Shown here: positions 1 to 61,387 of the stretch, one piece after another
Layout: every line of letters begins with the position of its first letter
How positions within the stretch are numbered: position 1 is the first letter of the stretch
IMG/VR virus record: IMGVR_UViG_3300027721_000016
Coordinates: 1 to 61,387 of that record
Origin: a virus
Taxonomy: Duplodnaviria > Caudoviricetes
DNA: 61,387 nt
Direction: 5' to 3' (one strand)
Notes under the pieces: generated by a model
Seen by the model: the letters and a program-made list of their open reading frames with translations, nothing else
Database searches by the model: none
What the model was told of the DNA's origin: nothing
Made by a program: the position numbers and the translations under genes

Positions 1-3
1 CCA

Positions 4-129
4 TCGCGGGTGTCTTATCGCACTTGCTAGATTCGATAGACGTTGCCAAGATGAGCAAAGGCGCGGTCACCACCGCGCATTCCGCAATAACCGCCACGGC
101 CACCAGCGCAGAAATCGATTGCCGAGGAT
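4..129 (+). repeat. 126-bp terminal direct repeat, left copy (assembly circularity overlap)
   Basis: Identical to 61262-61387 (tcgcgggtgtcttatcg...gccgaggat). Confidence 0.97.
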
Positions 130-386
130 TCAATAGCCTGCTAATTCATTGGGTTTCCAACGCAACCGATAAAACCTGGGTAATCAGTATAACTGGGTCC
201 ACAGGAAGCGGTCTAACTTTCGTGCCATTGCTCGACAAAACGACGGGGCTTGCCGCAAGCGAAATCACCACCGACATAAGCGGCTTCTTTGTAATTAGCA
301 ATATACCAGACTACATCAAGATAGTGGCAACCGAAACCGATGATGGTGCAACCGTGACCTGCAAGGTGCAGCCGTTCAATAGTTGA
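24..386 (+). CDS. C-terminal part of the junction-spanning putative virion protein (beta-rich)
   Basis: Same frame as the 60913 ORF across the terminal repeat. Confidence 0.75.
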   Translation: MLDSIDVAKMSKGAVTTAHSAITATATSAEIDCRGFNSLLIHWVSNATDKTWVISITGSTGSGLTFVPLLDKTTGLAASEITTDISGFFVISNIPDYIKIVATETDDGATVTCKVQPFNS

Positions 387-393
387 GGGGCAT

Positions 394-1617
394 ATGGTCA
401 GATCAGCATTGCCACAAAACCATATCATCGATGTGCCTATCCAATATCTAGATTTCCCGGCTCATACAGGATGGACTGTGGATATTGGTGCGGCCTCCAC
501 CGACACGGTAAATTACATATCAGGCGGCTCCGCGATAAAATGTACGGTCACTGCCGCTGGGTCTTGGGGAGTAGCGCGTCGCAAATTGGTAGACCTGGGC
601 ATTCAATCACCAGGCGACTTAAATAATCAGGTTGGATATATATGGGTATATTTATATAATCAAGTCTCTGAATATTCTAAAATTGCAATATATTTCATGC
701 AAGCGGGCGTTGATAGCAATTATGCGATCCAAGAATTGCCATTGAGCGGTCTGGTCCCTGGCTGGAATCAAGTATATATCTCGCCGGATTCATGGAACTA
801 TTACGGCACGGCGTCTGCCGGTGCTGTATTTACCTATATAAAAGTAGGGTGCTTGGGGGCGACCGGGAAAACGCCATCAGCGACATTCGACGCGCTGTAT
901 TTCGGGCAGCGTGGGCGATCAAACTGCATCATCCAATTCGATGATGCATTAGAAACATCCTATACAGTGGGCTACCCTCTATTGGCCGCTGCTGGAATGG
1001 TCGGAACCATAAACGTCATCTCTGACCGGGTGGGCACGACTGGATATATGACGCTTGCCAAACTGCAAGAGCTATATGCTGCCGGTTGGTGCATCGCCAA
1101 CCATTCCAAGAGTCATGCCCATCCGAATGTTGATAATATCGTCGCTGAATTCACTGGCTGCCGAGATTACCTAATCGCAAACGGGATGCCCCGCGGTGCG
1201 TCATATTTCGCATACCCCTATACAGAATGGAGCGCGGCGATGAACACGCTGCTGGCCGCGCAGGGGTGCGTGGTTGCCCGCACTAGCACGAGTTCGCAGA
1301 GATATTTATCATACCCATTCAATACTTCCGGCTCTATGTATGTGCATGGGGTCGGTTATTATCTGTATGACGCAACGACAACGGCAGTGATAGACACCGC
1401 CATCACAAATGCTCTACGTGCTGGCAGATCTATTCTATTTTTTGCTCATGAAGTTGAGGCATCCCCGGCGGGCGGAAACTGCTCGACTGCCAATTTGCAG
1501 TATCTTGTGAATCTAATGATAGCGAAAAACATCAAAGCGATAACGTGGGACGAATGGTACAACGGTCTCGCTAATCCTCGATATAGGTCGCTATCGCCTA
1601 CCAGGACGCCACGATGA
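394..1617 (+). CDS. Polysaccharide deacetylase (CE4/NodB-like) with N-terminal beta-sandwich domain
   Basis: QFDDA, NHSKSH and FAYPY motifs. Confidence 0.8.
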   Translation: MVRSALPQNHIIDVPIQYLDFPAHTGWTVDIGAASTDTVNYISGGSAIKCTVTAAGSWGVARRKLVDLGIQSPGDLNNQVGYIWVYLYNQVSEYSKIAIYFMQAGVDSNYAIQELPLSGLVPGWNQVYISPDSWNYYGTASAGAVFTYIKVGCLGATGKTPSATFDALYFGQRGRSNCIIQFDDALETSYTVGYPLLAAAGMVGTINVISDRVGTTGYMTLAKLQELYAAGWCIANHSKSHAHPNVDNIVAEFTGCRDYLIANGMPRGASYFAYPYTEWSAAMNTLLAAQGCVVARTSTSSQRYLSYPFNTSGSMYVHGVGYYLYDATTTAVIDTAITNALRAGRSILFFAHEVEASPAGGNCSTANLQYLVNLMIAKNIKAITWDEWYNGLANPRYRSLSPTRTPR

Positions 1618-1729
1618 TCGCCGTCTATCTCGCTTGCACGGGTCACCTTCGGCCCGCCTTAGATGCAAAATTACCCAATGACAGGCAGAACGCAAGCTGC
1701 CTACGAGGACCACGAATAGGTGAGTAAAT

Positions 1730-2140
1730 ATGTCAAATTTCGAAACTACATGCACTGTATGCGAAAATGACATTTCAATTACAGAACGGGAAATTAAACT
1801 TGCAATCCAGCACAAAGGAGACACCGGCGGCAAGATCCTGGTAAGCTGCCCGGAATGTTGTAGGGTGCTCGTGATGCCAGCCGACACGCCAGAAGGCAGC
1901 GACTTGGTGCAATGGATCACTGATGTCCAAGATGTGGTATGTGTCCCTATCCTGAATGATGACTATATCAGGATACCAGCCGGAAGAGAAACGTTGCTCG
2001 GAAAAACCAGCTACAAACCAGGCGGCGGTGATCGGTCGTTGGGTAAACGTGCATACATGTTCCGATATGGGATCAATCCCGAATGCGCTCTGGCAAAGAA
2101 CCCGAGCATGGGCGGAAAGCCGTTTAAAATCGGTGACTAA
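1730..2140 (+). CDS. Zn-finger protein
   Basis: CTVC and CPEC pairs; SD ggtga upstream. Confidence 0.6.
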   Translation: MSNFETTCTVCENDISITEREIKLAIQHKGDTGGKILVSCPECCRVLVMPADTPEGSDLVQWITDVQDVVCVPILNDDYIRIPAGRETLLGKTSYKPGGGDRSLGKRAYMFRYGINPECALAKNPSMGGKPFKIGD

Positions 2141-2264
2141 TTATGGCAGATCGGCAATGGAAAAAAGGCGGCGAAATGTTCAAAGAAAAGGACGGCAAAA
2201 AATATCAGCAAATGTGGACCAACAAGCCGCCCGGCCATCAGGAGCCTGTTTGGGTTGAGGTGAA

Positions 2265-2468
2265 ATGATGCCTGATGACATATCCGTCTCAATGGCAGAA
2301 GGAAGCATCGATATCAATGGCTGGAAGGCAACCGGCGTAAGGCTCTATTCGCTCGCGCTGGTTGTGATTCTGGCATATGTGGCGGGATCGTTGTATGTAG
2401 GAGACATATCCGGCTTGAAAGAGATAGCGTTGATTGTAATTGCGTTTTTCTTCGGCAAAAAGGCTTGA
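2265..2468 (+). CDS. Small two-TM membrane protein, holin-like
   Basis: Two hydrophobic segments; C-terminal AFFFGKKA. Confidence 0.55.
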   Translation: MMPDDISVSMAEGSIDINGWKATGVRLYSLALVVILAYVAGSLYVGDISGLKEIALIVIAFFFGKKA

Positions 2469-2474
2469 GGCAAC

Positions 2475-3170
2475 ATGAAAAAAGCATTCATCTTGGCTCC
2501 ACCCTACCAACCGCCCAACGACCTGCCACCTCATGACAACAATGTGGCCCTCTGGCAGGCCACCCTGGCGGCAAGAGGCTTTACATCGATTGTGACAAAA
2601 TCGACTGCTGAGGAAACCATATTGGCCGCCGTGAGATCCAACCTTCCGGCCTTCATGCGGTCGTTGGTCAAAGGTGATCGGTGGGCCATAATCCGCACCG
2701 GTCACGGTTATAGGCAGCTCGACCAAAATGGCGACGAACCGGACGGCTATGATGAGTGTTTGGCATGCAGTGACCTAGGGATGCTGGTAGATGATGGGAT
2801 GGCCACGTGGCTGGCGATGGCACCGGCGGGAACGGTTGGTGACCTGGTAGACGATTTCTGCTATGCAGGGACAGCGGACAAGGCACCGATGCGGAGCCCA
2901 ATACGAGATAGGGTAATTGTGGGATCAGGCACCAAAGCCGCCTATTACAGGTACTGGCAGGCATGTGAGGCGTGGCAAACTGCATGGTGGGGGTATTTTG
3001 GCAGCATGCCGTACACGGTTTTCACAAAATGTCTATGTGACGCATTGGCAGCTAATACATTTGCCCCTGCCACAACCATCTATCAGATCATGAAAAACCG
3101 CCTGACGAGCTTAGAACCGTCCCAGACACCGTTGCTGAGCGGCCCAAATCAGAACACCGTACCATTTTGA
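2475..3170 (+). CDS. Caspase/metacaspase-family (C14) cysteine protease
   Basis: TGHG...DxxGDExDGYDECL and D-F-C-Y-A-G catalytic motifs; C-terminal QTPLL. Confidence 0.82.
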   Translation: MKKAFILAPPYQPPNDLPPHDNNVALWQATLAARGFTSIVTKSTAEETILAAVRSNLPAFMRSLVKGDRWAIIRTGHGYRQLDQNGDEPDGYDECLACSDLGMLVDDGMATWLAMAPAGTVGDLVDDFCYAGTADKAPMRSPIRDRVIVGSGTKAAYYRYWQACEAWQTAWWGYFGSMPYTVFTKCLCDALAANTFAPATTIYQIMKNRLTSLEPSQTPLLSGPNQNTVPF

Positions 3171-3176
3171 GGCTAC

Positions 3177-3539
3177 ATGAATGGGAATCAAGAAAATAAT
3201 GAAATCCTCCGGGCGATTGGGGACCTGGAGGGTACCGTAAAAAGTTTGGTCGAAAGCATCAATGATCAGCATGAAGACCTCAAGGGCGTGCGGGTGACAT
3301 GCCAACGATTTGAAGACTATCGAGAAGCTCGGAAGGATATTCCCACGCAAATAGCGGATCTTAAGGTCGTTGCAAGTGACTATGAAAACAGTAAAAGAGT
3401 GCGCGATGAAAAATATGCTAAGGTAGATTTTTTAGTCAATAATTATAAATTGGTACTTGCGGTAGGATCGGCCCTCTATTTCATTCTAGGACTCTTCGGC
3501 ATAGCGTTCTCGCGGGGGTGGATCAAATGGGGTTTGTAA
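3177..3539 (+). CDS. Coiled-coil protein with C-terminal TM anchor (lysis-cassette type)
   Basis: Heptad-rich N-terminus, hydrophobic C-terminal helix. Confidence 0.6.
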   Translation: MNGNQENNEILRAIGDLEGTVKSLVESINDQHEDLKGVRVTCQRFEDYREARKDIPTQIADLKVVASDYENSKRVRDEKYAKVDFLVNNYKLVLAVGSALYFILGLFGIAFSRGWIKWGL

Positions 3540-3853
3540 TCGATTGGGGGTGGGTGCAAGTCGTTTCTGTCTTGATCGCGTTTGCGGTAGCGGTCATTTT
3601 GCTTCGATACTTGCGAAAAATAAGCATGCTGATGAGGATAGGCATCGTATTGTTTCTGGCATGCCTCGCGATCGCAGACGAATACGCATCAGCCGGGCAG
3701 ACGCCGATCATAGCGCCACCATCAACCCAATTGCAACGGGCTTGCATGACTTTTTTGGATGCGATGGGGCAACCGGACTATGTGCTCTTCCTGTCGAATG
3801 ACTATTGGCCATGTCCATTGAATAATAGCAGTATAGGCAATTATACAGCATGA
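3518..3853 (+). CDS. Membrane protein, two TM segments
   Basis: Hydrophobic stretches separated by RYLRK. Confidence 0.5.
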   Translation: MDQMGFVIDWGWVQVVSVLIAFAVAVILLRYLRKISMLMRIGIVLFLACLAIADEYASAGQTPIIAPPSTQLQRACMTFLDAMGQPDYVLFLSNDYWPCPLNNSSIGNYTA

Positions 3854-4047
3854 GGTAATATGCGACTTGTTGACGTCGATTTCAGAGAAATGCTGAATAC
3901 ATGGCCGGATGATGATATCAGATATCTAATAGATATCTGCAATGAAAAACTTTCGCAGTCACCTTTTAGGCGACAAGGTACATAAAAAGAGGGAAAGTCA
4001 CATGATCTAGGGCGGGCCCTGTAATTGGCTATAGGCTCAGGCCCTTA

Positions 4048-4891
4048 TCATGTTTTTCTGTTGCCGTCCTCATAATCAGGGCAATGCCCATTTCTCCTAA
4101 ACATGGTCTCGCTTTTACATCGTCGGTTCTTCCTGCAATCTTTGCATTTCATATCTTCCTCATCAGTTTGCCCGCCAACCGACCTATCCCTTTCCGGGCG
4201 ATTCTGCGACCTATGGCTTTCGGGCCGCGCTGGATGGCATTCAGGTCGTTGCTCCATGAAAGCAGTCGATAGATTAGGGATTTCAGTTTCATGCAGAGTA
4301 CAACTCCTCCACGGCATCGTTTAATGCGATGCACGCCTTTCGCCACCCTTGCTCGTCGCGGGCATCGATCATTGCTTTGCATTCGCGGTATTTGTGATAT
4401 ACCGCTGCAAGAGCCGCGCGTTTCTCTCCTATGTCAGACATATTATACATGGGGTCTTTCATTCGTCCTCACCATCCGCCGGGCACTTGCCCTCATAAAT
4501 GCAATCACAGCATTCTTGGAAGTCGCTGCCATCCAATTGACAGCACCCGCATCTCTCTTCACCAAAACCGTTCGGATTATCGCAGTAGACTGCGCGGTAC
4601 AGGATGCCGTCGATTAGGAATTGATTCATTGTATCTCCTCATCGTGATTGATACGTTCAAGATTCACAACGGCATTCTTTCCAACTTCATACTGAACATT
4701 TGTTACCCGGAAAACATCACCCGGATTTACTGTTTCTAAGAAGTATGCCTTCATTGCTTCTCATCTCCTTTTGGTAGCCTGACATTAAACCCACAAACCG
4801 GGCAATGTGCATATCTTCTAGCTGGGTTGGGCGCGCGAGGGTTATAGTCCCAGGCGCGCGAGCAGGCGGGGCAGGTTAGGGAAATGGGCAT
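4048..4891 (-). CDS. Chain of six translationally coupled micro-ORFs (4891-4751 Zn ribbon, 4754-4626, 4629-4459 Cys-rich, 4462-4289, 4292-4149, 4152-4048)
   Basis: Each start overlaps the previous stop (TAATG/ATGA); 34-57 aa; SD-like ggag/gagg before several. Confidence 0.7.
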
Positions 4892-5313
4892 TAGACCGCC
4901 CCACCCACACCATCGTAGACATCATCCACGGATACTGGGTGTGCCTTCATCCATTCGGCGGCTATCCGCTCCGCTGGATGGCCGTTTCGGATGGTTCGGT
5001 CTTGCCCTGGTGCCCAAACCTTTCCGGCGGGATACCAATATCCCACCCGCTTCTCTCCAGCGGGTTTCTTGCTGTAGGGATACATGGGATCGTATATCCC
5101 AAAGAGTCCTACATGGGTCGTGGTCGGGCGTTCCAACCCCATGCCAGCGACTGCCTGATCCATCTCATCTATAGATGAGAAGTACATTACGTGAAACATT
5201 TCCTTGTTCCCGGCAACGTATGACTTGTTGCCGGAATTATCGATCACCAGGGCGAAGGATTCTATTTTCGCCCTTATGTCTTCTGGGAATTGCGATCCAA
5301 ATTCTGTTTTCAT
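4891..5313 (-). CDS. Hypothetical protein, first gene of the antisense cassette
   Basis: 140-aa ORF with SD ggag and an upstream TATA. Confidence 0.7.
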   Translation of the reverse strand: MKTEFGSQFPEDIRAKIESFALVIDNSGNKSYVAGNKEMFHVMYFSSIDEMDQAVAGMGLERPTTTHVGLFGIYDPMYPYSKKPAGEKRVGYWYPAGKVWAPGQDRTIRNGHPAERIAAEWMKAHPVSVDDVYDGVGGAV

Positions 5314-5339
5314 CTTAATACATCTCCAATACCCACTAT

Positions 5340-5362
5340 GCTATATATCTATATATACTTAT
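5340..5362 (-). promoter_or_regulatory. Archaeal TATA promoter of the antisense cassette
   Basis: Minus strand aagtatatatagatatatag. Confidence 0.6.
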
Positions 5363-5466
5363 CCCTACCTAATAAACGACCCATTAAGGCCACAATTCCA
5401 GCCTACCAGTACAATTATGCCATCCATGTAGCGAAAGGCTGCCTACGAGGCGCTAGTGAGGTCAAT

Positions 5467-5811
5467 ATGTCGTCTATCCAACTTGTGAATCTAGGAGAAG
5501 TCCAAGCGGGCCTGAAAACGCGACTTGAAGAGATCACTGCGAATCAGGCCAAAGCCGCGAAGCAGATGGCCATCACTGCCAACCAGAACATTCAAGGTAA
5601 TTGCCGGGTCCAAACCGGCGCGTGGCAAAGGTCCTGGTCGGGGCGCGTTGAGGAGATCTCTGAGCTAGAGCATGAGGTAATTGTGGAAAGCAACGGAGCT
5701 GAGCGGTATTACTACCTACAGGAAGCCATAAATCACCCTGGCGCAATTGGATTTCACCAAAGCATCCCGGAAATGACTGAGATTTACAAGCGAAATATGG
5801 GCCTGAAATGA
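5467..5811 (+). CDS. HK97 gp10-like tail completion protein
   Basis: NCRVQTGAWQRS resembles the gp10 PVdTG-LrrS motif; start reassigned to ATG 5467 (SD gaggt). Confidence 0.6.
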   Translation: MSSIQLVNLGEVQAGLKTRLEEITANQAKAAKQMAITANQNIQGNCRVQTGAWQRSWSGRVEEISELEHEVIVESNGAERYYYLQEAINHPGAIGFHQSIPEMTEIYKRNMGLK

Positions 5812-6512
5812 CACCCGAGCAGCAAGTCCTTGAAATTCTACAATCTTGGTCGTCGGATGTCGTTGTATTGCTGAAGCGCGCAGGATACTTTTCGCCGTCC
5901 ATGTCGAAAGTCGCGAAAGAGGAGATCGCGGCCAAAATCGGCTTCGGTAAAGGCACACGGCTCTATAAGCAGCTAGCAACGATGTCAGAGGCGAAAAATT
6001 GGGAAGTAGCCAAGATCGTCCTAACAGAAGAAAACCTAATAGAGCTTAAGCAGGGCGCGCGGCAAGTCGCGAAAGAGCTTGGCGTTCCGTTTTCGGCCTA
6101 TGATTGGAACCCGATAGCTCAGGCCTACTTGAAAAGGGAAGGCTTCCGGCTAGTCAAGACGCTTACGGCAACTGATCTGAAACGACTTGAAGCACAAATG
6201 CAAGCACATTTTGGACTCAATGAGAAGACTTTTGAGAGGCGATTTAGGGAAAACTATCCATGCAGCCCACATAGGACGCGAACTATATTCAGGACTGAAA
6301 AGAATAATGCTCTAAACGGGGGCGCGCATTTAGAAGCGAAATCGGTCGATGCCAAAAAGAAGATTTGGCGGCATAGTCACGGACCTAACCCGCGCAAGGA
6401 TCACCTGGCGATGGACGGCCAAGTGAGAGACATAGATGAGCTTTTCAGCAACGGCAAGCAGTACCCGAATGGAGACCCGAATTGCAGGTGCCGGGCGGAT
6501 TACAAGTTTTAG
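5808..6512 (+). CDS. Minor head protein (Mu gpF / SPP1 gp7 family)
   Basis: RTIFRTE, KIW...R.DH..MDGQ...F...P.NCRC motifs. Confidence 0.8.
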   Translation: MTPEQQVLEILQSWSSDVVVLLKRAGYFSPSMSKVAKEEIAAKIGFGKGTRLYKQLATMSEAKNWEVAKIVLTEENLIELKQGARQVAKELGVPFSAYDWNPIAQAYLKREGFRLVKTLTATDLKRLEAQMQAHFGLNEKTFERRFRENYPCSPHRTRTIFRTEKNNALNGGAHLEAKSVDAKKKIWRHSHGPNPRKDHLAMDGQVRDIDELFSNGKQYPNGDPNCRCRADYKF

Positions 6513-6986
6513 ATATATGGTAGCAGTCCATAGATACCAACTACAAGCAATGAAAAGCTAATCAGTTCGATTACTTGCATTGCGCGAACATTACTGAATG
6601 CATCCCAATAGTCAGCGGTGATGAAATGGCCGCTTAGGAGGCCGAATATTATCCTGGATATTCCGGCTGTGAAACAGAGCCATGCTAAATCGAAATCCAT
6701 CACACCCGCCACCACCACGGCATATTATCATAGATGCTCCATGCTCTGCCCAACTTGCGCCACCCGCACCAGACATATTCGCGTGGCTTGATCACGATTT
6801 CGTAAACGGTTTCTTTCGCAATTGGATGTAAATCCATTGTCATCACCTGAATAGCTGGCTTCTTCCCCTGGTTTCCTTCATCCAGGCGTTTAGCGCCTTT
6901 TCCAGAGTTGAATGCTCGTGTTTCAGCTTGTATTCCGTCAGAAATCGGTGGTTTTCCGATTCAATTTCAGCTAATATTTTTGTCAC
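6509..6986 (-). CDS. Antisense mini-cassette: RHH-like regulator (6986-6843), 47-aa Trp-rich ORF (6843-6700), membrane protein (6700-6509)
   Basis: Coupled small ORFs; upstream promoter-like gaaaactatttc with imperfect inverted repeat attagga/ttctaat. Confidence 0.55.
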
Positions 6987-7036
6987 ATGTTTATTAGGAT
7001 TCTAATTAGAGAAATAGTTTTCGATAGGAGGCAAAT

Positions 7037-7501
7037 ATGTCCAATCCGGCCAATTACATTGCGCTCGTCGTTCAATGTTTCCTAGAAGACGATGCGCTAT
7101 CGGCAAAATTCAACGGAAACATAATACCAGGATTTCAGAGAGTTCTGGCGGATGGTTATCTAAACTCAACGTCGAATCCAACCAAATGCTGCCTAGGAGT
7201 TAGCACCTTGAATCTAAACGAAAACGATTTGGGTGGATGTTCTTTTCATGGCCTATCGGAATACGACCAATTGATTGCGTTTGACTTGATTCACGTGTCT
7301 GACAATGACACCTACGCATGGAGCGCAGCTGCTGAAATCATGCGGCGATTGAAATCACCACTTACGAGCACCCTCGGAGGCGTGAGCTATTCGGTTACGA
7401 AAAAAGGAAACAGCTTGAAGTTTACGCAGGCCAAAGATCCTGCATTTCCAACTTGGATAGAACTTACGGCGACATGCAGACTCGGATATATTGACAGTTG
7501 A
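7037..7501 (+). CDS. Tail terminator-like protein
   Basis: Size and position before the tail tube gene. Confidence 0.5.
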   Translation: MSNPANYIALVVQCFLEDDALSAKFNGNIIPGFQRVLADGYLNSTSNPTKCCLGVSTLNLNENDLGGCSFHGLSEYDQLIAFDLIHVSDNDTYAWSAAAEIMRRLKSPLTSTLGGVSYSVTKKGNSLKFTQAKDPAFPTWIELTATCRLGYIDS

Positions 7502-7701
7502 TTAATATGAGACTAAAAATTAAAAACAACCTACCCCTTCCAGTAGCCACAATCTACCCGGAAGGCGGCGAACCTCTCTATGAAGAGGCAGGAACAGGCA
7601 TACGGCTAACGGCTCAGGATTTCGCGGCCAATGCTGGCTACGAAAGCACTAAGGAATTCTTGGCCGCACTAAAACCAACGGAGGTAACCACATATGGCTG
7701 A
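7498..7701 (+). CDS. Small hypothetical protein in the tail operon
   Basis: ORF overlapping both neighbours. Confidence 0.5.
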   Translation: MINMRLKIKNNLPLPVATIYPEGGEPLYEEAGTGIRLTAQDFAANAGYESTKEFLAALKPTEVTTYG

Positions 7702-9022
7702 AGGACCACAGTCACTGACGACCGCGAGGTTTGCGTTGCAATTTGAAACAACCGGCATCAGGGGGACCACCCCAAGTATCTACATCATCGCGGGTGGAAA
7801 GGTCACACCGACATCGACCAAGGCAACCGACAAGCGGCGGGTGGCCGGCAACCGCGACCCAGTGCTTAGCACCCGAAAGCCAGAAACTTTCAAGTGCTCC
7901 ATGCCGATGCCTGCCCTCATTGAAAGCAATGGGTTGGGTGAGCTGCTTCTTGCCACGTTTGGCACGGATACCACCGGCTCACAGCTCGGATCATCTGATG
8001 CATACGATCACGTATTCACGGCCAACGACACCATAAAGAGCTTTACGCTGTGGATGTACAACACGCTGGCAACCCACAGCGCCAGGCTTTGCACCATCGA
8101 TCAGATGAAGATGGAGATCGACCGCGAGAAGGGCATTGAGTTCGTGTTTGACGTCACTGGGACGGACGTTGTAGTTGATACCAACTTCGGCAGTGCATCA
8201 TATGTTAATGTCGCAACCGATAAGCCAAAGCTCATTCCACCAGGTCAGACCATCCTTGAGTATGGCTCTCCACAGGCCAACGTACAAAACTATTGGGAAA
8301 AGATCACCATAACCAGCAAGGAGAACCCCAAGTACGGCGCACCCGGCAAGGCACCGGTTCCGGCGGGGGCAAGCTCTCCTAAGCTCGTTGTCAAGGGTGA
8401 TAGGGACACCGACATCACCATCGAGATGATAGACACCGATGGCATAGAGTACAAACGGTGGCGCGAAGGCGGCGATACGGTACCAACTGCAACCGCTCAG
8501 GCAGATGTCCAATCCCTCACCAAACTCCGGGTTAGGAGCTTCGGCACACAGACAAAGGCATCAACTGCCTATCCCTGGTATTATGCCCATCAGGCTAATG
8601 TGGGAGCGGTCACACTTGCGATGGGTGGCACGTATACCGCAGGACTGTCCAATACTCCTGCATTCTACGAGATCTACTGCACCACCGACGGCACGCCGGA
8701 TAAATTCAAGTGGCGCAAGAACGGCGGAGCGTGGTCAGCCGAGGTCGAAGTCACCGCAGGGGCAATGACGACCCTGGGAGACGGTTTGGAAGTGACTTTC
8801 TCATCCACAACCGGCATGACGGCAAACGATACGTATTATGTCTTCAGCCATTACCAGCGGATGATAGAATTTACTAGCCCAACCAATGTCATAGAGGATT
8901 TCAACTGGAAGGAATCGACCGACTTCTACAAAGGGACCATCAAGCTCTATGCAGAAGCGGCTCCGGCTGGCACAAAGCCATCCATGACTTTGAGAAATGT
9001 TAAGACATCTGCGTACAGTTAA
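7694..9022 (+). CDS. Major tail tube protein with inserted accessory domain
   Basis: LGELLLATFG..AYDHVFT..KSFTL pattern of siphovirus tube proteins; position upstream of chaperones and tape measure. Confidence 0.75.
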   Translation: MAEGPQSLTTARFALQFETTGIRGTTPSIYIIAGGKVTPTSTKATDKRRVAGNRDPVLSTRKPETFKCSMPMPALIESNGLGELLLATFGTDTTGSQLGSSDAYDHVFTANDTIKSFTLWMYNTLATHSARLCTIDQMKMEIDREKGIEFVFDVTGTDVVVDTNFGSASYVNVATDKPKLIPPGQTILEYGSPQANVQNYWEKITITSKENPKYGAPGKAPVPAGASSPKLVVKGDRDTDITIEMIDTDGIEYKRWREGGDTVPTATAQADVQSLTKLRVRSFGTQTKASTAYPWYYAHQANVGAVTLAMGGTYTAGLSNTPAFYEIYCTTDGTPDKFKWRKNGGAWSAEVEVTAGAMTTLGDGLEVTFSSTTGMTANDTYYVFSHYQRMIEFTSPTNVIEDFNWKESTDFYKGTIKLYAEAAPAGTKPSMTLRNVKTSAYS

Positions 9023-9045
9023 ATTCGTATAAATAGTAACCACCA

Positions 9046-9130
9046 CGGCCAAACCTAGGGTAGCGCACCCGAAACTACGTTCCTGGGTAGCTGGTTTGGC
9101 CGATATTCACAGGAATTTCATATACAGGAG
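9046..9130 (+). ncRNA. C4-like three-way-junction RNA leader with downstream loop-complementary sites
   Basis: 10-bp stem 9046-55/9093-102 enclosing two hairpins; loop gttcctgg is complementary to caggaa (9110) and caggag (9125). Confidence 0.6.
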
Positions 9131-9643
9131 ATGAAAAATATGAGCAACATTGAAAACGATGTAATTGACCCAGAAGATCAGGCAGAACTCCTCATGGAGA
9201 TAACTGGAAAGAAGATTTCAGAAGAAGTAACAATTTTGAATCTGTTGCCAAAGTCCGACAAAGGAAGCGGCTACAGGGTCAAGGTCCGATACCTTCCAGC
9301 AAATGCCGCGTCTAACATGCAGTTTGACGACGGCTCTCCGATCAAGCAGGAAAAGAACCCCAAATTCAAGTATAAGAAAACGATGTCGGAATTTCTAAAG
9401 AAACTTAATGAGCTCTGCCTGAAAAACATAAAACTCATTGACGATTTGAGTTTCCCGGATCACGAATTTCAGAAAGGGGAAATTCGATTTTCTCATCTCG
9501 CGCCTGGTGAATGGACACGATTGAGAGATCTGTGCTTTCCCGGAGCAGATTTCGATACACCCGATAGCGAAATTGAAGATAATGCTCCTATTCGGAAGAG
9601 TGGGAAGGGTGTTCGGAAAGAGCCCGCTCCAGTTGGCGCATGA
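9131..9643 (+). CDS. Tail assembly chaperone
   Basis: Lies between tail tube and tape measure genes; the start may be ATG 9140. Confidence 0.65.
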   Translation: MKNMSNIENDVIDPEDQAELLMEITGKKISEEVTILNLLPKSDKGSGYRVKVRYLPANAASNMQFDDGSPIKQEKNPKFKYKKTMSEFLKKLNELCLKNIKLIDDLSFPDHEFQKGEIRFSHLAPGEWTRLRDLCFPGADFDTPDSEIEDNAPIRKSGKGVRKEPAPVGA

Positions 9644-9857
9644 GTACGGCTTCGCATGCGATGATTTCTATGATGGGTTGTCACCTGAAACAAAAATATT
9701 GACTGACCATCATATTTTAAATCGTCTAATTGATGAGGAAAACAAAGCGCAAGAGGTCATGCGAAAAAAACAAAAAGATCAACATGATCATCCTGGCATG
9801 GAGCGGGATGAGTCGATTGATGTTTTTTGGGCCAGGACAGAAAGAGAGGATGATTGA
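9573..9857 (+). CDS. Tail assembly chaperone downstream (frameshift) segment
   Basis: Overlaps the chaperone in the +1 frame, open from 9525; GKSPLQL motif. Confidence 0.55.
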   Translation: MKIMLLFGRVGRVFGKSPLQLAHEYGFACDDFYDGLSPETKILTDHHILNRLIDEENKAQEVMRKKQKDQHDHPGMERDESIDVFWARTEREDD

Positions 9858-9859
9858 GC

Positions 9860-10015
9860 CTATTTAAGCGAGTTTATCCTCATCATCGTGTCGATCATCA
9901 TGCGAATAATGGTTGGTGTTTCAACTCCATTCAATTTTTTGCTCCACGCGTCCATGTATTCCAACTGACTTAAGGTCAATTCGACCTCTATAACATTGGG
10001 GTTATTTTCCACCAT
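9860..10015 (-). CDS. 51-aa RHH-like protein, antisense, leaderless
   Basis: MVENNPNVIEVELTLSQLEYMDAWSKK...TIIRMMID; TATA-like tttata upstream. Confidence 0.5.
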   Translation of the reverse strand: MVENNPNVIEVELTLSQLEYMDAWSKKLNGVETPTIIRMMIDTMMRINSLK

Positions 10016-10053
10016 AATAAGTACTCATCATCATTTCTATAAAGAGGTTTCCC

Positions 10054-13000
10054 ATGTCCGATACAGAACTTATGTACAAGGCCTCTCTGGATGGATCAGG
10101 CTTTGCCAGCGGCGCGGCTCAAATCAATAGTCACCTGCACCAAATGGGCATCAATACGAGTGCTGCCTCCGCGAACCTGGGGGGATTGGGAACTCTGTTA
10201 GGTACGATGGCCAATCCGCTCACCGCAGTTGCGTTGGGCATTACCGCGGTCGGCGGCGCACTTGTGGGATCTGCGCAGGCCGCTGCTGCGTGGGAAAGCA
10301 GCATGACAGGGGTGGCGAAAACTACCGGCTTGGCCGGGCCGGAACTGGAAAAGCTATCCCAAGACCTTTTGCAGATGAGTACCACGGTACCGCTTGCAGC
10401 AAGTGAATTGGCATCCATCGCAGCCGCCGGTGGTTCGTTGGGCATCGCGAAAGATCAATTGGCAGGGTTCACCGAGGTTGCTGCTCAGATGGGAGTGGGC
10501 TTCGAAATGGGGGCCGACCAGGCAGCCACGGCTGGGGCAAAGATTCTCAATGCATTCGGCAAGGAGATGAGTGTCGATAATTTCAGATCGTTGGGGTCAG
10601 TAGTCAATACAATGGGCGATGCATTTGCCGCCACTGAGCCACAGGTTCTTGATTTTCTCAATAGGGCATCATTCCTGAATTCCACAATGGGCCAATCCAT
10701 CCCACAGGTGGCAGCGTTGGGCACAACCCTGATCTCAACCGGCTTAGAGGCTGAGGTCGCTGCAACCGGTATCAAGTCGATGCTCAACATGCTGACTTCG
10801 GAAACATCCAAGACCGGCGGCATGAACAATTGGGCTAAACTGATGGGGACCTCAGTAGAAGAATTGAAAACCATGGTCGCAACCGATCTTAATAGCACCC
10901 TCATTGAAACCGCCAACAAGATAGCCGCTATCGAAGATCCGGTAGAACGATTCCAGGCAGCGGTTCAATCGGCTGGTTCCGAGGGCGCACCGGCATTACT
11001 GAAGCTGGCAGGTCAGCAAGACAATTACGCCAAAGCCCTAGGAATGACGAATTCCGAATGGGAGAAGGCCAACAGCCTCCAGAAAACTTTCGATGCGCAG
11101 GCCGGAACCGTGAACAGCCAATGGACAATGTTCACAAATACACTTCAATTAGCAGCCACCCAATTGGGCACCGGGATGCTCCCTGCGTTGGGTCAGGCGT
11201 TGGGATTCATGACAGATTTGGCGAAAGTCGCCATCAAGGTTGGGGAAACCCTGGCTGACTTGGGCGCAGGGGACGTACTCGACACGATCTGGAAACTCAC
11301 GCCCGCTGGGATGTTAGCCAATTCTGAAACAGCACAAAGTGTATGGGGGGACATCAAGGAGTGGGCCGGAATCGGCACCGAACACGCCGAACAAATGGCA
11401 AAAGAGATAGAAGAAAGCGACAAGCTGCAAAAAGCAGGAGCCGAAGGTCTACAGGCCGGTATAGACGCCGGTGTCCTGAAAGACCCCGCCAAAAAGGCCG
11501 CACAAGAATTCAGCAAAGAGTTTGTTGCAGAATTCGAACTCGCGCAAGCAGACCGCGAGATAGCCAATATTCTTGCTGATAGCGCAAATGGCATGACTGC
11601 CCAAGACACGGATGAGGCCCTTCGCACTTTCGATTACCTTGGAGAACAGTTCGCTCTGAATATCCGGGCGCATACGGGCGCGGCTATTGGCGACTGGTAT
11701 ACATATTCTCTGAAAGCGGGCGATACCAGCCTCGTGAATGATCAGATCGGCACTGGGTACATTGACCCGTTGGCGGCATTCGAAATGGCCACCGGCCTGC
11801 CAGCACCGGCCAAAGGCACTGAAGCATATTACCGGCTATTGGGGGATAACATCGCCGCCGAAAAAGCGAAGCTGCAAGCACAATTAAAAGATCCGTTTGA
11901 TTACAGCGGCATAGGATCTGATTTGCTGCCCAGGATGGAAAATGAAGGTGCGGTAATTGGCAAGATCGGATCGGACCGGGCAAAAGACGCATACATTGCG
12001 TTCCTTGACAATTTCCGAGAACCGGCGGTCGAAAAACTGAGCGACGTGCTTCATGAGATCGAGGTGTTGGCAACTGAAAGGCCGCTCGCTGCTAGTGAAT
12101 ACCAGCTATTTGGTGAAAATTATAAAGACCGACTGTATGCCAGCATAACCGACATGAAGCCATATCTTAAAGGACTTTTTGGCGATCTTGGCGAAACTGG
12201 CACTAACGCATTTAGCGACCGTTTCTTCTCGGATGCCGAAAAACAAGACCTGCTTGGTATGAAACCATGGCTGGAATACTTGCAACAGAAATCACCAGAA
12301 GAGTTCGCTAAGGCCGGCGGAGATAGCTGGCTCAAATTCATTGACGCGATCGAGGCTGGCGCCTCATCGGCGGAACTGGAAAAGATGTTTGGTGATATGG
12401 GTGTAAAATCTGGTAAAGCCTTCACGGACGCGATAACCGGCGCCACCTTGGGCATGGGTGAAACCAGGACGCTCGTAGACATCCTGGGGGGGGATAGGTC
12501 AGAAATCACCGACCTGATTGAATGGAGAAAGAACACCTTCCAGCCAGCGCTTCAGATGGATTTCGATTTGATCTATAAGCAGGCCCAAAGTTATTATGCA
12601 GATGACGTTGAACTCATGCGCAACTGGTTTGACGAAAAAATTGAGTATGCTGAAAAGTATTCCGATGACTTCGAACAGTGGCAGCTCAATATCTTAGCAA
12701 TGGTCAAATCCAACGACCTAACCGAGATGCAAGCCGCTCAGTTGTGGTCAGGTGCTATCAAGAAATCAGAAGAGAGAATGGAGAAGCTGGCTAAAGATTC
12801 CGGGATGTTCTACGGAGAGCTGATAAATAACCAGGCCAAGTGGGAGGATTTCATCAATTCAGAGGGCGGATTCGTGGGACCAACTGCCTACTATGACGAT
12901 TACCGAGAAGCCACGGACCCAAACAAGCTGGTATCTCAGAAGATCAACGAGAAATATGGCATAGCCACATCAGGAAGCAATAGCATAGATTATACTTTGA

Positions 13001-13821
13001 ATATCGATACGACCACAACAGACTTCGGCCTATTGGCGGTAGACAAAAAGCTTGCGGACATAAAAACTTCTTTGGAAACTCCTTACAAGTTCGATCTTGA
13101 GTTCAATAAAGAAGAAATGGAAATCCTCAAAGACATGGAGGATTTCGTAACCAAGACCGGGAAGTATGACAACAAAAAGATACTGCTTGACACCGGGAAT
13201 CCAGATGAACCGGCATCGGACATCGGTGAGAGGTGGACTACCACACCGGCTGCAAAACCGTTCGTAATCACGGTGGATGATGCCATACTCGCTCTGGAAC
13301 GGGTGGATAAAGCTGCAATGCGTCCCGTAACAAAGCCTCTGAAAATAGACGATCTGGCTGCGATTGAGTCAATAAACCGGATTAACACTCTGGCAGCAGT
13401 GCCCGTATATAAAACGATCTATATAAACGAAGTCTCATCTGGATCTTACTCGGCGTCCTCTAGTGTCCAATCATCTGGGTACGATTGGAGCCAGAACCAA
13501 TTCCCGACCCTGTACGCAGGAGGCGGCTATGTGGATCGCCCAACGCTTGGTATCTTCGGAGAGGCTGGCGGCGAGTTCTTGGTCCCCGAGCACGACATGG
13601 CCTCACTGATCGAGTCCCTGACATCCAGAGCAAACGTGAACGTAGGCACGACCATAGACGACTCGGGAATCTCTGAGCAGCTATCAAGTGCTATCAGCAA
13701 GATAACGGTGCCACCGATCATGGTGCCAATTCAAGTAGAAGTAGACTCGGCACAGATCCAAGAAGCCGTCTCAAAAGCCATTGCGGTAGAGCTGTCTGGT
13801 GTCAGGGCAAGGAGGAGATAA
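10054..13821 (+). CDS. Tail tape measure protein (TP901-type N-terminal domain)
   Basis: 1255 aa, Ala/Gly-rich; WESSMTGVAKTTG; C-terminal YAGGGYV..PTL..FGEAGGE. Confidence 0.92.
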   Translation: MSDTELMYKASLDGSGFASGAAQINSHLHQMGINTSAASANLGGLGTLLGTMANPLTAVALGITAVGGALVGSAQAAAAWESSMTGVAKTTGLAGPELEKLSQDLLQMSTTVPLAASELASIAAAGGSLGIAKDQLAGFTEVAAQMGVGFEMGADQAATAGAKILNAFGKEMSVDNFRSLGSVVNTMGDAFAATEPQVLDFLNRASFLNSTMGQSIPQVAALGTTLISTGLEAEVAATGIKSMLNMLTSETSKTGGMNNWAKLMGTSVEELKTMVATDLNSTLIETANKIAAIEDPVERFQAAVQSAGSEGAPALLKLAGQQDNYAKALGMTNSEWEKANSLQKTFDAQAGTVNSQWTMFTNTLQLAATQLGTGMLPALGQALGFMTDLAKVAIKVGETLADLGAGDVLDTIWKLTPAGMLANSETAQSVWGDIKEWAGIGTEHAEQMAKEIEESDKLQKAGAEGLQAGIDAGVLKDPAKKAAQEFSKEFVAEFELAQADREIANILADSANGMTAQDTDEALRTFDYLGEQFALNIRAHTGAAIGDWYTYSLKAGDTSLVNDQIGTGYIDPLAAFEMATGLPAPAKGTEAYYRLLGDNIAAEKAKLQAQLKDPFDYSGIGSDLLPRMENEGAVIGKIGSDRAKDAYIAFLDNFREPAVEKLSDVLHEIEVLATERPLAASEYQLFGENYKDRLYASITDMKPYLKGLFGDLGETGTNAFSDRFFSDAEKQDLLGMKPWLEYLQQKSPEEFAKAGGDSWLKFIDAIEAGASSAELEKMFGDMGVKSGKAFTDAITGATLGMGETRTLVDILGGDRSEITDLIEWRKNTFQPALQMDFDLIYKQAQSYYADDVELMRNWFDEKIEYAEKYSDDFEQWQLNILAMVKSNDLTEMQAAQLWSGAIKKSEERMEKLAKDSGMFYGELINNQAKWEDFINSEGGFVGPTAYYDDYREATDPNKLVSQKINEKYGIATSGSNSIDYTLNIDTTTTDFGLLAVDKKLADIKTSLETPYKFDLEFNKEEMEILKDMEDFVTKTGKYDNKKILLDTGNPDEPASDIGERWTTTPAAKPFVITVDDAILALERVDKAAMRPVTKPLKIDDLAAIESINRINTLAAVPVYKTIYINEVSSGSYSASSSVQSSGYDWSQNQFPTLYAGGGYVDRPTLGIFGEAGGEFLVPEHDMASLIESLTSRANVNVGTTIDDSGISEQLSSAISKITVPPIMVPIQVEVDSAQIQEAVSKAIAVELSGVRARRR

Positions 13822-16487
13822 TGGACGATGGCATCTATCAGGTAGTCCGGGCACCGTATGCCATAGCCGATTATGGGCCAGAACTGGTGCTGGAGGATGC
13901 CCCCATGGGAGTCACTGTTCGTACCTTCGATGCCGGATTTAGCACAGGATCGGTTTGGAGGGACCAGCGGCACGGCATGAACTTTGAGGTGCATCCTCCC
14001 AAAAATAGCAGGATCAATAAAATAGATGTCTATGTAGACTTCTATGGAAAGGATGGGGTGTTTTGGGGAAATCCCTCGGTGTACCCGAACCACAGCACCG
14101 ACTGGATTTTCTTCGCTCACGACTCTCTGGAAGGGAACTATTGGCCATGGTTAGGAGAGCCGGAAAGCACGTTATGGGGTATCACATGGTATCACCCACT
14201 AACTCCTCCGACTGGCTGCCTATTAACTCCGTTCGTCTGCGTGGATGGGGTCTTTTATTTCGGCTCGGCAACATCCCTTGGAAACGACTACACGACGAAA
14301 ATCAGCATATCATACTCATGGGCCCTTAATCCGGCCACGGGCGGTGCCTGGGAGCTTACGCCAACCTCGGACATTTTCTATGGGGTCAAAGTAACCACAC
14401 CGGACACATATACATGCGGGACGTACAGGATAGACAAATGCTATGCCAAGATCTATTACAATGAGCCGATAGCAGCAAGCAGCGTTTCATATAAGAAAAT
14501 AAACGCGATCCCAGACACCGAAGTTCTAACCCAGTACACCCAGGCACCAATCAAGGCAGATAACCTCAATTTCAGATTGCCGTACAGGAACTTCATACCA
14601 GACAGGACAGAATTAGCGTTAATCAAGAACGGCGTCCTGGTCTGGATGGGGCTATCATGGAATTCAAATGAGGTTCATGGCCAGGAAGTCGAAGTCTTGG
14701 CAAAATCCCAGCAGATTCTCTTAGATTACCGGCTGTTGGGGATGGAATATCTACAGTATCCGGCCACCCGCACTATAGACGACATGCTGTCAGATGACAC
14801 GCCGTTATTTATTCCTCCGGACCCCGGGCAAAGCGTTTGGTACTATTACGCCCCGTATAATTTTAGCTATCGTTATCTTGAGCGGACAATAACAGATGTA
14901 TATAATATTGGCTTTTTCTATTATCTCAATTCCTGGAAAGGCTCGTATGGTGTGAATTGGGATGCTATTAATCCGGCAATATTTTTGGCCGAGCCGTATT
15001 ACATGACTGAGTATAACACCTGGCCATTGAGCATTCTCGAAGACCACGAAGTCGATACTTTCATCCGGCCAGGCACAAACGACCTGGGCACCTATCATTT
15101 CACCACGCCGCCCGATCTGAAGGGCATGGCGTCAACAGTATTCAGTGACCTTTTCTCAAAGCTTGGTCAAGAAGTCCGATATAGGTATGAGATGGACGGG
15201 AATGTCTATCAGGACGCAGCGATAGAAATAGCGTCAGGATCGGCCACAAACCCGCTCATGTCGTTTGTCGATGGCCAGGATAACTGCCGGATAATCAAGA
15301 AGATCCCAAGCGACCCCGCGCCCTCGGCTGCCATTGGATTGGGAAACAACCCGAAAGTATCAACCCTCTGGAAGAAGGCGACAACCTGGTTTTCCAAAGT
15401 CTTCAGCACCTCCAGAACCGGCCCAGAACTGCAGGAATATCTCGATGTTCAGTTGGATGAGGATGCCATCACCTACGAAATCGAAACTCAAACAGCTATC
15501 TGGCATCTCAGGACAGGAGACTATATTTCAGTAGAGGTACCAGACGAAGGTGCTAAGGTGGTTCGCATAAGGCAGATCACTACAAGTCACGCGCGAACGA
15601 CGATAACGGCGGGCAAGCGGCTAACCGGACTCAATGAGCAGTTTGGCGTCTTCCGAGACGCAAGATATGCAAGCCACACGAAAACTCCGGTCCTGAAAAC
15701 CAGCATCGCCACAAGCAATGAACTGGCAACAAGCACTGCTTTTACGGTGACTTCTGTCAACTTGTCGGCGGGTGGATGGCAATGCGCCGCAAAAATCGAC
15801 TGGGGGTTCGTCATTGTCCCGATAGTCTACGGAAGCGACCGGGGAGAGGCATCTGATTATGCAGCAATTTATAAGCCAAACTCCAATCCGGTTGTTATAC
15901 ATGCTTATATCCAGGTAGCAGGCAATTTTTCGGACTATGGGCACCATGTTTATCAGTTTTATATAACAAGAAACATGACGGCATACAGGGACGTTCCAGG
16001 TGGGACGCCGCTCATAGTGACAATCGGGCAATTTAAGTGGAGAAAAGACAGTGGTGCGTGGAGTGAAGATACGGATGGATATGATATCTGGCATGAAACC
16101 ACGGAGTTCAATATAAACATGGGAGATGGCTTGGAGGGGCGGGTCATATTCAGTTGTGAGGTTCCAAACTTTCTCACTCAAGGAAGTACAAATGTCATAG
16201 GCAAGTCTGCGTATGTTTATGTCTGCCAAACCATAGATCTTTCGGAAATTGGCAAGGTGCTCATCTTGAAATTGGACGGCAAGGCCATCCCACCTGGCAG
16301 GTTCTTAGCGTTGGGCAATTCCGGGTCAATGGAAGTAGATATAACAGAATTTTGTGACGTGGCTGGGACATACACCCTGACGACTTCCCTGACCAATGGG
16401 CAGCCAAAATCAACGTCAAAAAATTTCTATCACACCTTGGGGGGAAGCATTGTGCAGTCTAAGTATGTTATCCCGTTGGAGGCCTGA
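13821..16487 (+). CDS. Tail tip / baseplate hub-like protein
   Basis: Follows the tape measure gene; LRTGDYISV motif; paralog of 16488. Confidence 0.65.
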   Translation: MDDGIYQVVRAPYAIADYGPELVLEDAPMGVTVRTFDAGFSTGSVWRDQRHGMNFEVHPPKNSRINKIDVYVDFYGKDGVFWGNPSVYPNHSTDWIFFAHDSLEGNYWPWLGEPESTLWGITWYHPLTPPTGCLLTPFVCVDGVFYFGSATSLGNDYTTKISISYSWALNPATGGAWELTPTSDIFYGVKVTTPDTYTCGTYRIDKCYAKIYYNEPIAASSVSYKKINAIPDTEVLTQYTQAPIKADNLNFRLPYRNFIPDRTELALIKNGVLVWMGLSWNSNEVHGQEVEVLAKSQQILLDYRLLGMEYLQYPATRTIDDMLSDDTPLFIPPDPGQSVWYYYAPYNFSYRYLERTITDVYNIGFFYYLNSWKGSYGVNWDAINPAIFLAEPYYMTEYNTWPLSILEDHEVDTFIRPGTNDLGTYHFTTPPDLKGMASTVFSDLFSKLGQEVRYRYEMDGNVYQDAAIEIASGSATNPLMSFVDGQDNCRIIKKIPSDPAPSAAIGLGNNPKVSTLWKKATTWFSKVFSTSRTGPELQEYLDVQLDEDAITYEIETQTAIWHLRTGDYISVEVPDEGAKVVRIRQITTSHARTTITAGKRLTGLNEQFGVFRDARYASHTKTPVLKTSIATSNELATSTAFTVTSVNLSAGGWQCAAKIDWGFVIVPIVYGSDRGEASDYAAIYKPNSNPVVIHAYIQVAGNFSDYGHHVYQFYITRNMTAYRDVPGGTPLIVTIGQFKWRKDSGAWSEDTDGYDIWHETTEFNINMGDGLEGRVIFSCEVPNFLTQGSTNVIGKSAYVYVCQTIDLSEIGKVLILKLDGKAIPPGRFLALGNSGSMEVDITEFCDVAGTYTLTTSLTNGQPKSTSKNFYHTLGGSIVQSKYVIPLEA

Positions 16488-18134
16488 ATGCTAGACACCG
16501 GATTCTATTTTTATGATGGCACGAAATACGAGAAATTTGCCGCTCAGTTGCAGGAGTTAAAGCAGTGCATCCAGACACCGATTCAAGCAGATGAGCTGGT
16601 TGTAACGGTGGATGCCAGCACCCCTCGGCCACCGTTCAAAGAGGTTATTTTTGTCGTTGATGGCACGCATATTTTCCATGGTATCATCACGAAGATAGAG
16701 GACTTTGGCAACAGTTATGATCTAACCTGCAAAAGTATGCAGTATCTCCTCGATTACAGGATCATTCCAGAAAATATATATCATGATGTGGATATAGATA
16801 CTATTCTATCTTCTGATATCCCAGAGACCGTAATGGGCGTCGTTTTCCTGGTCAACGCTTTCATTCCGAACGGCAAATGGGTCTACCATAGTGCCACGGT
16901 CAGCAAGCTATTGGGCGGCGGGCTGAAGTCGTGCTTCGGCACGCTCCCTCTTTATGCCTCGACGAGTTATCCAAATGCTGGGTCAATAGACTCCTGTGAT
17001 GGAATAGCGACGCTGGCAGACGCCGGAGCCGTGCCTACCTCGGCAAACAAGTATTACCGGACGGTGGACGATCTCTATATCCGGTTCGGTGATGGGTCAT
17101 ACAGAGAGAATGCCTATCTGGTGGCCGCGCATAGGTGGGCCGATACCAGGATAAGATATCATTCATGTGACATAGGAACCTACCAGAGCCCGGCAGACTT
17201 CTCTCTAGTCGGCCAGGCATCGATGGTTTTGGACGACTTTGCTCAGAAGCTGGGCCGGGAAGTCGAGTTCTTGCCGTGGCATGACGGAACATTGCGGTAC
17301 ATCTTGGCCTCCGAAGTTCCGGGCAGGAGCAGCGAAAGTAATCCTGTTAGGACCTACCGGGACGGCGAGAATGATGCAAGGATAGTCATAAATGATCAGG
17401 ATATCCCAGACGTGCAGGCAGCCATAAGCTACAGCTCCAAGCCAGACGAAATCCCGCAGATAGTGACGGAATGGAGCCCATGCGGCGTGCAGCTTATGAA
17501 GGGCTACGAGAATCCAGGCTCACCAAAAGAAGATGTTCTGATCTCCCTGCAATCGATCATAGCAAACAACGAAGACACTGCGAAAGTAGTAACCAAGAAC
17601 GTGGATTATTATCTCAGGCCGGGTGATTGGGTCGGACTCTATAGAGAGGATAAAGGATCGTTCGCGTTAAGGATCAAAGAGAAAACAATAACCAACGGAT
17701 CAATGACATTATCCATGGGCAAAAGGATAGTGGCACCATCAACCGTCTTCGGCTCATATCTCCGGGGAGAAATAGTAGATATGGACATGCCAAGGGCTAT
17801 CACACAACTCTACGAAAGCGGGGAAACCTTCACGGTTTCTTCAGATAATTATGCTCTTGGTGGCCTGAAAGTATATTATGAAGAGACTCTTTCAATTCTC
17901 GCAGGAGTGGCAGTTTCTCCCATATCATTTTTGGTACTGAAGATAAACGGGGATGTCATAGCACCGGGCAGGATAAAGCTGTCTAGTAGCTCAACGAGCA
18001 TAAAACTCGATATTACCGATTGGTGTACCATGCCAGGAACTAATACAGTAGATGCAGACCTATATGCAACCGGATGGGCACGTGGGAACCGATACGTCAA
18101 GCAATACCTGGGAGTCCAATTCTTTGCACCCTGA
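16488..18134 (+). CDS. Tail tip protein, paralog of 13821..16487
   Basis: Shared blocks LLDYR, KLG.EV, LR.GD, LK..G..I.PGR, DIT..C. Confidence 0.65.
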   Translation: MLDTGFYFYDGTKYEKFAAQLQELKQCIQTPIQADELVVTVDASTPRPPFKEVIFVVDGTHIFHGIITKIEDFGNSYDLTCKSMQYLLDYRIIPENIYHDVDIDTILSSDIPETVMGVVFLVNAFIPNGKWVYHSATVSKLLGGGLKSCFGTLPLYASTSYPNAGSIDSCDGIATLADAGAVPTSANKYYRTVDDLYIRFGDGSYRENAYLVAAHRWADTRIRYHSCDIGTYQSPADFSLVGQASMVLDDFAQKLGREVEFLPWHDGTLRYILASEVPGRSSESNPVRTYRDGENDARIVINDQDIPDVQAAISYSSKPDEIPQIVTEWSPCGVQLMKGYENPGSPKEDVLISLQSIIANNEDTAKVVTKNVDYYLRPGDWVGLYREDKGSFALRIKEKTITNGSMTLSMGKRIVAPSTVFGSYLRGEIVDMDMPRAITQLYESGETFTVSSDNYALGGLKVYYEETLSILAGVAVSPISFLVLKINGDVIAPGRIKLSSSSTSIKLDITDWCTMPGTNTVDADLYATGWARGNRYVKQYLGVQFFAP

Positions 18135-18196
18135 AGGTAGTCTATGCAAAAATATAAAGCAGATACATTGAGAACAGACGACATGAGGTACGTAGA

Positions 18197-19987
18197 ATGA
18201 GTCAGACTATCCAGTTGGGGACGATGAGCCTATTTGGCGATGCCTACGGCCCGTTTACGCTGTCTGGGGGGTATTTCGAGGTCAAGCAAGTCGGGGCCAC
18301 CTCGCTCAGGACCGGCGCGTGCAAGGGCGATCCAAAGGGGTCGTCAGTCAAATTGGCCGTAGTGTTTGCGTCGGCGGCAGAAGCATCTGCTTTTCTGGCT
18401 TATATCGCCCCATTCGATCCGGATGACCCCAATTTTTCGGAAGAAGATGGCGCCAACATACCGCTATACATCCGAGACGCGGATTGGCATTATAATGTTT
18501 ATGCAGTTGTAGCCAGGCCGGAACCAATATCACGCAATCCGATGGACTATATACAATATAGCTACGAGGTCGTCTGCTATCTATATTCACCCTACAGCGA
18601 GGCAGCAACGCCGCAGACATTTGCACCGGCCTTGACGAAAATCAGAGTAACCGCAAACGGCACGCTTTACGCTCTCGATGCAAACGGTATAGTGCATACA
18701 TATTCGGCGGGATGGGCTCCATTAACAGGAGAACAGCCAGCTGCATTCATTCAGATTACCGCAAATAATAGCTCTCTGTTGGCCATCACGGCGGCGGGAG
18801 CGGCGTATAGCTATTCCGCTGGCACGTGGTCAGCCGCGTTGGGAGGCGCGACTGGTCTAAAGGACATTTCAATAGCATCGGATGGGACGATTTACGCCAC
18901 CGATTCATCAAACAAGCTGCGACGGTGGAATGGTGCGACCTTAGACGATCTGACGGGGGAATGTTATCAGATTGCTGCAATTGATTCGACACATTGTTAT
19001 GTCCGGGGAGGAGATTATAACCTGTGGCGGAATAATGGCACTTCGGGCGATTGGACCCAAATAACGACATCAGCAGACACGCATGGCATACAGGTTGCAA
19101 GCGATGCAGCCGTGTATGGTATATCCACAACAGATAACGCCGTGAAGCTGTCAGGTTCGACTTGGGTCAGCCTCGCGAAAACCGTCATATCGGCGTCTCC
19201 GAAATCGTCAACAGAAGCGTACTATATCGCAAGCGACGGTAGCGCCTGGAAGTACGCCACGACATGGAGTCAGCCAATGGGGTCCCCGTCACTCGATAAT
19301 TCGGACGGCCATATATCAAGTTCGCCAGATGTTGAAATTACTTGCGGCTACCTGAGTGGCAATGCAGAAGATGTAACCGTGTCGATCGCCGATGGCCTGA
19401 GCCTGATATTGTGCGATGTGGCACTGAGTGACGAAATTTTGGAGTTAGTAGGCAACGAGAATAAGCTATTCCAGACCTATGAGGATACGATAACTGCGGG
19501 CACCGTATGGGGTCATGATTGGACTGGCGACGGCACGTTTGATACGGATCACATGGAGCTAGACGATGAAGAAGAAGCCTATATCCTACTGAGCGGGCCG
19601 CACCAGATCCGGACGCCGATCAAGATGACGGCAGATCTCTCGCTGGATTCGGGCGGCGCTACCAATGAGGCATATGTGCAGATCAGCCCGGATGGCGTAG
19701 CATGGGAAACGGTGCTTGACCAGGATGATTTTGAGTCCGGGTCGGCAGAATACGCCCTGCAAGGCTCGACGTACATGACGGATTGCTACGTCAGACTCTA
19801 CTGCGCGTCGGGGACATCCGGAAAAAATCTCAATATCGGCGCGATCAAATTCGAGGTCGAGCGATGGATTGAATACGGTGCTGTGCCGGTTGTCGCTGCT
19901 GGGGCGGCAAAGGTCATGACAATATCGGCCACTGGGGGGTCGATCACGGTGATCGGCACTTTTGCGCCACGGCATAAGTTCATCTAA
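18197..19987 (+). CDS. Distal tail / receptor-binding protein with inserted tectonin-like beta-propeller repeats
   Basis: Repeats of type I-S/A-x-A-S-D-G-x-I/V-Y/W with a terminal W in the middle of the protein. Confidence 0.6.
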   Translation: MSQTIQLGTMSLFGDAYGPFTLSGGYFEVKQVGATSLRTGACKGDPKGSSVKLAVVFASAAEASAFLAYIAPFDPDDPNFSEEDGANIPLYIRDADWHYNVYAVVARPEPISRNPMDYIQYSYEVVCYLYSPYSEAATPQTFAPALTKIRVTANGTLYALDANGIVHTYSAGWAPLTGEQPAAFIQITANNSSLLAITAAGAAYSYSAGTWSAALGGATGLKDISIASDGTIYATDSSNKLRRWNGATLDDLTGECYQIAAIDSTHCYVRGGDYNLWRNNGTSGDWTQITTSADTHGIQVASDAAVYGISTTDNAVKLSGSTWVSLAKTVISASPKSSTEAYYIASDGSAWKYATTWSQPMGSPSLDNSDGHISSSPDVEITCGYLSGNAEDVTVSIADGLSLILCDVALSDEILELVGNENKLFQTYEDTITAGTVWGHDWTGDGTFDTDHMELDDEEEAYILLSGPHQIRTPIKMTADLSLDSGGATNEAYVQISPDGVAWETVLDQDDFESGSAEYALQGSTYMTDCYVRLYCASGTSGKNLNIGAIKFEVERWIEYGAVPVVAAGAAKVMTISATGGSITVIGTFAPRHKFI

Positions 19988-20072
19988 GCGACATTTCAAT
20001 CGTATATTTTTTATCGACTTTTTTCCTTATCCAGCGTCAGTTTTAAGTAGTCATGCGGCATACCTCATATCA

Positions 20073-20306
20073 ATGAGACGATCTAAAATGGAAATGAAGA
20101 TAGCTATCTTGCAGGAGCTTTCCAAGAAGGACCACCTGCAAACCCAGCTATCTGATAAGCTGAAAATCAATCCGACTACAACCAAGACATGTCTGCTTGA
20201 GATGCGAAAGGCGGGGCTGCTGTCTAAAGCTGGCTGGATATACAGCATCAGGCAAGATGGTCTGGATTTGGTAGAAAAATTGAGCAATGTGGAGAAATTG
20301 GGATGA
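20073..20306 (+). CDS. Archaeal winged-helix transcription regulator
   Basis: MRRSKMEMKIAILQEL... wHTH pattern; leaderless start after TATA tttaagta. Confidence 0.7.
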   Translation: MRRSKMEMKIAILQELSKKDHLQTQLSDKLKINPTTTKTCLLEMRKAGLLSKAGWIYSIRQDGLDLVEKLSNVEKLG

Positions 20307-20956
20307 GGATACTACTCAGTGAAGAAGAATCTAGAGAATGGCAAGAGACAAAGGCCCGTGAGAAGATTCTAGAAGAGACTTCCAGGTTCCCGCCTGGCAT
20401 GAAGCTTCCAGATGGGTGCAAGCTGACCAAGATGCCCCTTATTAGGCTATCCAAGGAGCAAAAAGCCGAGATCTTGCGATTGGCGGCAGATGGCCTCAGC
20501 ACGCCGGACATCGCGACCACGTTGCGAATCAATGGTCGTCAGGTGGTGGGTGTGATCCAGGGGCATAAGCATCCCATTTCGGCCAATCTCCATGCTGCCC
20601 GCCAGAAGCCAAAGGTCGAAGGATTGCAGCCCATGAAGCCACTGGTCGTGCATGCGGTAGAAACCCCCGCAAACAAGCCCACATGCAGCTCTTGCGGCAA
20701 GCCGCTCAGTCATAACAAGGTTGCGATCGGCGGCAAGCTATATTGTTGCCGGCAGTGCGCACCAAAAAAGGTGCCTGTCATGGTGACGAAAAAGCCAAAA
20801 CCGATACGTAGCAATGTGGATATCGATAATCTCATTGTGGATATGGCATCCAAGCCGCAAATCGAGATAGCGGATGAGATCAATCGAAAGTTTGGCGGTG
20901 CGTGGCTACCCGCCGATGTCGAAAAACGACTTGCCGATCTGAGGGCACATGATTGA
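20303..20956 (+). CDS. HTH plus TRASH-like Zn-finger protein
   Basis: GLSTPDIATTLRIN HTH; CSSC...YCCRQC. Confidence 0.6.
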   Translation: MRILLSEEESREWQETKAREKILEETSRFPPGMKLPDGCKLTKMPLIRLSKEQKAEILRLAADGLSTPDIATTLRINGRQVVGVIQGHKHPISANLHAARQKPKVEGLQPMKPLVVHAVETPANKPTCSSCGKPLSHNKVAIGGKLYCCRQCAPKKVPVMVTKKPKPIRSNVDIDNLIVDMASKPQIEIADEINRKFGGAWLPADVEKRLADLRAHD

Positions 20957-21228
20957 GGTCTTCCTGGCGATCGGGCTGCTTGTCGCGGTTCCGGTGTGGT
21001 GGGTGTGGCTGTATATGCATCCGGAGGCAGGACTATGAACGATTTCTTCCTTCTCAATTTTGGCTTGATGGTCGTATTTATTTTATTAGCAGCAATCGCG
21101 ATCACATTCAGTCGGATATGTCGGAGGATCATATGAGGATTAGGGCACGCAAGTATCCTGGCAGGGATATATCGACCGTCACCGCGTGCATGTGGCCGAA
21201 GTCGCGATATTGGCTATGTGGTCCGCAC

Positions 21229-21441
21229 ATGGCAAAGAACTGGAATAGCAAATACGCAGATCGCGATCGACAAGAGGTGATTGCGTATATTGCCCAAAAT
21301 GGGCCGAGTTCTTGTTACGACGTAGAATTGTGCTGCCACATGGAGAAAAAGGCCGCCACGCGGATTCTGGTGGCTCTGGAAGGGCAGCACGTCATAGAGA
21401 GATGTTATTTTGGCGGCGAGAAATGGAGGGCGATAAAATGA
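21229..21441 (+). CDS. Small wHTH protein
   Basis: VIAYIAQNGPSSCYDVEL...AATRILVALEGQHVIER. Confidence 0.5.
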   Translation: MAKNWNSKYADRDRQEVIAYIAQNGPSSCYDVELCCHMEKKAATRILVALEGQHVIERCYFGGEKWRAIK

Positions 21442-21451
21442 AGGTGAAAAC

Positions 21452-21784
21452 ATGACCGTGTTTATCTATACCACCGGGTCTCAATGTGCTCGCTGCAATA
21501 CGCTCAAGGCCGCCTTCCAGACGGCACAGATAGCTTATGAGGAGAAGCCGCTAGATGCCATCGCAATAGCAGACTGCCTATGTGATACCGGTGAGCTGGT
21601 CAACGCCGCGCCTCTTGTCAAAGACGGTGCGATGTGGTTCCTGGCAGATGACCTTTTCTACAATGGCAATCTCGTTGCCAATTGGCAGCAAGTGCTGAAG
21701 GGCGTTCGGCCACGCACGGAGTTCACTGGCAAAGCGACAACAGAGGCAAAGACACATAAATGCGACAAAATATGGAAGGAATGA
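21452..21784 (+). CDS. Glutaredoxin-like protein
   Basis: IYTTGSQCARC CxxC motif and cis-Pro AAPLV. Confidence 0.7.
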   Translation: MTVFIYTTGSQCARCNTLKAAFQTAQIAYEEKPLDAIAIADCLCDTGELVNAAPLVKDGAMWFLADDLFYNGNLVANWQQVLKGVRPRTEFTGKATTEAKTHKCDKIWKE

Positions 21785-22136
21785 CATGATAAGAATTACA
21801 GTCGAAATTCCAGACGCACCGGATGAGGATTATATGGACGTATCGAGATGCTATGGGGATATTTTGGAAGAAGCTCCTTATAATCATCTATTTCGGTCAG
21901 AACTTGTAACAGAGGTTTCACGATGATATACCGAACGCCAATCGAGATACTGATGTATATTTTCTATCGGATGGGCAGGCCATGAAAACCATAAATGGCA
22001 TCCTACGTGAATTTCAGGTAACGGACTCCCTGAAGGCCCGTGGCTACATCTCATCCGAGATGTATGAAAAATACAAGCAGGACACCGCGAGCAAGTTGCT
22101 GCTTGCCAGTAAAGAAAAACGTTCTTGGTGGCGCAT

Positions 22137-22331
22137 ATGGTGAGGTTGCTTATCATCTTTTTGCTGCTATCATTGGCGGTGGGTAGTGACATGTCGATGT
22201 ATGTGGCTGGAAACTTCACAGGAAGCGGATTCAATGAATCCGTGATTGCAGCACCAAACGCAAACGTTACAGGAAATAATAGCATTTGGCTGATTACATG
22301 GAATGATACCGATGACAGAAACGATCTATAA
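22137..22331 (+). CDS. Small secreted protein with multiple N-glycosylation sequons
   Basis: Signal peptide followed by NFT, NES, NVT, NNS, NDT. Confidence 0.55.
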   Translation: MVRLLIIFLLLSLAVGSDMSMYVAGNFTGSGFNESVIAAPNANVTGNNSIWLITWNDTDDRNDL

Positions 22332-22671
22332 AGGCCACTGCCAGCATTGCAAATGGGGCCGAGGGATGTTAGGATGTATGCCGAATCGCATGGCGGCTAA
22401 CGGGGGCAATTGCAAAGACTGGCAACCCAGGAAGCTATCCAGGGTGAAAAAACTGAAGACTAAGCGATTGGCGGCCAATGGTGGGAGAGGAGGCGCATAG
22501 GATGCTAGTGGCAAAATGGGTGGCATGGTTAGAAAATAAACTTTTTGGACATGAATGCAGTAATTGTGACAAATTCTATGAAGACGTTCCAGGATGTGAA
22601 ATAGGAAAATGTGAATATATCAATAAAAAAGCTAGACGATGGCAATACTGCTGTTGCTGGAGGCCGAAAAA

Positions 22672-23208
22672 ATGACCTGCATAATCGGCCTGAAACGAGA
22701 CGGCAAAGTCTACATGGGCGCGGATAGTCGCTATCTGGATGGGTGGCACATAAACAGATCGCCAAACCGCAAGATATTCCGAGCGGGCGAGATGCTGATA
22801 GGCACCAGCGGCAACCTTCGTGTCTCTGACATTTTGCAATACAATCTCGATGTTCCGTCGTTGGGCGGACTGGATCCTGCCAATTACACGGCGCAAGCCG
22901 TTATACCGGCCATCAGGCAGGCTCTGACAGAACATGGCGCTATTGGCCTCATGCCAGATTCGGCCATTATGATTGCCTATCAGGGCTGCCTGTTTATTAT
23001 TGGAGAAGATTTCTCATTGAGCGAAATTGCTGAATATGAGGCGATTGGGGCCGGGGCGAAATACGCATTGGGCAGCATGTATATGTGGGCGTGCGCACAA
23101 CCGCTCGGAGAAAAAGGCGATCCCATGATGCAGATTGAGGCGGCGTTGGCCTGCGCGGCTTACTTCAGCGCGAGCTGCGCCGGGCCGTTTGTAGTTGAAA
23201 AATTGTAG
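22672..23208 (+). CDS. Ntn-hydrolase (HslV/proteasome beta-like) protein
   Basis: MTCIIGL N-terminal Thr; GADSR, KIF and AIGAGA motifs. Confidence 0.78.
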   Translation: MTCIIGLKRDGKVYMGADSRYLDGWHINRSPNRKIFRAGEMLIGTSGNLRVSDILQYNLDVPSLGGLDPANYTAQAVIPAIRQALTEHGAIGLMPDSAIMIAYQGCLFIIGEDFSLSEIAEYEAIGAGAKYALGSMYMWACAQPLGEKGDPMMQIEAALACAAYFSASCAGPFVVEKL

Positions 23209-23225
23209 GATGTAAGCTTCATACA

Positions 23226-23918
23226 TCATAAATTTTTAAATCCTGGCATTAATACGCCATCTATATTGTTTGATCCAAGTTTATAAAATTCCGGGTCAAA
23301 CAGCGTCGACATTCTTGTATTCTCAATTCCCAATAACGCACCATATCGGTCATAGTGGCTGCAATATGGCAAATCGTTGCTGACTATATAGGTCCAAACG
23401 TCGCGGGCCGTGAGGTTCATCAATGGGTAACATTCCAACATTTTACCATTCCAACGGAATGGTTCAGATGCTTTGCGTTTGCGTTTTCCGGATTCTTCTC
23501 GGCGGAGGCCAATGAATGCCAGATCGTATCCTTTTGATATCAGATCGGGTTGCACCCGGCCAAACATCTCGGGAAAATAGATGTTTTTGGAAGTTCTGCC
23601 AGCGAGATCATATTTGCTGGATGTGTCCACCCGGATATTCTTTGCCCCAATTGTTCCCGCGATGCCCAATATCTCAGTTTCCAACCCCATCGGAAAATAA
23701 TATTTCCCGAAATAGAAATGTTCAACTAAGACCTCAGGACAGACACGTAGAACCATATGAAGCATAACCAGGCTATCTTTGCCACCTGAGTATGCGATGT
23801 ATGGTTTATTTGCCCGATCGAGGGCCTCTGCAATGAGTCCTTGAGATGCTTCGATCCGGTCTTTGTAATCATCTAATTCAGCATGCATTTGGAAGGCAGC
23901 CTTTTCAATCGGTGTCAT
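23226..23918 (-). CDS. cysH: CysH-like PAPS-reductase-family protein (type IV-B associated)
   Basis: PP-loop SGGKDS, GLRREES..R, YPL...DVWTYI...LPY...YD; end of the csf gene run. Confidence 0.85.
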   Translation of the reverse strand: MTPIEKAAFQMHAELDDYKDRIEASQGLIAEALDRANKPYIAYSGGKDSLVMLHMVLRVCPEVLVEHFYFGKYYFPMGLETEILGIAGTIGAKNIRVDTSSKYDLAGRTSKNIYFPEMFGRVQPDLISKGYDLAFIGLRREESGKRKRKASEPFRWNGKMLECYPLMNLTARDVWTYIVSNDLPYCSHYDRYGALLGIENTRMSTLFDPEFYKLGSNNIDGVLMPGFKNL

Positions 23919-24102
23919 TGAAATCGTTTAGACTCCTGTCCATACATGGTTTTTTCCCATGAATCTTACCATGAATCTGTTCATATTCTTCTCGGAACGA
24001 TCTTTTAGATGGCTTCTGGTAGCATGTATAGCAGACAGGTCCAACGCCGGATACCGTCATCTTGCCATCCAGGTCAGATGTACCGCATAGTCTACATTTC
24101 AT
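23905..24102 (-). CDS. Small Zn-finger protein
   Basis: CRLC...CYTC. Confidence 0.5.
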   Translation of the reverse strand: MKCRLCGTSDLDGKMTVSGVGPVCYTCYQKPSKRSFREEYEQIHGKIHGKKPCMDRSLNDFNDTD

Positions 24103-24676
24103 AAGTCGTGCTCCTTCTAGGATTTCCAAAACAGTTAGCAGAATGACGCACTAGAGACGGTAGAATATCCGTTGCATGGTCAACTAAGTTAGGTAGGCAG
24201 ATCCAAACAGGCTCCTTTTTGGCCCGAAGGAACATCTGCAATTGCTCATCATGCCAAATTCGATTAGCCAAACGACCGTTATCTAACCAATTAAGATAAT
24301 CATCAAGCAAATCGTGTCTCATTATAACTGCTTCTTCTCCTAAAAACGAGGACGGTGCGGAACGTTCCCATTTTTTCCCCTTTTCGAATGCCAGCCGCGC
24401 GGTTTTTCTGGGACTATACAGAGAAATGAACCGCTTTCCATCACATGTGTCTAACCGCGAAACAAGCTGGTTAATAAAATCTTGGCAAAGACGCACGTCA
24501 TCATGAATTACCATGCCCCAATCATCACCGCGCACTGCATGCCACGCAAGTTCATGTCCATCTGACAATTTCAAATCGGGCCGCTCAATAATGATCAGAT
24601 CACCGGGCAAAAATGGAATTATGTGTTCTTCTGCATATGTCCGCCTCGGTGGCATCAAAGAAAGCGCAATCTTCAT
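24092..24676 (-). CDS. GT-A fold glycosyltransferase-like protein
   Basis: VIHDDVRLCQDF acidic motif, WHDEQL, PNLVDH. Confidence 0.65.
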   Translation of the reverse strand: MKIALSLMPPRRTYAEEHIIPFLPGDLIIIERPDLKLSDGHELAWHAVRGDDWGMVIHDDVRLCQDFINQLVSRLDTCDGKRFISLYSPRKTARLAFEKGKKWERSAPSSFLGEEAVIMRHDLLDDYLNWLDNGRLANRIWHDEQLQMFLRAKKEPVWICLPNLVDHATDILPSLVRHSANCFGNPRRSTTYEM

Positions 24677-25746
24677 AGTATTGCCCTCCACCTTTCAAGC
24701 TTATCATTTTTCGGCTTCTTGGTAATTGAGATATTATTTTCCCAATCATTGATTAGAAGTTGCTTACATTGTTGCCGGAAAGTATATTCATCTTTCGGCT
24801 GATCCGCAAATCGCTTCACGAATCTGTATCGCTTCTCAGTTGGTATAGTCGCTAGCAGATAATCGCGATATTCCAGCCACTTTTTGAATGCGTTGGGCAA
24901 TTTCCCGTTGCTGTAGATCATATTTTCTTTAGCATACAAGGCGGCACAATGTGTGCCCTTTATTCGCTTTATGACTTTTTCAAACGTGTCTGGTTCAAGA
25001 ACCTGCAAGTCCGTCAGACACTTGAAAGATTTTTCGTGTATCAGGTTGCTGACACGCATTTTGTTATAGATGCTGGTCCCGTTCATAAAAATTTTGTTGT
25101 AGATATCGTTATAGGAAAACTGGTTATCATATATGTATTTCCAGACATCGCCCATGCCCCAGTCATAAATAGGGTACATTTTGTACGATTTTGAGTTACT
25201 TGATTTGGTGCTCCACTTGATGCCCTTGTATCCAGGATATTTGGTAACTGCCCGATACCGGGTTATTCCCTCCTCTGCTCGGAGGCCTACCAAAAACGCA
25301 CTTCCATCCGGTTGCCAAGCTTCAAACCAGTTAAAGAATTTATAGAATCTTTGGGGGTAGGGATCACTTATAGATTTTATCGAGATGTCCTCTTTTGGCC
25401 TCAGCCATTCGGCTCCTTCCGACCATGCATAGAGCATGTCCTCTTCATAGCTGGTTGAATTCGTCATGTAGATCGGCACTTGATACCACATTGGCACCAC
25501 GTTTGGATGTGCCATCATGGTTCGCACGACATCGATAGTTGCAGCATACTCAACTTCTTGGTCAAGGTAGAACAAATTGATTTTTCTGTCCCTCTTAATC
25601 GCTTCTTCCAGTGCCAGATGATACAAAGCAGTTGAATCCTTTCCACCGCTAACCGATACATATATGTGTTCAAATGTATCAAATATGAACGCAATTCGTT
25701 CGCGGGCGGCTTCAAGGACATTTTTCCCCAAATATTTACGCTTCAT
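24673..25746 (-). CDS. ibrA: IbrA-like PAPS-reductase / DUF3440 protein
   Basis: NVLEAARERI, SVSGGKDS, YLDQE, GLRAEE..TR, YPIYDW...DVW, MRVS. Confidence 0.85.
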   Translation of the reverse strand: MKRKYLGKNVLEAARERIAFIFDTFEHIYVSVSGGKDSTALYHLALEEAIKRDRKINLFYLDQEVEYAATIDVVRTMMAHPNVVPMWYQVPIYMTNSTSYEEDMLYAWSEGAEWLRPKEDISIKSISDPYPQRFYKFFNWFEAWQPDGSAFLVGLRAEEGITRYRAVTKYPGYKGIKWSTKSSNSKSYKMYPIYDWGMGDVWKYIYDNQFSYNDIYNKIFMNGTSIYNKMRVSNLIHEKSFKCLTDLQVLEPDTFEKVIKRIKGTHCAALYAKENMIYSNGKLPNAFKKWLEYRDYLLATIPTEKRYRFVKRFADQPKDEYTFRQQCKQLLINDWENNISITKKPKNDKLERWRAIL

Positions 25747-26569
25747 AAAGAGCCTCTGTAAGGTCGTTTGTCTCAGATACAATTCGTTCTATTTCGGATC
25801 GCAGATAGAGATCTACCTTCAGGTCGGTGACGTGAAACGTCATCTCTTCCCTTATGTTATAGAGTTTTTTCATGTCGGAGAAGATATTTCGCTCAGGGCA
25901 GATAGATTTTGCATAATCAGTTAGTCCCTTTATGATGCTCTTGATATTGGTTTTGGTATCAAAAAGCTCTTCTTTCAGAACATAGTATTCTTCTTGTTGC
26001 TCATCGGTTACATGATGCTCATCGAAGTTGATTTCGAAGTCGAAGAACTTCTGGTAATGCATCTTAGTATGTTCTCCGACTTTCGAAACTATCCAAGGTA
26101 CCTGTAAAGGTCTTTCTGCCAATCGGCCATCTTGCCAGGCACGATAAGCAGATTCCGCCGCGAATGAATGGTTATACTCCATAATAGTGGTTCGGAGTAA
26201 ACTATAAGGCCACATGATACGCCAGATTTCATCTTTGAAAGGCACGGTATCGATCGAGTACTTGCAACCATATTTGGAATAGTTAAATGCATACTCATAT
26301 CTCTGATCGCACCGGTTGGCAGGAGTCATCATATCGCTTATTCCGAGCACCACCAAAGCATTATTCTCATTATCCTGTAGCACTTCCTTGGTACTCGATC
26401 CATAGTTTTCAAAATCTATGAACGCGATGTCTGGCAATGCTAGAAGCGATGGATCGAATAATGGACTTTTAGACGTATATAGGCAATGAACCTCATTGAA
26501 TCCCGTAATGCCTGTCAAGATACCAGGAACATCCGCCGGATTCTTAGTGAAATGGCATCTGCCGATCAT
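25736..26569 (-). CDS. Hypothetical protein, possibly a degenerate SNF2-like helicase N-domain
   Basis: IDTVPF...WRIMWP and VTDEQQEEYY resemble SNF2 motif III and linker; no Walker A. Confidence 0.45.
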   Translation of the reverse strand: MIGRCHFTKNPADVPGILTGITGFNEVHCLYTSKSPLFDPSLLALPDIAFIDFENYGSSTKEVLQDNENNALVVLGISDMMTPANRCDQRYEYAFNYSKYGCKYSIDTVPFKDEIWRIMWPYSLLRTTIMEYNHSFAAESAYRAWQDGRLAERPLQVPWIVSKVGEHTKMHYQKFFDFEINFDEHHVTDEQQEEYYVLKEELFDTKTNIKSIIKGLTDYAKSICPERNIFSDMKKLYNIREEMTFHVTDLKVDLYLRSEIERIVSETNDLTEALYEA

Positions 26570-27177
26570 TCTTCAACCCCCCACGCCTCCGCATATTCGT
26601 TCGCCCTAAGCATCTTGGCTGCCCCGGCTGTCTGCTTGAGTCTCAACAGCTCTTCAGTGGTCATGCCTAGATGAGCCGCGATCTGTTCATCCGATTCTCC
26701 GGACGACATTCGCTTAACAAGTTCGCCCATGAGATCGACTTGGTGACGGCCCCGCGCGCGATTATGCCTAACCGTTGAAGCATATCGTTCTTCGACCGTT
26801 TTGTTGATCTTTGTTATGGGAAGGTATCCGTAAATCCTCGCTTTGATATCCGGGTTTTGTTCGGGTATCTGCGATCTATGAAACCCATCGACCACTGTGT
26901 TTTTGTCGCCATCTCGACACGATACGATCGGCTGAGTAATACCGTCTTCGCGAATCGAAATCGCCAACAGCTTCATTTCCGGTTTTGCGACTTTGTTGGG
27001 ATTGTAGTCGTTTCTTACCACGGTGCTTGCCTGAACCCACACAACCAAGTCTACAGGCTCGTTTTTGAATGGACTGATTTCATGCAGCGCGGTTCTCATC
27101 TCATTCAAGGCATCTACCTTTTCCGCTAAAGGCAGTGCGTCGATGTGTTTCAACACATCCACCATTCCAGGAATCAT
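26566..27177 (-). CDS. ibrB: IbrB-like ParB/Srx-domain protein
   Basis: EPVD.V.WV, NDYNPN.VA.PEM.LL..SI.EDG.TQPIV, VDGFHR, STVRHNRARG.H. Confidence 0.88.
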   Translation of the reverse strand: MIPGMVDVLKHIDALPLAEKVDALNEMRTALHEISPFKNEPVDLVVWVQASTVVRNDYNPNKVAKPEMKLLAISIREDGITQPIVSCRDGDKNTVVDGFHRSQIPEQNPDIKARIYGYLPITKINKTVEERYASTVRHNRARGRHQVDLMGELVKRMSSGESDEQIAAHLGMTTEELLRLKQTAGAAKMLRANEYAEAWGVEE

Positions 27178-27872
27178 ATCTCGCATCTCCCCCCAGGAGC
27201 AACACACATAGCCACATTCTCTGGTGCCCATCCAGGGAACGTATAAGCTAATCGCATCACTCGGATATTCTCAAACGATTTCAGCATGTTACATGGGATA
27301 GATCGCATCGCGATACCGTCTTTCGTGATGCTCCAATCAGTCGGTAATTCAGATATCGCGAAGCCGCAAACTTCGCCCCCACCAACTGCCCGCTTCTTCC
27401 CAAGATGCCTGATAGGAGATAGCAACCTCTTCAGTTCTTCCAGATTTCCGTTCATGTAGAATTTCACCGTCTTGCTGGCGGAATACGGGAATTTCATCAT
27501 ATAGTCCCTCATCATGCCGCTATTTCGCCGTATCCTGGTTTTGGTTTTCAGGTCCGCCGCCTCATGAAAACGCTTGTAGAGGACGGTTGTGTGCATCTCA
27601 TCAGTATCAAGAATTGATGCACTTGCGTGATAGATCAGACCCGTTTTTTGCAGGGGCAATCTCAGGAATTTCGATACTGGCAGCGGCTCTTTGGTGGGCA
27701 AGTTGTAGAACTCATCTCCTAGCATATCTTCCATCAGCATTCTAGCTACCAGCGCATCGCCAAAAATCCAAGGGAAGGCCATCATAAGCGGTGTTGCCAA
27801 CGAGAATGTTATCTCACATGGCTGGAAATCGGCAGGCGGGTTGTATGCCGCTAACCGATCTAATACAGTCAT
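27174..27872 (-). CDS. csf3: Type IV CRISPR Cas5-group RAMP (Csf3)
   Basis: ITFSLATP...DALV, YHASA, G-loop HLGKKRAVGGGEV, C-terminal MRSIP/FPGW. Confidence 0.85.
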   Translation of the reverse strand: MTVLDRLAAYNPPADFQPCEITFSLATPLMMAFPWIFGDALVARMLMEDMLGDEFYNLPTKEPLPVSKFLRLPLQKTGLIYHASASILDTDEMHTTVLYKRFHEAADLKTKTRIRRNSGMMRDYMMKFPYSASKTVKFYMNGNLEELKRLLSPIRHLGKKRAVGGGEVCGFAISELPTDWSITKDGIAMRSIPCNMLKSFENIRVMRLAYTFPGWAPENVAMCVAPGGRCEI

Positions 27873-28699
27873 CCCTGCTCCAATGTCTGCAACATCTTCA
27901 GCATGTCGTCTTTGTTGGCCTCTACAAAATCAAGGTACGGCTTCGCGTCAGGCTTCGCGGGATAATCTAGCCGGACTTCTGCGTTTCCAGTTCCAGATTT
28001 CGCACCAAGGCGGGGTCTGAGCATCCACAGATCAATCATTCTGCCCAGGCACGCGGCTTCGATCTCGGACGGATTTTGCAGCACAAACCCATGCTGAAAT
28101 ACCGTTGCCGGTGGGATGTACCACCAGGTATGGAGCATCTGCGAGGAATCGCCGCCTTCGGCTTTTGCGTCCTGGCTCATTTCGTCTCTCCTGGTATTGA
28201 ATGTCTGTTTTTGCAGATCACCAATGCTTGCCGTTATCGTCTCAGGATTTCGCAGAATGCCTGCCAGCTCCTTGCATCTAGGCACGGCATAGGCTACATC
28301 CAGCTTTCCCTCTAGCATCTGGTTCCTCATTGCAGTTCCGAGCAACGCGACCGGCGGCAACAAGCCACGGATTTGCTTTTTCAACGCCAGATCTATGTAC
28401 CCGCTGTCCTTCTCATCTACTTGCTCCAAGGTCCCGCCCGCGAAAAGGCTGTGATAAAGCCGCACTTGGCCTTTAGCATCGGCTGGCTGGAATCCCACCA
28501 GATCAATGAGATCTGCCATGATTAGGCGACGTAGAACGCCTCTGATGGCATTGCCGGAGACGACAGGCACCTCTTCCGGTCCGGTTGGCAGGTTGTAAAT
28601 TATTGTCCGAAGTCCTTTGTCATTTCCATTGTTCTCATCCGATCCGCTATGGATCGGGCTAAGGGCAGTTATTGTGCCCGGCACATCTAATATCTTCAT
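27869..28699 (-). CDS. csf2: Type IV CRISPR Cas7-group RAMP (Csf2)
   Basis: ITALSPIHSG, VPVVSGNAIRGVLRR, LFAGG.L, P.ALLG, G-loop LGAKSGTGNA. Confidence 0.9.
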   Translation of the reverse strand: MKILDVPGTITALSPIHSGSDENNGNDKGLRTIIYNLPTGPEEVPVVSGNAIRGVLRRLIMADLIDLVGFQPADAKGQVRLYHSLFAGGTLEQVDEKDSGYIDLALKKQIRGLLPPVALLGTAMRNQMLEGKLDVAYAVPRCKELAGILRNPETITASIGDLQKQTFNTRRDEMSQDAKAEGGDSSQMLHTWWYIPPATVFQHGFVLQNPSEIEAACLGRMIDLWMLRPRLGAKSGTGNAEVRLDYPAKPDAKPYLDFVEANKDDMLKMLQTLEQG

Positions 28700-29070
28700 A
28701 CAAATTTCTCCAATGATGCATTACCGTTCAAGGTCTTTTTTTCTTTTGCAAGTTTCGCGACCAAGAGAGCGATATATATGCTCTCGTTTCGCATTCGCCT
28801 GAGAACTTCAGGAGTTTCCTTTTCTAGATCCAAAAGTAGATCAGGATCGTATTCGAATGCAGTTGCCGTTCCGCCACGGGCTTGAAGCGGACATTTGGCG
28901 GCGATCGTCTCAAGTGCCGCCGCCACAGTGCGCTCATGGCCACCGATACGGATTCTACCTGCCATGAAATCATATGCCGACTTGGCGCCTGCTTTCTTCC
29001 AATCGATACTTCTGTAGCAATTGGCTAGAGTTTCGGCCAACTTCCTATAGATTTCATCTGGAAATTCCAT
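28696..29070 (-). CDS. cas11: Cas11-like small subunit (type IV-B)
   Basis: 124-aa helical ORF immediately upstream of csf2 and coupled to it. Confidence 0.65.
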   Translation of the reverse strand: MEFPDEIYRKLAETLANCYRSIDWKKAGAKSAYDFMAGRIRIGGHERTVAAALETIAAKCPLQARGGTATAFEYDPDLLLDLEKETPEVLRRMRNESIYIALLVAKLAKEKKTLNGNASLEKFV

Positions 29071-29218
29071 ATTTCTCCCCCCATAGTTTCAATGCTTCTG
29101 ATCCGGCGGCGGTGAGATCGCCGCGTTTGATTTTTCGCCCTAAGCGCCGTTCTAGGACGGCATGGAATAGGGCATTCTCTTCATCCGAGATCGAGAAAAA
29201 GATGCCTTTGGCGGGCAT
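29054..29218 (-). CDS. 54-aa RHH-like regulator
   Basis: MPAKGIFFSISDEENALF...EALKLW; overlaps the cas11 start. Confidence 0.55.
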   Translation of the reverse strand: MPAKGIFFSISDEENALFHAVLERRLGRKIKRGDLTAAGSEALKLWGEKYGISR

Positions 29219-29512
29219 TTAGGCCCTCAGTTCGTCGTTCATCTCGACGATTGCGATACGATCTTCTATCATCTCATCGAGCCAATCTTTCCCGATGAAG
29301 GGACTTCTCCATTCATCGCTGATATGGATTTCGTACTGGCTGGATGGAATGTTTTCAAACCAGCTGCCGCTTGTGTCCCTGTAGAGAATCTGTTTTAGTT
29401 CTCCTGTTATTCTATCTACGAAAAAGGAGTTTCCTTTTCCGCCTCTCTTTCTCATGTAGCTCATCATTGCCCGGCGGGCGTCCGTGTTCGGTCTTGCGAT
29501 CTCAGTTGCCAT
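29219..29512 (-). CDS. Hypothetical protein inserted in the csf operon
   Basis: 97-aa leaderless ORF behind its own TATA box. Confidence 0.65.
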   Translation of the reverse strand: MATEIARPNTDARRAMMSYMRKRGGKGNSFFVDRITGELKQILYRDTSGSWFENIPSSQYEIHISDEWRSPFIGKDWLDEMIEDRIAIVEMNDELRA

Positions 29513-29550
29513 AATACTAGCTAGTCTAGCTATCTATATATACCTTTCGC
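29513..29550 (-). promoter_or_regulatory. Internal BRE/TATA promoter with inverted-repeat operator
   Basis: Minus strand gcgaaaggtatatatag; perfect IR tagctag-t-ctagcta at 29518-29532. Confidence 0.7.
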
Positions 29551-29554
29551 CTGC

Positions 29555-30310
29555 CTAGCTCACAAACACCGCCATGCACCATGCAGGATCTGCCGCGCGG
29601 TGCCGCAAATCGCTAAGCACCGACGGCACGTCAAACCCAGCGTCGATCAGCTTCGCGACTCCGCCTGCACCCACATGGCCGCTTTCCAGCTCAGCTTTCG
29701 ACAACAGCACTTTGCCTGGTCGACTAGGATCAATACGCAGCATATCTATCAGCTTCAAGTCTAGATGCAACTTGGCTCGATCGATATAAGTTGGCTCATA
29801 GTCACATCCTGCCAAGAAGTACTCGCGGGAAGTGCTCACACCGCCGTTCAATCTGATCATTGCCTGCCAGGTCGTCTTTTTGTAGGTTCTGGTTAGGGAA
29901 ACCACAAACGGCGGCTCTGGTGGGTCGGTCAGTATGGAGCGCGGCGTTCTTTCGGGTAATGAGAATACTTCCGAAAGATCCCTTGCCACTAGCTGCTTGT
30001 CACCTGGCTTAGGCTCTCTTTTCGGGAAGCGAATGACACCGACGCCTTCAGAGGTCGCGTACCACGCATTGCTCCTGTAGAGCTTGCCCGCGCTCTGTTT
30101 TGCGCCGGGGATCTCTGCCGTCATCAGGTGGTGGCAGTTGGGACAGATCACGTTGCCGCCTGATAGCAGTGGCGCATTACAAAAGCTGTCACTGAAAATG
30201 GGAGGATGGCCTTCTGGGGTGGGTTCACCACAGAAAACGCAATTTCCTGTCATATTGCCATGCACCGGATCGATCTTCCGAGCCATCACGACCAATTCAG
30301 ATAGGTTCAT
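29555..30310 (-). CDS. csf1: Type IV CRISPR large subunit (Csf1, Cas8-like)
   Basis: N-terminal Zn finger CVFC...CPNC; ILTDPPEPPFVV...KK..W motif. Confidence 0.8.
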   Translation of the reverse strand: MNLSELVVMARKIDPVHGNMTGNCVFCGEPTPEGHPPIFSDSFCNAPLLSGGNVICPNCHHLMTAEIPGAKQSAGKLYRSNAWYATSEGVGVIRFPKREPKPGDKQLVARDLSEVFSLPERTPRSILTDPPEPPFVVSLTRTYKKTTWQAMIRLNGGVSTSREYFLAGCDYEPTYIDRAKLHLDLKLIDMLRIDPSRPGKVLLSKAELESGHVGAGGVAKLIDAGFDVPSVLSDLRHRAADPAWCMAVFVS

Positions 30311-30319
30311 GTATCTTCC

Positions 30320-31042
30320 TCAATTTTGTTCGATCCTGGGGGCCAAAAGATAGCTAACGGCTATGTCCTTTCCCACCGAAAACATTATGCGGCTCGGATA
30401 ATCCACCCCGGTTTCCACAGTCGTCTCATTGCCGGATGCTACTTTTGCAATGTCTTCCAAGTATTCCAGAGAAAACAGAGACCTACTTATCCCCTGCCGG
30501 ATGCCGCTCAGTTCCGACAAGACGAAGTCGGCCCGGAACGAGTCTACGCCGGACTCGGAGACTATCGAAAACGTGTCCTCGTTTTGCTCTAAGGTAGCTG
30601 CTTCGCAGACTTTAACGGCGTTTTTCACAGCGGTGTATAGGTCGCTTCCCGCTATGGTCACAGCACATGGCAGATCGATAGATGGTATCCTCGGATTGGC
30701 CTTCAGGCTGGAAGGGTCAATCAGGGACATGATGAACGAGGATCGGCCCTGCTTGATTCGGAGCTTATGGTTGGCCTCATCTAGCTCCATGCTGATAGGC
30801 TCGCCTTTGCCGATCATGCTGCCCAATTTATCAATGTCCACCGCGATTTCGCAGTTGGTAGCTTCGAAGTGCTCAAATGCGTCCTTGCCAGCGACCAGCG
30901 ACACCATAGCCACGTTGGCCGGGTCGACGGTCTCTATTCGCAGGCCGTCAGGCGAAATGCCCATTCGGATTTCGGTTTGGATGCTGCTTATAGAGGCTAT
31001 GATGCTGTTTAGGGATTCGGGTTTTATGACTGCTTTAAACAA
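30320..31042 (-). CDS. pcn: PCNA sliding clamp
   Basis: MFKA..., VDPANVAMVSL, SLFSLEYL, YLLAPRIE. Confidence 0.93.
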   Translation of the reverse strand: MFKAVIKPESLNSIIASISSIQTEIRMGISPDGLRIETVDPANVAMVSLVAGKDAFEHFEATNCEIAVDIDKLGSMIGKGEPISMELDEANHKLRIKQGRSSFIMSLIDPSSLKANPRIPSIDLPCAVTIAGSDLYTAVKNAVKVCEAATLEQNEDTFSIVSESGVDSFRADFVLSELSGIRQGISRSLFSLEYLEDIAKVASGNETTVETGVDYPSRIMFSVGKDIAVSYLLAPRIEQN

Positions 31043-31043
31043 G

Positions 31044-31295
31044 TTAAATCACCTTCAATTCAAATGTTAGGTCGTTGTCGATCATGATTTTTTCCAGCGT
31101 GGCGGGTAGCGATTTCTGCACCGCGCGTTCGATCAACGAACCTACCTCGCGATCTACCCGGTCTTTCACAGATTCGACTATGCTGGTATAGTCGTAACCC
31201 AGTCTTTCGCCGCAATCGTCGCAGATACGCAGTTTGGCATAACGCTTGAAGTGCTTCGATATGCAGCGTTCCTTTTCACAGAGTTTACAGAACAT
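31044..31295 (-). CDS. Small Zn-finger protein
   Basis: CKLC...CDDC. Confidence 0.5.
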   Translation of the reverse strand: MFCKLCEKERCISKHFKRYAKLRICDDCGERLGYDYTSIVESVKDRVDREVGSLIERAVQKSLPATLEKIMIDNDLTFELKVI

Positions 31296-31305
31296 GTTTT
31301 ACACC

Positions 31306-31692
31306 TCAGTTTTCTATTTCTGCATAACTGTTCTCGTTTTCGTAGACTCTGACACGGATAACGTTCATATCTCTTCTGAGCATATCTAAAATATGAACCG
31401 CAATATTTTCAGCCGTCGGGTTAGCATCCAACCCCATGACATGTGTTTTCATAAACAACAATTCAAACATGGGATCTGCTTTGTTTAAGATTGTGGTATG
31501 GTCTAGCATGCCAATTTTTTCCTTGACGTCGAAGAAATCTACCAGCATGCCAAAGCGATCTTGTTTCATTCCTTCAAGCCATACTTCTGCTATGAACCCA
31601 TGTCCGTGGAGGTTTTGGCATTTTCCGGGATACTCAAAAAGCCTATGCGCTGCATCAAATTTCACTTTCGTGTGTATGATCATAAAGAACAC
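31306..31692 (-). CDS. queD: 6-carboxytetrahydropterin synthase (QueD)
   Basis: FDAAHRL..Y.GKCQNLHGH, GMLVDF, LDH..LN, PTAENIA, VYE. Confidence 0.92.
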   Translation of the reverse strand: MFFMIIHTKVKFDAAHRLFEYPGKCQNLHGHGFIAEVWLEGMKQDRFGMLVDFFDVKEKIGMLDHTTILNKADPMFELLFMKTHVMGLDANPTAENIAVHILDMLRRDMNVIRVRVYENENSYAEIEN

Positions 31693-32459
31693 TCCTTGGA
31701 TAAATATCTATAGTAATTAGTCAAATTCAAGGCGCAAAGCGTCATGAATGGCGCATAACCAGAACCTGGCAATGCCACCATGCGCTTAACTACATTTTCT
31801 TCTGGCGCTACAAATGGACTCCAGTAGATCTTTTTGATTGTATGGGTGGATATGAAAGAGCTATCCATGCTAACTACGTGGTCCCGTGCGGCTTTGAAGT
31901 TTGCTACCTGCTCTTTTGGATTCCCGCCTAACAAATGGAGCTTTACGTCGTATTCCAGGTAGCTTGTCATTGGTATAGGCTTGGATTTTCCGAATGCCTC
32001 GCCGTTGGGCCTGCCAACGATCCACCCTGGTTTCAGGACGTTTACGATTTCCTTCAATCCCCTTTCGCTTTTTGGTATCAATATAACTTTTTCACAATAC
32101 TTATTAGCATCCTCCGCAAATGATACGATTTCATCTAATGGGTGATATTTCAGTCCGATCTCCCGGCATTGCTCTTCCGAGAAATAATCTACCACCGATG
32201 TCGTTTTGGGATGGTATTTTTCCAATGCATCCAAATGCTTCGCATGATCGTAGTTCATGAAATCATTATCTATGAACTGGATTTTGTCATTCTGGCATTT
32301 GAAAGTCTTATCTGATCGCATTCCCAATTTGAAGCCGAAGGCAGTCGCCAAACAGCACATCGGCATTTTCAGAGGTATGCTACCACAGATAAAAATATCT
32401 ATATCCGGTAGCTTATACTCAGTTTTTCCGGCAGGCTCGCCGGTCAAGCTCGTTTGCAT
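31680..32459 (-). CDS. TGT/DpdA-like TIM-barrel protein, putative 7-deazaguanine DNA transglycosylase
   Basis: FIDN, KLHLLGG and VSMDSS motifs; directly upstream of queD. Confidence 0.55.
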   Translation of the reverse strand: MQTSLTGEPAGKTEYKLPDIDIFICGSIPLKMPMCCLATAFGFKLGMRSDKTFKCQNDKIQFIDNDFMNYDHAKHLDALEKYHPKTTSVVDYFSEEQCREIGLKYHPLDEIVSFAEDANKYCEKVILIPKSERGLKEIVNVLKPGWIVGRPNGEAFGKSKPIPMTSYLEYDVKLHLLGGNPKEQVANFKAARDHVVSMDSSFISTHTIKKIYWSPFVAPEENVVKRMVALPGSGYAPFMTLCALNLTNYYRYLSKECSL

Positions 32460-34675
32460 GGTTCAAACCTCGCTGTAAACATATCAAGTCCTATCTGTTT
32501 TGGTTTTTTGCTCTCTGATGCAGCTCTTTCCAGATTCAACGCCGCTTGTGTGTAATAGCTTTCCTTCAGCTCAAATCCAATGAACTTTCTGTCATTGAGC
32601 AAAGCAACGTGCCCAGTGCTACCTATGCCCGCGAATGGGTCTAGGACCGTATCTCCCGGATTTGTCCATAGATCAATAGCTCTCTTGATTACTGGGAGCT
32701 GGAGGGGACAAATGTGGCGGTCGTCTTCTTCCGCCCTGGCTGATCTATATTGCAGGGTATCGCCCGCGTCTATATCCGTCCAGATTGGACTGGCGTAGTG
32801 TTGCCAAACCGCTACCGGGAAGCTCTCGTTGGTATGTTCAACTGGTTCCGGGTTGGTTCCTGGTTTCACAAAGGTTACCAGGTAATCGGCTATGCCTTGC
32901 CGGCATCTACAAGAGTCCTTTTTCAGTTGTTTATGGAGCAGTCCAAGGGCTTTAGTTCTCTGCATAGCGGTTACTGGATCTTTCCAGATGCAAACCTCGG
33001 AATGATATATGAATCCGGCTGCTTGAAATATCCTGATCAGGTCTCCTCTAAAGTCCTTGATTCCTATGTAGCCATCGCGTTCTTTTGTAGTTGGCAAGTT
33101 CATACAGTGGACCGACATTAAGCGACCTGGCATCAATACTCGAAAAAGATCGGGCGCTAGGTATCCGAAATGTGCATAGAACTCTTCGCTGTTTTGGCAA
33201 TTTCCCAAATCAGAAGGTGAGTTTGTGTATGTGTATAACGACTGGAATGGCGGAGAATATACGCTAAAGTGTATGGAATTATCGGCAATGGTTTTGATTT
33301 CATTACAGCTATCCCCGAGTCTCAATTCCCACCCATCGCCTTTCGATGTCTCATTTCGCAGGGTTTCCGTCACCCTCTCAGAGCTTTTCAGGTTTTCTTT
33401 GGCAATTTCCTGGGTTTCAGATATCATTCCTTTTAACATAATTCCAAACTCCTTTTCCTTTCGCTTGATGTTCTTGACTACCGCGCCTTCCGCTTCTGAG
33501 GTGACTACATAAACTTGAACTGGATACTGTTGACCGAATCGCCAGCACCGGCGCACTGCCTGGTAATATTGCTCGAAGCTATCCGACAGTCCGGTGAATA
33601 TCATTTTATGGCAGCATTGGAAATTTAACCCAAATCCAAAAATTGAAGACTTGGATATTAGCACTTTGATCTTTCCAGCGGCAAAATCTCTAGCAGCTTG
33701 TGCTTTTTTCTCATGATCATCAGAGCCACGTATTTCTATAGATCCTGGTATGGCCTTCTTCAAAGCATCAGCTTCAACATTCAGATCGCACCAAACCAGC
33801 CACGGGCCATCCGATGCATTCACGATATCTGCAACCCTCGATACCCGCATATCAAGGCTATTTCGCCGCGCTCCTCTGCGATCTTGTAAAGTCAGAGCCT
33901 CTTTCACTATATAACCGGTCTTATCCACCACAATCTGTTCTATAGTCAATGGCGGCAGCTTGAAGCCATTGTCTTCATATCCGAGATCGCTCGGCATCTG
34001 AAGCATAACAGCCCATGATGCCACCCATTGCCAGAAAGCTCCTTTGGCGTGCCCTTTGAGTCTCCATTTTGATGTATCGCTCCCATCATGCAGGAAATAC
34101 ATACTAAGCATTTCGGTTCTTGTCATGATGTTCAAGAATTCTGCATGATTGCCTAGCTCCATGTGGTCATTTGGGGCGGGCGTCGCGGTGCAAGCCAGCC
34201 TGTAAGGTGTCTCTCGAAATGCTTCTATGATTTGCGTCCTTACTTTTCCCTCAAAACTTTTTAAGATGCTGGATTCGTCTAATACGATGCCAGTAAACGA
34301 TTTTGCATCAAAATGGTCTAGCATTTCGTAGTTGGTGATATTGATCCCTGGCAAAACATCTGATTGACTCCGGCAAATATTGACTTTTATGTCAAACTTG
34401 CCGCCTTCGTTGGCCGTTTGTTGGACCACAGCCAACGGCGCGAGGATTAGCACATCGCCGCCTGAATGCTTGCAAACTTGATCGGCCCATGATAACTGAA
34501 TAGCGGTCTTGCCTAATCCGGTCCCTGCGAACACCGCTGCCTTGCCTTTCTTGCAGGCCCATTTTGTAATATCTGCTTGAAATGGAAAGAGCTTATCGCT
34601 TATGCCTTCTGCTTGAAATCCGGATGGGATGGCCTTAAATTGCTTAGATGCCAGGAATTCGTTATAGTCCTGCAT
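32444..34675 (-). CDS. SF2 (SNF2-like) helicase fused to an N4C/N6A DNA methyltransferase
   Basis: GTGLGKT, LDESS, TATP, QAVRRCWRFGQ; MTase motifs SPPF and LDPFAGIGST. Confidence 0.9.
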   Translation of the reverse strand: MQDYNEFLASKQFKAIPSGFQAEGISDKLFPFQADITKWACKKGKAAVFAGTGLGKTAIQLSWADQVCKHSGGDVLILAPLAVVQQTANEGGKFDIKVNICRSQSDVLPGINITNYEMLDHFDAKSFTGIVLDESSILKSFEGKVRTQIIEAFRETPYRLACTATPAPNDHMELGNHAEFLNIMTRTEMLSMYFLHDGSDTSKWRLKGHAKGAFWQWVASWAVMLQMPSDLGYEDNGFKLPPLTIEQIVVDKTGYIVKEALTLQDRRGARRNSLDMRVSRVADIVNASDGPWLVWCDLNVEADALKKAIPGSIEIRGSDDHEKKAQAARDFAAGKIKVLISKSSIFGFGLNFQCCHKMIFTGLSDSFEQYYQAVRRCWRFGQQYPVQVYVVTSEAEGAVVKNIKRKEKEFGIMLKGMISETQEIAKENLKSSERVTETLRNETSKGDGWELRLGDSCNEIKTIADNSIHFSVYSPPFQSLYTYTNSPSDLGNCQNSEEFYAHFGYLAPDLFRVLMPGRLMSVHCMNLPTTKERDGYIGIKDFRGDLIRIFQAAGFIYHSEVCIWKDPVTAMQRTKALGLLHKQLKKDSCRCRQGIADYLVTFVKPGTNPEPVEHTNESFPVAVWQHYASPIWTDIDAGDTLQYRSARAEEDDRHICPLQLPVIKRAIDLWTNPGDTVLDPFAGIGSTGHVALLNDRKFIGFELKESYYTQAALNLERAASESKKPKQIGLDMFTARFEPCKRA

Positions 34676-34807
34676 TGAAGTACCTCTGGCAAAATTCTAG
34701 CAATTTGCCTTTGCACTCTCCTTCTTCTTGGTTATCGAAAGAACTCGGAGTAAATTGCCTGCAATCGGCGCATCCGAGATGGTCGGTGTCTTTGAAAGAT
34801 AACATCC

Positions 34808-35164
34808 TCATAGCTCTTCCGCCCTCCTACAATTCCCTTTAGCCTTCTCAATCGGATACCGTTGGCCGTTGATGGCTATTTTTTTCCTGGTAGATGCCAA
34901 CAAATCTATCCCCATCTTATCGCAGAACTGGAGAAGGTAAATAAACACATCGGCGACTTCATCAGACAACTGATCATGGAGGGCATTGGGGCAATTCTTC
35001 CATGACAGGTTATCATTTTCCCATTGGAAGGCTTGAAGCAATTCGTTGGCTTCTAAGCTAATAGAGATCGCGAGGTTTTTTGGGGTGTGGAATTTCTGCC
35101 AATCGCGATCTGAAGCGAATTTGGCAAGATCCATCTCCAGTTGGCCTATTTCAGTTAGGGGCAT
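34808..35164 (-). CDS. MazG-like nucleotide pyrophosphohydrolase (dCTPase-like)
   Basis: RDWQKFHTPKNLAISISLEANEL...DEVADV. Confidence 0.88.
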   Translation of the reverse strand: MPLTEIGQLEMDLAKFASDRDWQKFHTPKNLAISISLEANELLQAFQWENDNLSWKNCPNALHDQLSDEVADVFIYLLQFCDKMGIDLLASTRKKIAINGQRYPIEKAKGNCRRAEEL

Positions 35165-35518
35165 TTATTCTTCCTCACATTCATGGCTATCCACATAATG
35201 ATTTAGAGCCTCATCTTCGCTGGCAAATGGGCCTTCTGATTCAGAGTCTATATCCCAATACCAGCCTTCTGGTAGTTGGTATGTCTTGGGGATAAGGTTC
35301 ATGCTTTTCCTCCATAGAAGGCCATCAGCTTCTCGTAGTTCATCCTTTCCCATCGATCCATTGGCATGGTCCTAAGTTGCTGATGAATTTGGCCATAGGC
35401 TTTCGCCCTGGCTACTTCTTCTTGGATTGTCATTTTTCGCATACCCCTTATAGGTATTTCATAGCATATAAACGTATCTACGAAAACTTTATAACCTAAC
35501 AAAACAATACTTCTAACC

Positions 35519-35677
35519 ATGAAAGACTATCATGTCCCACTGAAAATAATAGCTGGTGGAAGGGTGACTATACCAGAAGAGGTACGGCGAAAGCTGAAGG
35601 TGACGGTTGGGGATGTCGTAGATGTGACGTTCGCGGCAGAAGAAAAGAAGGATGCTCTCGCAGACACGAGAGCGTAG
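35519..35677 (+). CDS. AbrB/MazE-family regulator (not in ORF track)
   Basis: GGRVTIPEEVRRKLKVTVGDVV; leaderless after TATA at a divergent promoter. Confidence 0.8.
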   Translation: MKDYHVPLKIIAGGRVTIPEEVRRKLKVTVGDVVDVTFAAEEKKDALADTRA

Positions 35678-35808
35678 GTGATTCAAATGGCCAATAAGAA
35701 GAATGCCACCTATCCTATAAATAAGCATCGATGCGCTAAGAAAGGATGCTTGACTGATCCGGTTTTGTGCAAGCCGGGCATGTGTCCGGATTATACGAGG
35801 CGGTCTGG

Positions 35809-36546
35809 ATGATGCTTGCCTTGGATCAAGAAGAGGCGCGTATTCAAGCCGAACCGGGGTTAAAAGGAACCTGCCCGGTATGCAAGACCGATGTAATACC
35901 CAAATGTGGCGAAATCAAGACGTGGCATTGGGCGCACAAGTCTCTAAGAGACTGCGATACATGGAGCGAACCCGAAAGCGATTGGCATTATAACTGGAAG
36001 ATGGAAGCAGGGCTTGAAAACACCGAAATTGTCATCCAAAAAGACGGCAAAGTCCACCGGGCCGATATTAAAACCACGCGAGGACTGGTTATAGAGCTTC
36101 AGCATTCTCCATTGTCGCCACAAGAAGTCCGAGAACGGGAAGAATTCTATGGAAACATGGTATGGGTCATTGATGGAGACGAAGTTTGCCCCGGATTCAT
36201 ATTTGAGCAAAACGTTTCCAGAGAGGAGAGTCTGTACTTTAAGCACGGTGGAATTAAAAAAGCATGGGTAAACGAGATTACTAAGCCATGTTTTATTCAT
36301 TTCTCGGAAAGAAGATATGATACATATTATTATTACAACGAGTTTAAACTTTACGAAGGGATATTAAACAAAAGTCTTAGGAAAGACGTTGTGCAAGGCG
36401 GAACAAAACAGCTAACGGATGTCATGATACACCTACACAACTGGGTTAAAAATAAAAGATATTGTAGCTTGATGTCCAAGAGCGATTTCATCACAAAATT
36501 CATTCCAGTGGCACCGCGACGCCAAAAATCATTATTCGCGTTCTGA
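35809..36546 (+). CDS. CoiA-like nuclease
   Basis: CPVC...KCG....WHWAH..C, ESDWH, HRADI...VIELQHS. Confidence 0.82.
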   Translation: MMLALDQEEARIQAEPGLKGTCPVCKTDVIPKCGEIKTWHWAHKSLRDCDTWSEPESDWHYNWKMEAGLENTEIVIQKDGKVHRADIKTTRGLVIELQHSPLSPQEVREREEFYGNMVWVIDGDEVCPGFIFEQNVSREESLYFKHGGIKKAWVNEITKPCFIHFSERRYDTYYYYNEFKLYEGILNKSLRKDVVQGGTKQLTDVMIHLHNWVKNKRYCSLMSKSDFITKFIPVAPRRQKSLFAF

Positions 36547-36549
36547 GGT

Positions 36550-37506
36550 GTGAAAATGGAAAAAATATTAGCACGAGGATTGGACAGAATACCAGAACAG
36601 CTCAGAAAGACAGATTTCAGATTTGTAAGAATCGATATTGGCAGCAAGAAGACTTTTGAGAAATCTTGGAATGTCCCAGGCAGCAAAACCAATTATTCTA
36701 TAGATGATCCTAAATTCTTGTCATGGATTGGATCTAATCAGAACTATGGGGTGGTTGCCGGTGTTGGCGGCCTGATTGTCTTTGATGCCGATGGCCTGAC
36801 GAGGTTGACAGAGCTGGGAGTCATTGCCGAACTACCAGACACTTTCACTGTCAGAACCGGCGGGGGCGGATTACATCTCTATTACCTGTCAGATCTTGAT
36901 CAGAAAATAATCATGTATGATAGGTTGCTACTGGATGAAGGCAAGCCGCTACACCTCGGAGAAGTCCAATCAAGAGGGTTTCAAGCCGTTTGCCCCGGAT
37001 CGATCCACCCAAACGGCAAAGCCTACACCATTGAAAGAGACCTGCCCATAGCGTCCTTAGATTCAACTATATTGAAAGGCATTCTTTCCAAATATGTAGA
37101 TTATGGATTTGATGAGGCCGTGCCGGAAAAGAAGCGACTTAAGGTGGTTATGGTTGACCCAAACATCAGAGATCCTTTCGATGGCGTCAGAGTAGAAGAT
37201 ATTTTGTATCCAAACAAGGCGAAAAAATCGCCGGGCCAAATCAAGGGTGCGCACCCCATCCATGGTTCCGTTGGTGGCAACAACCTGATAATTGACCTCA
37301 AAGACAACTCATGGCATTGCTGGAGATGTTGCTCTGGGGGCGGCCCAGCGCTGGCGATAGCGGTAAAAGAAGGCATTGTCCGATGTGATCAGGCGCGCTC
37401 GGGTGTGCTCAGAGGCGATCTATTCAAGCAGACGGTAGACATTGCCAGGGCAAAGGGATATACTGATAAAAAATCGACCAATTGCAGAGTCGAGCGGGTG
37501 GTGTAA
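36550..37506 (+). CDS. Bifunctional primase-polymerase with C-terminal Zn domain
   Basis: NYGV, VFDAD, VRTGGGGLHLYY, PGSIHPNG; H...WHCWRC. Confidence 0.85.
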   Translation: MKMEKILARGLDRIPEQLRKTDFRFVRIDIGSKKTFEKSWNVPGSKTNYSIDDPKFLSWIGSNQNYGVVAGVGGLIVFDADGLTRLTELGVIAELPDTFTVRTGGGGLHLYYLSDLDQKIIMYDRLLLDEGKPLHLGEVQSRGFQAVCPGSIHPNGKAYTIERDLPIASLDSTILKGILSKYVDYGFDEAVPEKKRLKVVMVDPNIRDPFDGVRVEDILYPNKAKKSPGQIKGAHPIHGSVGGNNLIIDLKDNSWHCWRCCSGGGPALAIAVKEGIVRCDQARSGVLRGDLFKQTVDIARAKGYTDKKSTNCRVERVV

Positions 37507-39356
37507 TGCCAACGGTTCGCGAGTATAAGATGATTCTAGAAGACGGGTCTTTATATGCCAGATTAGACGATAAAAATATGTGGTTTTGTGAGATAAAAGG
37601 AGCATCAAAATGGTTTGCAATAATACGAAATAACGAACCGGTTTGGGTGTCTTGTCGCAAATGGGATGGATTGCCGAAGGTATTCAATATTGATGAAGCG
37701 GCCTGGAATGAGTTTAGGCAGGGAGTTCAACAGAAAGAAGAATCTATACAAGACGATCATAAAAAAAGCATGGAAGATGAAGAGGGCATAACAAATGAGA
37801 TCAAGGAAAAGGCAAACGGGATTTTGAAAAGCGGCCATCCAATCAAATTCTTCCTAGATACTTATAACAAAATTCATGTAGGGGATCGCGATCTGGGGCA
37901 TTTACTAATGTATTGCACAGGCAGCCAGCTTAATAAAACCAGCAACGGCCTGCACCCGAAGCTTTCAGGAGAATCTGGCATGGGGAAGTCAGACGCCGTT
38001 GAGACGTTTTTGCATTGCCTGCCGAAATGCGCATACATTAAGACATCGCTATCAAGCAAAGCGATATTCTATCATGACATAAAACCAGGAACTATTATAT
38101 TTCTGGATGATTATAAGCAAAACGATGATCTGGATGCCATAATCAAGCAGACATCAAGCAGATTTCATGAACCATATCAGCACATGACGATAGACAAGGA
38201 CCGGGAAGCTCAGATTATGGTGGCCCCTCCAGAAATCGTGTGGGCCATAACGTCAGTAGACAGCAGCCAAGATATTCAAGTGCTGAATAGGCAAGTAGGA
38301 CTCGATGTAGATGGCTCCGAAGACCAAACCAAAGCTGTCATAGAACACTTGTTATCGCAGGCTGAAACCGGCGAGGAGCGGTTCCCTATTACAGAAGATG
38401 TTCTGATATGCCGGGCGATGGTTTTGGAGCTAAAGAAGCACAATTTCAAGGTTGTTATTCCTTTTGCAAAACGTATTAAGTGGGAGGATTTTAGTAGCCG
38501 TCGCAATCCCTCAATATTCTTGGACTTGGTCAGGGCAAATGCTGTCTGGCATTTCATGCAGCGAATTGTATTGGACGATGAGTATCTTTCAGCTACTGAG
38601 CAGGATTTTACTGATGCAAAGTCATTGTACTTGGGCAGGGCAGATACCCTAATCGACAAGCTATCGAAGCCGGAGAGGCGGCTTGCTGAGGCAATATTAC
38701 AAAACGGGGGGGAGATGTATAGAGAGGAAGCGGCGGAAAAGCTGAAAGTGTCGGTGAATAGGATCAGCCAGTTAGTACATGGTGAGAATGGCAAAACCGG
38801 CCTGTTGCAAAAGCTGCCGGGTTTTAATGTCGATAAAGTGATGCTAAAAGACGACGTAAGAAATATTAGCAAAATTATGTTAACATTGGTAGGATACAAT
38901 AGGTTTAATGGATTCGATACAATCGTTATGCTGGAGCCGTGTAAGGAGGATAAGGACGGTGTAAGTGACGAACTTACACCCAAAACCGTAAGCGGTGATA
39001 TAAGTAGTAAGTTAGTAAGTTATAATAATAATATATGTAAGGGTAATTTACATACGTCCAAAGACACAAAGTTAAATTCTACATTGAACCCCAAAAATGC
39101 CTTACAAAGCTTACTACGACAACAGGAGGCGCATTCAGCTCCTTACGGCCAACCTAACACCGTGCTTACCGACGAGGAGAAAATGTTAAAATCGATAGCA
39201 GACCAAGAAAGAGAAGAGCATTTCAGAACACCGCTGAAGTGTGAAGAATGTGGCGATCGTGTTACTAAGCTATATGACATTGGTGAAGGCGAGTTTGTGA
39301 TGAGGTTTTGCAAGAGCTGCTATGATGTATATATGGAGGATATTAGCGGCATCTGA
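37506..39356 (+). CDS. Replicative P-loop helicase/initiator with wHTH and C-terminal Zn finger
   Basis: Walker A GESGMGKS, Walker B FLDD; follows the prim-pol. Confidence 0.75.
   Translation: MPTVREYKMILEDGSLYARLDDKNMWFCEIKGASKWFAIIRNNEPVWVSCRKWDGLPKVFNIDEAAWNEFRQGVQQKEESIQDDHKKSMEDEEGITNEIKEKANGILKSGHPIKFFLDTYNKIHVGDRDLGHLLMYCTGSQLNKTSNGLHPKLSGESGMGKSDAVETFLHCLPKCAYIKTSLSSKAIFYHDIKPGTIIFLDDYKQNDDLDAIIKQTSSRFHEPYQHMTIDKDREAQIMVAPPEIVWAITSVDSSQDIQVLNRQVGLDVDGSEDQTKAVIEHLLSQAETGEERFPITEDVLICRAMVLELKKHNFKVVIPFAKRIKWEDFSSRRNPSIFLDLVRANAVWHFMQRIVLDDEYLSATEQDFTDAKSLYLGRADTLIDKLSKPERRLAEAILQNGGEMYREEAAEKLKVSVNRISQLVHGENGKTGLLQKLPGFNVDKVMLKDDVRNISKIMLTLVGYNRFNGFDTIVMLEPCKEDKDGVSDELTPKTVSGDISSKLVSYNNNICKGNLHTSKDTKLNSTLNPKNALQSLLRQQEAHSAPYGQPNTVLTDEEKMLKSIADQEREEHFRTPLKCEECGDRVTKLYDIGEGEFVMRFCKSCYDVYMEDISGI
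38941..39169. repeat. Convergent GTAAG/CTTAC pentamer iterons around an AT-rich core, putative replication origin
   Basis: GTAAG at 38941, 38961, 38988, 39007, 39015, 39037; CTTAC at 38973, 39101, 39110, 39142, 39165; AT core 39021-39036. Confidence 0.65.
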
Positions 39357-39511
39357 GTACATCTATAACCTGACACTTATATAATCATCCAGCGATAGGT
39401 AGCGCATGAATGTATATACAAAAGATGTAAACTATATAGAGACAATATTTTTGCCCATTATCTATATAGACTATATACAATACATGGGGCTAATAAAAGG
39501 AGATATGATAC

Positions 39512-39730
39512 ATGCCATATGGACAAGTGTCGCGGTCTGGCGCAAATAAAAGATGGCGTGAGAAGCATCCGGAATACAGACGCGGCGAGCATAACAGAGA
39601 AAAAGAGAAAGCCAGGATCGCGTTAATTGATGCCGCAATCAACCCCTGCTATCTAAAAGAAGCCCGTGCCATGCTGGAGGGGAAGAATACCAGAGGGAAA
39701 AACAAATGCGTCAAGCTGGCAGGCGATTAG
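39512..39730 (+). CDS. Basic hypothetical protein
   Basis: SD aggag; K/R-rich 72 aa. Confidence 0.55.
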   Translation: MPYGQVSRSGANKRWREKHPEYRRGEHNREKEKARIALIDAAINPCYLKEARAMLEGKNTRGKNKCVKLAGD

Positions 39731-39829
39731 GCCGCATTAGACGGCCTTTCATCCTTTTCTACGTATCATTTCAGCCCGGATGCTACATCTCATGTCATTG
39801 GGGCTCTGGTGGGCTAAAAAAAGGATACG

Positions 39830-41261
39830 CTACGTGTCACCTGCCCGGATCTTGGCCAAGGCTTCCCGTGCTTCTTCTTCCGTCCAAAACCGTGTCAGAA
39901 CGGCCAAATCCACGAATTCTTTCTCAAGGCGATCTAGGTGGCTCGCTTCTTGGCTGATCTGCAAATCCAGCTCATTGGCAGCCTCTTGCATGTGCCTCTC
40001 CTTCAGCCTATCGGCTTCTTCTAGCGTCGCTACATCGTACATGTCGTCTCCGGCGTGGGCGAAATATAGGACTTTGGCGCGTTCGTCTATCGCGATTGCC
40101 CGCCATTTGGCGGTCTCTTTCATCAGTCCCGCGATACCATCATCTTGTCGCTTGACCTCGTTTATTGCTTCTCGGAGCAATCCAGCATACAGATACGCGT
40201 TGCCATTTCCATCTGCGAGTGCCGTTTCGGCTCTCTCTATGAGATCGTCACTCATCGGCATCATCTCGATACTTGATTAGTTGATAGTACAATATATCAG
40301 ATTTGCAATAAATAATATCATGCGACACCGCAAATGCGGCAATAAAGCAATCTTCTTTCATCATGACTCCTCCCAGTCAATCTCAGGCAGTTCGCGGGCC
40401 AACTGATCACGAGCCACTTGTTTAAGATAATCGAACGCAGGGCATCGCGTGGGATCGTCCACGCAATAACAATCGTGTTCACCCGGAAATCGATTATCTG
40501 GGACAATGCACTCATCGGCACCACCAACGACAAAATGCCATGCACGTTCTTTGCAGAGGGCCGCTTTTAGGGCGGCAATCTGTTTATCTCGCGAATCAAT
40601 ATGCGAAAGCAACATCGGAAGCATTGCAAAGGCGTTCATGATTTCGCGCTGCGGCACTTCTTCCTTGTATTCATTGAAACATTTTCGCACAAGTTCTCTA
40701 GCTTCCTCGATGGCATTCATTTCCTTTCCGCCTCCATTTGGGCCGCGATCGCTTGATAGCGGCGCACAACCTTCTTAGCGATATCTATTTCAGGATCGGC
40801 ATTATCATTCGGATCATCACATAGATATTCTTGGATGAAATCTAGAATATCTGCATCGCCTGGCCGGATCTCTCCCATGACATCGAGCATGGCGGACAAA
40901 TCGTCATGCGCCGCGTTCATTAGCTGCACCATCGGCACAAACGGATTATCGCGCAGCTTCTTAAGCTCGGCCACTCGATCTATCATATTTGTCATCTATG
41001 CATCTCCTCGATTTTTGCAAGTGTCGCGACGTGTTGTGCGATTTGCCTTTCGAGCTTGCCGATCGCTTCTTTCTCGCGATCTACCAGGAAGTCTTTGGCT
41101 TCTTGCCAGGTGTCGAAATAATTCATGTAGTTGGACCGCTTCATCTCGCGGCGATGCTTTCCATCAAACGCTACTGCTTCTAGCGTGACGTATTTTTCGG
41201 TTTCACTTATCACTTCGATCTCTTCAATCTCGTGATCATACCGATTGCGAAATTTCTTCAT
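39830..41261 (-). CDS. Leftward run of small hypothetical genes (39830-40264, 40361-40720, 40717-40995, 40992-41261)
   Basis: Mostly coupled ORFs with SD motifs. Confidence 0.6.
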
Positions 41262-41506
41262 GCTTTATTCTTCTCCTGATATCGTTTCTTCTGCTTCTCG
41301 CGAATGCTATCCTTCGCGACCTTGCAGAGCGATATGAATTCTTCTGGCAATGGCTCTGCAATCATCTTTTCCATCGCATACAGGAATAGCCTTCCCTTGT
41401 CGCGATGGTCCAATTGGCTGAATGCTAGGGCTTCGTTCACTCTGGCATTTAGAGCCCCTGGTATCTCTATAGATATTCTACTCATTAGGGTACCTTTTAT
41501 ACTCAT
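41258..41506 (-). CDS. RHH/Arc-like regulator
   Basis: SRISIEIPGALNARV; promoter with tactcatt direct repeats 20 bp apart. Confidence 0.55.
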   Translation of the reverse strand: MSIKGTLMSRISIEIPGALNARVNEALAFSQLDHRDKGRLFLYAMEKMIAEPLPEEFISLCKVAKDSIREKQKKRYQEKNKA

Positions 41507-41614
41507 TGGTATTTAAGCCTTTCTGATATCTAGGATGCCTATAATATCGCTAGAGCGCAAACTATATATACTCACAAACTAAGGTAAGGTACAGAGCAAA
41601 AGGAGTGATACGAA

Positions 41615-41893
41615 ATGACATTCAGAGATGACAAGGACCAAATCGATGCTTCGCAGGAAGCATGGGATCGCGCTCATGTGGGCGTTTTTGAGGCATATGC
41701 GAAAAGGGGCATACTCTTGGCAGCATACCATCTGTGGGAAGATGGCTTTTGCCAGGGGGATGCGACAGATGAAGAGATGGAGATTGATGCCCTTTCCTTG
41801 GGCGTCGATGTGAGCGAAGAAGGCTGGGAAGATAGATTATTTGAATTGCTAGATGCTGAGTTTCTCAGTATCTACGCTGGGGGGGTGGCCTGA
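41615..41893 (+). CDS. Acidic early protein
   Basis: 23 D/E in 92 aa; strong TATA and SD aaggag. Confidence 0.65.
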   Translation: MTFRDDKDQIDASQEAWDRAHVGVFEAYAKRGILLAAYHLWEDGFCQGDATDEEMEIDALSLGVDVSEEGWEDRLFELLDAEFLSIYAGGVA

Positions 41894-42583
41894 TGGCCAT
41901 CTTCGTCTCCCTATCAGGTGACCAGATCAAGGTCACAGGCGACACCTATCCAATCAATCGAGTCTTAGGCCAATCCGGCCTGAAATTCAAGTTCAACAAG
42001 GACAGAAAAGAGTGGCGTGGGCCGGTCAGCCTCAAGGCGCTCAAGGAGCTCTCTGAGCGATCCGGTGTTATCATGTCGTCTGATGTGGTTGAAGAGATGG
42101 CGAGATTCGAGAAGGCCGCCGAGAAGCGCGCGGCCTACCTGGCTAAGAAGAAAGGAGGTGCCTGATATGGGCACCATCGCGAGTCGCGTGGCCTTCTATC
42201 CTCGCGACCAACCGCCCTATGCCATCGCATATACGGCATTTAGCATAGGCGAGCTGCAAGACAAGTGGCGCAAGAGGCTAGATCCGTTGGGTGGCGAATT
42301 TGCTCCAGGAACCACCTATCGCACATGGCAGGTGGAGTAGATGTCATGGATAGCGGACAGCACGCCGGAATTCTCATCGGTGAGAATCCAACGAGAAATT
42401 CTCGATCCAAGCGGCATCGAATATCGCATCCGATATGGTTCCGGGATGATCGAGGTGGAGCTAACGAATACGAAAGCGTGGCGATTTGCTCATGATGTCG
42501 CTGAAGATATGAGATCTCAGGGAATCGACGCAGAGGTAATTGAAACCGCGCGCGGTTTCATAATACAGAGGAAGGCTGCATAA
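41893..42583 (+). CDS. Small early genes (41893-42165, ~42167-42340, 42341-42583)
   Basis: Coupled ORFs with SD ggagg/ggtgg. Confidence 0.55.
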
Positions 42584-42603
42584 TCATGATTATCCTACGT
42601 TCG

Positions 42604-42823
42604 ATGGGGGTGGTCGCGAAATCGATATCATAGGCCGTTTTGTATCTTCCTTCATACGGAACCGCACACGGTGACGCTTTGCGTTTGGGATTCGACTTCC
42701 CTAAGCGGTTTTGCCAGGTACCGTTTCCAGCACTCCTTTCCGGCACCTGGCTATCACCCCATGAGCAACTTTTCGGTCAATACTTGAGAGGTCACTGTTG
42801 GCTGGAAAGTGTCTTTATTTTTT
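42604..42823 (+). ncRNA. Multibranched structured RNA followed by a terminator-like hairpin
   Basis: Closing stem 42604-14/42753-62, three internal arms, 15-bp hairpin 42768-82/42796-810 with G-U pairs, then a T-tract. Confidence 0.65.
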
Positions 42824-42868
42824 GGCAGGTCGTAACCTATAAATACTATGACTAACCTATAATAGCCT

Positions 42869-43027
42869 ATGTTAAAAAATCCTAATAGGAAGGTGTTAAG
42901 CATGGGAAAAAACGGCCTATGCATAACGCTTCCGATGGAATGGACCAATGAGAACCAAATAAAGAAAGGCGATCTCATAAGGCTGACAGAAGAGCCCGCC
43001 GGGCTACTTTTGTCGAAGGTGATTTGA
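42869..43027 (+). CDS. AbrB/MazE-family regulator (not in ORF track)
   Basis: RKVLSMGKNGLCITLPMEW...IKKGDLI; promoter with taacctataa direct repeats. Confidence 0.75.
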   Translation: MLKNPNRKVLSMGKNGLCITLPMEWTNENQIKKGDLIRLTEEPAGLLLSKVI

Positions 43028-43230
43028 TGAAGGACATTGCAAAAATGATCGGAAAACGCATTGAGGCCCGTATCATGCAGGGCTCGCCATTCGATGTGAC
43101 CATATTGGAAGCGGATGCTGATGAAATCCGATGCCATGATGATGATGGGCAGGAATACCAGATACGCCGCGATGCCGTCATAATGTGGCGGGAAAAGCCG
43201 ATTAAGGCGAAAAAGACGAAGGTGGATTGA
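43024..43230 (+). CDS. Sm/Hfq-like fold protein (putative)
   Basis: IGKRIEARIMQG..FDVTILEAD (Sm1-like) and YQIRRDAVIMW (Sm2-like). Confidence 0.5.
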   Translation: MMKDIAKMIGKRIEARIMQGSPFDVTILEADADEIRCHDDDGQEYQIRRDAVIMWREKPIKAKKTKVD

Positions 43231-43231
43231 A

Positions 43232-43708
43232 ATGGATATCAAAGATGCAAGAATCGATATGCGGGTCCGTGCAGACGATGGCCGGATGGGTCGGGTAGTA
43301 TCGCTGTTTTCCGATGGCGAAATGCGGATATGTTTTGGTCCGGGGCAAGATAGCTATGTGCTGATCCGGGCCGATCGAGTGGAGCCCATTGCCCCGGATG
43401 CATGCGAATCTAAGCGATTGTATGACAAGATCAACCGGCAGGCATCGGAGATTACCCGCCTGGTGGGCAGGATCTCAGATATGCGGGCAGAATGTGAGAA
43501 GGAAAAGGAGCAATTGCGCCGAGATCGCGATCATTGGTGGCGTTTGGCGGAGGGATATAAGCGAAATGCTGCATATTGGCGCGAGGAGCTTGACAAGCTG
43601 CAAAAAGAAGCCCTGGGGGACACAGCGCCGTTGTCTGATGCGGCAAAGATCTACATCCAGGTATCGCCAGAGAGGCTGGTAAAGATCATAGCAGAAAGGG
43701 AGGAATGA
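43232..43708 (+). CDS. SH3-like domain plus coiled-coil protein
   Basis: Beta-rich N-terminus, heptad-rich C-terminus. Confidence 0.5.
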   Translation: MDIKDARIDMRVRADDGRMGRVVSLFSDGEMRICFGPGQDSYVLIRADRVEPIAPDACESKRLYDKINRQASEITRLVGRISDMRAECEKEKEQLRRDRDHWWRLAEGYKRNAAYWREELDKLQKEALGDTAPLSDAAKIYIQVSPERLVKIIAEREE

Positions 43709-43711
43709 ATT

Positions 43712-44560
43712 GTGGCAAGGGAACTTAGAAAACAAGAAGTGGCCGATGCAGTCAAAGCATTTGCTGCTATGAACGGATTGGAGACTTCAATCAACGACGC
43801 TGGCGGATTTACAATCCTAAAAGGCGGCGAACTTGGCACTGATATACAGGTTGGCTGTAATGGCGGCAAGCTGGTATGTTCTGACGACCATCTGAGGGAG
43901 AAGCTATCCGAGATTATTATGGAGATGCCTGTAGAGGCCAAGGCAGGCAGATTGCCAGAGAATAAGTCGATTATGCCTAAAGGGGATAGATCGTCTGATG
44001 GCGGGCAAATGGTGCCGGTTAGTTCAGTCCTCACGCTTGAAAAGGTACGGGATTATTTCTGCAAGTCAGCCACTGATGAGGAATGCCAGTTCGCGTTAGA
44101 AGTTTGTGCAATCCGGGGATTGAATCCTTTCAAAAGAGATTGCTTTTTCGTGAAGTATGGCGGCTCAGATCCTAAACTGGAAATCATAGTCGCAAAAGAT
44201 TACTTCATGAAGAAGGCCATGAGTCATCCTGACTTTCAGTATTTCAAAGCAGGCGTCACGGTACAGAAAGGAGAAGAGGTCAAAAACGTAGATCGCTACT
44301 ATGCGTATCCGGGCGAAACTTTGCTCGGTGGTTGGGCGGAAGCAAAGAGAAAAAGCATCGAAGTGCCATTCCGGGCCGAAATACCACTATCGGGGTTTGT
44401 CAAAGACAACAAGTTCTGGAGAGCACAACCGGGGCCGGGCCACATGATCAGAAAATGTGCAGGTTCGACTGTGCTGAGGGAAGCCTACCCGGAGGAGTTT
44501 GGCGGATTGTATGATGAAGCCGAACTTGGTATAGATCCATCTAAGGAGGTGCCACAATGA
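43712..44560 (+). CDS. bet: Bet/RecT-family ssDNA annealing protein
   Basis: C...GLNPFKR....VKY, LLGGWAE..RK, MIRKCA....LREAYP..FGGLY..EL. Confidence 0.85.
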   Translation: MARELRKQEVADAVKAFAAMNGLETSINDAGGFTILKGGELGTDIQVGCNGGKLVCSDDHLREKLSEIIMEMPVEAKAGRLPENKSIMPKGDRSSDGGQMVPVSSVLTLEKVRDYFCKSATDEECQFALEVCAIRGLNPFKRDCFFVKYGGSDPKLEIIVAKDYFMKKAMSHPDFQYFKAGVTVQKGEEVKNVDRYYAYPGETLLGGWAEAKRKSIEVPFRAEIPLSGFVKDNKFWRAQPGPGHMIRKCAGSTVLREAYPEEFGGLYDEAELGIDPSKEVPQ

Positions 44561-45474
44561 CTCCTCCTCCTCTTTCCATAGGCAGCCTGGTAGATGTAAC
44601 CGGCCCGGATTGTAATGGCGATACGTCTGCCATGAATTGCCGTATTAAGGTCACGCAAAAGTGGGAATCCCGCAACTGGTATTCTGCGCGTGGCTACCAA
44701 TGGTATCCTGCCAGCAGCCTGCGATTGGTGGAAGAGCTGAAGATAGGCGATTGGGTGGAGGTGGTTGGTCCAACTCGGACCGGTGGAAATCATGATATTG
44801 GAGGTCTATTCAGAATATCAGCCAAAACACTTTCTGGAGAATATGAGGGAGCAAACGATTGGTCTGGAAAAAACTTCGGCTGGTATCCAACCAAGAACCT
44901 GCGAAAGCTCACACCGGAAGAGGTCAAGCGGCATACTAGTGAGAATATTAGAGACATTACGGCGACCTTAAAGCTAGATACTTCGGAATTTGGGGAAGCG
45001 ATGAAGAAAGTAGAATCTTATGAGAGTCCTGCAACAAAGGAATTGCGTCGTCGCATTCATGATTTGGAGATGTCCCTAAACGGGTTCACCAACGGTCCCG
45101 GGCCCGAATACGTGCCCGGAATTTCGTATGTAAAGCATCCTGTCAGGGATAGGTTAGATGCCATTGAATCCCGTCTCGACAACATCGGCTCCTCTCACGC
45201 CGAACTCATGACAGATGTCGAAGCATTGGCTGAAAGGGCAGGCGCTATGCAAAAAAGCATCGATATCTTGGAAGGCATCCAGCGAGGTGAGGAGCCGGAA
45301 GTATGCGAAGGCAAGCGCACATGTGATGAGGAAGATTGCCGACCATTTCCCTACAAGATCAACGTTTCGATTTGGGTCGGAGAGGAGGCGCACACGAACG
45401 AATCGACGTGCCCCAACGAGTTGATAGATTGGTGCGAAAAGGTGCTAAATGCAATGCGAAACGGCGGTGCATAG
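44557..45474 (+). CDS. Protein with tandem SH3/KOW-like repeats and a coiled coil
   Basis: Two IG..V.V.GP...WYP...LR repeats. Confidence 0.55.
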   Translation: MTPPPLSIGSLVDVTGPDCNGDTSAMNCRIKVTQKWESRNWYSARGYQWYPASSLRLVEELKIGDWVEVVGPTRTGGNHDIGGLFRISAKTLSGEYEGANDWSGKNFGWYPTKNLRKLTPEEVKRHTSENIRDITATLKLDTSEFGEAMKKVESYESPATKELRRRIHDLEMSLNGFTNGPGPEYVPGISYVKHPVRDRLDAIESRLDNIGSSHAELMTDVEALAERAGAMQKSIDILEGIQRGEEPEVCEGKRTCDEEDCRPFPYKINVSIWVGEEAHTNESTCPNELIDWCEKVLNAMRNGGA

Positions 45475-45508
45475 CGGTGCTGGATAGCATGAGGGAGGGA
45501 TAAAGGAC

Positions 45509-45943
45509 ATGTCTACATACGATTACGCAAAATCCGAGCTAGAAAGGGCGAAATATTTCGACGGCGATATGAACCAAGCAATGGCCGAAGATATCTTACA
45601 GCTAATCAAAGTGTTCGGAGAGCAAGGACACTCTGGATTTTCTGCACCGTTCTGCATCAAGTTATTTACTCGACTGGCATCGCATAAGCCAATGAGTCCA
45701 TTGACCGGGGAAGACGATGAGTGGGCGGAAGTTGGTGATGGTGTTTGGCAAAACAAACGATATTCTGCTGTATTCAAGGACAAAGACCATGCGTATAACG
45801 TCGAAGGCAAGATCTTCATAGACCCAGACGGAACCACATGGACGAACCCGGATAGCAGAACTGGTGTGGTGTTCCCATATACGGTATGCGATCCGGTGGT
45901 CGTCAATCGTGATGAAGCCGGTAATGTGATCGAGGCGGTCTAA
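45509..45943 (+). CDS. Conserved phage hypothetical protein
   Basis: QGHSGFSA, PLTGEDDEW, QNKR.S.VFK motifs. Confidence 0.65.
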   Translation: MSTYDYAKSELERAKYFDGDMNQAMAEDILQLIKVFGEQGHSGFSAPFCIKLFTRLASHKPMSPLTGEDDEWAEVGDGVWQNKRYSAVFKDKDHAYNVEGKIFIDPDGTTWTNPDSRTGVVFPYTVCDPVVVNRDEAGNVIEAV

Positions 45944-46603
45944 AATGACTGCCCCGAAGATCGAACCCCGGAATTACAGCCCCGTCCGCCGCAAACAGAA
46001 GCGACAGCAGGAACCTAACAAGCAGTATAGGCCATCTGATTACGATGGTGCCGAGGGCAGCGAACCTATAGAGGTGACAGAAGAATGATAACAGTGGTGC
46101 AATTGGCCAACGAACTGCTAGATCAAGCATACGAACTGGAAGATGCGGCCAGCCGTGATGATTTGGGAGATATGGGCATGGCGTTAGACCATATTTCGGA
46201 ACTTGTGGAAAAGTTGCTCTCGATGGTGGAACAATGACCGATGTCAGATGCATTCTCCGTGATGCTATCAAAGCCGCGGGTGGCAATGCTCTCTGCAATC
46301 CAGACCAGGAATGGGGGTGCGATCTAGACGACCAGGCACCCGGTGATTGCTTGAATCTGGATGAATGCCACATAGGAAAGTGCATGAAACCGGAGCCTGA
46401 CTCTCATGAGATGTTTGCTTATGGGCCGGAATATTATCAGGTGATCTAATGCCACTGATATCATGTATGTGGATGAGGCTATCCACAGAGGCGGCCCTTC
46501 TCGGAAAGGCTGCCATCTTTTGCACTTATGACGATTGCAGAGGAAGCGGGCTTTGTTTGGAGATGTGGAAGGCGGATGGTTGTCCGTGTAAGGATGAGAT
46601 CAT

Positions 46604-47419
46604 ATGAACAAAATTCAAATTTTTATGGCACCGGGCGAACGCGACAGGGAGCAATCTATGCGATCTGTCCTTTCACACGACACGCGATTTGAGCCGCTGC
46701 AAATCGATCCGTCCATTCCAGTAGACTTGCAATTTAAGTCAGTTGAGCATATCGGGCATGATCTACTAGGAGAGGAGTATTGCGAGAAGATCCTACACAT
46801 CGAGCTAAAAGAGCCCCAGGACTTCGTACAATCGGTTTTGAATGGGCATCTATACGACCAGACCTTATCTATCAGGGAATCTGGCTATAATGGATGTACG
46901 GTCATTCTAGGCACCTTAGATGAGATCTATGCAGCCATCGATGAGTCGAATGAGAAAAGGATAATTGATCAGCCAGGCGGAAAGAAAAAGTTCAAATTCT
47001 TAAACCAGGACGATAGATCTAATGCGAATGCATCAACTTGGCTAAGGCTCAAATCCTTCAAGAAAAGATCCACATTGAACGGGGTTCCTATCTTCTGGAA
47101 GGGGGATGATTCTGGTTTTTTCGATGGAGAGGACCAATGGAAGGATATCTTGGAGCTTGCAGTAGATTACCTGACAGACGGTTCAATGTTTGGGTTTGCT
47201 ATTCGGCCAGCAGAAGGAGAACGGGAAATTACAGCGGCTTCTTTTCTGGTGCCCGGCTGCGGTCCATCTGTAATGTCCACCGTCCTGAAAGAATATCGCT
47301 TGGCCCTGGTCCCAAAAGGTCTCTATGCAAAGCAACCCATTGAGATGAAGGGCATAGGAGAAAAGCGGGCAAAGGATATAGACAAGCTTATAGTAATGTA
47401 CTATGGAGCGAACCAATGA
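46604..47419 (+). CDS. ERCC4/XPF-type nuclease with HhH, putative resolvase
   Basis: IELKEPQDFVQSVLNGHLYDQ; HhH motifs PGCG and KGIGEKRA. Confidence 0.75.
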   Translation: MNKIQIFMAPGERDREQSMRSVLSHDTRFEPLQIDPSIPVDLQFKSVEHIGHDLLGEEYCEKILHIELKEPQDFVQSVLNGHLYDQTLSIRESGYNGCTVILGTLDEIYAAIDESNEKRIIDQPGGKKKFKFLNQDDRSNANASTWLRLKSFKKRSTLNGVPIFWKGDDSGFFDGEDQWKDILELAVDYLTDGSMFGFAIRPAEGEREITAASFLVPGCGPSVMSTVLKEYRLALVPKGLYAKQPIEMKGIGEKRAKDIDKLIVMYYGANQ

Positions 47420-48004
47420 CTGCCTACAATGCCAGCGACGCGACCGGCAGGACGTTTCGAATCGATCTTACAACTGTCGCAGCTTCTACAGATACGACGG
47501 TCGCTGACGTTGAATATTCAATGGAAAAACTATGCGGGATAACGCAAAGAATTGATTTCAGGAGCGTCGTGTCTGGATTGGAATCGCTCAATTTCACAAT
47601 CGAGGAGCAAAAGCGAAAGCAAAAAGCCATAGATCGCATAGCCTGGAAAGCGGAGGATAAGCAGCGATATCAGAAAGGGGGGCACTGGAAATGATATTTT
47701 ATGAAGAAAGAGTTATACTATTTGCAATATGGTCCATTATCACATTCGGTCTGGGGTTTGTTTTGGGGAGATCCATTTGAAAAAATCTGAAATGCAAGCC
47801 ACAATCGACCTGCTAATCCAGGAAAACCAGCAACTCAAAGAGCAACTAATCAAATACAAGCGATCCGAATGCATAGGAGACGACCGATGATTAGATTTCA
47901 TCGCAATTGGCCGCCACACCATGTAGCCTTTCCTATCCACCCCAGGGTTTGGCGATCTACCAGGGACGCGGGCAAGAGTACATGTGAGAAGTTGAAGGAG
48001 GAGC

Positions 48005-48295
48005 ATGATAGAACCAACCGCTAGACTTTTGCATTCAATCGAGAAAGACGGCCAAACACCGGAGCTGCGAACTCTGATATTACAAAAGGAAATCGCGCAG
48101 GTTGGGTATCGATTGGTCCGATCACATCGAACACCACAAGACGCGGCTGCTTACATGGCTGATATAGGCCTGGAAATAGGACACGCGATGGTACAGCTCG
48201 AAATGCTTGCATTGGACCTTGGCCTTGTTCCTGAGGATTGCAAACGCACGGGGCTACAAACCACATACGAGAGATTCAAGGAGTTTTGGCCATGA
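48005..48295 (+). CDS. Degenerate MazG-like helical protein
   Basis: LQKEIAQV...LEIGHAMVQL. Confidence 0.45.
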   Translation: MIEPTARLLHSIEKDGQTPELRTLILQKEIAQVGYRLVRSHRTPQDAAAYMADIGLEIGHAMVQLEMLALDLGLVPEDCKRTGLQTTYERFKEFWP

Positions 48296-49010
48296 TCGGC
48301 ACACAAATCCTATGCATCCTGCGAACCTTCGGCCCGCTGCCATCCAGCGAGTTCGTGAACCACCTAGGAATGAAAAAGTCGACCGTGATAAACGACCTAT
48401 GCCGAATGAAAAAATATCGAGAGGTTAGATGCATCCCTGGCTACCAAAAACGCAACCTATGGGAGGCGGTATGATGTACAAAGTCAAAGCCAGGGGCCGC
48501 AAGCCTGGCGAAGGCAATCTGAATGTCCCGCGCGCGGCATACGCTGGAATAGTGCTGCTATCGGAAATTTTTGATTGGACCAACTACGACATAGGCCGCT
48601 TATGGGGCATCGGGCCTGGTAGTGTGAGGACTATTATCAGGAGATGGAAAGCGGAATAAGAGGTGCGTAGGTTGCCAGAAATGATACCGCAAGCGGCCCG
48701 GTTGGGCTCACGGCCCGCCAGGAACACTGGAGAGAACCCGTTCGGCCAACGCGCTGATGGCAATTTCGAAGAAATAATCGATAAACGCGGGGTCCTGATC
48801 GACGTAAAATACGACAAGATTGCTTGTCGGGCATGCGGAAAAATCGGATACATCCACAATGCCGAAAATGGATTGAAAGTGTGCATGGCATGTTCCGTGA
48901 TTCAAAACGATGGCGTTCCGGAAGGGAGGCGAGAACTTAGTAAGACCAAAAAGAAAAAAATGCTTCGCGATTTTACAATGTCGTTAGGAAACGGAGATGA
49001 TAAACTTTAA
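48292..49010 (+). CDS. Three putative transcription regulators before the late operon (wHTH 48292-48474, HTH ~48471-48659, Zn ribbon 48663-49010)
   Basis: HTH patterns; CRAC...CMAC. Confidence 0.5.
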
Positions 49011-49250
49011 ATAGTATTGAGTGCATAGAGGTGCATGAATACTCTGGCAGCTCCAGAGAATTGTTTATGCTTTATCTACTTTTTGCGGTGTTTATATGTT
49101 CGAACCGCCTTCTGACAACTTCGAAAACTGCAAACCATCCTTACGCGATTTTTCCGAAGACGGGTGCGGTCCATGCAAACCACATGATGCGGCTACCAAC
49201 CACAGGTCGTTTTTGAATCTGAATAAATTGCTCGGATTGTTATAATAAGT

Positions 49251-49267
49251 AGCGAAAAGGATAAATA
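49251..49267 (+). promoter_or_regulatory. BRE/TATA promoter upstream of the hairpin array and TerS
   Basis: agcgaaaaggataaata. Confidence 0.55.
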
Positions 49268-49277
49268 GGTAGGATGC

Positions 49278-49571
49278 ATAGGTAGTGTGTCCTATCACAT
49301 GCCGCCCGGTCGGGCCTCAACGTTTGGTCGCAGAGAGACCCGACTTCGGCCAAGTCTTTTCCCGCTCGGCTCCGAAGCGGTATATTCGGGCATTTCCTAG
49401 TTACCATGCAGCATGCTCTCTGCATGTGACATGTCTGAGCACCTCATACACTCCCTGCCTTGGCCCGCGGCGGAATTAATAGCGGGCCTATATTCTTGTT
49501 ACGGCTACGCGGTGACCTTTGAGCAACCTAAGAAACCTGATCCATTCCAAGAGACTGAGTGAGACGGTCTC
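49278..49571 (+). ncRNA. Array of 6-7 GC-rich hairpins (ncRNA or long structured leader)
   Basis: Stems at 49301-50, 49362-80, 49405-26, 49462-88, 49498-516, 49551-71. Confidence 0.5.
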
Positions 49572-49600
49572 ATATTTCCTATTATGCGGTGTTACCTCCC

Positions 49601-50140
49601 ATGCCCACCCGAACCGCCCGAACCGAATACTGCAAAACCTGCAAGTACCTCCGGGCGCACCCCAAATGCGGCCTGAGCACCATGATTTTAGAGGGAACCT
49701 CATATGCAGATGTGGCTAAGAGGTTCCGGTCCAAGGACGGCAAGTGGCGAGCGGGCAACTACCTGACCATCAAGAAGCATTGGGAAGCGCAACACATGGT
49801 GAGCAGGCAACTTTTGGCGGCGAAGGATATTAAGGATAGGAAGAAGGGGCTCGACTTGATGGAATGCGCGAGAGAGATCTATAATGATTGCAAGGATAAT
49901 GCTACAAAATCGAAGGGAAAGGCAGAATCGTCTCGCGATTTCAGAGACGCCTCTGGCTGTTGGGACCCGGCCACAAAGGCATTAGGACTTCTGAAGGTGG
50001 AAGAAAAGCCACAATTGAGTCAAACAACCACCATAAACAACTTTTCCAAATTGACGGATGAAGAGCTAAAAACCTATGAACTACTTGGTCGGAAGCTGGA
50101 AGGAAGCGAGGAAGGAGAGAGCGAGAAGACATCTACTTGA
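49601..50140 (+). CDS. terS: Terminase small subunit (putative)
   Basis: Directly upstream of and overlapping TerL; HTH; C-terminal SKLTDEEL. Confidence 0.65.
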   Translation: MPTRTARTEYCKTCKYLRAHPKCGLSTMILEGTSYADVAKRFRSKDGKWRAGNYLTIKKHWEAQHMVSRQLLAAKDIKDRKKGLDLMECAREIYNDCKDNATKSKGKAESSRDFRDASGCWDPATKALGLLKVEEKPQLSQTTTINNFSKLTDEELKTYELLGRKLEGSEEGESEKTST

Positions 50141-51608
50141 TTTTATTCTTTACACCAAGCCAGATTATCAAGTCAACTGGCACCACAAAGTAATCTGCGA
50201 TTACTATGAGCGTTGGGCCTTCGGTGACATCGACCGCCTGATGCTTTTTATGCCGCCTCAGAACGGCAAGACTGAGATAGTCAGTCGGAGAGGCCCGGCA
50301 TGGGTGTTGGGCAAGAATCCTGATGCCAAATTCGTTTCATGTTCTTATGCTGCCGATTATGCTTCTGGCATTAACCGCGACGTTCAACGTATAATCGATT
50401 CGCCAGAATACAAAGAAATCTTTCCTGGAACAAAACTCAACGAGAAAAACATAAGAACATCAGCACATGGCAATTATGTCCGAAATAATGATTTATTTGA
50501 GATAGTCGGGCACCAGGGCCGGTACTTCTGCGCAGGCAGGGGTGGCGGCATTTCCGGCAACCCAATGAGTCACGGAAATATAGATGACATCTTAAAAGGA
50601 CGCCAAGAGGCAGATTCTCCTGCCATTATGAAGGAGTTCAGGGGATGGTTTAGCGGTGAGTTCTTTGCCAGACAGGGGAAACAGGCAAAGATCCTCATCA
50701 CCGCCACCAGGTGGACAGAAGACGACGCACCCGGTTATCTGCTCAAGCTGGCCGAGGAAGATCCAGACGCACCACAATGGACCGTGGTATCTTTTCCAGC
50801 CATCGCGGTTGAGCCAATCGCTCCATATGATCCTAGGAAACCGGGCGATGCTCTATGGCCTGAAAGATATCCGCTATCGCACCTAAGGCAGGTGCGCGCG
50901 CTGTCTGAGTTTGATTGGGCGGCACTCTACCAACAGAATCCTCATAATTCGCAGTTTGCTATTTTCAATACTGAGAAGATATCTAAGGTCAATCCGGGCG
51001 AATGGCAGGAGAAAATCAATGAAGGCAAAATTAAAACCTATGGTAGTCTCGATCTCTCCAAGGGCGGGAATGACTTCGCCGCCCTGGTTACAATCGCCAT
51101 CCTGCCAGATGGGCGATGGCTCGTTTGGGAATGCGATTTATCGGTTGATGTGCAAAGCAAAAGCATAACCAAGTTGATTGAAGCACAATCTCAGTATAAT
51201 TATCAATCTGTCTGGATAGAAGCCAATTCGCTAGAAATAGCAAAATCTGCATGGGACAAAGGACAAAGAAGCAATTTCGAAATATTGCTCAGGCAGGAAC
51301 AGCAAAAGGCGGGCGTGGCCGTTCCTTATATCCTGGTATGGCATACTAAGCCCAAAGTAGATAGGATCAGATCGCTAGAGGGGCATTTTGGTAATGGGCA
51401 ACTTTGCTTTAGGGAAGATTGGGCCAAGGTCTATCGAGAGCTGATTAATCAGTTTAGGATCTTTCCAGACAAGAACGCTCATGATGATGGACCTGACAGC
51501 ATAGAGTGCCTTGTGGCTGGATTGCAAACACATCAAGCCGAACCTTCCCAATGGATACCACCAGAAAAAGCAATCGGTGGATCTGAATGCTACCAAGGCA
51601 TATATTGA
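50076..51608 (+). CDS. terL: Terminase large subunit
   Basis: MPPQNGKT, IDD, TRW, ALYQQNP, nuclease motifs LDLS..ND and HDDGPD. Confidence 0.95.
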   Translation: MNYLVGSWKEARKERARRHLLDFILYTKPDYQVNWHHKVICDYYERWAFGDIDRLMLFMPPQNGKTEIVSRRGPAWVLGKNPDAKFVSCSYAADYASGINRDVQRIIDSPEYKEIFPGTKLNEKNIRTSAHGNYVRNNDLFEIVGHQGRYFCAGRGGGISGNPMSHGNIDDILKGRQEADSPAIMKEFRGWFSGEFFARQGKQAKILITATRWTEDDAPGYLLKLAEEDPDAPQWTVVSFPAIAVEPIAPYDPRKPGDALWPERYPLSHLRQVRALSEFDWAALYQQNPHNSQFAIFNTEKISKVNPGEWQEKINEGKIKTYGSLDLSKGGNDFAALVTIAILPDGRWLVWECDLSVDVQSKSITKLIEAQSQYNYQSVWIEANSLEIAKSAWDKGQRSNFEILLRQEQQKAGVAVPYILVWHTKPKVDRIRSLEGHFGNGQLCFREDWAKVYRELINQFRIFPDKNAHDDGPDSIECLVAGLQTHQAEPSQWIPPEKAIGGSECYQGIY

Positions 51609-51623
51609 TTTTGGAGTTATTAC

Positions 51624-52991
51624 ATGTTGAAAAATCTAAGGCAATCATTGGCGGCTAAAATAGCTCCAGAATTGAAGACCAACGCCGCAAAAATTGATCC
51701 GGCCAGCATGCCGTATCCTTATGATTCCACTGCATATGATTTCAGGCTAACGGCTGAAAATCTGCTTAAGGTTCTGGAAGCCGGGCATGTGGATAGGATT
51801 CTCATGCAAATATTTATGCTCGTGCTTAATGGCCGCGACATAAAAATCATAACTCCTGAAGACCAAGACTCCGAAGTCCTGGCCGACAAATCCAACGAAG
51901 CCCGAAAGATGCTTTGGCGTCTGGATAAGTCTTACGGCACTGAAACCCTCATGGCCCAAACGGGCCTCGATTGCATGGGATTTGGCAGTGGCCTTGTGGA
52001 ATTGGGGGTATCTGATCGCCCCGATGGCACTTATTCGTTTCCAAAAACCGATATGGGCTGGAATGCTCCTCAGTGGCTCCAGTACCTAGATGCGTATTCC
52101 CTGGCAGAATCATCCTCCAGCACAAACAATACATCGGCATTTGTCCCTGGTAGGATTTTGAAGGGCATTGCCTATGATATCCAAAACAAGCAGATGCAAT
52201 ACTGGCAGACACAAGCAGAGGGGGCCAATCCCATCCAGCTTCCCACGGCAAGAATCCTCCATATCCGGGATAAGAAATCTAGGTATCCTGATGGCAAGAG
52301 CTACCTGGCTGGCATAGCACCCACTGTGCTGCAACTCGAATTTGTCAGAAAAGCTTTCATGCAGAATGTGAACTACAAAGGCGTGGGCAGGTGCGTAGTA
52401 AAGGTTAATGAGGTCCGGGACGCACAAGGTAAGATACTTGAAACTCCAACAGGCACGGGTAAACGGTGGGAAAGGGCATATGCTGCGGCGGTTGATTTTG
52501 TCAAAAACTATGGCAATAATAACGTAGGGGTCTTGTGGGGTGCCGATCACGAAGTAATTTTCCCGAACTTAGGAAACGTTGGTGACGTAGTTCCTGTAGA
52601 TCAGTATCTTAAAGCAGAAATTCTTCAACATTTGATTCCTAGAGATTTTGTAGAGCAAACCAACCAATCGATAAGCGCAACCGGAACCCCATTATTAGAA
52701 CTTTTGATGATGGTCGTGCGCGGTTGGCGTGAAATTATTGCCGCGCCGTTCGCCGATCTCTATACCGAAATACTGGAAGCCAATGGTTTCGAAGATTGGG
52801 CCGTGGAGTTTACATTTAAGGACCCATCTTTCACAGACAAGGCACAAATACGACAATTGGCAGTTCAAGTCTATATAAATGGTGGCCTATCCGAGGATCG
52901 GCTCTATGATATCATGGAGTGGCAGCCAATGCGCGAAGAAGAAAGGATCGCGTTGGCCGAAAAGAAAGCCGCATCAGGTGGTATGTTTTAG
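51624..52991 (+). CDS. Portal protein
   Basis: 455 aa following TerL; ILHIR...GKSYL. Confidence 0.75.
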   Translation: MLKNLRQSLAAKIAPELKTNAAKIDPASMPYPYDSTAYDFRLTAENLLKVLEAGHVDRILMQIFMLVLNGRDIKIITPEDQDSEVLADKSNEARKMLWRLDKSYGTETLMAQTGLDCMGFGSGLVELGVSDRPDGTYSFPKTDMGWNAPQWLQYLDAYSLAESSSSTNNTSAFVPGRILKGIAYDIQNKQMQYWQTQAEGANPIQLPTARILHIRDKKSRYPDGKSYLAGIAPTVLQLEFVRKAFMQNVNYKGVGRCVVKVNEVRDAQGKILETPTGTGKRWERAYAAAVDFVKNYGNNNVGVLWGADHEVIFPNLGNVGDVVPVDQYLKAEILQHLIPRDFVEQTNQSISATGTPLLELLMMVVRGWREIIAAPFADLYTEILEANGFEDWAVEFTFKDPSFTDKAQIRQLAVQVYINGGLSEDRLYDIMEWQPMREEERIALAEKKAASGGMF

Positions 52992-53033
52992 GTAGTAGAA
53001 ACTCTTAAATACCTTCGCGTCTATTGATCATGT

Positions 53034-53116
53034 GCTGGATAACCCGACGGGGCAACAAACCACTTTCGCGGGTGGCTTTCCAGCTTACACGATTCCGCGA
53101 AAATACGACGCGAGGT
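53034..53116 (+). ncRNA. Second C4-like three-way-junction leader, upstream of the HNH gene
   Basis: Stem gctgga/tccagc; loop tttcgcgg is complementary to ccgcgaaa (53095) and partly to cgcgag (53109, overlapping the SD). Confidence 0.6.
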
Positions 53117-53125
53117 ATATTTAGC

Positions 53126-53947
53126 ATGAAGCTCTATCAAGACGAAGCATGGCTTAGGCATCAATATATTGAGCTTGGACATAATATAAAGATCATGGGG
53201 GAAGAATGTGGTGTTGCTTGGTCAACTATTGCGATTTGGCTTAAGCATTTCGATATCCCAAGAAGACCTTCCGCATATGAAGGGCAACACGAAATAACTA
53301 AAGAATTTCTTGAAACTTATTATATCGATCGTGGTTGGTCTATTAAGAAATGCGCTTCCGTTGTAGGATGTGGTGAGCACGCAATTCACGATCGTCTCAT
53401 AAAATTTGAAATACCTAGACGAAAGTCGAAGGTGCCTAGTGTTATTCTATCCAAAGAATGGCTCGAACTGCATTATGTTACCAAGCAATTAACTACTGAG
53501 GAATGTGCATTAATCGCGAACTGTGGACGTAGTACAATTCACAGACGGTTACAAGAATTTGGAATTTCAACCCGATTAAGTGCATCTGAGATAGCCGCTT
53601 CTGGTGTTTATTGCGGCCCGGACCACCCATCTTGGAAAGGCGGTTTATCTAAACTTCCGTATTGTTTCAAGTTCAATGAAGAATTTAAAGAGCATATTCG
53701 CGAGAAGTTTAACAGAAAGTGCTATATTTGTCCCAAAACGGAAGCTGAAAACAAAAGAAAACTCGCGGTTCATCACATAGATTACAATAAGAACTCCATT
53801 TGCAACGGGAAAGAATGGGCGTTTGTGCCGATATGCACAAAGCATCACAGCGAAACAAATGGAAATCGTTGGTACTGGTTTAATCTCTTAATCAACTATT
53901 GGGCAGCAAATCCTGAAATACGTTTGGATAATGGGGTGATGTTATAA
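53126..53947 (+). CDS. Free-standing HNH homing endonuclease with three HTH-like repeats
   Basis: Three W/F-L...Y...C...I...L..F.I..R repeats, HPSWKGG, CYIC...VHHIDYNK...C..HH; AT-richer than its flanks; own promoter. Confidence 0.82.
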   Translation: MKLYQDEAWLRHQYIELGHNIKIMGEECGVAWSTIAIWLKHFDIPRRPSAYEGQHEITKEFLETYYIDRGWSIKKCASVVGCGEHAIHDRLIKFEIPRRKSKVPSVILSKEWLELHYVTKQLTTEECALIANCGRSTIHRRLQEFGISTRLSASEIAASGVYCGPDHPSWKGGLSKLPYCFKFNEEFKEHIREKFNRKCYICPKTEAENKRKLAVHHIDYNKNSICNGKEWAFVPICTKHHSETNGNRWYWFNLLINYWAANPEIRLDNGVML

Positions 53948-53970
53948 CAGTTTCCGACGCGAATATAATT

Positions 53971-54450
53971 TTGGCAATTCAATCATTTACAGCGTTTTCA
54001 GTTCAATCTTCTGCTGAAAATACGGCGGGCGCGAACTTAACCGCTAACATATTGTATTCATCGGCATCCCGGACTCAGGCCGCCTACACCGTCCTGAAAG
54101 CCTATGCCATAGATCAGCTTGCCATTGACTTAGAAAAAATAGGCAAGACCGCCACGGATGCACAATCAGAGAAAGCCCTAGCATATCTGATAGCCGCCTA
54201 TTATGAGCAAAAAGATCCTGATGTATTCGCTAAGAGCGTTTCATTTGATGGCTATTCCGTGTCTAGGGACGGTATGTCAGGCTACCAGAAAGCCTACCAG
54301 GCATTGCTTGATGCCCTGCCATTGGCAGATTCCGGGGCAATCGCTGCCCTGCAAGATTCCGATGGCTTGATTCATGTACGCGACCATGATAATTATCCTG
54401 GGGCTTGGAGAATGACGGGGCTTGACCAAACTTCAATTGATCCATTTTGA
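53971..54450 (+). CDS. Head-tail adaptor-like protein
   Basis: ALAYLIAAYY...KSVSFDGYSVS pattern. Confidence 0.55.
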   Translation: MAIQSFTAFSVQSSAENTAGANLTANILYSSASRTQAAYTVLKAYAIDQLAIDLEKIGKTATDAQSEKALAYLIAAYYEQKDPDVFAKSVSFDGYSVSRDGMSGYQKAYQALLDALPLADSGAIAALQDSDGLIHVRDHDNYPGAWRMTGLDQTSIDPF

Positions 54451-54456
54451 GGTCTT

Positions 54457-55011
54457 ATGCCATTCCCACATGCCAAATTAGTAGATCCGGCGAGCCTTGT
54501 CACCAAGGCTGCCCATAGCCTCTATAATGCGGCTTCGGCGAGTACCTTGACATTGACCGGCACACTGCCAACGATCTCCTTTAGGTGCTCTGTGAGGCTC
54601 TACACGGCAGCGGGAAAGACCGATTGTGCAGGGCGGGTTACGGTCGGATCTGAGAATTTGGACTTTCTGATAGCTGGCAAGAAGACCACTGCCACGCTAT
54701 TAACCGCCTTGCCCACAATCACGACCGCGAATCTTTCTTGCATGATTGAAATCCTTGCCCTCGATTCCGGTGGTGCCGAAATCCAAAAGGAAACCGTCAC
54801 CTCGATAGACATCAAGTTCAAAGATGAGGCAGAATACTATTCGCAGTCCATTGGCGGATTCGTAAAACGGCCTGCGCATTGTACCACAGATGAGACATCA
54901 AGCGCAGTCGGTGACATAATCCGGTATGCTGGAATAGATCATGTGATAAAGGCCATCCACACAATTGATGGCAGGCACGGACTGGAAATAAAAAGGAAGC
55001 TAGAGTTCTGA
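54457..55011 (+). CDS. Head closure / neck-like protein
   Basis: VGDII.....HVIKAI C-terminus; position after the adaptor. Confidence 0.45.
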   Translation: MPFPHAKLVDPASLVTKAAHSLYNAASASTLTLTGTLPTISFRCSVRLYTAAGKTDCAGRVTVGSENLDFLIAGKKTTATLLTALPTITTANLSCMIEILALDSGGAEIQKETVTSIDIKFKDEAEYYSQSIGGFVKRPAHCTTDETSSAVGDIIRYAGIDHVIKAIHTIDGRHGLEIKRKLEF

Positions 55012-55012
55012 G

Positions 55013-56401
55013 GTGGTCCATATCCCTATCAAAACGTGCTCCGAAGACGGCAAGGCTGGCTTCAAATGGGGCGATCAAGGTAAATGCTATTTACACGACG
55101 GTTCTGATGAGAGCATAAAAGCCGCGAAGGGCAAGGCAGTCAAACAGGGTCTTGCCGAAGGCGGCGGTGAACTTGACGAAATTGAGATCACCAAGATAAA
55201 TGCGTCTGAGCCAACCTACGAATACCTGAAAAAAATATGGGAACTTCTCAAAGAGCATCCTTCGGTATTCGATCAGATCAAAGAGGCTGCCCATAAGACC
55301 GCCAGGGCGAGCGCGGGCGGGCAAATGAAGGCCAAGTATGCGAAAGAGGCGATTGATAGCGAAATGAAAACCAACGCTTCGAGCATGGGCGGCAAAGTCA
55401 TAGAGGAAACTGATGAGATAACGGTAATCCCGGCTGTCCTCATGGCAGAAGGCGTGAGGAACAAGGGGCTGCATAGGTATGAAGATTTCTCACGAGATGT
55501 CAGATGGTTTGAAGGCGTGCCGATTGTGCCGCCACATTTCGCGAGCGATCCTAGTGCAAGCCTGGTGACTCAGAAAACAAGCAAATTGGGCCAAATCCGA
55601 AACGTGAAACTCAACGCCGAAAAGCGAAGAGTGGAAGCGGAGGCAGTCCTTTTCAATCACAAATTTGATCCTGATGATTTAGCACGCATAAAAACCGGTG
55701 AGGCGTTTGGCGGTAGTATAGGATTTTGGGCAGATGACGAGCGTCTGCCAGAAACGCAAACATGGTCGGACGGCAAAGAATACAATCGCATTGAGAAAAA
55801 CTTTTTTGGAAACCATTTCTCAATTGTGGCCGATCCTGCCTGCCCGCTCGGAACATGCGGATTTAACGTAAATGAGGCTAATGAAATGACTGAAACTCCC
55901 AAACCAGCAGAAACCCCAAAGGTCAATGCTGACGACGAGGCCAAGGAGATCATAGAGGCTCCCAAGGTCAACGTAGAAAATCATATCGATCTTTCTACCG
56001 TATTGAATAAACTGGATGCTCTGGCAGGAGACTTTGCCACCTTCAAGACTAACGCCGAAGCAGATAAGGCAGAAATTGCCAGGCTCAAGGCAGCTGAAGA
56101 TGTTCGTATAAATGCTCAGAAGAATGCCGAGGATGCTTTGGTTCTGTCCACACTCACAAGCATGCTCCTCCCTGCCTTCAAGGATAAGAATGCTGAGTAT
56201 TTCCCTGCATTCAAGGGCAACGCTGCTCTGTTCATAGCTCAGAACCCGGATAAGATCGATCTGGCAGCATTTGCTAAGGTACCGGTAATCAGTCCCACCG
56301 GGCAGGCATTTGTCCCTCATGTCAATTCCAGTGATGAAGACCCCTACGAGGCAGCCGGTGCTAAGGCAGCCGAGAACATGCTTCCGAAGAAGGTGGCTTA
56401 G
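55013..56401 (+). CDS. Prohead protease/scaffold (DUF2213-like)
   Basis: GVPI..PH, GSIGF, GNHFSIV...C..G.CG; coiled-coil scaffold tail. Confidence 0.75.
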   Translation: MVHIPIKTCSEDGKAGFKWGDQGKCYLHDGSDESIKAAKGKAVKQGLAEGGGELDEIEITKINASEPTYEYLKKIWELLKEHPSVFDQIKEAAHKTARASAGGQMKAKYAKEAIDSEMKTNASSMGGKVIEETDEITVIPAVLMAEGVRNKGLHRYEDFSRDVRWFEGVPIVPPHFASDPSASLVTQKTSKLGQIRNVKLNAEKRRVEAEAVLFNHKFDPDDLARIKTGEAFGGSIGFWADDERLPETQTWSDGKEYNRIEKNFFGNHFSIVADPACPLGTCGFNVNEANEMTETPKPAETPKVNADDEAKEIIEAPKVNVENHIDLSTVLNKLDALAGDFATFKTNAEADKAEIARLKAAEDVRINAQKNAEDALVLSTLTSMLLPAFKDKNAEYFPAFKGNAALFIAQNPDKIDLAAFAKVPVISPTGQAFVPHVNSSDEDPYEAAGAKAAENMLPKKVA

Positions 56402-56827
56402 ATGTCTGCTGAAGAGAGAATCCAGACCGGCCCGTTCGCCGCCGTTGCATTGAAGGAAGGCGAAGCTCTGATCATATCCAGTCAGGTGCTTACTCAATCC
56501 ACCACCGTTAACGATACTGTAGTGGGTGTAACCGCAATGGCCACGGTAGACGATACCGGCACGGCCCTTACTCTGACATCGGGCGATTTCAGAGAGTATT
56601 ATCCGCTCGGATGCAATGAGGTAGTTAATTGTCTATCTCTGACTGCGCAGACTTGGAGGTTCGGGGCGATCGTTTACAACGCGCAGACAGCTTCCGCTGA
56701 TGGCCGTGTAGAGACTTCCAGCTCAAATTCTGCCACCAAAATTGGCCGATATGTCGGGCCTGACAACGTAGCGACTTCTGGAGAAACCCTCATCAGAGTA
56801 CTGCTCTGCTTTGCACCGATAGGATGA
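56402..56827 (+). CDS. Capsid decoration/cement protein
   Basis: Lies between protease and MCP; beta-rich 141 aa. Confidence 0.6.
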   Translation: MSAEERIQTGPFAAVALKEGEALIISSQVLTQSTTVNDTVVGVTAMATVDDTGTALTLTSGDFREYYPLGCNEVVNCLSLTAQTWRFGAIVYNAQTASADGRVETSSSNSATKIGRYVGPDNVATSGETLIRVLLCFAPIG

Positions 56828-56840
56828 GGAGGATAAAAAA

Positions 56841-57824
56841 ATGACTAATGTTCAGCCAAAAATGGGGCCAATGACCACAGAGCAGCTCGGATCTTTCGTT
56901 AAGGGATTCGTTAAGAAACTGCCCACTGTCATCGATCAGTATCTATACCAGCAGCCTGCTGGGCTCTTGAAAGCTTTCCCGGTTGACCGGCTCGACACTC
57001 AGACCCTCGAACTGTCCACCCGCACATGGGCAGGCGGTGAGATGGACCAGGCACTCGACGGGGCACCGGATTCTTCCAGGTGGAAATATATCCGATCCTA
57101 TAAGGATCTGACCAACTCATGGGACAAGCAGGACTTCTTCATCTTTGACAGCGCCACCACGATGGCCGCTGCAAATCGGTTAGCCTCCGATGGTCAGAGA
57201 GATGTCCAGAACTACTTCACCGCGACCAGGGTCTATAAGATGCTTCGGGAACTGAAGGCAGGCAATGTCTCTGGCAACACCCATGCAGCCGGCACCGCTG
57301 GTGGTGGTTCTGCATCTGTTTGGGGCGCGGCAGGCACCGGAGACGCAGAAGCCGACATAGCCAAGGCCATAACCACCATAGTGGGCGGCACCGGCATAGA
57401 TGTCAGCAAGACCACATTCGGAGTAGCATATCCATCCGAAGTCATGGATGAGTTCATGCAGCTTGATCTGATCAATCAAGTCACTCAGAGATTACAGGAT
57501 TACCTCAAGACTGCCTGGAATGTCAACCTGTATGCGGTCACTCCCTGGAAGGATGGTGAGGGCAATGCGTATATCAGCAACAGGCCAGTAACCTCATCCG
57601 ATGCCCTTGGCACTTCCGCTCTGGTGTTCGTGGAAGGCCCGCAGACCATGCTCGGAGGCGAATACCGGCCCAATGATATCATGCTCTCGGAGACTGAAAG
57701 AGTCTATGGTACTGGATACCGCACTTTGATGAAACAGTGCGTTGAATATCTGGTTGTACCAACGGATGCTACCGCAAACGGTGACAGCTCTCTGATCTAT
57801 GAGATCACTTCGGTTACGACCTAG
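56841..57824 (+). CDS. Major capsid protein (HK97 fold)
   Basis: 327 aa, canonical position, strong SD gaggagga. Confidence 0.75.
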   Translation: MTNVQPKMGPMTTEQLGSFVKGFVKKLPTVIDQYLYQQPAGLLKAFPVDRLDTQTLELSTRTWAGGEMDQALDGAPDSSRWKYIRSYKDLTNSWDKQDFFIFDSATTMAAANRLASDGQRDVQNYFTATRVYKMLRELKAGNVSGNTHAAGTAGGGSASVWGAAGTGDAEADIAKAITTIVGGTGIDVSKTTFGVAYPSEVMDEFMQLDLINQVTQRLQDYLKTAWNVNLYAVTPWKDGEGNAYISNRPVTSSDALGTSALVFVEGPQTMLGGEYRPNDIMLSETERVYGTGYRTLMKQCVEYLVVPTDATANGDSSLIYEITSVTT

Positions 57825-57850
57825 ATCGTAACCCTTTTAGGAGGTATAAG

Positions 57851-59755
57851 ATGAAAAAAATTCTAATAGTCACCATGCTCCTAATGCTGCTCATGCCGTT
57901 TGCGTTGGCCATCCCCGACCCCTACGATATGCTCAGGGGCAAGCAGATGATCCCCGTCGGCGGTCCGTGGATTGCAGATAATCAGTATATATATTTTGGC
58001 GACGATAAAGATTCGTACATAAAATACGATACCGCAACTGGCTATCTGGTCCTGAGCGGTGTTGCCGCTACATCACTGACAGCGGGCGGCACAGTGGGCG
58101 CAAACAACCACCTGACTTGTGCTGCAGGCTCTTCTAAGCTCGATTTCCAGCTAGGAACCGGCACAACCGATACCACAACGGGAATCAATACCCTGCATGG
58201 CGATGTCTCAATTTCGGACGGAAAAGATTTCGCGATGGTCGGAGCAGGAACTTTTGCGACCGGCACTGGCGCGGTTAGTCTTCTCGGCCCTACCACGATA
58301 GCGGACCTCGCTGCGATTACCGCCGGATCTGGGTCGGCTGCGTATGATCTTTCAGCCAGCACTGGGGCATTCACCACCTCATCCGGCGCAAATACTCTGA
58401 GCGGCGATACGACCATATCAGGCAGCAAAAACTTTACAACTGGCACTGGCACAACCGCCTTGAATGGCAATGTCACTCTTGCCGCAACAAAAGGATTCAC
58501 CAAAACGGCGGGCGTGGGCGATTTCGATTATAGCCTTGGAACCGGCGCATTCAAAACCGCGACAGGCACAAATACAATAGGCGGCGCGGTTGTGTTTGCG
58601 GCTGACAAGGGAGTCACAGTCAATGCCGGAACTGGCGCGTTTGACTTCTCCGGCGGATCTGGCCTCTTCAAAACATCTGCAGGCGCAGTCACAATCGGCC
58701 CAGGCGCAACCGGGTTGACCGGGGCAACCACCATAAGCAACCTTGCCGCAATCACCGCTGGATCGGGCTCGGCTGCCTACAACCTGGCTGCAAGCTCTGG
58801 TGCATTCGCTACCAGCACGGGAACGAATACCCTTAGCGGTGATACTGTAATCTCTGGTTCCAAGACATTCACCACCGGAACCGGGGCAGTGGCGATCAAT
58901 GGAGATACCACAATCGCAGCCACCAAAGGCATAACCAAGACCGCTGGTGCAGGAAACTTTGATTTCTCAGCTGGTTCGGGCACATTCAAGACATCTTACG
59001 GAATCAATACCCTGAGCGGTGATGTCTCCATAGCAGACGGAAAAGATTTCGCGATGGTCGGAGCAGGAACTTTTGCGACCGGCACTGGCGATGTCAGTCT
59101 AAACGGCGCTGTAACCATTGCCGCCAATAAGGATCTGTCCTTATCAGGAACGGGTGATGTCACTTCCGCCGCGACCATTCAAGGCGAGCAGGTAACGAGC
59201 ACGGATGATATGAACGTCACAGATACGCTCTATGTCGCTGATATTGTCCAATCCAACGATGCTGCTTTCACAAACGTAGATATCACTGGAACGCTTGATA
59301 TCGATACTCCAACGACCACTATCCGAAATGTGACGCTTGATGCCGATAAGACGTTAGCAGTAACCACAGCGGATAAGCTGACCGTTGGCGGCAACATCAT
59401 CCCACAGGAAATGGCTATTCCATTCACCTATACAGCTTCTTCTGTGGATGTTGGTGTATTCTCTGCTAAAGGTGCATGGAATATTACCGCTGTCGAGCTC
59501 GTGCCGAGGGTGGTTGGCGGGGATGCTGGAGCCGTAAACGTAACTGTCAAGGTATGTGACAGTGGCGAAGCTCCTGCGTCTGGTGTGGCTGCTCTGAGCG
59601 CGGTCTTAGACTTGAAGGGTACAGCAGATACTACCCAGGCCGGATCACTTAGCGCAACTGTTGCATGTACGGCTGCTCAGTACATCGCTCTGGATTTCAC
59701 GGGCACAATGACCGACGCGGTTGGATCGGGTACGATATGGGTTAAGAGAGTCTAA
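57851..59755 (+). CDS. Gly/Thr/Ala-rich repetitive fibre/adhesin-like protein with N-terminal signal peptide
   Basis: MKKILIVTMLLMLLMPFALA; internal repeats. Confidence 0.7.
   Translation: MKKILIVTMLLMLLMPFALAIPDPYDMLRGKQMIPVGGPWIADNQYIYFGDDKDSYIKYDTATGYLVLSGVAATSLTAGGTVGANNHLTCAAGSSKLDFQLGTGTTDTTTGINTLHGDVSISDGKDFAMVGAGTFATGTGAVSLLGPTTIADLAAITAGSGSAAYDLSASTGAFTTSSGANTLSGDTTISGSKNFTTGTGTTALNGNVTLAATKGFTKTAGVGDFDYSLGTGAFKTATGTNTIGGAVVFAADKGVTVNAGTGAFDFSGGSGLFKTSAGAVTIGPGATGLTGATTISNLAAITAGSGSAAYNLAASSGAFATSTGTNTLSGDTVISGSKTFTTGTGAVAINGDTTIAATKGITKTAGAGNFDFSAGSGTFKTSYGINTLSGDVSIADGKDFAMVGAGTFATGTGDVSLNGAVTIAANKDLSLSGTGDVTSAATIQGEQVTSTDDMNVTDTLYVADIVQSNDAAFTNVDITGTLDIDTPTTTIRNVTLDADKTLAVTTADKLTVGGNIIPQEMAIPFTYTASSVDVGVFSAKGAWNITAVELVPRVVGGDAGAVNVTVKVCDSGEAPASGVAALSAVLDLKGTADTTQAGSLSATVACTAAQYIALDFTGTMTDAVGSGTIWVKRV
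58217..59090 (+). repeat. 55-bp exact direct repeat (58217-58271 and 59036-59090)
   Basis: gacggaaaagatttcgcgatggtcggagcaggaacttttgcgaccggcactggcg occurs twice, 819 bp apart. Confidence 0.9.
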
Positions 59756-59777
59756 GTGACTCTCTATTATTTTTAGG

Positions 59778-60485
59778 GTGTTAATGATGAGAATAATAGC
59801 TTTGTTGTTTGCAGTGGCCCTCATCGGCATTTCGTCTGGTCACAACGAACTGTCGGAGTCTGCGCCACGGTTCCCGGCAGATTTGGTGATCGGAGATGCC
59901 GCCACTGATAATATTCGCATAGATCCTGACACCGGCATAACCTTCACAGGAGATGCTAAATGCCGTCTATCGATGAGGCCATTCATCGAGATTGGAGATA
60001 TCGCAGTCCAAGAAAAGCCCACGGTGGTCTCTTATGGAGCTACTAAAGGCTATTCCCTTCCACTTTATGCAGCCAACGAAGAAATATTCTTCTCGGAGTA
60101 CATAGCTGGCAGGTGGGACGGGGCAAGTAACATAACCATATCAGTCATTGGTTATCTCGATACGGCGGAAACCGCAGACGACGATTTCAACCTATCGCTC
60201 CAATGGCAGAACAAAGCGACAAGTAGCGGCGTGGTGCCCATCGCGGTAAATACTATCTATCAAGTTACAAACTGTCCAACGGGGCGAAATGTTCAGTATT
60301 CGATCTATAAAGTGGATTTCCCGATAGATTGGGACCTTCCCGCTACTGATCTAGCAGCGTCTGACTATTTCGCTGGGCGGCTGTATAGATCGGCGGTTGG
60401 AGCTGGTAATGTGGAGATCGCCGGCGAATTTGTGGTCACCATGATTGTAATTACTTATCAAGTTGACAAAGTTTTCAAAATATAA
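59778..60485 (+). CDS. Beta-rich protein with signal peptide
   Basis: MRIIALLFAVALIGISSG. Confidence 0.6.
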   Translation: MLMMRIIALLFAVALIGISSGHNELSESAPRFPADLVIGDAATDNIRIDPDTGITFTGDAKCRLSMRPFIEIGDIAVQEKPTVVSYGATKGYSLPLYAANEEIFFSEYIAGRWDGASNITISVIGYLDTAETADDDFNLSLQWQNKATSSGVVPIAVNTIYQVTNCPTGRNVQYSIYKVDFPIDWDLPATDLAASDYFAGRLYRSAVGAGNVEIAGEFVVTMIVITYQVDKVFKI

Positions 60486-60496
60486 GAGGAACTGAA

Positions 60497-60850
60497 ATGA
60501 TGAAACACTCTAAGAAGTCTAAAGGGGCCGCCATCTTGGAGCCCGATATACAGGCCCCAAATGTATTCGATAACGTAGATAAAATGATATCAGAAATCAC
60601 TGAGGAAAAACTTGAGCCCGAAGAGGTTGGCATTAAGATCTATGTCTTCCTGCCCAAACATAGCAAATCTGCCAGGAAGCTTGCCGCAAAGCAGTTTTCC
60701 GAAGGCATATCAGAGAAAGGCACTATCAAGCTACCCGACGGGCAGACGATCAAGTTTGGCGGAACCTGCAAGACCGAAATGAGGCCGGAACTGAAGGCCA
60801 TGCTTAGAGATGGTGTCTTTCTGGCGGGCAAAGCGCCTCGGAAATCTTAG
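60497..60850 (+). CDS. Hypothetical protein
   Basis: 117-aa ORF with SD gagga. Confidence 0.55.
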   Translation: MMKHSKKSKGAAILEPDIQAPNVFDNVDKMISEITEEKLEPEEVGIKIYVFLPKHSKSARKLAAKQFSEGISEKGTIKLPDGQTIKFGGTCKTEMRPELKAMLRDGVFLAGKAPRKS

Positions 60851-60912
60851 CTTTTGAACAATACTCTGTCGTTGCAAAGCGATGTTAGAGAAATCTAATG
60901 GAGTTGATATTG

Positions 60913-61387
60913 ATGAGTAAAACATGGAAAACGATAGCACAAGAATTTAAGGGCCTCATAGGCGAAGTCCAAGCCACCCCGACCAGCAACACTCTTTTAG
61001 CGCGGCTAAAAGACGCGGTGACACATCTCGCCACATTGGCGGGGGCGATATCGGCTGGCAAGATGCAGGCAGATTTGCCATCTGGTGCCGCGTCTGCAAC
61101 AAACCAGACTGATATCATCAAGGTGGAAGATGCCGCTCATGTGTCGGGCGATAAAGGGGTCATGGCGCTTGGTGTCCGGTCGGATGCTGCCACACCGTTA
61201 GCATCTGCTGGGGATTATCACCCATTTCTTTTCGACGCGAATGGCGCTGCCTGGGTACAGCTCGCGGGTGTCTTATCGCACTTGCTAGATTCGATAGACG
61301 TTGCCAAGATGAGCAAAGGCGCGGTCACCACCGCGCATTCCGCAATAACCGCCACGGCCACCAGCGCAGAAATCGATTGCCGAGGAT
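60913..61387 (+). CDS. N-terminal part of a ~243-aa putative virion protein that spans the contig junction (continues to 386)
   Basis: ATG at 60913 (MSKTWKTIAQEFKG...) is open and in frame with ...LSHLLDSIDVAKM of ORF 24..386. Confidence 0.8.
   Translation, partial: MSKTWKTIAQEFKGLIGEVQATPTSNTLLARLKDAVTHLATLAGAISAGKMQADLPSGAASATNQTDIIKVEDAAHVSGDKGVMALGVRSDAATPLASAGDYHPFLFDANGAAWVQLAGVLSHLLDSIDVAKMSKGAVTTAHSAITATATSAEIDCRG
61262..61387 (+). repeat. 126-bp terminal direct repeat, right copy
   Basis: Identical to 4-129. Confidence 0.97.

Follow-up and report, generated by a model that had tools for sequence, protein, structure and literature searches.

[quoted passage not shown] The window analysed is the whole 61,387-nt stretch, a 61.4 kb virus genome (IMGVR_UViG_3300027721_000016) that is rated 100% complete in its record and has a 126-nt terminal direct repeat. 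An earlier note on this DNA, made from the letters alone, proposed that an array-less Csf effector is coupled here to a nucleic-acid modification pathway of an archaeal virus. The csf genes and the IbrA/IbrB (IbrAB) module are genetically linked, and their pairing in many other viruses and two plasmids provides a new handle on the role of an enigmatic CRISPR type. The archaeal assignment is borne out: all 21 matches of the window PCNA are archaeal-virus records, TerL is 51% identical to that of a Methanomicrobiales virus, and there is a gene for DpdA4, a family described as archaeal-virus-specific in a section of PMC10516641. The window is an archaeal tailed virus, and its host is probably a methanogen.

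The type IV-B operon and its surroundings

The genes of the locus are all encoded on the minus strand, and each lies where the earlier note had placed it:

29555..30310, minus: csf1, Cas8-like large subunit, 251 aa (PADLOC Csf1_0_IV, 6.2e-20; TIGR03114, 3.5e-6, below cut-off)
29513..29554, minus: 42-nt spacer with the palindromic TATA-like box GGTATATATAG, read directly from the sequence
29219..29512, minus: 97-aa ORF, first gene of the csf1-cas11 insert, without assigned function
29054..29218, minus: 54-aa ORF, second gene of the insert, overlapping the cas11 start by 17 nt
28696..29070, minus: cas11, small subunit, 124 aa (PADLOC Cas11_0_IV, 9.1e-15)
27869..28699, minus: csf2, Cas7 backbone subunit, 276 aa (PADLOC Csf2_0_IV, 1.1e-55)
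27174..27872, minus: csf3, Cas5, 232 aa (PADLOC Csf3_0_IV, 1.0e-46; TIGR03116, 8.1e-15)
26566..27231, minus: IbrB-like ParB/Srx-superfamily protein, 221 aa (phrog_2159, 6.1e-59)
25736..26569, minus: predicted SNF2-like lobe, 277 aa (AF2 model, pLDDT 95.9)
24673..25782, minus: IbrA-like PP-loop ATP-pyrophosphatase, 369 aa as called (PAPS_reduct, 6.9e-15; DUF3440, 3.1e-13)
24092..24691, minus: GT-A-like (GT25-like) glycosyltransferase, 199 aa (phrog_854 'glucosyltransferase', 9.9e-11)
23905..24129, minus: four-Cys Zn-ribbon protein, 74 aa as called (CxxC...CxxC, read in translation)
23226..23918, minus: cysH-like (CasCysH) PP-loop enzyme, 230 aa (PAPS_reduct, 6.8e-18)

The profile searches that the note had suggested for the four csf ORFs returned the expected families, and the identities of the locus genes are near certain. 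The NCBIfam type IV models score 26.8, 31.8 and 55 bits on csf1, csf2 and csf3, far under their equivalog cut-offs (140, 130 and 140), so these three are divergent members. The translation of csf1 begins with a CxxC...CxxC four-Cys Zn-ribbon, and csf2 has 55 homologues with identities down to 35% at query coverages of at least 96%. Searches of the window found no tandem array, CRISPR-like repeats or mini-array, no Rfam match, and no match to Cas1, Cas2 or Cas6_C models; dinG was likewise not found, the best score of the csf4/DinG model being 12.9 bits (cut-off 400), on the helicase-methylase gene. The absence of an array, cas6, dinG and cas1/2 claimed earlier thus stands for this complete genome, and the locus is a true type IV-B CRISPR-Cas effector operon without an array (csf1, cas11, csf2, csf3, cysH-like).

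Between 29512 and 23226 the eleven genes follow one another without intergenic gaps, overlapping by 4 to 58 nt (ORFs called from first start codons). The TATA-like box lies about 25–30 nt ahead of the 97-aa ORF start and is a possible archaeal promoter for a cas11-to-cysH transcription unit. A similar box is present at 5328-5363 (repeat D6). The 97-aa ORF has no Pfam, PADLOC or PHROG match and no homologue among 88 related loci; the 54-aa ORF has no Pfam match and no homologue among related loci. The csf1-cas11 junction is a second variable insertion site, with other content in loci L182 and L183 and nothing in L184. On its other side, csf1 follows the end of the PCNA gene by 9 nt and is packed with the upstream genes. 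The operon belongs to a block of 12 kb that holds DNA-modification genes (MazG, helicase-methylase, DpdA4, QueD), among them DpdA4 as a separate gene lying 4.4 kb upstream (ParB start 27231, DpdA4 stop 31680).

Type IV-B with CasCysH, as in Mycobacterium sp. JS623 (described in part of PMC7937560; reviewed in PMC8175902), likewise comprises csf1, cas11, csf2, csf3 and a cysH-like gene without the catalytic Cys, is carried by a mobile element, and lacks an array, cas6, dinG and adaptation genes. In the window, however, five genes (ParB, dead SNF2 lobe, IbrA, glycosyltransferase, Zn-ribbon) stand between csf3 and cysH, csf1 is parted from cas11 by two ORFs with their own TATA-like box, and the element is an archaeal tailed virus whose proteins are divergent, under the NCBIfam equivalog cut-offs. 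Type IV-B effectors with a cysH-like gene are already in print for archaeal viruses, namely Fuxivirus of Bathyarchaeia (PMC10848311) and a Methanoperedens virus (bioRxiv 10.1101/2023.08.02.551345), with a counter-defence role proposed. The Fuxivirus cysH adjoins csf3 and a two-repeat mini-array is present, whereas the window has the IbrAB module and no mini-array. The terms 'ParB' and 'PAPS' are absent from the text of both publications, and the csf-IbrAB linkage was not found in the literature; it is this pairing, and not type IV-B in archaeal viruses, that appears new here.

The IbrAB module and the cysH-like gene

IbrAB is a self-contained mobile module, placed in the window between csf3 and cysH. 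Its IbrB-like protein carries the motif DGFHR and, towards the C-terminus, a region resembling a helix-turn-helix; Pfam ParB_N scores 19.7 bits, under its cut-off, and the Spo0J (4umk) and Noc (7ol9) N-domains are matched by the profile of the protein with E values near 3e-6. The DG.HR motif is kept in all 35 family members aligned, and the protein is described here as a predicted ParB/Srx NTPase. The neighboring 277-aa protein has no Pfam match, and Foldseek on its AF2 model gave SWI2/SNF2 ATPases as the top matches (1z63, E 7.4e-6, TMq 0.40–0.55). Walker A is absent from the window protein and was found in just 3 of 80 family members, and by its modelled structure the protein appears to be an ATPase-dead SNF2-like lobe. 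The family (134 representatives, without a Pfam model) belongs to the conserved gene set of 'short-IbrA' modules.

The IbrA-like protein matches phrog_2302 (1.2e-91), likely starts at the Met at residue 13, and shows an SGGKDS PP-loop in translation; S[GS]GKDS is kept in 14/14 IbrA of the family alignment. The glycosyltransferase has no Pfam match at E<=0.1, but its Atlas model reaches TM 0.84 to a Glyco_transf_25 cluster (87% PF01755); homologues occur in L102 (1e-10) and L085, and it is an optional member of the module. A stretch 61% identical to the Zn-ribbon protein comes after IbrA in L183. The cysH-like protein is 44–48% identical to those encoded next to csf3 in L010, L011, L013, L015, L017 and L018. 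The C-terminal catalytic motif ECG.H is absent from it and from all 33 family members. The CasCysH and IbrA profiles align with a probability of 99.7 (E 1.7e-26), pointing to a shared fold.

Similar IbrA/IbrB pairs (phrog_2302 plus phrog_2159), with PAPS-reductase and DUF3440 domains beside a ParB-like protein with DGxHR, are found in phages and plasmids, for example Flavobacterium phage 1H gp21/gp22. Most of these, unlike the window, lack csf, the SNF2-like lobe and the glycosyltransferase. Phage papers usually call the gene a sulfur-metabolism 'PAPS reductase' (e.g. a passage of PMC12323421).

A ParB-superfamily protein is also paired with a nucleic-acid-modifying enzyme in DndB/DndC and in DpdA/DpdB, where DpdB, a ParB-like ATPase, aids the insertion that DpdA carries out (part of PMC12839542); IbrAB, by contrast, is widespread without any DpdA. 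DndC, like IbrA, is a PAPS-reductase-family PP-loop enzyme, and the earlier note had looked towards phosphorothioates. In such a Dnd-like system, IbrA would act as DndC and the ParB as DndB, with the Csf filament directing them to DNA. DndC models are among the IbrA matches (PADLOC DndC, 2.6e-8; TIGR03183, 5.3e-7), and DndB belongs to the ParB superfamily (a section of PMC10853773). However, TIGR03183 scores 28.9 bits on IbrA against a cut-off of 290, and no cysteine column is kept in at least 60% of the rows of the IbrA or the CasCysH alignment, which together make DndC-like phosphorothioation unlikely. DndC function is tied to a cysteine dyad in that section of PMC10853773, CasCysH is already viewed in print as lacking the catalytic Cys (PMC8175902), and neither a cysteine desulfurase (DndA) nor DndD or DndE was seen among the roughly 55 window ORFs scanned. 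We regard this reading as barely credible.

The E. coli name 'immunoglobulin-binding regulator' suggests instead that IbrA and IbrB might act on transcription, controlling the csf operon or else other genes of the virus. The helix-turn-helix-like region of the ParB, with weak FliA/sigma-70 matches (E 0.02), fits such a role. Against it, the intact PP-loop and DG.HR motifs make both proteins resemble working enzymes, a glycosyltransferase and a SNF2-like lobe travel with them, and a regulator would not be expected to replace cysH (see below); a regulatory role is very improbable.

Recurrence and independence of the pairing

Co-occurrence of ibrAB with csf elsewhere had been set beforehand as the test that could refute the proposed coupling. 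The two do co-occur, in many independent loci and usually inside the operon. Viral loci were collected by a Csf2-seeded search of IMG/VR, and a locus was counted as linked if IbrA (at least 330 aa) and ParB lay in or adjoined the csf operon. Among the best 80 of 81 confirmed loci other than the window, 11 are linked, at varied positions, and 69 lack IbrAB. At 80% identity, 10 of 53 Csf2 clusters hold the module, window and L082 counted. IbrA plus ParB was also found in one of ten genome contigs (L100, binned as Methanobrevibacter), in two of four metagenome contigs (L183, L185) and in at least two plasmids, those of Actinarchaeum halophilum (NZ_CP071309.1, where order and strand are the same) and Rhodovastum atsumiense (NZ_OW485605.1, where the modules are convergent); 38 of the 40 plasmid csf rows compared, out of 69 matching records, are without it. 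IbrA (E<=1e-10) occurs in 223 of 50,697 GenBank phage records (about 0.4%), against which 8 of 51 Csf2 clusters with IbrAB gives a binomial P of 7.5e-11, a rough figure because the base rate comes from another, redundant collection and the loci are best-80 samples.

In nine of the 11 linked viral loci the ParB gene lies inside the csf-cysH span, and in the other two within 1.2 kb; none was found in the remaining ~1.04 Mb of flanks. Insertions inside the operon are on the same strand. The insertion point varies, being csf3|cysH, cysH|end, csf2|csf3, csf2|cysH or cas11|csf2. In L036 and L045 the module occupies the usual cysH place, and IbrA is the sole PAPS_reduct gene of the whole record, although these records are rated 35% and 55% complete and cysH could lie in the missing part.

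In quick-search trees with SH-aLRT support only, the Csf2 tree requires 10 changes of the IbrAB label and the IbrA tree also requires 10 changes, with at least seven forced in each (in the Csf2 tree by well-supported branches). Linked and unlinked sisters in the IbrA tree include the window and L085, L082 and L083, and L106 and L107; the nearest relative of the window IbrA comes from L085, a locus with no csf of its own. Similarly, L048 carries the module and six loci of the same 80%-identity Csf2 cluster do not. By these trees, viral and plasmid type IV-B operons gained or lost IbrAB on at least seven separate occasions. Hundreds of phages and plasmids carry IbrAB alone, with no csf; it is therefore a module in its own right, and viral IV-B operons captured it repeatedly. 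Among the best 80 of at least 305 IbrA loci, ParB adjoins IbrA in 79 and csf is present in four. Five IbrAB records, two of them rated 100% complete, yielded no Csf2. Neither csf nor IbrAB needs the other module.

Because counter-defence genes accumulate where viral genomes vary, the two modules could end up side by side without cooperating; they would then be independent counter-defence or accessory cassettes with separate jobs in one recombination-prone region of viral and plasmid genomes. This is consistent with the autonomy of IbrAB (76 of those best 80 IbrA loci are without csf, and the two complete viral genomes are without Csf2), with the exchange of modules shown by the L085 relationship, with the variable csf1-cas11 site, and with a block of MazG, helicase-methylase, DpdA4 and QueD that resembles an island of DNA-modification genes. 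Mere co-location does not, however, account well for insertions that fall within the csf-cysH operon in nine of 11 cases and nowhere across the wider flanks, that split subunits of one complex (csf2|csf3, cas11|csf2), that take the cysH place in loci without another PAPS-reductase gene, and that arose at least seven times. We consider it a possible but rather unlikely explanation.

Possible roles of the combined locus

Recurrence in many independent loci supports a functional link between the modules; the physical link and the modified substrate, which the earlier note's coupling also involved, do not follow from it. We put the probability that Csf and IbrAB are functionally coupled at about 0.55. 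IbrA/IbrB would then be a recurrent accessory of mobile-element type IV-B, as an extra partner of CasCysH or a substitute for it.

The array-less Csf complex might alternatively soak up host crRNAs or other small RNAs and blunt host CRISPR, with the enzymes irrelevant or modifying the captured RNA. Methanogen hosts commonly carry CRISPR, and an array, cas6 and adaptation genes were not found in the window, both of which would fit such a sponge. A IV-B complex assembles on heterogeneous non-CRISPR RNA, according to a passage of PMC7937560, and a section of PMC7038947 reports a negative correlation of IV-B with other CRISPR systems and discusses the sponge, but deems it unlikely because of complexity. 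It also leaves unexplained why cysH is a near-constant partner and why a second PP-loop/ParB pair has been captured time and again, and we judge it improbable.

Under functional coupling, our best reading is that IbrAB works together with CasCysH and the Csf ribonucleoprotein to modify nucleic acid at the expense of ATP. [quoted passage not shown] The glycosyltransferase, if present, may decorate the product, and the virus would employ the pathway for counter-defence. This specific chemistry is less likely than the coupling itself.

The same composite is present on one strand of plasmid unnamed2 of A. halophilum YIM 93972 (NZ_CP071309.1, 69669-76523), in the order Csf1, Cas11, Csf2, Csf3, CysH-like, two small or unknown ORFs, ParB, SNF2-like and IbrA (49% identical). 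It differs from the window in belonging to a plasmid of a cultured haloarchaeon and in having cysH ahead of IbrAB rather than after it. Its csf genes are annotated as hypothetical proteins in RefSeq.

The effector operon and the inserted module

All eleven minus-strand genes listed in the earlier note are present in the window, and in the order it gave. PADLOC type IV profiles detect Csf1 (6.2e-20), Cas11 (9.1e-15), Csf2 (1.1e-55) and Csf3 (1.0e-46), and the NCBIfam type IV models match as well, with scores well under their equivalog cut-offs, so the Csf proteins of the window are divergent members. By gene content, the system is assigned to subtype IV-B. As had been claimed, accessory Cas functions are missing: neither an array nor a mini-array was found in the window, Cas1, Cas2 and Cas6_C are absent, and the DinG/csf4 model reaches 12.9 bits where its cut-off is 400. 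Nor did Csf5, RecD or Cas10-HD turn up when the locus was scanned with Pfam and PADLOC. Type IV-B in archaeal viruses is already published. The Fuxivirus system has a mini-array and a cysH gene next to csf3, and its authors stated that type IV had previously been unseen in archaeal viruses (PMC10848311); a type IV-B system has also been described in a Methanoperedens virus (bioRxiv 10.1101/2023.08.02.551345). The effector itself adds another member to this known group. The genes downstream of csf3 are as follows.

Genes between csf3 and the end of the operon
26566-27231, minus strand: IbrB-like protein of the ParB/Srx superfamily (phrog_2159, 6.1e-59; motif DGFHR read in the sequence)
25736-26569, minus strand: 277-aa SNF2-like lobe (no family match by sequence)
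24673-25782, minus strand: IbrA-like protein (PF01507, 6.9e-15, residues 40-232; PF11922, 3.1e-13, residues 240-326; phrog_2302, 1.2e-91)
24092-24691, minus strand: putative GT25-like glycosyltransferase (phrog_854 'glucosyltransferase', 9.9e-11)
23905-24129, minus strand: four-Cys Zn-ribbon protein, from a reading of the sequence
23226-23918, minus strand: cysH-like protein (PAPS_reduct, 6.8e-18; SGGKDS PP-loop present)

The operon is tightly packed: between the start of a 97-aa ORF at 29512 and the last base of cysH at 23226 there is zero intergenic gap, and a 42-nt spacer after csf1 contains a palindromic TATA-like box. The cysH-like gene is not adjacent to csf3, five genes lying between them. 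Its product is 44–48% identical to those of cysH-like genes that neighbor csf3 elsewhere, lacks the C-terminal ECGxH Cys motif, as do all 33 aligned relatives, and fits the CasCysH of the literature (PMC8175902). The junction between csf1 and cas11 is a second variable site (29054-29554 in the window; 2675-3542 and 198-1099 in the compared loci L182 and L183). In the window it holds two orphan ORFs behind the TATA-like box (97 and 54 aa), which have no relatives in any fetched locus; in L182 and L183 the site spans about 0.9 kb without a tblastn match to either ORF, and in L184 there is no gap.

Both Pfam domains of the IbrA-like protein (PAPS_reduct and DUF3440) score above cut-off, and their presence in one protein, with an intact PP-loop, identifies by sequence the architecture of IbrA. 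The DGxHR motif of the IbrB-like protein is kept in 35/35 ParB relatives. The E. coli genes ibrA and ibrB were named for activating prophage gene expression (PMC4490671, PMC8813620). A single gene, that for the SNF2-like lobe, separates ParB from IbrA in the window, and likewise in L013, L082-L085 and L102. The glycosyltransferase has no direct Pfam match; its Atlas model (pTM 0.84) resembles, with a TM of 0.84, a viral cluster in which PF01755 (Glyco_transf_25) makes up 87%, a likeness that would fit a GT-A fold, and an HDD triplet could act as the DxD motif. Homologues of it occur in L085 and L102, and ParB, SNF2-like and IbrA genes are found without csf in L083 and L085. The SNF2-like lobe and glycosyltransferase accompany a 'short' form of IbrA whether csf is present or not, and so belong to the IbrAB module and not to the Cas system. 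A 'long' form (405–450 aa), which lacks the SNF2-like gene, also occurs with csf.

A word-based search with the 277-aa protein returned only two homologues, and profiles run against 1.84 billion representatives gave a compact family (n=134). In 80 family members there was no meaningful Pfam match (three unrelated families, one member each, E 0.004–0.007), and neither Helicase_C nor SNF2 matched any of them. An AlphaFold model based on an 80-row alignment has a pLDDT of 95.9, and supersedes an unreliable AF2 model built from seven sequences (pLDDT 62.3); the matches of an Atlas model (pLDDT 0.39) were uninformative. With the 80-row model, Foldseek returned 25 PDB matches at E<=0.001, all of them SWI2/SNF2 remodellers apart from vaccinia RNA polymerase complexes (chain Y, which we take to be the SNF2-like NPH-I). 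The best was the Sulfolobus core 1z63 (7.4e-6), and others included Chd1, Snf2h, CHD4, CSB, INO80 and Mot1; TMq values of 0.33–0.55 over the 25 matches indicate a partial fit. The predicted structure thus appears to match, in part, the fold of lobe 1 of SWI2/SNF2 ATPases with its helical insertion, and differs from these enzymes in having no Walker A, DExH or second RecA lobe. Walker A ([AG]xxxxGK[ST]) is present in only 3/80 family members. With no Walker A, no Helicase_C match and a length of only 277 aa, the protein is best read as a degenerate lobe and not as an enzymatic SNF2 member, which bears out its description in the earlier note. A likeness to ABCE1 was marginal in a PDB sequence-profile search (E 0.035) and was not used.

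Recurrence and independence of the csf-IbrAB linkage

A scan of viral contigs with the single Csf2 protein gave no relative, and an alignment of Csf2 homologues was needed to search IMG/VR. The best 80 of 81 confirmed loci were annotated with iterated profiles covering all genes of the locus in the window, counting an IbrA as full-length at 330 aa or more. The insertion could be put down to chance if, as the earlier note had reasoned, ibrAB and glycosyltransferase genes never accompanied csf genes elsewhere; IbrA and ParB were found together with csf in other loci. Full-length IbrA and ParB are present in 11 of these 80 (L013, L014, L016, L019, L020, L026, L034, L036, L043, L045 and L048), and when Csf2 is clustered at 80% identity, 10/53 clusters carry IbrAB, the window and L082 counted. 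The module sits after csf3 and before cysH in the window, the L013 group and L019/L020, after cysH in L026, between csf2 and csf3 (with or without cysH) in L034, L043, L045 and L048, and between cas11 and csf2 in L036. ParB lies inside the csf-cysH span in nine of the 11 and within 1.2 kb of it in the other two (one on a truncated contig), and the other ~1.04 Mb of flanking sequence contains none. Among genome contigs with a related Csf2, one of ten has the module (L100, 65.6 kb, binned as Methanobrevibacter), as have two of four metagenome contigs (L183 and L185, with Csf2 proteins 75–79% identical to that of the window). L184, in which Csf2 is 63% identical, shows the canonical order csf1-cas11-csf2-csf3-cysH and no module.

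Seen from the side of IbrA, ParB is adjacent in 79 of the best 80 of at least 305 confirmed loci, and csf genes are present in four, one of them on the same contig as L043. Csf2 was not found in five IbrAB records, two of which are rated 100% complete; an empty search alone is not proof of absence, and the profile did detect the divergent Csf2 of L082. Among 50,697 GenBank phage records, IbrA (E<=1e-10) occurs in 223 and Csf2 in one. Set against this rate, which is rough, the finding of IbrAB in 8/51 Csf2-seeded clusters has P = 7.5e-11.

The two modules also meet on plasmids. In PLSDB, Csf2 matched 69 records, mostly Rhodococcus and other actinobacteria, and IbrA matched 710, mostly enterobacteria; at least two plasmids appear in both sets (40 listed rows of each compared). 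Plasmid unnamed2 of Actinarchaeum halophilum YIM 93972 carries, on one strand, genes for Csf1, Cas11, Csf2, Csf3, a CysH-like protein, two ORFs, ParB, an SNF2-like protein and IbrA, its csf genes being annotated as hypothetical proteins. On Rhodovastum atsumiense plasmid RHOApd, the order HTH-IbrA-GNAT-x-ParB is convergent with Csf1-Cas11-Csf2-Csf3-x-CysH. The pairing is therefore not limited to viruses or to archaea.

Trees of both proteins indicate that the association arose, or was lost, many times. On the Csf2 tree (80 rows, quick search; L069 and L070, with Csf2 fragments under 200 aa, excluded) the IbrAB label takes 10 changes, of which well-supported branches force seven or more. The csf label on the IbrA tree also needs 10 changes, at least seven forced (99 rows, in which csf-linked members are over-represented by design; L108 was dropped as being on the same contig as L043). 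IbrAs linked to csf fall in both major IbrA clades, and linked and unlinked sisters are seen in the window and L085 (support 95), L082 and L083 (nearly identical IbrA), and L106 and L107. At the level of Csf2, L048 has the module and six loci of its 80%-identity cluster are without it. The Csf2 of the window is nearest to that of L183 and its IbrA to that of the csf-less L085, so there has been exchange of modules.

In two viral loci, L036 and L045, IbrA is the sole PAPS_reduct-family gene of the whole record, and in L045 it lies between csf2 and csf3, the position of cysH in relatives. This is suggestive of IbrA substituting for cysH; since the records are 35% and 55% complete, it falls short of proof. 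In a profile alignment, CasCysH matches IbrA residues 10–277 (probability 99.7). A derivation of CasCysH from IbrA was considered and dropped: the CasCysH profile strongly matches canonical CysD and CysH (2e-22 and 1e-20) and IbrA is divergent. Since these canonical enzymes are no further from CasCysH than IbrA is, neither of the two proteins is claimed to descend from the other.

As far as our literature searches reach, the recurrent IbrAB accessory is new, and it merits experiments. The term 'ParB' is absent from the main texts of PMC8175902, PMC7038947, 10.1101/270033 (Shmakov), PMC12669027, PMC10848311 and the Methanoperedens virus preprint, although supplementary tables may list ParB or DUF3440 among the neighbors of type IV-B loci. 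Type IV CRISPR, ParB and PAPS reductase do not come together in any one of the papers listed as naming at least two of them, and publications on DUF3440, judged by title and abstract, include none on CRISPR. A 2015 virome study reported IbrA/B and CRISPR on one phage scaffold, but of type I-E (PMC4490671). Tractable systems include the composite locus on the plasmid of the cultured haloarchaeon A. halophilum and the Rhodovastum plasmid and, for the pair alone, cultured Flavobacterium and Mycobacterium smegmatis phages.

Two further observations concern the distribution of type IV-B. The only Csf2 match in a cultured phage is in Skermania phage SPI1 (L091, KR011061.1, 33743-36242; 26% identity, E 1e-6), within a co-oriented run of csf-sized genes all annotated as hypothetical; judging from this arrangement, an isolated actinophage may here carry a type IV-B system that has gone unrecognised. 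Short contigs with viral-type IV-B loci (P0013, L092-L098 and L101) are binned in MAGs labeled Synergistaceae, Omnitrophota, Patescibacteria, Ignavibacteria, Alphaproteobacteria, Bacteroidetes/Chlorobi and Methanobacteriaceae, and some of these labels may reflect mis-binned viral contigs. If so, the bacterial (Omnitrophica) origin published for the Csf1 of the Methanoperedens virus would be affected.

Coupling and possible chemistry

The near-constant cysH-like partner has been the main lead on the function of type IV-B (PMC8175902, PMC7038947). The repeated capture within these operons of another PP-loop enzyme, paired with ParB and in two loci found at the place of cysH, supports an output that is an ATP-pyrophosphatase-type reaction on nucleic acid and not binding alone. 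The data establish the identity of the genes, the packing of the operon, a linkage that recurs independently and an IbrAB module that is autonomous; joint action of the Csf ribonucleoprotein and the PP-loop enzymes is inferred. From gene linkage, we put the probability of a real functional coupling between the Csf system and IbrAB at roughly 0.55, and have less confidence in any specific chemistry. The association ties type IV-B to a common, uncharacterised gene pair, found in hundreds of phages and plasmids and usually dismissed as a sulfur-metabolism gene or 'prophage regulator'.

The earlier note had proposed coupling to a nucleic-acid modification pathway and pointed to DndC. This interpretation is supported in part: the recurrent, independent linkage favors a functional link between the modules. 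No Cys column reaches 60% conservation in 14 IbrA or 33 CasCysH rows, and the DndC model TIGR03183 gives the IbrA of the window 28.9 bits against a cut-off of 290.4, with no cysteine dyad of the DndC kind. Dnd-type sulfur insertion is therefore unlikely; dndA (cysteine desulfurase), dndD and dndE were also absent among the window ORFs scanned with Pfam. Adenylation-type activation fits better. The Csf ribonucleoprotein would work together with the PP-loop enzymes, which would activate their substrate by adenylation for attack by an outside nucleophile or for glycosyl transfer, and IbrB and the dead SNF2 lobe might hold the DNA, by analogy with the ParB-superfamily partners of known DNA-modifying enzymes, DndB with DndC (PMC10853773) and DpdB with DpdA (PMC12839542). 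A complex prediction for Csf3 and CasCysH with ParB as the partner, run without controls, scored 0.00, which speaks neither for nor against binding.

A broader reading, which we regard as speculative and rather improbable, is that the Csf ribonucleoproteins of viral and plasmid type IV-B systems act as platforms from which ATP-dependent nucleic-acid-modifying enzymes are delivered under the direction of RNA, serving to mark and not to interfere. CasCysH and IbrA/IbrB would then serve as 'writer' modules that replace or add to one another, with the dead SNF2 lobe assisting as a DNA-binding element and the glycosyltransferase sometimes following. Were it true, type IV-B would carry out RNA-guided epigenetic or counter-defence marking, and the lone 'PAPS reductase + ParB' pairs of phages would be a free-standing, untargeted form of the same chemistry. 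Should the link between csf and IbrAB instead be only positional, the window still represents a well-annotated case of an archaeal virus in which DNA-modification and counter-defence genes are stacked.

The virus, its host and neighboring genes

The record is rated 100% complete by IMG/VR, and has an exact terminal direct repeat of 126 nt (4-129 and 61262-61387). The collection nevertheless classes it as 'linear, no end repeats', and its first three bases differ from those preceding the repeat copy at the other end. The genes that place the virus are listed below.

Genes bearing on virus type and host
10054-13821: tape-measure protein
30320-31042: PCNA-type clamp (matches 21 phage-collection records, 21/21 from archaeal viruses)
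31680-32459, minus strand: DpdA4 (DUF6610, 3.9e-26)
50076-51608: large terminase (phrog_38, 2.1e-84)

From these genes and an encoded Mu-F-like head protein, the virus is identified as a tailed virus, and its host, judged from the relationships of its proteins, as archaeal. The most identical terminase match (51%) is a Caudoviricetes record with Methanomicrobiales given as host, the nearest relative of the 277-aa protein (69%) carries the label of a Methanotrichaceae MAG, and of the ten genome contigs in which a related Csf2 occurs, four fall in Methanobacteriaceae bins. The DUF6610 family was renamed DpdA4 by Hutinet et al., who describe it as confined to viruses of archaea (PMC10516641). The locus has no megablast match among GenBank phages, Rfam, tRNA and tandem-repeat scans likewise gave nothing, and a sigma-70 promoter scan of 22500-36000 stayed at chance level (22 found, 21.5 expected).

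The replication and recombination set of the virus comprises, alongside the PCNA clamp, a CoiA-like nuclease, a Prim-Pol primase-polymerase and RecT recombinase (35767-37506 and 43712-44560). On the plus strand, 45509-45943 encodes a 144-aa protein that matches the full Pfam profile of Tad3, the type I Thoeris inhibitor (1.1e-37), and is by this match a member of an anti-Thoeris family in an archaeal virus.

DpdA4 overlaps a QueD/PTPS gene (7e-29) by 13 nt (31306-32459, minus strand), a pairing that in archaeal viruses marks 7-deazaguanine modification of DNA (PMC10516641). Elsewhere in the window genome, TGT and QueC had no Pfam match, so the deazaguanine precursor pathway would have to be host-derived. 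A passing thought, that IbrA replaces QueC in the viral pathway, was set aside, IbrAB being common without DpdA. Heading the minus-strand block that includes the csf operon are genes for a MazG-like pyrophosphatase (34808-35164, minus strand) and a 743-aa fusion of an SF2/SNF2-type helicase and an N6/N4 DNA methylase (32444-34675, minus strand). Going by their annotation, the MazG-like, helicase-methylase, DpdA4 and QueD neighbors point to DNA modification and counter-defence. A 55%-identical helicase-methylase is found 4 kb from csf1 in another of the compared loci, L039.
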